The notes beneath the pieces are model-generated. The model did not search any database, was not told the origin of the DNA, and was given only the letters and a program-made list of their open reading frames with translations. Shown one piece after another: positions 1 through 40,159 of a stretch of 40,159 nt of DNA. Origin of the DNA: Nemertoderma westbladi. Its lineage: Eukaryota > Animalia > Xenacoelomorpha. A program made the position numbers and the translations under genes. The stretch's first letter is position 1, and each line of letters begins with the position of its first letter. The stretch spans positions 1 to 40,159 of the forward strand of contig JAUCBJ010001751.1 of assembly GCA_032718475.1 (NCBI GenBank), written 5' to 3'.

Positions 1-185
1 GCCTACTGCAATAAGATTATAAACTGTTACTGTTCGTCAGAACAGTATTAAACTGTATTTAATGCATACACTTGCAACCTTATTGCCTACTGCAATAAGA
101 AGTATAAACTGTTACTGTTCGACAGAACAGTATTAAACTGTATTTAATACTTACACTGCAATACAAGATAAACTGTTACTGTTCG
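1..185. repeat. ~84-bp tandem repeat (2 copies plus partial; may continue upstream of the window)
   Basis: GCCTACTGCAATAAGA...AAACTGTTACTGTTCG.CAGAACAGTATTAAACTGTATTTAAT starts at 1 and 85, with a partial third copy near 156-185. Units contain short hairpins (TACTGTTC-4nt-GAACAGTA). Confidence 0.8.
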
Positions 186-203
186 CGCTTTTGAAGACCT
201 TTA

Positions 204-665
204 GGGGCCGTCCAAGTATGACGTCTGCACTTTTCCCCAAAATGTTGACCCCCTCCCTCCCCTAAATCAGATATCATCAGATAGGCGTTGACCCCCCCCC
301 CCCCCCCCCCCCTAAATCAGATTAAAAAAAATTTTGTAATAAACTATTATATTATGAAGATGTTTCATTTTCAGGCGAACACCAGTACCGCAGTACCCCA
401 GTAGCACGCGTCCTAATCACTGAAACATGGTGACTGGTAACTGAAACAGAAGGTCGTACTACGGGCCTTCGGGGGCTTCGAACTGTCGAACAATTAAAAT
501 AGGCAAGCTATTTACTCTTCTGCTATATCTCTTCTAGCACCTATAAATGAACATGCTGACGTCAGATTTTGGCTGACTCCCTCCCCTCCCCTCATCAGCA
601 CGTCATCAGATTTTCCCAACCCCCCTCCCCCCCTTAAAGTGCTGACGTCATACTTGGACGGCCCC
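204..665. mobile_element. Non-autonomous PIF/Harbinger-type MITE
   Basis: 30-bp TIRs GGGGCCGTCCAAGTATGACGTCTGCACTTT (204-233) and AAAGTGCTGACGTCATACTTGGACGGCCCC (636-665), 1 mismatch. TTA target-site duplication at 201-203 and 666-668. No ORF. Confidence 0.9.
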
Positions 666-2416
666 TTAGCAGTTCAACCTGCCAAAATTTATATGTCTTC
701 TAGTTAATTAAAACCACTTTAGCATACGACAATATTTTATGCTAATACGCAAAACATTAGCCGAAGTCAGCCCATGCGCGATCATTCACCCGATGGATCT
801 ACACCCGGGAGACTGAATTCGGATGCTTGAATTGTATTATTACAGTGTAAGGTTGCAGTGTATACCTAATGTATTATTCGATAGATCGTTAATAATTAAT
901 CTCTGACAGATATTATTGGCTTTCGGGAAATATTAACAGTTCCTTTAGGACGTGGCGCTTTATCCATTTAAACAGAACTAAGACTTATACTAAAACGCAA
1001 CGATACTGCTTATGATTGAAGTATAAAGCGTATTCTTTAGGAAATACTTTGTTACCAATCACAATCATACACACTATTCTGCCGACAGTCAGTATATTTG
1101 ATCACACATAAAGAGAGCAGCAATTGACTCACGTAGGGTCTGCTAAATAACATTGGATTCAATACACACCACATTAATATAAATCGCAATTGTTATGTAT
1201 AGCCGGTCTCTCTAACCTGTAGTGTTATCAAGAAAATTGGGAATTGGGTGATTTATCCGTATTATCCAAATAGCAATATTTCCATCAACAAATAGGTACA
1301 ATTAATAACTGACGGTAAAATAACAGTACAAACAATATGATTAATGCAATTAAATTAAGTGAGTTAATGCTGTCTTTCGATTTGATTGATTAATCAATTA
1401 TGATTTGTTTCGGTAACAGTTTATACTTTCGATAATTCAAGCAGTTTACTAGAGTTCTTCCCAAAAGGCCGGTGTTTCTGGCTTAGACAGCAATAACAAC
1501 AAAGTAACAAGTAAAAACAGTAAGACAGAACACTCTCCTTATGATCGGCAGAAAAGCTACACGTCGACAGGAAAAACCGCCCTGATTGGCCCAAGCCAAA
1601 CAAAGAACCACGCGTCCAATGGCTGTTTACATGTCAGCAACCAGCTGCTAGATGTCGTAATATGAATCATCACGGCTAAGCTGTGAAAGGTAGTTGGTGC
1701 ATTACAAGTTTTTTGCCTTACCATGTCCGCCAAAACACGTATATAGCAGAATGATTTTTATGTCCGTTAAAACACCTGTAAAGGTACCTTGCGGGCGAGG
1801 GGAATATATATACAGTTAGGAAACCTTTTTAGAGTATTCCAGCGCCTGGGGGAGAACTGGCCAGCAAAGGCAAACGTATCAGTTATCCCACAAAAGCTTT
1901 TACAGGCTGCAAACCGAAATCCAAACATTCAGCACAGAGTATCTCAGCAAAAATGCCATCATTAATTACTTCAAAACCGCAATGCGTTAGAACGGGGTGT
2001 CTCGCCAGAATATCAATGGAATTGTATGCATCATCATAACAGATATACGCAGCAACTACTGTACAGGGTGTAGTACGCTAAGTAATTGTTCACCATGAAG
2101 GAAAAGCAGGGCGATAAATTCTAGCCTCCCTCTATAATAGCCCCCGTTCACCGCATTTCCATTCATTCTCAAATTTTTATTTTTAAAAGTTTTATTTATT
2201 TTCATGAAAGTTTTATTTATTTAAAATTTTGTAAAATCATTTAGCGAAAATTCAATAATATCAATTAACATTACTATATAATGTATAGACATGAAAGTTG
2301 TTTGGTTTGTAATAAAGAAATGAGACAAGACAATCTATCTCGTCATAAGGAAAGACATAGAAAGGATAAACTAATGGATCCGTTACTAAAAAATTTTAAG
2401 AAATTCGAAATTTAAG

Positions 2417-2560
2417 AATGAAGAAAGTGAAGAACAGGAAGGGGGTGCAGAAAGTGAAGAACAGGAAGAGGATGAAGAAAGTGAAGGTGGGGAAGAGGAT
2501 GAAGAAAATGAAGGTTTGAAGAGGATGAAGAAAGTGAAGATCAGGAAAGTTAATGAAATG
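2417..2560 (+). repeat. Purine-rich degenerate ~24-bp repeat
   Basis: Repeated GAAGAAAGTGAAGAACAGGAAGAGGAT-like units. Explains the Ser-rich minus-strand ORF 2386-2589. Confidence 0.6.
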
Positions 2561-2882
2561 GAGCAGAGCATAATTTCATTAATAATCAAGCTTGATTAAT
2601 AGCATAATCAAGCATAATTTGAAATTAAACCAGTGGATTGTTACAATGGTTACATGGTGTCTGGTAGTCTGTCAAACCTTTCGTCATGTGTCTGACGGGA
2701 AAGCGGGTCCAGATAGATAATTATCAGCGATGAAGATTCGAGGGTATTATACATAATACATCCTACAGCACGTTAAACATCACAGCTACACTGCGCGCAT
2801 TTGTTCTACTGTATTTAACCATTAAAAAATCACTAAAAAAATACACCAGACAAATTAAATTGCAGGAATCAACATTTCCTTA

Positions 2883-3180
2883 GCATACTGTAGGTCCTGG
2901 TTGTTGAAAGAGACATAGTACCACATGCTGTTGGTCTGTAGCAAGTATAACGACATCCGTGAAGATCTGTTCCCCTATTTTTTGTCAAAATGAAAAAAAA
3001 AACGTAAATTTCGCGAATTTCTTGTTAACAAGGACACATCCCCCACCATTTCAGAGGGAAGATTACTGATATTTTTTTTTCTCCAAAACGAGGTTCTCAT
3101 GGGGTGGTTGTATACAGATTCTCGTTTGCCGTACAGGGAGGGGGGGGGGGGGGGGGGTGGTCTACAATAAGGACATCAAA
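2883..3180 (+). pseudogene. Decayed 3' end of a non-LTR retrotransposon ORF2 (zinc-knuckle region)
   Basis: Translates as AYCRSWLLKET*YHMLLVCSKYNDIREDLFP, matching the C..C....E...H.L..C..Y...R motif of LINE ORF2 C-termini. Contains in-frame stops. Confidence 0.5.
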
Positions 3181-3938
3181 CAGGAAATCTGAAGCATCAA
3201 TTTTTGCTTAGTTGGATATTGTAGAGCCTGGTACCGGTAGTAACTTTTGACAAGATACTGATACACACACAATCATATTTGTTGCATACTCGATATTAGT
3301 TAGTTTGTGATTAATTGATAAACATTTGACATTGGTTGATGTAGCTTCTGGTCATAAAATTTCTTATTTTCTTTATATACCAATGACCTGTAATATAGTG
3401 TCATTTGCTTGTGACATGTACTCATATTTTTATAAAAGCCTTTTATCATATTACATGACTTGACATTTGAAACACCATTAGTACAATGGGGTAGACGACT
3501 CGGAAATTTTTTTTCGAGTTTTCGTTGGTTTCATGTGAAAGAGCATGTGAAAAAACCCCAGAGAGCAATTTTACTTTAAAAAAATATATTGGATGAGTTA
3601 TAGCGATTTTAAAACGCAAAATTAGCAACATCGAAAAATCAGGCCGTTTCAGAAAACTGCACGAGTGACGTCAGCCATAACACAGCAACAGTCGTCAAGC
3701 GCAGTTGATTGGCTAATATAAAGTATAATATTGCAGTATCTAAAATAAAACAAATAATAAATGTAGCTATGTATTTATTTGGATGTGTATTTGTGTTATT
3801 TGATGGGTATTTGATACAGGGTTGTCAACTAGTACGCGAATCTAAATATAAAACAACCTGACCTTAGGCCTACTGCTGTACTAGCTACTGCAGTTGGTGC
3901 TGCAGCATATCACCCGCTTCCGTTCCGACTCCTCGATC

Positions 3939-5126
3939 ATGGAGACGGAAGGAATGGACAGCAATAACTCTGATACAGGCAATCCCAATGGGGATATTGT
4001 CTTAGTGAACTCCTGTTTAGTGGCGGTAGTGCAGGGGATGGCTACACAGATTTATGATGTTACTGCAGACAAGTGTCTGTCGCATTACCGCAATTGCGAT
4101 ATTCTTGCAGCAAAACAGGTTTTATTCAATAAACTAGGTTTAAAGGTTATTAGTAGACAGGACACTGCTGACCGCTCTGCAGCAGCGGCGAACCTGCGAG
4201 ATATTTATGAAGTACTAAAGAATTTGGATTCGTCGGGTTCTCTCCCGATCATTGCGGTCAGTGCGTTGGATGCACTGTCATTACCTCCGATAGCGTCGGG
4301 CGCCAGCACAAGTAACCCTCAGTTGTCCCGCGTGACAGATATTGATGCGACTTCTCGTTTATCTGCCTTAGACTCTAAAATAGAGGACCTTCAGAAAGTG
4401 TTATTAGATAGGTTAACGGTTATTGAAGCCAAAGTGTTGGTGCCTGTATCGGCTACGCCGACACCAACATCCGGTGGGGTTATTCCGGTGTCCTCGCAGA
4501 TGCCCAATCCTCCTAACCTAAACCGCCCGTCGTTTGCTCATACAGTCATGGGTAATTCACATCAATCAAGGCCGGGGTGGGGTTCCCAATCCCCAGGTCC
4601 TGCTCGAGGTCGAGGCGGTTATTACCAGGCTCTCGGCCCACAACGGTCGAACATTTCGGATGGTTTTCGGGCGAATCGGGTGGATTCTCCGGGCCACTCT
4701 CAGGGTGGAAGTCTAAAGCGACCTCGTCGTAACTCCACCAATGACGATGTGATCGAGGATGATGGATTCATTACTGCTGGGAGGAAAGGGAAGCATACGC
4801 GTAAACCAGTTCCTGTTGTGATCGGCACAGGGACAAGTTCCGCCGATAAAACGATCGGAAAATCGGCCCCAGTCGACATTTTCGCGTTTCGGCTCGCTCC
4901 GGGAACCACTTGCGACGAGATAAAGAACGGCCTAAAGGCCAACGGGATTGACTCCCTGGGTGTCACAATGGTTTCGCACAAGGAGTCAAGAACGACTAGT
5001 TTCAGGATCACCCTGCAGACGTTACACCTCGAGGCGGCATTAAACCCGGCCATATGGCCTCCCAGGGTTCATGTAAGAGAGTGGGTGTACTACTCGAGGC
5101 CAGCTACTGGGGTAGGTAACAGGTAA
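3939..5126 (+). CDS. LINE ORF1 (N-terminal conserved domain, coiled coil, C-terminal RRM-like domain)
   Basis: Open frame from 3894 (TTG); first ATG at 3939. Coiled-coil-like LSALDSKIEDLQKVL and C-terminal DIFAFRL...SFRITL...NPAIWPPRVHVREW, typical of CR1/L2-group ORF1. Ends 43 nt before ORF2. Confidence 0.8.
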   Translation: METEGMDSNNSDTGNPNGDIVLVNSCLVAVVQGMATQIYDVTADKCLSHYRNCDILAAKQVLFNKLGLKVISRQDTADRSAAAANLRDIYEVLKNLDSSGSLPIIAVSALDALSLPPIASGASTSNPQLSRVTDIDATSRLSALDSKIEDLQKVLLDRLTVIEAKVLVPVSATPTPTSGGVIPVSSQMPNPPNLNRPSFAHTVMGNSHQSRPGWGSQSPGPARGRGGYYQALGPQRSNISDGFRANRVDSPGHSQGGSLKRPRRNSTNDDVIEDDGFITAGRKGKHTRKPVPVVIGTGTSSADKTIGKSAPVDIFAFRLAPGTTCDEIKNGLKANGIDSLGVTMVSHKESRTTSFRITLQTLHLEAALNPAIWPPRVHVREWVYYSRPATGVGNR

Positions 5127-5169
5127 ACAGCAGTGACTATGACTCAGATTATTTATCTGCTAATTATCA

Positions 5170-8100
5170 ATGGCGGGCTCCGATTCAGACTCACAACTAT
5201 TATCTTTAACTTCGTATAATAGTACAGGTTTGTCCGATGACAAATGTGATTTTATTAATACATTAGCTCTGGGTTCAGACATTATCTGCCTGCAGGAACA
5301 TTTCAGGTTAAGTGATAATTTAGGGTATATAAAGAATAAGTTTCCTAATTTTCTATGTATACCGAAAGCTGCAGTTCATTTAAGTGAACAGACCGCCGGC
5401 CGCGCCTCAGGTGGCCTTTGTATTTTATTAAAAAGATACCTGGCGAAGTATGTCTCTGTCATTAAGACTAGTACGTATCGATTGCAGCATATACGTTTGT
5501 CGCTGCCCAATAATTGTAATATTGTCATTTTGAATTGTTACTTTCCAGTAGATAATCGTTCTACCACCGCAGTGTCTGATGAACTTCTGTTACTATTGAA
5601 TGAAATTAGGGATATAACACAAAATGCTAATACAGCTAACATAGTTATTTGCGGTGACCTAAACACAGATTTTTTACGCAATACAAGTCATGTTAATATT
5701 GTTCAGTCCTTTATACACGATAATAATTTAAATATACTTTGGGATACGAATACGGTAGATTATACATATTTAAGTGTTGTTAATAATTGTGTATATAAAT
5801 CAACTATTGATCATTTTTTATCATCGAGCAACTTTCTAAATAATTGTACGGAGGCAGGAGTAATTCATTGCGGTGAAAATCTCTCGCAACATAGCCCAAT
5901 CTATTTGAAATGTTCAGTTACTAAGCTAAATGAACATGTTTATGTTGACGTAACCTCAGCCAATAGCAAACCTTCTTTTGATCGGGCAACAGCCAATCAA
6001 AAAGCTCAATATAAAAGTGAATTTGGTGCCTCCCTGCAAGAAATTAATTTACAATGTGCTGATTGTAGTAATGTATTCTGTAATTGCAAAAACCATTTAG
6101 ATGCGTTACAAATATATATGTTTGATATTTTGGGGGCAATTGACAGTGCGGTGCAATGTTTACCATGGTTGGGCGGGGGTACCAATAATAATGGCAACAT
6201 TATTCCGCCACCTCTCCCAGGTTGGAATGAACACGTGAGACCCTTTAAGGAAGAATCAGTATTCTGGCATAGTGTGTGGGTGTCTGCTGGGAGACCGGAT
6301 GCGTCCAATAATCTGTTTCATTTGCGCCAGAGGTCCCGTGCTCAGTACAAATACGCAGTTCGTAGGTTGAAAAACAGTGTAGATGTAGTAAAACGTGATA
6401 AATTCATGCAGGCATGTTTCTCGAAAGACTGTGATATCTTTGCAGAAATCAGAAAGTTGCGCGGGAACCAAAAAGAGACCAGTCATTTAATTGATGGTGA
6501 ATCTTCACCTGAGGCTATTGCAGAAAAATTCGCGTCTATTTATTCCTCGTTATTCAATAAGGATTATAAGTCGGACTTCACAGAGATTGAGTCCAATATT
6601 CTAGAATCGCTTAGAGGCGTAAACATTGAAAGTGAGAGAGTAACTCGCGGCATGGTTCGGGCAGCCTTAGACAAGTTACAGCCCAAGAAAACCGATGTGA
6701 GTGGTATGTTCACCTCAGACTGCTTGAAACATGGTGGTTCTGAAATTATAGATCATTTATGTACCCTGTTCAATGGGTTTCTTGTACACGGATATGTGCC
6801 ACCGTTCCTATTATCAGCTTCTCTTGTTCCGCTCATAAAGGACAAACTCGGTGATATTTCAACCTCCAGCAATTACAGAGCTATTGCAATCGCATCCTTA
6901 GTGCTCAAAGTTCTAGAATGGGTGATGCTAATCTCCCAAGGTCATTGCTTGGCCGTAGATGATTTACAATTTGGGTTTCAGAAGCAGTCTAGTACGACAA
7001 GTTGCACATGGGCGGTCTCCGAAGTTCTCGGGTTCTACAGACGGTTCAATACGCCAGTATTTGGTTGCCTTTTAGATTTGAGTCGGGCCTTTGACCTGGT
7101 TGAATGGGTTAAGTTGTTTATGGAGCTTCTAAAGAAGGGGTTCTCGCCTTTATTTTTAAGGTTATTAATGTTCACATACAGGGAACAATGTTGTAATGTC
7201 AAGTGGGGTTCCGCAAACTCGCGCAAATTTTCCATCACTAACGGCTGTAGGCAGGGTTCGGTGGCGAGCCCATTTTTATTCTGTATTGTTATTAACACGT
7301 TAATCGTCCGTCTCAGAAAATCTCGAGTTGGTTGTCACATTGGGTCTCGCTTTTTCGGTATATTTGTATATGCCGACGACATACTTCTGCTGTGTCCATC
7401 AGTTCATGGTTTGCAGCATATGCTCAAGGATTGCGAATTATTTTCGAAGGATTTTAATATGGTATTTAGCACCAATACTAATCCAGATATAAGTAAATCG
7501 AAATGTATACCCTTTAATCGTTCTTGGTCTAAACCGTCTACAAACGTTACAGTAAATGAAGTTACATTACCATGGGTTAAGCAAGCGACATATTTAGGCA
7601 ACACTCTGCACTATTCAGGTAGTTTCAATTTCGACATGCAATTAAAGCGCGGTAAATTTATTGGAAAACTTAAATGTCTTAAGCAAGAATTTAGCTTCTC
7701 ACATCCGTCTTGTTTATGTAATTTGCAAAGAATTTATGCAACTAGTTTTTATGGTAGTTCACTATGGGATTTTTCGTCACATAATTTTTTGAAGATACTT
7801 AATTCATGGAATATTAATGTTAGATCAGTTTGGGGGTTGCCTTACAATACTCATAGATTCTTTGTGGAGGGTTTAGTAGATTTCCCATACCCAAAGTCAA
7901 TGATTTTTGGTAGGTTTGTGCAGTTTATTACTAAATCTATTCTAAATAGCCCAAAACAATCTATACAATTTTTAGGTAATCTTAATATTTTTGATTGTAG
8001 GTCAGTGAGCGGTGCAAATCTAAATTATATATCAACATCTATTGTTAATTCCCCGGTAGCCAGATTTCCAAATGTAAAGGAATGTTATAATTTTAAATGG

Positions 8101-8226
8101 TTCGGAGATAATTCGACTTACATAAATATGTGCAGGGAATTAGTTGATTGTAGATATACCTTGGAAGTACCAGGTTTTGAGCAGGATGAATTGGAAAATA
8201 TTTTGCATTATATATGTACGGAATAG
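5170..8226 (+). CDS. LINE ORF2: apurinic endonuclease + reverse transcriptase, 1018 aa, uninterrupted
   Basis: APE motifs SYNSTG, ICLQEH, GDLNTD, IDHF, SQHSPI. RT motifs NYRAIA, QFGFQ, LDLSRAFD, GCRQGSVASP, YADD, YLG. Confidence 0.95.
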   Translation: MAGSDSDSQLLSLTSYNSTGLSDDKCDFINTLALGSDIICLQEHFRLSDNLGYIKNKFPNFLCIPKAAVHLSEQTAGRASGGLCILLKRYLAKYVSVIKTSTYRLQHIRLSLPNNCNIVILNCYFPVDNRSTTAVSDELLLLLNEIRDITQNANTANIVICGDLNTDFLRNTSHVNIVQSFIHDNNLNILWDTNTVDYTYLSVVNNCVYKSTIDHFLSSSNFLNNCTEAGVIHCGENLSQHSPIYLKCSVTKLNEHVYVDVTSANSKPSFDRATANQKAQYKSEFGASLQEINLQCADCSNVFCNCKNHLDALQIYMFDILGAIDSAVQCLPWLGGGTNNNGNIIPPPLPGWNEHVRPFKEESVFWHSVWVSAGRPDASNNLFHLRQRSRAQYKYAVRRLKNSVDVVKRDKFMQACFSKDCDIFAEIRKLRGNQKETSHLIDGESSPEAIAEKFASIYSSLFNKDYKSDFTEIESNILESLRGVNIESERVTRGMVRAALDKLQPKKTDVSGMFTSDCLKHGGSEIIDHLCTLFNGFLVHGYVPPFLLSASLVPLIKDKLGDISTSSNYRAIAIASLVLKVLEWVMLISQGHCLAVDDLQFGFQKQSSTTSCTWAVSEVLGFYRRFNTPVFGCLLDLSRAFDLVEWVKLFMELLKKGFSPLFLRLLMFTYREQCCNVKWGSANSRKFSITNGCRQGSVASPFLFCIVINTLIVRLRKSRVGCHIGSRFFGIFVYADDILLLCPSVHGLQHMLKDCELFSKDFNMVFSTNTNPDISKSKCIPFNRSWSKPSTNVTVNEVTLPWVKQATYLGNTLHYSGSFNFDMQLKRGKFIGKLKCLKQEFSFSHPSCLCNLQRIYATSFYGSSLWDFSSHNFLKILNSWNINVRSVWGLPYNTHRFFVEGLVDFPYPKSMIFGRFVQFITKSILNSPKQSIQFLGNLNIFDCRSVSGANLNYISTSIVNSPVARFPNVKECYNFKWFGDNSTYINMCRELVDCRYTLEVPGFEQDELENILHYICTE

Positions 8227-8961
8227 TAGCGTGATTTACGAATTAGTAAACTGATTGAGTCGTATTGTATCTCAGTAAATGTGGCGGTTAACATTATCAT
8301 TATCATTATTGTAACAGTTCATCTACTTACCCACCCTACTTTATTTGTGCTTAATTATGTAACGTTGTATGTACGCTGTACTGTTATTTACTACTGTTTT
8401 TTGTATTTAACGTGTACGAAATTAACAATTAACAGTTGTGTTAAAAATCGATTATAGGATAGCGGTATGGAGGCAAATTATTCATATGAAGTTAATTATT
8501 CTAGAATAATATTTATTTCGCCCATACCTGTACCATAGAGCTGTAGCTAAAAACAAATATAGCTAGCTAAATACTGCCAGGCGTTTCAGTAATCTATTTT
8601 TTAATTGTTTTTACAGCGAACAATGCGGGATGGGTAGATTAGCACTAGATGGTAATTTTTTTTTTTTGTCAGTTCACTGTAAAGTGTTACTGGTACTAGT
8701 GTTGCACGTGTCACCATTATTCTGCCTTTAATAATAGCTGTATTTGGTTTGACATCCAAAAATATCAAAATACCAAAAAATACCAAAACATAATGTTTTG
8801 GGCTATAGGTTTATGTTCTTGACATATTTTGGCTAGTTACATTTGAAAAAAAAAATGTTTTAAAGAAAATAAAAACAAATGTTTGTGATAGCTAGTGTTT
8901 TCAATGGTATGTACTGTTTTAATATTGTAGCTAGTGTTTTTATAAAATACCACAAAATCTT

Positions 8962-9250
8962 ATTTTTTGATGCCATTTCAGATGCCATTACACCAACGCA
9001 TGTGGTAGAAGTAAAATGTCCAACATCAAAACATGCCATTCAAGAATCGTATATTATCACAATCGAATATCGTAAGTGATAAATTCATGGCACAAATCCA
9101 ACTTGAAATGCTTCCAATCCATCTTTTGAAATGAATGGCGAAGTGAAAATAGTTGAAGTATCATATGATTCCATATACATGCAAAGTTTACTGAAAAGTA
9201 GTCCTAGCTTCTGGAAGGAATATATATTTCCCAAAATTGTGAAAAAATAG
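8962..9250 (+). pseudogene. YqaJ/lambda-exonuclease-like remnant of the ISL2EU element
   Basis: DAITPTHVVEVKCP (EVKCP at 9008-9022). After frameshifts: KFMAQIQLEML (9081-9113) and PSFEMNGEVKIVEVSYD...SFWKEYIFPKIVKK* (stop 9248-9250). Confidence 0.75.
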
Positions 9251-9289
9251 ATAATTAAAAATGTAAATTATACAGTAGTTATAGTTCAA

Positions 9290-9397
9290 CTAAATTCTGA
9301 TTAATGCTGATTGTATTGAGATGGCAGCTGAAGATATTTTTACTACGTCATCCATTACAGCCACACATTGACTAACTATCAATTGGAATTCAATAAT
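9290..9397 (-). pseudogene. C-terminal remnant of an ISL2EU/Harbinger-type DDE transposase
   Basis: Minus strand reads ...SQCVAVMDDVVKISSAAISIQSALIRI*, resembling the D..V.I...L.NLQ..LI* end of these transposases. Convergent with the YqaJ remnant. Confidence 0.5.
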
Positions 9398-10466
9398 TTA
9401 ACTTGTATAAAAATAATTACAATCGAAAAAGTGCGAATCCACAATCTAATCCAAAGTAATCTAAGTTTTGAAGCTTAATGAAACATCAATAAGCTACTGG
9501 ATTTCTACCACCTGGCAGTTTTAGCTACAAAATATGTTTTATTTTAATAGCTAACAACTGTATAGTTTGGGAAAAATAAGTATTATTCTGGAATAATTAA
9601 CTTGTCATGAATCAATTTCCACATTAAGATATCAAATAATGTATTCTTAACACAACACAAAAACACACTAAATAAATATTAGCTACACAATTTATTTTAG
9701 TTACTAAGAGATTTATATTGTATAGTAACCAATGAACATTTACTGCTGCACTAGTGACGTCACTAGTGCAGTTTTCTGAAACGGCCTGATTTTTCTATGT
9801 TGCTAATTTTGCGTTTTAAAATCGCTATAACTCGGCCAATATTAAATTTTTTTAAGTAAAATTGCTCTCTGGGGTTTTTTCACATGCTCTTTCACATGAA
9901 ACCAACGAAAACTCGAAAAAAATTTTCCGAGTCGTCTACCCCATTCGCTTTCGATGAGCCCATGTAGTTAGAATATAGCTATAATTGCGTCCTTCGTATC
10001 GTGGCCATTTTTTGCATTAGTCTCCGGTTATGTATTATGATTATGTAACAATGAATTAATGTTTGTTGAGAAACAACTGAGATGCCATTTATTAGCAAGT
10101 CGTAGGACTTGATTACTGTAAGAATTGTTTTTTATTATTGATAGTAACAATGTGTTGGCAAGCTGTATTTTTCGAGGTGTTTGTTATTATACATTTATTA
10201 TAGGAAGGGATCTTGGGGTCTTAGCCTCGAATGATAAGTTTATTTTACCGAAAATAACTTATCTTTTATTGGCGCAATTGTAGGACTAATCCCATCACAT
10301 GCGTACTTTTTAACCGGGTAGTGTACAAATTTAGGAATCGCGTAATTTTTTCTTGAAATTAATATCTCATATCTCTCCAAACCAAACACATTGTTACTAT
10401 CAATAATAAAAAATCAGGGGCTAATAAAATGGCAGCTGGCTTTGAAATTAATACTCCATATCTCAA

Positions 10467-10529
10467 GAACCTGTGGCCTAGTGGTTGTAGTCTCGGCTTC
10501 CACCTCGAGGTCCCAGGTTCGAATCTGAC
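10467..10529 (+). promoter_or_regulatory. tRNA-derived internal Pol III promoter (SINE-like head)
   Basis: A box TGGCCTAGTGG (10474-10484) and B box GGTTCGAATC (10516-10525). Anticodon-arm-like CTCGG-CTTCCAC-CTCGAG. No acceptor stem, so not a real tRNA. Confidence 0.8.
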
Positions 10530-10572
10530 ACCACGCTGATGAGACCCAGTAAGGTCGAAACGCGTACGTGGT
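10530..10572 (+). ncRNA. Minimal type I hammerhead ribozyme
   Basis: Stem I ACCACG (10530-35)/CGTGGT (10567-72). Core CTGATGA (10536-42). Stem II GACC-CAGTAA-GGTC. GAAA (10557-60). Very short palindromic stem III ACGCGT. GUA cleavage triplet (10564-66). Confidence 0.9.
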
Positions 10573-10743
10573 TTGGAGAGATATGAGATATTAATTTCAA
10601 GAAAAAATTACGCGATTCCTAAATTTGTACACTACCCGGTTAAAAAGTACGCATGTGATGGGATTAGTCCTACAATTGCGCCAATAAAAGATAAGTACGG
10701 TGGCTGAAAGCGGCCAAACAATATTAATTAAGCGTTTTTTTTT

Positions 10744-11007
10744 AATTTCAACCCGGGTTGAAAATAATATCAACCCGGGTTGAAAATAATATCAACCCGG
10801 GTTGAAAATAATATCAACCCGGGTTGAAAATAATATCAACCCGGGTTGAAAATAATATCAACCCGGGTTGAAAATAATATCAACCCGGGTTGAAAATAAT
10901 ATCAACCCGGGTTGAAAATAATATCAACCCGGGTTGAAAATAATATCAACCCGGGTTGAAAATAATATCAACCCGGGTTGAAAATAATATCAACCCGGGT
11001 TGAAATT
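10744..11007. repeat. Tandem array, 12 x 22 bp, palindromic core
   Basis: Unit CAACCCGGGTTGAAAATAATAT starts every 22 bp from 10749 to 10991. Core TCAACCCGGGTTGA is a 14-bp palindrome. Internal copies are identical. Confidence 0.95.
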
Positions 11008-11032
11008 ATCATTCGAGGCTAAGACCCCAAGA

Positions 11033-11356
11033 TCCCTTCCTATAATAAATGTATAGTAAGAATTGTTGGCTGACTGGCTGACTGACTGGCTGGCTGACTG
11101 ACTGACTGACTGATCTACAGCCAAAACTACTCTAACGATTTTGATGAAATTTTCACAGTGGCTAGATACCGCGATTCTAAGGTCCCTGGTATGTTCCGCT
11201 ATTTCGTCCATGAGCCATGGGCTCGAAAAATAGACATAAACGAAAAAAACGCCATTGGCGCAATGGTAAAATAACACCAATAACAGCTTGTTGATGGAAT
11301 TTACATTTGATTGATGACTTCCGACTTGCTTAACGGCGTCTTGACGCCGTCTCTAG
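11033..11356 (+). mobile_element. Short non-autonomous Helitron
   Basis: A|TC 5' end (TCCCTTCCTATAATAAATG) and an internal (CTGA/CTGG)n tract. 3' hairpin ACGGCGTC-TT-GACGCCGT (11333-11350) followed by CTAG|T. No TSD. Confidence 0.8.
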
Positions 11357-12362
11357 TTATATATATTTATGTTTTTTGATACATTTAAGTATGCTTTTGT
11401 TCAGATTGTCAGGTCTTAATTTACTTTCACTTTCATTATTATACCGCTGTACCGGTACCAGTACTGTAATAGTAAAAGGGCTCAAAATGGGATTATATGG
11501 GATTACATTTTGTGCATACTAATCCTGTAATCTTGCCAATTATTTACACTATAGTAGGTTAAGCATCAAGCTGTCAAGCATAGGCCTACTGCCTGACTGT
11601 CGAACTGTCTGACAGCTGCACAACCGGATTGTCATTTCCTTATGTATGACAATGTGAACTTTCAGTTTGAGTTTTGGTACCTACAGTCAGACAGTGGTAC
11701 TGCATCAGTGCATACTGTGCTAAATTAGTAAATACTCTAAACGGCTGACCGCCGTGACCGTACCAGGATGCCGGTAAATACAGAAAAATAATTTATAGTA
11801 TTTAACACAGTCAGACTGTAGGCCTACTGTCTAACGGTAGGGCCTAACTTCAGTGCCGGACCGGTACCTACCGGTATCAAAAATTTGGTACCGGTACAGT
11901 CAGGTTGTCAGGGTGTACCGGTAGTAATTCTGTACCGCATATCAGCAGATCAGCATATTGCTGTATGCTGGTATGGCTCAAACAGCCAAAACACAACTAC
12001 TGAACTAATCACACTACCGATAAATCAAAACAACTGAACAAATCACTGAATCACACCAGATCACAAACTGACAAACCAAATCACAAACTGACAAAGCAAA
12101 TTACAAAATAAAACACAAAAAAGCCAGCCCCCCTCCCCACTCCCCCCCTGGCAGCCTGGTTAGAATTCACTAGAGTATTTTAACCGGCTGACCGGGGGTG
12201 GGTACTACCGTACCCCCAGGCCCACGGGCATCCGGTGGGGTGTGTGTGTGTAGTGTGCGCTGTGCCGTGTGTCAGTGTGTGTGTACCGACCGTCAGACCG
12301 TGCTGTGGCTGTCTGGCTGCCGTGTGCGTGTACAGGTGTACCACTACCGGTACCAGACTACC

Positions 12363-12644
12363 ATGTCGCAGTGTCCGAGTGGATACGGCGCCTGAACTGC
12401 TTACACAATAGTGTTTGGTGGTGCAGGCTCGAATCCGACTAAAGGCTGTATAAATTTCGCACTGTTGTGTCCCTAGGCAAGACACTTTAGACATTAGTGC
12501 CTACGTCAACCCAGCGGTATAATGGGAACCTGGCTTTGCTGGGGTAATGATAATAAAAGCGCTTTGAGTATGCCATTATGCTGAGCATAGAAAAGCGCTA
12601 TATAGATATAAATAACCAATATTATTATTATTATTATTATTATT
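12363..12644 (+). mobile_element. tRNA-derived CORE-type SINE with L2-like 3' tail
   Basis: A box GTGTCCGAGTGG and B box GGCTCGAATCC. CORE-like GTTGTGTCCCTAGGCAAGACACTTTA...ATAATGGGAACC. Tail AAAGCGCTTTGAG...GAAAAGCGCTATATA then (TAT)n. Possible TSD ACTACC (12357-62, 12645-50). Confidence 0.85.
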
Positions 12645-13826
12645 ACTACCGCTCAGCCACTGATATGCCTGTTAAGCTGCATCATGCCAGTCATGCAGTT
12701 GGGGAGAAGTTCTATTTCAGTAGCCTACCGGTAGGCCTATGCTATATTTTCAACAGAGTTGAAATTTCAACTTTAGGCATATTTTTTCAAATTCAACTTA
12801 TGGAGAAGGATTTAATTCATAAAAACAATAACGACACCCCTTCTGCTGTTCTGTTTATGTTGTGAAAGTTATATACTGGTAACGATGGTTAATTTTCCGA
12901 GTTACATCAATAAAAACACCCCTTCTGTCAGTCTGTCATGTCTTGGGGGCCTTCTGGCAGTCTGGCATCTGGGCCACCTGCCATTTTAGGGTTTAATATT
13001 TATACCGGTGCCTTAAAATTGAAATTGTTAAAGTTAGGTGTTGTGTATGTTGTTAAAGTGAAATTAAAGTTGAAATTTGAACTTCTCCCCGACTGCGACA
13101 GCTTGGGGGCTTCTGGGCCTCCTGCAATTTTAAGGCTGAATTTACAAATTAAAAGTTTAATTTAAACAAGTTTTAAATTTCAACTCAGCTGAAATTTGAA
13201 CTTCATCCCGACTTGGGGGGGGGGGGGGGCTGAGCTGGCAAACTATATTTTCTAAACCGGTACTTTTGTAAATTTTGCGAAAAAATATTTTTTTTAATTA
13301 TTGACATGACAACAATTTTTGTTTGAAGTTCTTAAACTCCAAATACTGACATCTGGTTGCATACTTGACACTTGTGCGCCGACCTCATAAGTCTACATGG
13401 ACTATCACTGTATCAGTCATCTTCAGGCCAGGTTGGAATTCATGCTGCAAAACTCGGACGCGTACCTGCGCGAATGACCGCAAACCAGATGCGCGTTGCA
13501 CGTTTGGGTGAGACAGGTGCGCGTTGCGCCTCAGCGCACAGCTCTGATCCCTCTGATGCGCACCACAAATTAATTGAAATCACGAAAATACACAAAAAAA
13601 ATTCGCTCGCTTCGCTCGCATTAGTTTCTCATTTCCAATTCTTCAAACAGTTAAATCACTTCACCATAATACTGTAATACCGGCAACCGGAGCTGAATTT
13701 GTCTATTTATTTTAACTACAGTACTCTATTGTTGTATTGTTATTAGGTCTATGCTATGCCGATGTTATGTTAGTAAACAGGTAAAGTCAGAAAGTAACAA
13801 TGTATTATAAGTATGACTTAATTATA

Positions 13827-14969
13827 GGGTAAATCTTTTCGACCTACGCGTAGGCCTACGCGTAGCTACGCGTAGCTACGCGTAGTTTGTAACTTCCATT
13901 CCTGTCATTTACCGGTAGGGCCAGACTTACTGCCTTTTCAACAACTACGCGTAGGTGTTTTAAAACTACGCGTAGTTATTTTGGAACTACGCGTAGGTAT
14001 TTTGAAACTACGCGTAGGTGCTACGCGTAGCTACGCGTAGGTGCTACGCGTAGCAGTCCTGATAACAATGATTTTTCATTTCAGGTCCGGTAGGGTTGAG
14101 TTGTTAGGCAAGTATCGGTATATGTCAGGTATCTGATTATCAGACAAATGTAATAACAGAATCGGAAACTCATATCTCTACATACAGCACTGGTAATAAA
14201 TAACATTCGGCTCTTTCACATACAAACACAGAGGATGAATAAAAAGTAAACTTAAAATTCACGTCTCATGATTCAAGTATCTTTGTTTCCATTGGATTTT
14301 TTAAATATTGAACAGTAGTAAATAAAGCGACCAGTCTACCGGTGAAGAGGTTAAGCGAAAGATGATAAATACTGCATATAATCAAATTGTTTGGTCAAAT
14401 AACAAGTGCAACCAATCATGGTAGACAATTTAGTCTCCCCCTTCCCTTGTCAAGGGGTTAACATATTAAATACAGTATCCTTGCCCTATCGTGAACAAAG
14501 GCAATAAAAAGCATAGAGAATCGATAATAACCATCGGCCTATTTCCTTTGTAAACTATTTTTGAACTCTAAACATTAATTATTAACACATTTTACCGCCC
14601 GCAACGCATGAAGTGAAGAATATGTAGTCTTCGCGTATTCCTCTATATAGAGTATACAGGTATAGGATACATTACTGTTGAAAGCATTTGATGGTTGTGG
14701 GTTGTTTATTGAACATACCGTATTGTGTCTTATTTTAGTACTGACTCGCTTGGAATACGTAAGCCTACTAATGATAAACGACGTATAGGCATAGTTATGG
14801 GTAGCACCTATGCGTAGGTCGCGTAGGACCTACGCGTAGCTACGCGTAGCACCTACGCGTAGTTATTGTTAAAACTCTGAAACTGGTGATATATGACCCA
14901 ATGTTGCGAACTACGCGTAGCTACGCGTAGCTACGCGTAGGCCTACGCGTAGGTCGAAAAGATTTACCC
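13827..14969. mobile_element. Nested non-autonomous TIR element with CTACGCGTAG palindrome arrays (superfamily uncertain)
   Basis: ~60-bp TIRs GGGTAAATCTTTTCGACCTACGCGTAGGCCTACGCGTAG... 8-bp duplication TAATTATA (13819-26, 14970-77). Many subterminal copies of the 10-bp palindrome CTACGCGTAG. Confidence 0.85.
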
Positions 14970-15220
14970 TAATTATAAGCCAACTGTATGTTTAAGCCTA
15001 ATTGTTCGGTAGGCCTATACAAAGTATTGCTGGCAGACTGGTACCGGTACCTATTTCAATATTCGTTTTTTTGAAATTACATGTTTTGTTTGTAATCTAA
15101 AATAATATTTTCTGTTATAAAAGCAGTGAGCCCGATGGGCCACCACAGTAGTGGATTATAAAAATATTTTTTAATATTAACAATTTTGATGTTGCAAAAA
15201 TTACATTTATTATGTAAGCC

Positions 15221-15221
<1 letters not shown>

Positions 15222-15257
<36 letters not shown>
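15222..15257. repeat. (AGAC)9 microsatellite
   Basis: Direct reading. Confidence 0.95.
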
Positions 15258-16424
15258 GTAAAGATAAGCTTAAAACGCTCAAACTTGTAAAATAGAAATG
15301 TAAAATTGTTCTTATGAACAGTGCGATTTTTTGAGATATGCATGACATGAGCTGCGCGATTTTGTATGGATTATAATGAGCTGCGCGACGAGCCAATTTC
15401 AGGTGCGCGGTGATTTCAAAACAACAAAGCGTACCTGCGCGCTCATGCATGAATTCCAACCTGGTCTTCAGGGAGTCAGAAGTAGAACCTTCGGTGTTCT
15501 GGCGGTGTATCAGCTGATCAGGATGACCATCCCCGCATGCTGCTTCGCTGCATCTGTGATAGGTGACTGATATCCTCTGGTCATCCCCTACTGCCATACT
15601 GAATATCCTTAAATTTCTGAATTTATACAGTTATAGACATTATGTTTTGCAAGGCAGCAAAGCAAGTGAGCAATGTTAATCTATTTAATAAAAAAAAACC
15701 TATAAAACCTAAAGGTTTTTTTAAATAACCTATGCAAAAAACCTAAACCTAGGCCTATTTTTTTTCTTTAAAAACCCTAATTTTTTTCCATGTTATTTCG
15801 CTGTTGCCAGTCAGATTTTTATTTACTCTAAATAATACCAGTACTGTAATAATTGAGTACCGGTACTTTAACTGTTTAATTTACTATAAAATTTAGCAGC
15901 GATGAAGCATAATAGCCTATACCGGTACTTTCCCAAAAATCCAAAGGGTTCTTCCCCAAAGAAAGTAAAGTGTTAGAGATAGTTGCCGTAATTCTGTAAT
16001 TATTGCATATTGCTATTGGCATCTGTACTGCTAATATGAGAGAGCAGTATCACCAGTATTAGTATTTAGAATGCTAGAATGGAATGGCTGTGATTGGCTA
16101 GTTTGTGCATGAACAATCTAGACTGTCATAGGTCAGTAGTATCACAGTCACCAGTCATGTCTGTCAATTTTACACTCAACTGATCAGTAGGCCTCTTTGT
16201 TTCTTTCTTTCTCTTATTTGATTTTGGTGGATATGAAATTATATATCTGTATATTGGTATTTTCAATTTGTGAGGGCAAGTCTGGTAGTCTGGATGGATA
16301 TGATGTTTAATAAATACTATACAGCTATACTAGATTTAGAAGTTAATAAATAAGGTATGCAGGTCCCAGTACAAACATCTACACATACGTCAGGACTGTA
16401 ATACCACGAAAGGACAACTAAAGT

Positions 16425-19400
16425 ATGCCTGTCGATTTTGATGTGAAAGAATTCTGTCTTAACCTCCAGGCTACTAAGCCGCCCTATTACTGCCCTGTTA
16501 GAGGTTGTGCGAAGCGGTATCTGAGCTCCAATGGGTTGCAATCCCACATGTTAAACGTCGACCACGATGCTCAGCAAACCGACGAGGGTACGCCTCATAG
16601 TGGCCGGAGCACCCCGCTTAGTAACCGGAAACGGCGCCGTAAAACTGCGCTCATTAGCTTGAGGAAAACGAAAAAGCCAGTGTATTCCCGTCCCCCATCC
16701 CCTGCCGTGGACTATCGCCCTCAGTTTCAGAATACAAACTTAACTTACGAAGAATCTCAAAGAATTGTCGAAGTCGATATCAGTGGGAAAACTTATAGAA
16801 TCGATATCCACCTTCCTTTAAGTGTTGACTACGTCGATCCTGAACCTGTGGTGGAAGATGACGCCCTGAAACCAACAAATAAAGATGACAAATCTCCTGA
16901 GAGGCCGCATAATGTGGATAAAGGGTCGAAGTTTGTTAAACAAATGGAAACACCGACAATACCGAGGCAATCAGAAGCAAAGCAGACAGTCCCAGAAGCA
17001 CATTATCGTCTGTTAACTAGCCCAATACAACTACCGGAAATAGGGGAAAGAAATACTGAATATTACAAGCATGTTGGTAAGAGTGACAGACAGTTGGACG
17101 AGGAAATTGAGTACGATATGGATGAGGAAGATCATGCCTGGTTGGAGATTATAAACGGGGAAAGACAGAAGAAAAAACTGTCGATGGTTGGCCAGGACTT
17201 ATTCGAGGGGTTGATGGATCGTTTGGAAAAGGAATCTTACTTTGAGTCGTGTAGCAATGGCAACGCTAACCAGTCCGTTATTGACGAGGACGCTGTCTGC
17301 AATATCTGTAACGACGGAGAGTGCGCCAACAGTAACGTTATTCTATTCTGCGACATGTGCAATCTACCTGTGCACCAAGAGTGCTACGGTGTTCCATACA
17401 TTCCAGAAGGGCAGTGGCTATGCCGTCGGTGCCTGCAGTCGCCATCGCGGGGAGTAGATTGCGTCCTGTGCCCCAATAAAGGCGGGGCTTTTAAACAGAC
17501 CGACGATGGGCGCTGGGCCCACGTGGTCTGCGCGCTCTGGGTTCCCGAGGTCTGCTTCGCTAACTCAGTGTTTCTAGAACCCATCGATAGTATTAAAGCG
17601 ATCCCCCCTGCCCGTTGGCGTCTTAACTGCTACATATGTCGGCAGCGTGGCTCTGGTGCGTGTATTCAATGCCACAAAGCCAACTGCTACACGGCTTTCC
17701 ATGTGACCTGCGCCCAACAGGCTAATCTTCATATGAAGATGGAGCAGGTTAACGAGTGCGAGCTCTCTGGTGGGACAGTGGCCGTTAGGAAGACGGCCTA
17801 CTGCGATCTGCACACGCCGGTGGGCTCCGAGTGCAAACCTATCATCGATTCGACCAACGATGGAGTCATAATAACGGAGGAGAAACGCAAACAGATGCGA
17901 CAGGCTCGTCGAACTCTGGCCGAGAAACGGTCCGCGGTCCCGTTGGTTTCCATTCCATTCATTCCACCCTCCAAGATTAAAAAAATACTAATTGGTTGTA
18001 CGCTACAGAAAAAGGATGAATTTATGACGAGACTTCAAGCGTATTGGTTACTGAAGCGCCAATCGAGAAACGGAGTTCCGTTACTGCGACGCCTCCAAAC
18101 GAGCCACGGAAGTGGGCGCGCGACGCAGGTGGAAACGGCGGACCAGAGCGCGTACCGCAGTCAGCTGCGTTTCTGGAAACGATTGCGACAGGACTTGGAG
18201 CGATCGCGATTACTGGTGGAACTTATACGGAAGCGCGAGAAGCTGAAGAGAGAGCAGATGAAGGTTAAACAACTGATACTGGATTACCAGTTGCAACCCT
18301 TCTCTCTGCTGCTCAAGCGAACTCTCGACTTGTTACAGGCCAAAGACACTCAGAAGGTATTCGTGGAGGCCGTAGATCCTGAAGCCGTTCCAGATTATTA
18401 CGTCGTCGTCTCGGAGCCAATGGACTTCGCGGAAATGAGGAGGAAGGTAGAGGAACACGTGTACGTGTCGTTCGATCAGTTCGAACACGACTTCGGGTTG
18501 ATTGTCGATAATTGTTTAACCTACAATAACAAGGACACCATGTATTACAGATGCGCTACGTTCCTGCGGGAGAAGGGCGGTGCGATCGTGAGACACGCCC
18601 GTCGGCTGGTGCAGACCATCGGCGTGGACGAACCGACCGGGATGCATCGCGAGCCGATCGCACCGCAGACTTTCGCCGATCGCAACAGCGGCGACATTCT
18701 GGATGAAATCGATTCGGCGCTCAATAAGGAGAACCGCGACTCGTTGTCGTTGAAGGAGCAGTTGAAGGTGTTTCTGGACCTGTTGGACCGGGGGATGATT
18801 CAGGGTGTTGGAATAAAGAAGAATAAACGGTTAAAGGTATTGCGGATAGAGATCGGTACATTGCGACGCAGACTCGCGCAGGAGCGGGATCGCAAGCTGC
18901 GCGAGTTACTGGCCAGTCGCAGCGAGACGGAGAGTGATTCTAGAACGCCGTCGCCCAAGAAACGGACCTCGTCTACGCCCAAGAAGAAACGTCGCACTCC
19001 GGCCAGTTGTAAGAAAGACGAAGGCATGGCGCAGTCGGTTGGTAAGTCGGTAACAGACAGCGGGTCTGAGGCGTCCTTCAGGGTCCCTCTACCGGCGCCG
19101 TTACGAATCGATATAAATCCATATTGGCCGCAAATCAACGGGAGTCTAACGCCGCGCCGCAGTTCCCGTAAGAGTCCCGCCAATAGGAACATCAACGAGT
19201 TCGTGTATGAGCCACCCACCAGAAGAAGCAGTTCGTTTGCCGTCCACAAGGCGGCGCTGGAGTCAAGGGCCAATGCGTTTACGAGCCACAGGGGGGCGCA
19301 GCAGTCGGGTTCCTTTACTGGACACCAGGCGGGGTTGGATACGGACTTCTTCGATTCGTACGACGAGGAGTCTGAGCCGGGATCGGGGCCGGCGTCCCCG

Positions 19401-20402
19401 GTCCATCGCACGCGCAGACTCCCCGAGACCGCGCATCTCATGGCGCCGTACGTGCGCGGCAGTGGCGATAGCTTCACGCGCTACCGAAACGAACGCAGTT
19501 TAATTCTTAGCAACTCCGAGAGCGAAATGGATCGGAGGCGGAGCTCGTCGGATAGCGATGAGGAATCGACGGGGGAGGAGTCCGGGACCGACGGGGAGGA
19601 TGAGGTCTCGAACCTCTCCGGGAAAACGTTCGGGAAGCCGAGACTCGGGAAGTCCGCGGGTCTCGGTGTCTCCGATCTCAGTGAGTTCAAGGAGCGCGCC
19701 CCGCAACCACTGGATATAGTGTGGGCGAAGTGCCGCGGTTACCCGTCTTACCCCGCCCTGGTTATAGACCCGGAAGTGCCGCGTATGGGAGTCGCACATA
19801 ACGGCGTCCCCATCGCGGTACCGCCCTTGGAGGTGCTTGCCAGGCGACCTACCGACGGCTGCAAGGATTATTACCTCGTCCTGTTTTTCGATACGAAACG
19901 CACGTGGCAGTGGCTCCCGGCGGATAAACTTTGTCCGTTTGGTATCGACGCCAGCCACGATAAGGCGCGGTTGCTGGAGGGGCGCCATTGCGCGGCTAGG
20001 AGTTCCGTTAAAGGCGCGTACTCTCGGGCTCTGGAGCACATGGAGGCCGTCGCCGACCCTGGTTACGATGACGACGAAGTCTTTATGGAAGTTGCCAACG
20101 GGAAATCCGCGGGGAATCCTATGGAATCCCGCTGGAACGCGCTCTCGGAGAAAATTACTAACAGCAGTGAATACCGACCTGGACTGACTAACGGCATGGC
20201 AGAGCAATCGGTTGAGAGCAAAGCGAGTGAAACCGACGGTGCAGAGGCCCGTTACGAACCACTGATAAGCGAGGAGAGCGAACGGGACTCTGGGATGAGC
20301 AATGGGTTCGTTAGAGGGACCAGGACGTTCTCTCGCACTGCTCCATTTATTAATGGTAACTCTCATCCCCAGGATAGCAAAAATAATGCAGATAGTAGCT
20401 AA
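16425..20402 (+). CDS. BRPF1: BRPF/peregrin family bromodomain-PHD-PWWP scaffold of MOZ/MORF acetyltransferase complexes, 1325 aa, single ORF
   Basis: N-terminus MPVDFDVKEFCLNLQATKPPY with a C2H2 finger. EPC-like EYDMDEEDHAWL...MDRLEKESYF. PZP module (CNICNDGEC...NVILFCDMCNLPVHQECYGVPYIPEGQWLCRRC). Bromodomain (VPDYY...PMDF...NCLTYN). PWWP (VWAKCRGYPSYPAL). Confidence 0.96.
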   Translation: MPVDFDVKEFCLNLQATKPPYYCPVRGCAKRYLSSNGLQSHMLNVDHDAQQTDEGTPHSGRSTPLSNRKRRRKTALISLRKTKKPVYSRPPSPAVDYRPQFQNTNLTYEESQRIVEVDISGKTYRIDIHLPLSVDYVDPEPVVEDDALKPTNKDDKSPERPHNVDKGSKFVKQMETPTIPRQSEAKQTVPEAHYRLLTSPIQLPEIGERNTEYYKHVGKSDRQLDEEIEYDMDEEDHAWLEIINGERQKKKLSMVGQDLFEGLMDRLEKESYFESCSNGNANQSVIDEDAVCNICNDGECANSNVILFCDMCNLPVHQECYGVPYIPEGQWLCRRCLQSPSRGVDCVLCPNKGGAFKQTDDGRWAHVVCALWVPEVCFANSVFLEPIDSIKAIPPARWRLNCYICRQRGSGACIQCHKANCYTAFHVTCAQQANLHMKMEQVNECELSGGTVAVRKTAYCDLHTPVGSECKPIIDSTNDGVIITEEKRKQMRQARRTLAEKRSAVPLVSIPFIPPSKIKKILIGCTLQKKDEFMTRLQAYWLLKRQSRNGVPLLRRLQTSHGSGRATQVETADQSAYRSQLRFWKRLRQDLERSRLLVELIRKREKLKREQMKVKQLILDYQLQPFSLLLKRTLDLLQAKDTQKVFVEAVDPEAVPDYYVVVSEPMDFAEMRRKVEEHVYVSFDQFEHDFGLIVDNCLTYNNKDTMYYRCATFLREKGGAIVRHARRLVQTIGVDEPTGMHREPIAPQTFADRNSGDILDEIDSALNKENRDSLSLKEQLKVFLDLLDRGMIQGVGIKKNKRLKVLRIEIGTLRRRLAQERDRKLRELLASRSETESDSRTPSPKKRTSSTPKKKRRTPASCKKDEGMAQSVGKSVTDSGSEASFRVPLPAPLRIDINPYWPQINGSLTPRRSSRKSPANRNINEFVYEPPTRRSSSFAVHKAALESRANAFTSHRGAQQSGSFTGHQAGLDTDFFDSYDEESEPGSGPASPVHRTRRLPETAHLMAPYVRGSGDSFTRYRNERSLILSNSESEMDRRRSSSDSDEESTGEESGTDGEDEVSNLSGKTFGKPRLGKSAGLGVSDLSEFKERAPQPLDIVWAKCRGYPSYPALVIDPEVPRMGVAHNGVPIAVPPLEVLARRPTDGCKDYYLVLFFDTKRTWQWLPADKLCPFGIDASHDKARLLEGRHCAARSSVKGAYSRALEHMEAVADPGYDDDEVFMEVANGKSAGNPMESRWNALSEKITNSSEYRPGLTNGMAEQSVESKASETDGAEARYEPLISEESERDSGMSNGFVRGTRTFSRTAPFINGNSHPQDSKNNADSS

Positions 20403-20535
20403 AATATATATTTATTTCTTTATCTATAATTTACTTAATTAATTAATTATTGTTCTCTGGTATCGGAATTATATTTTTGTTTATGTGTATTTTGTGTTTG
20501 TCTATTTTGTTTGTTTAATTATTGTGGTTTGTAAA

Positions 20536-21104
20536 GGGGCCGTTCATAAATGACGTTAATAAGGGGGCGGGGATTTTAAATTTGTGACGAGGGGGGGGGG
20601 GGGGGGGGGGGGTAGACGGTCACAATATATATGAGTGTATACCATGTATACGTGTGCCTTTAGTTTAGCATTCTGTTTACTATCCTCGCAAATATTGTGT
20701 TGGTTAGTAAATACTAATAATATATTAAATATCAATTAATAATTGAGGGTTGGGGTGTTATGTTAATGGAATATTAATTAATATGAAATTATAAATTAAA
20801 ATAAATAATTATGAAATTGTCCAGAGGTTAATGTAGTGGCACCCTCCGAATCGCATGGCTCTCATCATCAACTCTAGACTTTTAGATAACTAGTTGTATC
20901 TCAAGGATCAACCCATATAACTTTATCCCATTTCATTACCCTCGAAGTTAAAGCAAAGTAGTCCAAGCCTCAGACTCGAGCAAAACTAAGTAATTAATAA
21001 AAAAGTTATTAATTTAATTCATTATTTTCGTGACGCGGGCTTGATGTTGCACGGGGTTGTCAAATTTCGCCGGAAAAGACGTGACGTCATTTATGAACGG
21101 GCTC
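20536..21104. mobile_element. Older PIF/Harbinger-type MITE just downstream of the BRPF1 stop
   Basis: TIRs GGGGCCGTTCATAAATGACGT / ACGTCATTTATGAACGGGCTC (2 mismatches in 21), similar to the 204-665 TIRs. TSD not preserved. Confidence 0.7.
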
Positions 21105-22203
21105 GTATTCGTTTCTTCGTCCGAGTAATTATGTTAAAGACAACTTCCTTTAATTGCAGTGAAGACAATCCAATCTATATTAAATGCAATCAATTATTTT
21201 TGGAAACCTGATATTTTTGTAATTGTGTGGCTGGAAATTAACGATATCTTATAAGGAAAATAATAATCCCATTTTTTATTGTAATCCGACATGAAACACA
21301 ACACGTTCGTCCTTTAAAAAAACTTACCAGTCAAACAAAGCAATATTCCGACTAAAAACAATGGCCAGATATTGCAAATGTAGTTTATAGTAAGTCGAGT
21401 CCATAGAGTAAGTTAAAATGGACTTACTGTACTCTTTAATTTGGATGTGTTAAATAAAATGGTGAAATTTTTTAATTGAATATTATATAATATTTCTATT
21501 TAATTAGTTTGTGAAGCAATTTATAATGTTACAGTTCTCGCCTCTACTGTAATCCTACATTTGCTCGTATTTTAAAACTTCTAACACTTTATTGTTATAT
21601 TGTGCTAAATTATGAGTCGTAGTTTATAAAAAAAATAACTAAAAAAGTTCGCCGAGGAAGTAATATAAGTATATATATAAGTATATAGTATAGTATAGTA
21701 TATATATTATATAGTGTAAGTGCTACAGCGCTACTAGCAATGTAATACAATTAATTAATTGTATATTAGGGCCTACCTTTTTCTCGCTCTTTATGAACCC
21801 CTGTCCGGTCCGTGTGGTATATTTAATTTGATTAGGAATATTTTACTTGGGAAAAAGTTGAACTTTTCTTCACTATTATCGAGGTATTATGTTTACAGCG
21901 AGGAGGTTAATAAAGGATCGAGAGAATATTGAACAAATGCAAATATAATTAATATAATTACAAATACTATAATAATAACAATAATAATAACAAATAATAA
22001 ATAATAACAAATATAATTTAATCTTTTCGAATATTTACCACACACATAAACCAATATTTGTTATTTTGTATTGTTTTGGAGTATGCCTTGGTAAAGATCA
22101 ACACTAAAGTTGTAATAACTAGCATGAATGCAATTTTGAAATTTCACCAAAAATATTTTCTATAAAAGGGAAAGGGCCTATTATATTTGGTATAAATTAT
22201 TAA

Positions 22204-22216
22204 ATTTTTGTTGCAG
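22204..22216 (+). other. Splice acceptor 8 nt upstream of the ZNF143-like ATG
   Basis: ATTTTTGTTGCAG|ATTCCGGTATG after an AT-rich intron-like stretch. Confidence 0.6.
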
Positions 22217-22224
22217 ATTCCGGT

Positions 22225-24024
22225 ATGGATGAGGTCAACAATCGAATAGTTGCTCATCTAATGACATTGGAAGACGGATCCCTGGCCCTCATACCTACAG
22301 ACACAACAGGTCGCTCTCTCACTGATTGTGTTTATCAACAAATGCTCATCGACAACCTCCCAGAGGACAAAACAAAATCCACAATATATCCCGATCGCAT
22401 AGAAAATGCACGGGACGAGGAAGTTATAGACACAGATCAGTTTATGCTCCCCGTAACCCACAGTGCCTTCCCTATCTCAATGCCTGCCTCCTCAGAAACG
22501 CAACCAAGCAGTTCGAGTAATATGTTTCAACAACTGTCCACCGCAGCCATGGAACTTCCAAAACCCGAAAAAGACAGTTTGGAAAATGAATTAATTCCAT
22601 TCTTCTCTACTAGCAATATTTTGTCTGATCTGCATCCGACAGTCCAAACCGAGAGTGTATCTTTATCCAATGCCGTCACTCAAAGCGATGTCATTGGGTA
22701 TTCGTCGTTATCCTTATCACACGGACTTACTCAATCGAACTATGTTTCTCAAGAAACTCGGTCTATGGGGAGTTTAGATACGCTGGATATTAATTCCGAA
22801 GCGATTCTGCCAACCATACTACCGGAAGTAACCGAAAGCTCCTCACTTCCGCATCGCATTCCCTCGCTGAACGAGACACCAGAATGGACGACCCTGGTCC
22901 CCAAAATTAGACAAAACCTTGTCCCCGTCCGTCGCAGGAAGCCAGTGGCTGGGGGCGGCGTGCGCGTCGATAAACCCCCCCAATTCCAGTGCCCCGTGGA
23001 GGGCTGCAATAAAATGTTCACCACCGCCCACCACGTCAAGTGCCACATCAAGATCCACACGGGGGAACAGGCATACTTCTGCCCCTTCGATGCATGTGAT
23101 AAAAGGTTTACGACTAATTACAGTTTAAAATCACACGTCCGGACTCACACCCAAGAGAAACCTTATCCCTGCCCCGAAGAGTCTTGTACTAAAGCGTTTA
23201 AAACCTCGACAGACCTGCAGAAACACGTTCGAACGCACACCGGCGAAAGGCCGTTTAAATGCCCGTTTGAAGTATGCGAACGATCCTTCACCACTTCCGA
23301 TATTCTCAAGGTTCACATACGTCTGCACACTGGGGAGACGCCGTTTGTCTGCGATTTCAGCGGCTGTGGTCGTGGGTTTAAGTCGGCGAGTAACTTTAAG
23401 AACCACCGTCGTATCCATACCGGTGAGAAACCATTCCAATGTAACCACAAGGATTGCGGTAAGAGATTCACCGAGTACTCCAGTCTCTACAAGCACCGCG
23501 TTACTCACTCGCCTAATAGACCCTATCAGTGTCCGGATTGCCATAAATCATATCGACAAAACTCATCTAGACAATACCACAGACGCCGGTCGCACCCACA
23601 AGATGTCGGTGAGTGTGGTAATCCAAGTAGTGACTTTGGCGATTCTTTAGTGTCGGATGATGGAGTTACCTCTCTTCCATTATTTTCGCCTCTCAACTAC
23701 GAGATCTTCACTATAGAGCCGAATTCGCAAGACGAGCAACGTTTGTTCGGCGAAGGTTGTTCAACTCAGGCGGCTCAATTATTAATAGGCAAATCCATTT
23801 CCTCCAATCAGGAAACTCATTCGATGGTGATAGGCAAAACTAAATTTCCCAATCTCGAGCCTCAATATATGCTAACGGTTACTTCTTCATCCAATCAAGA
23901 GCCTCAATATATGCTAACGGTTACTTCTTCATCCAATCAAGAGCCTCAATGTATGCTAACAGTTACTTCTTCATCCAATCAAGAGCCTCAATGTATGCTA
24001 ACAGTTACTTCTTCATCCAATTAA
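22225..24024 (+). CDS. ZNF143: ZNF143/ZNF76 (Staf) family transcription factor, seven C2H2 fingers
   Basis: Finger helices [36 protein letters not shown] and [11 protein letters not shown] match ZNF143/76 in order. One Staf-type LEDGS repeat at the N-terminus. The true start may lie on an upstream exon. Confidence 0.88.
23851..24021 (+). repeat. In-frame 42-bp coding tandem repeat x4
   Basis: N(L/Q)EPQ(Y/C)MLTVTSSS units start at 23851, 23893, 23935 and 23977. Confidence 0.95.
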
Positions 24025-24084
24025 AAGGCCCAAGCATTGTTTGTAGAAGCTAACACTTAATAACTATTAAAATACTAAGAATTT

Positions 24085-24090
24085 AATAAA
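24085..24090 (+). terminator. Candidate polyadenylation signal of the ZNF143-like gene
   Basis: AATAAA 60 nt after the stop. The AT-rich context lowers specificity. Confidence 0.4.
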
Positions 24091-24448
24091 GTATTGATTC
24101 AAATCGATATGACCAAATCATTATCTATATTTACGTTGGTAATATTTATATTGACCTCATGTTTCATTATATTATTATGTTTCTATTGACAACGAATTTA
24201 TTTTGGTTTATTTTTTATAAAACAAAATCAATCAAAAAATCAAATGTTGATTTTCATTCGGCTTAATAACTTTTGTCAATATCATCCTGGTCTTCTTATT
24301 TAAAGTACATGAAATGGGACCCGCCGCCTAATTTTTCTTCAAATCAATTGCATGACATTTTAAACAACACGTTTGACCTCTCACTCGTAGTCGGAATTTT
24401 TATTTTCGCTTTCAGTCTTTAGCTAAAACCGTTTCACAAAATATTCTC

Positions 24449-27400
24449 TATCGATATTGCACCAGTTACACCGTCTGCTACCTTACCGATATTGCACCAG
24501 TTACACCGCTGCTACCTTACCGATATTGCACCAGTTACACCGCTGCTACCTTACCGATATTGCATCAGTTACACCGCTGCTACCTTATCGATATTGCACC
24601 AGAAACACCGCTGCTACCCTACCGATATTGCACCAGTGAGACCGCTGCTACCTTATCGATATTGCACCAGTTACACCGTCTGCTACCCTACCGATATTGC
24701 ACCAGTTACACCGTCTGCTACCTTACCGATATTGCACCAGTTACACCGCTGCTACCTTACCGATATTGCACCAGTTACACCGCTGCTACCTTATCGATAT
24801 TGCACCAGTTACACCGCTGCTACCTTATCGATATTGCACCAGTTACACCGCTGCTACCCTACCGATATTGCACCAGTTACACCGCTGCTACCTTATCGAT
24901 ATTGCACCAGTTACACCGTCTGCTACCTTACCGATATTGCACCAGTTACACCGTCTGCTACCGTACCGATATTGCACCAGTTACACCGCTGCTACCTTAC
25001 CGATATTGCACCAGTTACACCGTCTGCTACCTCACCGATATTGCACCAGTTACAACGTCTGCTACCTCATCGATATTGTACCAGTTACACCGCTGCTATC
25101 TTATCGATATTGCACCAGTTACACCGCTACTACCTTACCGATATTGCACCAGTTACACCGCTGCTACCTTATCGATATTGCACCAGTTACACCGTCCGCT
25201 ACCTTATCGATATTGCACCAGTTACACCGTCTGCTACCTTACCGATATTGCACCAGTTACACCGTCTGCTACCTTATCGATATTGCACCAGTTACACCGT
25301 CTGCTACCCTACCGATATTGCACCAGTTACACCGTCTCCTACCCTACCGATATTGCACCAGTTACACCGTCTCCTACCTTACCGATATTGCACCAGTTTC
25401 ACCGTCTGCTACCTTATCGATATTGCACCAGTTACACCGTCTGCTACCTTACCGATATTGCACCAGTTACACCGCTGCTACCTCACCGATATTGCACCAG
25501 TTACACCGTCTCCTACCCTACCGATATTGCACCAGTTACACCGTCTCCTACCTTACCGATATTGCACCAGTTTCACCGTCTGCTACCTTATCGATATTGC
25601 ACCAGTTACACCGTCTCCTACCTTACCGATATTGCACCAGTTACACCGCTGCTACCTTACCGATATTGCACCAGTTACACCGTCTGCTACCTTACCGATA
25701 TTGCACCAGTTACACCGCTGCTACCTCACCGATATTGCACCAGTTACAACGTCTGCTACCTCATCGATATTGTACCAGTTACACCGCTGCTATCTTATCG
25801 ATATTGCACCAGTTACACCGCTGCTACCTTACCGATATTGCACCAGTTACACCGCTGCTACCTTATCGATATTGCACCAGTTACACCGTCCGCTACCTTA
25901 TCGATATTGCACCAGTTACACCGTCTGCTACCTTACCGATATTGCACCAGTTACACCGTCTGCTACCTTATCGATATTGCACCAGTTACACCGTCTGCTA
26001 CCCTACCGATATTGCACCAGTTACACCGTCTCCTACCTTACCGATATTGCACCAGTTACACCGTCCGCTACCTTATCGATATTGCACCAGTTACACCGTC
26101 TGCTACCTTATCGATATTGCACCAGTTACACCGTCCGCTACCTTATCGATATTGCACCAGTTACACCGTCTGCTACCTTATCGATATTGCACCAGTTACA
26201 CCGTCCGCTACCTTATCGATATTGCACCAGTTACACCGTCTGCTACCTTACCGATATTGCACCAGTTACACCGTCTGCTACCTTACCGATATTGCACCAG
26301 TTACACCGTCTGCTACCTTATCGATATTGCACCAGTTACACCGTCTGCTACCTTACCGATATTGCACCAGTTACACCGTCCGCTACCTTATCGATATTGC
26401 ACCAGTTACACCGTCTGCTACCTTATCGATATTGCACCAGTTACACCGCTGCTACCTTATCGATATTGCACCAGTTACACCGTCTGCTACCTTATCGATA
26501 TTGCACCAGTTACACCGTCTGCTACCTTACCGATATTGCACCAGTTACACCGTCTGCTACCTTACCGATATTGCACCAGTTACACCGTCTGCTACCTTAC
26601 CGATATTGCACCAGTTACACCGTCTGCTACCTTACCGATATTGCACCAGTTACACCGCTGCTACCTTACCGATATTGCACCAGTTACACCGCTGTTACCT
26701 TACCGATATTGCACCAGTTACACCGCTGTTACCTTACCGATATTGCACCAGTTACACCGCTGCTGCCTCATCGATATTGCACCAGTTACACCGCTGCTAC
26801 CTTACCGATATTTCACCAGTTACACCGCTGCTACCTTACCGATATTGCACCAGTTACACCGTCTGCTACCTTATCGATATTGCACCAGTTACACCGTCTG
26901 CTACCTCATCGATATTTCACCAGTTACACCGCTGCTACCTTATCGATATTGCACCAGTTACACCTCTGTTACCTTACCGATATTGCACCAGTTACACCGC
27001 TGCTACCTCATCGATATTGCACCAGTTACACCGCTGCTACCTTACCGATAATGCACCAGTTACACCGTCTGCTACCTTACCGATATTGCACCAGTTACAC
27101 CGTCTGCTACCTCATCTATATTGCACCAGTTACACCGCTGCTACCTTATCGATATTGCACCAGTTTCACCGCTGCTACCTTACCGATATTGCACCAGTTA
27201 CACCGTCTGCTACCTCATCGATATTGCACCAGTTACACCGCTGCTACCTTACCTATTGCACCAGTTACACCGTCTGCTACCTTATCGATATTGCACCAGT
27301 TACACCGCTGTTACCTTACCGATATTGCACCAGTTACACCGCTGCTACCTCATCGATATTGCACCAGTTACACCGCTGCTACCTTACCGATATTGCACCA

Positions 27401-30400
27401 GTTACACCGTCTGCTACCTTACCGATATTGCACCAGTTACACCGTCTGCTACCTTATCGATATTGCACCAGTTACACCGCTGCTACCTTATCGATATTGC
27501 ACCAGTTACACCGTCTGCTACCTTACCGATATTGCACCAGTTACACCGTCTGCTACCTTACCGATATTGCACCAGTTACACCGTCTGCTACCTTACCGAT
27601 ATTGCACCAGTTACACCGCTGCTACCTTACCGATATTGCACCAGTTACACCGTCTGCTACCTTACCGATATTGCACCAGTTACACTGTCTGCTTCCTTAT
27701 CGATATTGCACCAGTTACACCGTCTGCTACCTCATCGATATTGCACCAGTTACACCGCTGTTACCTTACCGATATTGCACCAGTTACACCGCTGCTACCT
27801 CATCGATATTGCACCAGTTACACCGCTGCTACCTTATCGATATTTCACCAGTTACACTGCTGCTACCTTACCGATATTGCACCAGTTACACTGTCTGCTT
27901 CCTTATCGATATTGCACCAGTTACACCGTCTGCTACCTCATCGATATTGCACCAGTTACACCGCTGCTACCTTACCGATATTGCACCAGTTACACCGTCT
28001 GCTACCTCTTCGATATTGCACCAGTTACACCGTTTGCTACCTTACCGATATTGCACCAGTTACACCGCTGCTACCTTACCGATATTGCACCAGTTACACC
28101 GCTGCTACCTTACCGATATTGCACCAGTTACACCGCTGCTACCTTATCGATATTGCACCAGTTACACCGTCTGCTACCTTATCGATATTGCACCAGTTAC
28201 ACCGCTGCTACCTTATCGATATTTCACCAGTTACACCGCTGTTACCTTACCGATATTGCACCAGTTACACCGCTGCTACCTTACCGATATTGCACCAGTT
28301 ACACCGCTGCTACCTCACCGATATTGCACCAGTTACACCGTCTGCTACCTCTTCGATATTGCACCAGTTACACCGTTTGCACCTTACCGATATTGCACCA
28401 GTTACACCGCTGCTACCTTACCGATATTGCACCAGTTACACCGCTGCTACCTTACCGATATTGCACCAGTTACACCGTCTGCTACCTTACCGATATTGCA
28501 CCAGTTACACCGCTGCTACCTTATCGATATTGCACCAGTTACACCGTCTGCTACCTTATCGATATTGCACCAGTTACACCGTCTGCTACCTTACCGATAT
28601 TGCACCAGTTACACCGTCTGCTACCTTACCGATATTGCACCAGTTACACCGTCTGCTACCTTACCGATATTGCACCAGTTACACCGTCTGCTACCTTACC
28701 GATATTGCACCAGTTACACCGCTGCTACCTTACCGATATTGCACCAGTTACACCGCTGTTACCTTACCGATATTGCACCAGTTACACCGCTGTTACCTTA
28801 CCGATATTGCACCAGTTACACCGCTGCTACCTCATCGATATTGCACCAGTTACACCGCTGCTACCTTACCGATATTTCACCAGTTACACCGCTGCTACCT
28901 TACCGATATTGCACCAGTTACACCGCTGTTACCTTACCGATATTGCACCAGTTACACCGTCTGCTACCTTATCGATATTTCACCAGTTACACCGCTGTTA
29001 CCTTACCGATATTGCACCAGTTACACCGCTGTTACCTTACCGATATTGCACCAGTTACACCGCTGCTACCTCATCGATATTGCACCAGTTACACCGCTGC
29101 TACCTTATCGATATTTCACCAGTTACACCGCTGTTACCTTACCGATATTGCACCAGTTACACCGCTGTTACCTTACCGATATTTCACCAGTTACACCGTC
29201 TGTTACCTTACCGATATTGCACCAGTTACACCGTCTGCTACCTCATCGATATTGCACCAGTTACACCGCTGCTACCTTATCGATATTGCACCAGTTACAC
29301 CGCTGCTACCTTACCGATATTGCACCAGTTACACCGCTGCTACCTTATCGATATTTCACCAGTTACACCGCTGCTACCTTATCGATATTGCACCAGTTAC
29401 ACCGCTGTTACCTTACCGATATTGCACCAGTTACACCGCTGCTACCTCATCGATATTGCACCAGTTACACCGCTGCTACCTTACCGATATTTCACCAGTT
29501 ACACCGCTGCTACCTTATCGATATTGCACCAGTTACACCGCTGCTACCTTATCGATATTTCACCAGTTACACCGCTGCTACCTTACCGATATTGCACCAG
29601 TTACACCGCTGTTACCTTACCGATATTTCACCAGTTACACCGCTGTTACCTTACCGATATTGCACCAGTTACACCGTCTGCTACCTTATCGATATTGCAC
29701 CAGTTACACCGCTGCTACCTTATCGATATTGCACCAGTTACACCGCTGCTACCTTACCGATATTGCACCAGTTACACCGCTGCTACCTTATCGATATTGC
29801 ACCAGTTACACCGCTGTTACCTTACCGATATTGCACCAGTTACACCGCTGCTACCTCATCGATATTGCACCAGTTACACCGCTGCTACCTTACCGATATT
29901 TCACCAGTTACACCGCTGCTACCTTATCGATATTACACCAGTTACACCGTCTGCTACCTCATCGATATTTCACCAGTTACACCGCTGCTACCTTACCGAT
30001 ATTGCACCAGTTACACCGTCTCCTACCTTACCGATATTGCACCAGTTACACCGCTGCTACCTTACCGATATTGCACCAGTTACACCGTCTGCTACCTCTT
30101 CGATATTGCACCAGTTACACCGTTTGCTACCTTACCGATATGGCACCAGTTACACCGTCTCCTACCTTACCGATATTGCACCAGTTACACCGTCTGCTAC
30201 CTTACCGATATTGCACCAGTTACACCGCTGCTACCTTATCGATATTGCACCAGTTACACCGTCTACTACCTTACCGATATTGCACCAGTTACACCGTCTG
30301 CTACCTTACCGATATTGCACCAGTTACACCGCTGCTACCTTATCGATATTGCACCAGTTACACCGTCTGCTACCTTACCGATATTGCACCAGTTACACCG

Positions 30401-31954
30401 TCTCCTACCTTACCGATATTGCACCAGTTACACCGTCTGCTACCTCATCGATATTGCACCAGTTACACCGCTGCTACCTTACCGATATTGCACCAGTTAC
30501 ACCGTCTGCTACCTCTTCGATATTGCACCAGTTACACCGTTTGCACCTTACCGATATTGCACCAGTTACACCGTCTGCTACCTTACCGATATTGCACCAG
30601 TTACACCGCTGCTACCTTACCGATATTGCACCAGTTACACCGTCTGCTACCTCTTCGATATTGCACCAGTTACACCGTCTGCTACCTTACCGATATTGCA
30701 CCAGTTACACCGCTGCTACCTTATCGATATTGCACCAGTTACACCGTCTGCCACCTTACCGATATTGCACCAGTTACACCGTCTGCTACCTTACCGATAT
30801 TGCACCAGTTACACCGCTGCTACCTTATCGATATTGCACCAGTTACACCGTCTGCTACCTTACCGATATTGCACCAGTTACACCGTCTCCTACCTTACCG
30901 ATATTGCACCAGTTACACCGTCTGCTACCTCATCGATATTGCACCAGTTACACCGCTGCTACCTTACCGATATTGCACCAGTTACACCGTCTGCTACCTC
31001 TTCGATATTGCACCAGTTACACCGTTTGCACCTTACCGATATTGCACCAGTTACACCGTCTGCTACCTTACCGATATTGCACCAGTTACACCGCTGCTAC
31101 CTTACCGATATTGCACCAGTTACACCGTCTGCTACCTTATCGATATTGCACCAGTTACACCGCTGCTACCTTACCGATATTGCACCAGTTACACCGTCTG
31201 CTACCTTACCGATATTGCACCAGTTACACCGTCTGCTACCTCTTCGATATTGCACCAGTTACACCGTTTGCTACCTTACCGATATTGCACCAGTTACACC
31301 GTCTCCTACCTTACCGATATTGCACCAGTTACACCGTCTGCTACCTTACCGATATTGCACCAGTTACACCGTCTGCTACCTTATCGATATTGCACCAGTT
31401 ACACCGTCTGCTACCTCTTCGATATTGCACCAGTTACACCGTTTGCTACCTTACCGATATTGCACCAGTTACACCGTCTGCTACCTTACCGATATTGCAC
31501 CAGTTACACCGCTGCTACCTTATCGATATTGCACCAGTTACACCGTCTGCTACCTTACCGATATTGCACCAGTTACACCATCTGCTACCTTACCGATATT
31601 GCACCAGTTACACCGCTGCTACCTTATCGATATTGCACCAGTTACACCGTCTGCTACCTTACCGATATTGCACCAGTTACACCGTCTGCTACCTTACCGA
31701 TATTGCACCAGTTACACCGCTGCTACCTTATCGATATTGCACCAGTTACACCGTCTGCTACCTTACCGATGTTGCACCAGTTACACCGTCTCCTACCTTA
31801 CCGATATTGCACCAGTTACACCGTCTGCTACCTCATCGATATTGCACCAGTTACACCGCTGCTACCTTATCGATATTGCACCAGTTACACCGCTGCTACA
31901 GTACCGATATTGCACCAGTTACACCGCTGGCTGCTACCTTACCGATATTGCACC
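24449..31954. repeat. 7.5-kb satellite of interspersed 34- and 35-bp units (~215-220 copies, estimated from length)
   Basis: Consensus CGATATTGCACCAGTTACACCG(T)CTGCTACCTTA(C/T). No stop triplet on the + strand, hence the multi-kb ORFs in all three frames. Confidence 0.97.
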
Positions 31955-32251
31955 GGGAGTATAAAGTAAGGGAGTCGAATAAAGGTAATTAATTAATCAC
32001 ATGTAAAATAGATGCAATAAAAATTCATTCCTCTCCTGGGGAAATTCGACGCAAATAACAGCTGATTACTCTCAAAAATAAAACTGTAACCTGTTCTATT
32101 GTGTTTAGTTTATTGGTTTGGTTAAAATAACGTGCCACTGTAACCTGCTCCTTTCCTAAATTGTGAATTTAACATTGAGGCGGGATATTAATTCGCCAGG
32201 CGGGTTTAAAGGCGGGTTTTGCGTCCAGCCCCCCCCCCCCCCCCCCCGTCT

Positions 32252-32441
32252 CAACTTTTGAGGACATCACGCCATTGTATTGGCCTGTACATTTAGTATT
32301 GTATTGGTGTTGTAATGTCCCTTGTTTATGTGGTAACCAATGACGGCGAGCTGTAAAGTTACGGCGTCATTGGTTACTACGTAAACAATAGATGGTATCT
32401 ATCATTATAATTGCCTGACAGCCAGATAGGCCTACTGCATT
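32252..32441 (+). repeat. Dispersed repeat; diverged inverted copy at 39526-39709
   Basis: Shared blocks CCTGTACATTTAGTA, TAATGTCCC, CATTGGTTAC.ACGTAAACAATAG and GCCAGATAGGCCTACT. Internal hairpin at about 32323-32388. Confidence 0.75.
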
Positions 32442-32530
32442 ACCTAGCCTTAGACGGGGTATAGCTATTAATAACCAGTAGCTATAAACTATTAACATAG
32501 CTCCAAACGACACCATAAATATAAGCTAAC

Positions 32531-33100
32531 TTATTTTTTTATTTTTTTCTATACACCTCCGGTCGAGGTAAATCTATATGAATAATAATTATGAGTTAAC
32601 AATTAACATTAACAACATATATGTACAGTATATAAATAGCACAAAAAGAATTAGAATAGGAGCGCGCTAGGAGGGTATCGACTACTAATTAATATGGTGA
32701 GAGGTTTAACTAGATGCAAGCTGCGACAATTTTGGAGCCATCGGACATTCTAGACAGTGAAACCGATAAGAGCAGGGTTGATAACAGAATCGACAGATAC
32801 AGGTCGAGTCTAGATCATGAAAGGGCTGCGTGTTAACACACAGTTTGTGATGGAATCCATGTGCTGTTGCCCTGGTTACTACATGACGGTTATTCTGTTT
32901 GGCTAATTTCCAAGATAGAGATTCGAACGCTGGACCGTTACAATATTTCTGCAATTCAAAGTTCAGTTCACACAGTCGTCTGAATTCTTTGTATTGTTCT
33001 AGAATTTCGATGTTAAAAGAGTTTGGGAATTTTTCGATTATATCTTCAATGAAATCTTTTCATTAACCAAGTCATGGACTTTAGAATGTTATTTATACCA
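32531..33100 (-). pseudogene. 5'-truncated LINE 3' end (Cys/His-rich ORF2 C-terminus + 3' UTR)
   Basis: Frame open 33059-32706: KDFIEDII...SWKLAKQNNRHVVTRATAHGFHHKLC...FH...CICRFC...FHCLEC...*. Followed by an AT-rich UTR, a small hairpin and an A-rich end. Confidence 0.65.
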
Positions 33101-33671
33101 GGACTGGAAACTAGGTAGCTATAGCCAAAATAAAAATACCACTTGAGGCCTACTTGTTAATTATTACTGCCAATTGTGAACAATAATTGTGAACATGATA
33201 TAGACGTTTATTTAGTGATTATTATATCAATTATTTTTGTTTGATCTTTTATACATTCCATATAAATGAACAACATGACATGTATTGATGAAGTAAATTA
33301 GTAGACAAAAAAAGCAACAATAATATCCGAATTCAATAATAATTAGCTATTTATTTTATTTCCCCACATAGTGCAGCTACATAATAATATGAGTGTGTGT
33401 ATGCGACATGACATTTATAGTTCAGTTCAGTATTTACGATATACTGTACAGTGGGTACTGTTTCGATAGGCGTAACTATACCTACTGTACCATGCCAAAA
33501 TTTTTATATTAGCTAGTTTTTGCTACTTGTTTAAAATTTTCTAGAATATGTTAGCTATTTAACTAAAAAAAACTTTGTTCTAGAACAATTATTTTTTGTT
33601 CTAGAACATTTCTATAAAAAAATAGCTATTTTTCAAAATTCTAAATATCATTTTTTGGCTAGAGTTCCGTT

Positions 33672-34060
33672 TTGGTAGATAAGTTTTTTAATAAATAAAT
33701 AATATAAATAAATAAATTTTTTTGTATTACTAGCTATTTTAAATTTTAAAAATAACTAGCTATATATTCTAGAACATTATATTATTTGTATTATTTATGC
33801 TCTAGAATATTGTATAAAACATATAATATTACAAATAAAATAAAAACTAATAATATTCTAAAACATATAGCTGGTTTTTTTTTAATTTTAAAATAGCTAG
33901 TAAATTTAACAAATAATACAATTTGGTACCGGTAGATAAATTTTTTAATAATAATATAAATAAACAAATTTTTTTTATTACTAGCTATTTTAAATTTAAA
34001 AAATAACTAGCTATATGTTCTAGAACATTATATTTTTTATTTTATTTATGCTCTAGAATA
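33672..34060. repeat. AT-rich ~135-bp direct duplication with partial inverted copy between
   Basis: GGTAGATAA...TTACTAGCTATTTTAAAT...TTCTAGAACATTATA...GCTCTAGAATA at about 33674-33809 and 33931-34060. Inverted partial copy near 33855-33903. Confidence 0.75.
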
Positions 34061-34399
34061 GTATATAATACTTTTCTATTGTTCTAGAACTCTTCAATGT
34101 TGCCATAGTAACAATGACATAAGTTTTAAAAATGCAGTTCTATACGGAACTGTTACCTTTTTTTCTTTTCTAAGATATGTTATGGTAGCTAGTATTTTTG
34201 TACAAGCTACACTGTAGTATTTTTTAAAATTATATTTAGCTTTGCCAACAACAATGCGATGTATTTGACTTCAAAGTTACTGCAGATTTCGTATCATTCC
34301 TTGTAAATTATTGGAATATAGGAAATGTTAAAACAACAACAGCAGGTTCCCGGAAATGCGATCCCTCCAAATATCCAATATATTCGACTACCGATGATC

Positions 34400-35072
34400 C
34401 TATATTCGGCTACCCGAGTGTATGGGTGGGCGCTACTCCTATCTGCTATCCTAAGGTAGGGGTGGGCGCTACTCCTATCTGCTATCCTAAGGTAGGGGTG
34501 GGCGCTACTCCTATCTGCTTCCCGAAGGCAGGGCTGCGCGCTACTCATATCTGCTATCCCAAGGTAGGGGTGGGCGCTACTCATATATCTGCTACCCGAA
34601 GGTAGGGGTGGGCGCTACTCCTATCTGCTACCCGAAGGTAGGGGTGGGCGCAACTCATATATCTGCTACCCGAAGGTAGGGGTGGGCGCTACTCCTATCT
34701 GCTACCCGAAGGTAGGGGTGGGCGCAACTCCTATCTGCTATCCTAAGGTAGGGGTGGGCGCTACTCATATATCTGCTACCCGAAGGTAGGGGTGGGCGCT
34801 ACTCCTATCTGCTACCCGAAGGTAGGGGTGGGCGCAACTCCTATCTGCTATCCTAAGGTAGGGGTGGGCGCTACTCATATCTGCTACCCGAAGGCAGGGC
34901 TGCGCGCTACTCCTATCTGCTATCCTAAGGTAGGGGTGGGCGCTACTCATATATCTGCTACCCGAAGGTAGGGGTGGGCGCTACTCCTATCTGCTACCCG
35001 AAGGTAGGGGTGGGCGCAACTCCTATCTGCTAACCGAAGGTAAGGTGGACGCTACTCATATCTGCTACCCGA
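34400..35072. repeat. 36-bp (occasionally 38-bp) G-rich minisatellite, ~18 copies
   Basis: Unit CTATCTGCTACCCGAAGGTAGGGGTGGGCGCTACTC. Gives the 12-aa repeat ORFs on the minus strand. Confidence 0.95.
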
Positions 35073-36245
35073 GGGGGCACTACGATGTTATGGGTACCCA
35101 CTTTTTGACCATTTATTTGACAATGTTAATGGCTATTATCTTGAGGTTTTTTGATTTAGAACATTAATGTCATCTTCTGTTAGACGTTAGCTATTGTTTT
35201 TTTTATGGTAGCTAGTGATTTCTTTTAGGTAGCTACTGTTTTTAAAATTACAACACCAAATTTTTGGTACCTAATTTTTGATCAATTTTTTTACCATGTT
35301 ATTGGATATTATCATGATGTTTTTCGTTCTAGAACATAAATTTCACCTTCTGAGAGAGGTTACCTATAGCTATACCTTGGTTTGTTCTTTTCAGGTTGAT
35401 CCTTGGTGAATATTCAATATAACAGGGGTATAATTTTATCTCCATCGATAAAATCGCGCTTTATCAACAAGATGATAGCAAATGGGGTATCTTTGGGTTG
35501 TTGATATCCTTATAAATGTAATGAAAGGGCAGTGGTGATGTGACATTGATTTTTGATGTGGTATACTGTAGTGAGATGTACAGTAGTGGTAATATGTTAA
35601 TTCGGAGGGGAATAGTGTTTAGATGGATTGTTTTGTTGGGTATTTAGGAGAGATATTGTCCGTTATCATTATAGGTATAGAACCTTTATTAAATAGGAAT
35701 AATATTTATTACGAACTAATCCAATTTTATTCTGTTTTTCTGAAGTTGGGACGTTAGTTTGACCGTCTTAGAGAAAAAAAGTGGAAGATTTAGTTGGAAA
35801 TTTGTTAGTTGGGTAGTGCGCTATGCTGTATCTTACCCATTACATAGGAGCCCAGCCCAACACCTACAGGGGATTTAAGGAATACCCTACCCTGGGTTAG
35901 ATGTCTAGTGTGGCCACTAAAAGTTGCGGAACCCTATACCGCATGGAAATTAAAATCCCTGAAAGTAAAAAATTTGGTAAAAGGGGATGAAAGGGCCTGA
36001 AAATATGTAAATTAATGCAATTGAAATATTTCTGAAAAATATATATGAAAAAGAAGTAAATATCAGCCATATTAATTGCCAATTTGTTCGTTAGTTTATA
36101 TCATGCTAGATGAATTACAATCCCAGTATTTGTCAGATTTGTACAGTACCATTTACCTTAATTTTTAACATGCATGAGTTATGAGTATGTAAGTATATAT
36201 TAATATTCTAGAAGTCCATGGCCAAGTTTTAACTGTAAAATAGGT

Positions 36246-38900
36246 AATTCAGATCACCACGCAACATTTATCATTTTACAAAAATTTAGCTGTATTTTCA
36301 ATGAACCTAAACCACGCCACACTTTCGACTATTCAAAACTTGACGAATCTTCTTTCCTTTCCTGACATTAATAAACTCTCCAACTGGTCCTACACCGATA
36401 AATCAATACCCATCACCTCAAACTTCGACTGTTTTTACGATAATCTCACCAACATTTGCTCCTCTCATATCCCTTCAAAATCATATACACACAAAACTCG
36501 CCCCCTCAAAGCATGGATCACTGAAAGTCTACTCAAATCAATCAGAACTAAAGACAAATTATACTGGAACTATTTAAAAAACCGAACTGAAACCAACCGT
36601 AAATGTTTTACCGATTATCGTAATCATCTCACAAAAACCTTAAAAATTGCCGAAAAAAAATATTATTCGCAACAATTTAATAACAACATTACAAATTCCC
36701 GCAAAACTTGGTTGATAATTAATACTGTACTCCTCAAAACAACTTCAAAATCATCACCCAAAATACATACTTATTATAATAACGAATACCTCCGCACAAA
36801 TTGTATCAGACCCAACTCAAATTACAGAAATATTCAACGAACACTTTTCAACCATTGGAACTAAACTTCAAAATACCTTACCGACTTGCACAACCCGATC
36901 CCCCCTACGCCATAATTAAAATACTAGAGTGAACTCTTTTACATTAACAGAAACATCTCCAATAGAATTACAATACCGAATCCTCAACCTCAAATTAAAC
37001 TGCAGTTCTAACGATCCGTTCCCCACCAAACTACTCCGACTTGCTGCTAAACCACTTTCCCAACACCTGTGCTACTTATTCAACATTTCAATAAAATATG
37101 GCTTTTTTCCCGATTCATTAAAAATTGCTAAAGTTATACCACTATTCAAATCAGACGATCCTACAGACCCGAATAATTACCGTCCTATATCATTACTACC
37201 AGTACTAAGCAAAATTATAGAACAATTAATTAACGAACAATTACAATCCTACTTAAACAAATACTCAATAATTACAGAATCCCAATACGGCTTTAGACCA
37301 AAAACAACCACCTCCCACGCACTACTATCTATAACAGAAAAAATTAACTCTATGTTCGATTGCCATCATTCAACATGCGCCTTATATATTGACCTTAAAA
37401 AGGCCTTTGATACCATAGACTACAAAATCCTTATTAATAAGCTTGAGACCTATGGTATCAGAGGCCTACCCCTTCAACTTATTTCTAGTTTCCTCAATAA
37501 TCGCAAACAATTTGTCTCCATCGACGGCATTAATTCAACTTTATTACCTCTCATTTGTGGTGTCCCCCAGGGATCGGTCCTCTCTCCCATACTATTTCTC
37601 ATTTTTATTAATGACTTACCCAAAGCAACAAACTTACTTTGTACACTTTTCGCTGACGACACAACTCTACTCAACTCACATCGTGATATCCACTCATTAA
37701 TATCTAGTACAAACAGTGAATTAACTAAAATCTACGACTGGTTACGTGAAAATAAACTATTACTAAACCTGAAGAAAACTGAGTACACCATATTTACTAA
37801 CCTTCCTATTCCTACAACCACCAATAACAGATTACAACTAAAAATTACCAACACCGACATCAAACAGACAGACAACACAAAATTACTTGGCATTTGGATA
37901 GATTCAAAACTAAAGTGGAAAACACATATAAATCAGGTACTCAAAAAAATTTTTAAATCCAGCGGTATTTTCTATAAACTTAGGCACATATTTCCTCTAC
38001 ATATACTCAGAACCCTCTACTTTTCACTGATCCATCCCTATGTTAATTATGGGATCCTGGTATGGGGTAGCACCCATTCCACCACACTGAAACTACTACG
38101 TACCAAAATCAATAAACTTTTACGCTGTATTGCATTTTCACACTACAGATCGTCATCAATTCCCATTTACAAACAATTAAATATTTTACCACTTAACAAA
38201 CTCTATGAACTATCAGTTTGCACCTTCATGTACGATATTTATTCGAAAACCATAAGCCCAAATTCCACCCTCGGCAAACTATTCCAAAAACGTTCTTCAG
38301 TCCACAACTACCTTACCTTACCCGCAGCGCCTCCCATGGCAACTTCTCAATACCACTATGTCACCTAACTTCCTCACAGAGATCAGTGAGTTTTCGAGGA
38401 CCCTCAATCTGGAATTCTGTGCCACTAGAGATACACAATAAAAAATCAAAATCGTCTTTTACGTCAAACTTAAAAAATCACTTATTTTCAGAGCTATAAC
38501 ATTTACCGTTAATTTTAATTTTAATATTCAATCATACAAAAATAAAGGTAATAATCCCAATAAAAATTAAAACAGAATTAAAATATATGCGAACCACAAT
38601 ATAGTTAAACTATTTGATTTACGTTACACAATACATACGTGTATGTGTTCGGTAATATAGGCCTACATTCGAAATTTCAAAAGGACCAGGCACCCCCCCC
38701 CCCCCCCCCCCCCCCCTGTTGGTTCTGGCCACCATAGCAAGACGGCACTAGCCTGGCTATTAGTCTTCTGTGGTGGTCGTCTCACACTATACATTTTTTT
38801 CTTTCATTTTTTTTTAAATATTGGTTAAATTGTATTGTTTAATGTTGTTAATATGTATTTAATATGTAACCAGCAGAAAGAAATAAATATCAAGTATCAA
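36246..38900 (+). mobile_element. 5'-truncated, frameshifted CR1/L2-group LINE
   Basis: Begins at the APE C-terminal SDHH motif. ORF2 is split over 36301-36864, 36929-38368 and 38218-38499, with NYRPISLLP, QYGFR, DLKKAFD, GVPQGSVLSP and FADDT. 3' UTR has a stem-loop (about 38728-38778), AATAAA and a short TATCAA tail. Confidence 0.92.
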
Positions 38901-38901
38901 T

Positions 38902-39265
38902 GTAGTGTAGTGCTAAAGTTGCGGAGGCGGATTTATGTAAACAGAGCATACGTTTTATAAACATTGATTTAATTCTATCCAGTTCTTTGAGGTGAGAGAG
39001 AGTTCGTAGGTGGGAAAATGTCCAGAGCGCGTATGTAACCATAGGGTGTATTTTCATGTTGAATATTTTAATTCCAGTTTCGATTGAGACTTGGGGAAGA
39101 TTTATTTAGAGACCCGATAACGCTATATGGTTTCTTCTTTTTGTTTTTGATGTGTTGGGTAAAGCAGAGAGAAGGTTGTAATGTTACTCCTACATATTCG
39201 TAGCTGTTACAGATTGTAATATTATTTTCACCATATGTAAATTTGTCGGATTGAGCGAATCGTCG
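38902..39265 (-). pseudogene. Internal fragment of a LINE ORF2 (post-RT region), abutting the CR1-like tail
   Basis: RFAQSDKFTYGENNITICNSYEYVGVTLQPSLCFTQHI, then after one frameshift LPQVSIETGIKIFNMKIHPMVTYAL...LKELDRIKSMFIKRMLCL. Confidence 0.7.
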
Positions 39266-39525
39266 GATTGATTTATAACATAATTTATGTAATTTTTACA
39301 TTTATTTATACAGCGACTCATTTAATTTGTGCAGTTTCTATCACTTATAATATATATATAATAATTTCGTAATGTTACATACAGTATTTGAATAAAACTA
39401 CATACATACTTGTTGCAAAATACTTTACAGTGTTCTGATCCTCGTGGTTTATTTTCACTCACTCATTAACGTTCGTTCGTGTAACAAAGCCACTCGGATC
39501 ATCACACTTGCTACTTTAAACACAA

Positions 39526-39709
39526 GTAATGCAGTAGTAGGCCTATCTGGCTATCAAGCAATTTCTAATAAATACTGCCTATTGTTTACGTGGTAACCAA
39601 TGAAGGCGTGTTGTAAAGTCTGCTAATGGGACATTACTTAATAATAATACACCAATACAATATACTAAATGTACAGGTCAATACAATACTGTAATGTCTT
39701 CTAGAGTTG
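39526..39709 (-). repeat. Second copy of the 32252-32441 dispersed repeat
   Basis: Reverse complement aligns block-wise with 32252-32441. Confidence 0.75.
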
Positions 39710-39907
39710 TAAAGTGCTAAATAACAACTCGCTGTTAATACTAACGGCGTTGAGTAATGTTACAATTTTGGAATAAAATTATTTCCAAGATTCTATTCTA
39801 AAAATAAGATCGAAATATTGAACTACAGTATATTACATTATTTTATGTAATTTATCTAAACTATGTATTTACTAGTGATATTATAAATTATTAAGTAGTA
39901 AGGTGAT

Positions 39908-40060
39908 CTATCGGAGGTAGTTATAGAGTTTTAGGCAATGGTTTCCACTGTCTGACACGGCTAGGTATCCCTGATCTGTGACCGCCAGCCCCTGTGGTCC
40001 ATACAATGGGTCACCCGCTGTGTTCACGAACGTGATAAACGAGCCAGACTCATCAAAAAT
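39908..40060 (-). CDS. Last coding exon of a TRIM2/TRIM3-like NHL-repeat protein
   Basis: IFDESGSFITFVNTAGDPLYGPQGLAVTDQGYLAVSDSGNHCLKLYNYLR* closely matches the TRIM2/3 C-terminus (PLYGPQGLA...D.GNHC). Preceded by a TTTCTTTCAG acceptor. Confidence 0.9.
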   Translation of the reverse strand: MFDESGSFITFVNTAGDPLYGPQGLAVTDQGYLAVSDSGNHCLKLYNYLR

Positions 40061-40138
40061 CTGAAAGAAATAACAAATTTACAAAATTAAATATTCAAAC
40101 AACAAGAGGGGAGGATATAACGAATAGTAAAAACTCAC

Positions 40139-40159
40139 CTGAACTCTGCTATTTCCCCC
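40139..40159 (-). CDS. Penultimate exon (partial) of the TRIM2/3-like gene
   Basis: GGNSRVQ then CAG|GTGAGT donor. 78-bp phase-0 intron at 40061-40138. The gene continues beyond the window. Confidence 0.85.

Follow-up and report, generated by a model that had tools for sequence, protein, structure and literature searches.

The window analysed here, a stretch of 40,159 nucleotides from Nemertoderma westbladi (contig JAUCBJ010001751.1), contains a single 926-bp insertion at 10130-11055, flanked by a 12-bp target-site duplication (TSD), which is probably a retrozyme with RNA polymerase III (Pol III)-type boxes moved by the enzyme of a Penelope-like element (PLE). We favour this reading because the inverted arm, the one-sided tail and the TSD match the published PLE pattern, and because a repeat of this build is what has been defined as a retrozyme. 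The design itself, a promoter before a hammerhead in tandem units, is already known, with schistosome Sm-alpha and the non-LTR retrozymes as precedents. In the mainly open-access literature that was searched, the combination of promoter and hammerhead was found for Schistosoma only, and no retrozyme copy bearing a scar of the PLE type was described. The locus bears on which polymerase transcribes animal retrozymes and on which enzyme inserts them. Both questions could be addressed within one genome, since the family is young, uniform and abundant, carries Pol III-type boxes and has left a PLE-type scar that can still be read.

Hammerhead and tRNA-like segment

A type I hammerhead motif lies on the forward strand at 10530-10572, with a predicted cut after A10566 and a palindromic helix III at 10560-10565, as recognised by Rfam RF00163 and by a two-copy cofold. 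It is the sole descriptor match in the window and did not arise in any of 3000 shuffles. The Rfam model Hammerhead_1 aligned over its whole length (1-45 of 45) with 26 bits and an E-value of 1.3e-4, which is below the gathering score of 34; the whole window searched against Rfam gave nothing at gathering level. Helix I comprises 6 bp and can be extended to 11 with one bulge, helix II comprises 4 bp and the palindromic helix III 2 bp, and the pairing probabilities reached 0.75-0.96 for stem I and 0.99-1.0 for stem II. The initial annotation had placed a type I hammerhead at exactly these positions, which our searches confirmed, but had described it as minimal. Its form is that of the "canonical" metazoan hammerhead, with a helix I of 6 bp, a helix II of 4 bp and a helix III of 1-2 bp with a palindromic loop, which the accessible text of PMC4209133 describes as needing a dimer. 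Two copies of the present motif co-fold in silico via the palindromic helix III, and the hammerhead is likely to cleave itself as a dimer.

The strand at 10442-10464 pairs with 10578-10600 (87% pairing), as had been proposed, and was identified both as an inverted repeat and in the fold. This pairing lengthens helix I and bears the tRNA-like part as a side branch. The fold of 10441-10696 had a z-score of -3.56, and none of 200 shuffles was equally stable.

The side branch, at 10467-10529 on the forward strand, resembles tRNA-Gly(TCC) and carries an A box at 10474-10484 and a B box at 10516-10525 or 10516-10526. The two boxes had been annotated at 10474-10525, and they are indeed present; neither strand of the window holds another A+B pair spaced 30-65 nt apart. 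Such a pair appeared in one of 3000 shuffles of 10385-10742, scored with a descriptor written after the sequence was seen. Within the head, only positions 10489 and 10526 vary in at least 3% of the family in the public runs X1 and X2, and both boxes are intact in nearly all of the family depth. With C10526, the family allele that makes up 99.96% of the X1 depth, a G-U pair of the extended helix I would become G-C.

The derivation of this head from a tRNA, also claimed by the initial annotation, fared less evenly. Its best BLAST match among 50,697 phage records was a tRNA-Gly-TCC, aligned in register and on the same strand at an E-value of 0.5, with 43 of 77 columns identical, including 14 in a row across the anticodon loop. 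The head matched 20 phage records, 18 of them inside tRNA genes (16 from related phages and two tRNA-Met); none of its 18 plasmid matches fell in tRNA genes, plasmid records listing no RNA genes. ARAGORN made no tRNA call on the head, and the Rfam tRNA model did not match it at E<=10. A relaxed ARAGORN call of the head was discarded, as calls also arose in 301 and 522 of 1000 shuffles at the lowered thresholds. A tRNA origin of the head is at most moderately supported, and less well than the hammerhead. We also observed that the bases before the tRNA-like part, compared as 10465-10471 against 10567-10577, resemble the strand that would prolong helix I if the tRNA piece were absent. There is thus a hint in the sequence that the tRNA piece may have been inserted into an older hammerhead stem.

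Repeat unit and family

In the public runs, the hammerhead and its head are part of a 411-412-bp unit, the end of which leads into its own start. The proposal of a 256-nt SINE that starts at 10441 with a 5' head therefore does not hold, the locus itself extending over 10130-11055. In a unit closed in this way the boxes come shortly upstream of the cut site, and a monomer freed by cleavage would carry the "head" near its 3' end. The window version of the unit is 412 nt long, with a GC content of 39% and a circular fold z-score of -3.1. No open reading frame lies between the hammerheads of the closed unit, and the short frames over the locus had no Pfam match.

A 441-nt contig of the run X4 reads through 10193-10384 (+), 10568-10385 (-) and 10157-10222 (+), and its ends overlap by 30 nt, giving a closed 411-nt cycle. 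As the RNA nature of X4 is a guess, its organism label another one and the evidence one contig at a depth of 13.8, X4 says nothing on expression or circles; moreover, a closed contig also arises from tandem DNA and does not discriminate it from circular RNA. The joint 10384/10568 was present in four of four runs. The junctions of the 411-nt cycle stand in DNA runs, where loose ends before 10385 were seen in at least six X1 and at least five X2 contigs. Regarding consecutive hammerhead units, all cycle junctions were found in DNA runs, the contigs are too short for two hammerheads, and the present locus has one.

The summed depth over 10128-10568 was 1-8e5 in X1 and 0.5-6e5 in X2, against about 25 on the unique flank, and at 10526 it reached 5e5 and 2.5e5, respectively. 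Summed depth is no copy number by itself, and dividing it by 31 overlapping words and comparing it with the flank of about 25 gives an inferred floor of about 640 copies in X1 and 350 in X2. X1, X2 and X5 represent three studies, one of which is possibly the window's own source. Continuous cover and contigs across 10387-10604 tie the head to the hammerhead in a high-copy family, as had been assumed, and the two are not chance neighbours. The linkage holds throughout the family, and the element does not have its 5' end at the head. A classical tRNA SINE was accordingly rejected: high family depth continues upstream of the head and on around the cycle, and the unit did not match the window's LINEs. 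Within 10530-10696, two variants of at least 1% were listed, none of them inside the hammerhead; the uniformity of the family points to youth, gives no covariation and is too great for selection to be visible.

The body of the unit, at 10569-10696 (+), is 100% identical to its inverted copy at 10257-10384. The standard hairpin that follows it in the unit is represented at 10232-10262 (-) and contains the sole T4 run of the sense strand. Loose ends behind 10696 confirmed the hairpin as the family form, at least 20 X1 and at least 16 X2 contigs continuing past 10696 with it. A depletion of T4 runs on the sense strand was considered as a signal and dropped (one run seen, P about 0.6). In the forward copy, a minor variant at 10697-11005 (+) replaces the hairpin, consisting of 46 nt with a T9 run (10735-10743) and then 12 copies of a palindromic 22-mer detected by TRF. 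The depth over its start (10703-10764) was 530-880 versus about 25 on the unique flank, corresponding to about 20 copies. Position 10696, which had been taken for the end of a tail of about 130 nt, is thus the point where a 128-nt inverted repeat stops because this copy carries the variant insert. The variant could be either a subfamily or a piece of the driver element. Rfam miRNA and sRNA matches at 10709-11022 were set aside, as they lie below the gathering scores and stem from the palindromic array.

Family sequence patterns gave 0 matches in viral contigs and 0 and 0 in prokaryote genomes, and one further pattern match in the collections was discarded as it came without the family's flanking sequence. 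Scans for a B box together with a hammerhead returned 13 viral and 16 metagenome loci, none of which was BLAST-similar to the locus at E 0.01. Two hammerhead-like cores on metagenome contigs, both unrelated to the family, may be mentioned: L028:3424-3476 adjoins a long RT-like ORF pair on the opposite strand, and L014:1239-1293 lies beside short repeats. The search for a partner combining reverse transcriptase (RT) and GIY-YIG domains, as recommended with the initial annotation, found RTs in the window, both of them LINE-type; none of 79 frames was GIY-YIG, and the collection scans were empty or unrelated.

Anatomy of the insertion

The longest exact repeat common to both junction regions, GTAAGAATTGTT, forms the left TSD copy at 10118-10129 and the right copy at 11056-11067, both on the forward strand. 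A 12-bp TSD would occur by chance with a probability of about 1e-5 when 3 nt of slack is allowed on each side; the final TT of the left copy overlaps the A-run that ends the inverted arm. Between the two copies, two arms abut head to head, one running inverted from 10384 to 10130 and the other forward from 10385 to 11055, as delimited by inverted repeats and a side-by-side reading. The 5'-truncated inverted arm (255 bp) comprises the body, the hairpin, segment b and the tail. The forward arm is composed of segment a, a spacer, the stem strand, the tRNA-like part, the hammerhead, the body, the variant insert and segment b. The perfect 128-nt inverted repeat pairs 10257-10384 with 10569-10696, and further inverted pairs are 10181-10240 with 11003-11062 and 10128-10156 with 10385-10413.

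The first base of the inverted arm lies 2 nt past the predicted hammerhead cut site, a proximity expected by chance in about 1% of cases and seen here in one case. Counted in unit coordinates past the cut site, the forward arm stops at 199 nt and the inverted arm at 257 nt. The inverted-arm end alone thus bears a 58-nt extension, or tail, at 10130-10187 (-), which is 71% A+C, the highest value of 17 windows scored across both arms (0.71), and folds poorly (-0.5 kcal/mol). Its outer end is commonly used in the family: at 10133/10134, long unlike flanks follow in at least ten X1 and at least nine X2 contigs, and X5 contained at least one contig with a loose end at 10133 and at least one at 10137. 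This recurrent end is an A-rich tract internal to the continuing repeat. The forward-arm end at 11055 was not among the recurrent ends listed for the public runs, and no cluster of 5' ends at the hammerhead cut site appeared among the loose ends listed there. Both arms carry the same two alleles, each present in about 15-17% of the family depth, which lends modest support to one donor for both arms, as judged from two common alleles.

The public runs contain loose ends behind 10124 and 10129, which hint at an empty site. The target, about 10090-10129 and 11056 to about 11350, is itself a repeat, with a depth of about 6e4 in X1, that was split by the insertion; close to its beginning is a 6-bp hairpin, it also has a run of (CTGA)n, and we take it to be Helitron- or HINE-like. 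When an RNA loop matching the target was sought, the longest shared word was 6 nt, which did not exceed that of shuffles.

The remainder of the window holds two apparently intronless genes on the forward strand. One, BRPF1/peregrin at 16422-20402, is a single uninterrupted frame of 1326 aa that marks the window as animal, presumably invertebrate, DNA. Over its length, the core shares 63-71% identity with proteins of hemichordates, molluscs, echinoderms, arthropods and vertebrates; none of the 120 matches listed is a close relative. The other is a C2H2 zinc-finger gene at 22204-24024 with an uninterrupted 606-aa frame, presumably MTF1-like. An NHL-repeat fragment at 39911-40078 (-), with a Pfam E-value of 1.2e-6, is probably an exon of a neighbouring gene. 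The repeats include an intact-looking LINE at 3885-8226 (+), with a 413-aa ORF1 and a 1020-aa ORF2 bearing AP-endonuclease and RT, and a second, broken LINE at 36244-38368. There are also a satellite of 217 copies of a 35-mer (24452-31954) and an array of 18 copies of a 36-mer (34409-35072). Other inverted repeat pairs, at 13825-14971, 3485-3797 with 9654-9945, and 32252-32443 with 39526-39709, are probably MITE-like or dispersed repeats.

Origin of the insertion and comparison with known systems

The anatomy is of the Penelope type, favouring the Penelope-like mobilisation that had been suggested from the sequence, and the insertion was likely made by the reverse transcriptase/endonuclease of a PLE. 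Pol III transcription, cleavage, circles and the driver together make up a course of events that we infer from the DNA. Transcription from the boxes of one unit would pass the single T4 and continue into the following unit, whereupon two hammerheads would pair via the palindromic helix III and cut after A10566, so that the RNA's 5' end would be the cut site. As the promoter would then lie near the 3' end of the cut RNA, only copies longer than one unit could breed. Cut monomers could possibly be closed into circles by RtcB. The PLE protein would bind the A/C-rich part about 200-260 nt after the cut site and nick both strands of the AT-rich target, 12 bp apart; cDNA would start on each strand at an internal site of its own, the two sites lying 58 nt apart, and the two cDNAs would be joined head to head. 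Against Pol III read-through, the T4 lies before the putative priming sites and could stop Pol III. Other points tell against the reading as a whole: no partner PLE came to light in the window or in the collections scanned, the hammerhead scores below gathering and the head has no Rfam tRNA match, the tail exceeds the published length, and neither the 11055-type end nor a cluster of 5' ends at the cut site is among the ends listed. Only one of nine Xenopus retrozyme dimers cleaved in vitro, according to the accessible text of Li et al. (bioRxiv 10.64898/2026.07.22.740005), and for the anole PLE, cleavage was not needed for insertion in vitro, as far as PMC11167929 is accessible. The present copy is predicted to be a dead end because it has one hammerhead and a T9 run downstream.

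Twin priming by a LINE can also give a 5' inversion with a TSD. A hammerhead repeat could accordingly have been moved by an AP-endonuclease LINE that primed on an A-rich tract, the locus arising from twin priming on one 1.5-unit RNA, which we regard as unlikely. The recurrent end at 10133/10134 is an A-rich tract, as such priming would have it, and the 5' end of the forward arm lies at most 29 nt from the outer end of the inverted arm in unit coordinates, as for one RNA primed twice. The intact LINE at 3885-8226 shows that such enzymes exist in the genome, and LINEs are named as possible drivers in PMC7229834, as far as its text is accessible. However, the forward arm ends at 11055 inside the unit and without an A-tail, the recurrent end is internal to a continuing repeat, and the unit has no similarity to the window's two LINE regions (best E 0.14).

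We deem it quite unlikely that the unit is the pseudo-LTR (pLTR) of an autonomous PLE, or a solo derivative of one, with a captured tRNA-Gly fragment whose boxes are passengers of Pol II read-through. In the accessible parts of PMC8557442 and PMC3846280, pLTRs carry hammerheads and the same inverted and tail structures, and the newt satellite 2 is reported to be Pol II-transcribed (PMC6765202, as accessible). The bases at 10465-10471 also look as though a fragment had been inserted into a continuous helix I. But the unit forms a closed cycle that contains no open reading frame from one hammerhead to the next, and nearly all of the family depth retains both boxes, spaced as in a tRNA. The Rfam score below gathering and the missing covariation would also suit an ordinary DNA repeat or satellite that spread without an RNA step and bears a non-functional hammerhead-like match. 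Such an origin is very improbable: all core positions and both stems of the hammerhead are present (0 of 3000 shuffles), the TSD, 5' truncation and inversion point to retrotransposition, and 2 nt separate the start of the inverted arm from the cut site, a single case with a chance probability of about 1%.

A more specific version of the PLE-moved retrozyme is possible, although doubtful: a Pol III "SINE" parasitising Penelope rather than LINE enzymes, its tRNA-Gly promoter captured as a side branch of helix I, and the locus recording a single 1.5-unit RNA, cut by the hammerhead, on which both strands of the target had primed, each at a different internal site. If true, it would amount to direct evidence, in vivo, for the movement of retrozymes by PLE proteins and for a template whose 5' end is set by ribozyme cleavage.

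Compared with known systems, tRNA-derived SINEs have A and B boxes, a tRNA-like segment and dispersed copies with TSDs, their tRNA head being the 5' end of the unit. The present locus differs from them in that the mobile unit does not begin with its tRNA-like part, no tail in common with a LINE was seen and a hammerhead is present.

Cervera and de la Pena (2020; PMC7229834) characterise animal non-LTR retrozymes as tandem repeats of 150-450 bp that have a type I hammerhead, a GC content below 50% and a TSD longer than 4 bp. They have at least two consecutive hammerhead units and linear and circular RNA, with circularisation by RtcB in vitro, and PLEs are named there as a strong candidate driver. 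For Xenopus, homology and co-occurrence of retrozymes and pLTRs have been reported, the mechanism being left unresolved in the accessible part of Li et al. (bioRxiv 10.64898/2026.07.22.740005). The locus is like the non-LTR retrozymes in its non-coding head-to-tail unit within the 150-450-bp range, type I hammerhead, GC below 50%, TSD above 4 bp, high copy number and lack of an LTR, and like the dimer-cleaving amphibian retrozymes, as partly accessible, in its short palindromic helix III. It is unlike the former in having A/B boxes and a tRNA-Gly-like segment, the accessible text of PMC7229834 and of bioRxiv 10.64898/2026.07.22.740005 containing no Pol III promoter, inverted arm or tail.

Schistosoma provides tandems with the promoter before the hammerhead, in which the cleaved unit has its promoter at the 3' end (PMC6765202, as accessible). 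In the same review, Sm-alpha and Sj-alpha share with the locus a Pol III-type promoter followed by a hammerhead and the need for tandems. They belong to another animal lineage. The accessible text of the review names no driver RT, whereas the locus shows a PLE-type scar.

PLE insertions are described as having next to them a 5'-truncated copy in inverted orientation and, optionally, a tail of 30-40 bp on one side (PMC8557442), with TSDs of 8-10 bp in a rotifer (PMC3846280). A PLE protein purified from the anole cleaves both strands of the target and extends them, synthesis beginning within an AC-rich region at two sites that mark the limits of the tail (PMC11167929). The locus departs from these elements, so far as described there, in lacking an ORF, in its Pol III-type boxes, in its tail of 58 rather than 30-40 nt and in its TSD of 12 rather than 8-10 bp. 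It resembles them in the head-to-head inverted truncated copy, the one-sided extension, the TSD and the AT-rich target, as well as in ends internal to a continuing repeat and an A/C-rich end region downstream of the hammerhead; the inverted 5'-truncated copy, the one-sided tail and the TSD, all traits of PLE-type insertion, occur together at this one locus.
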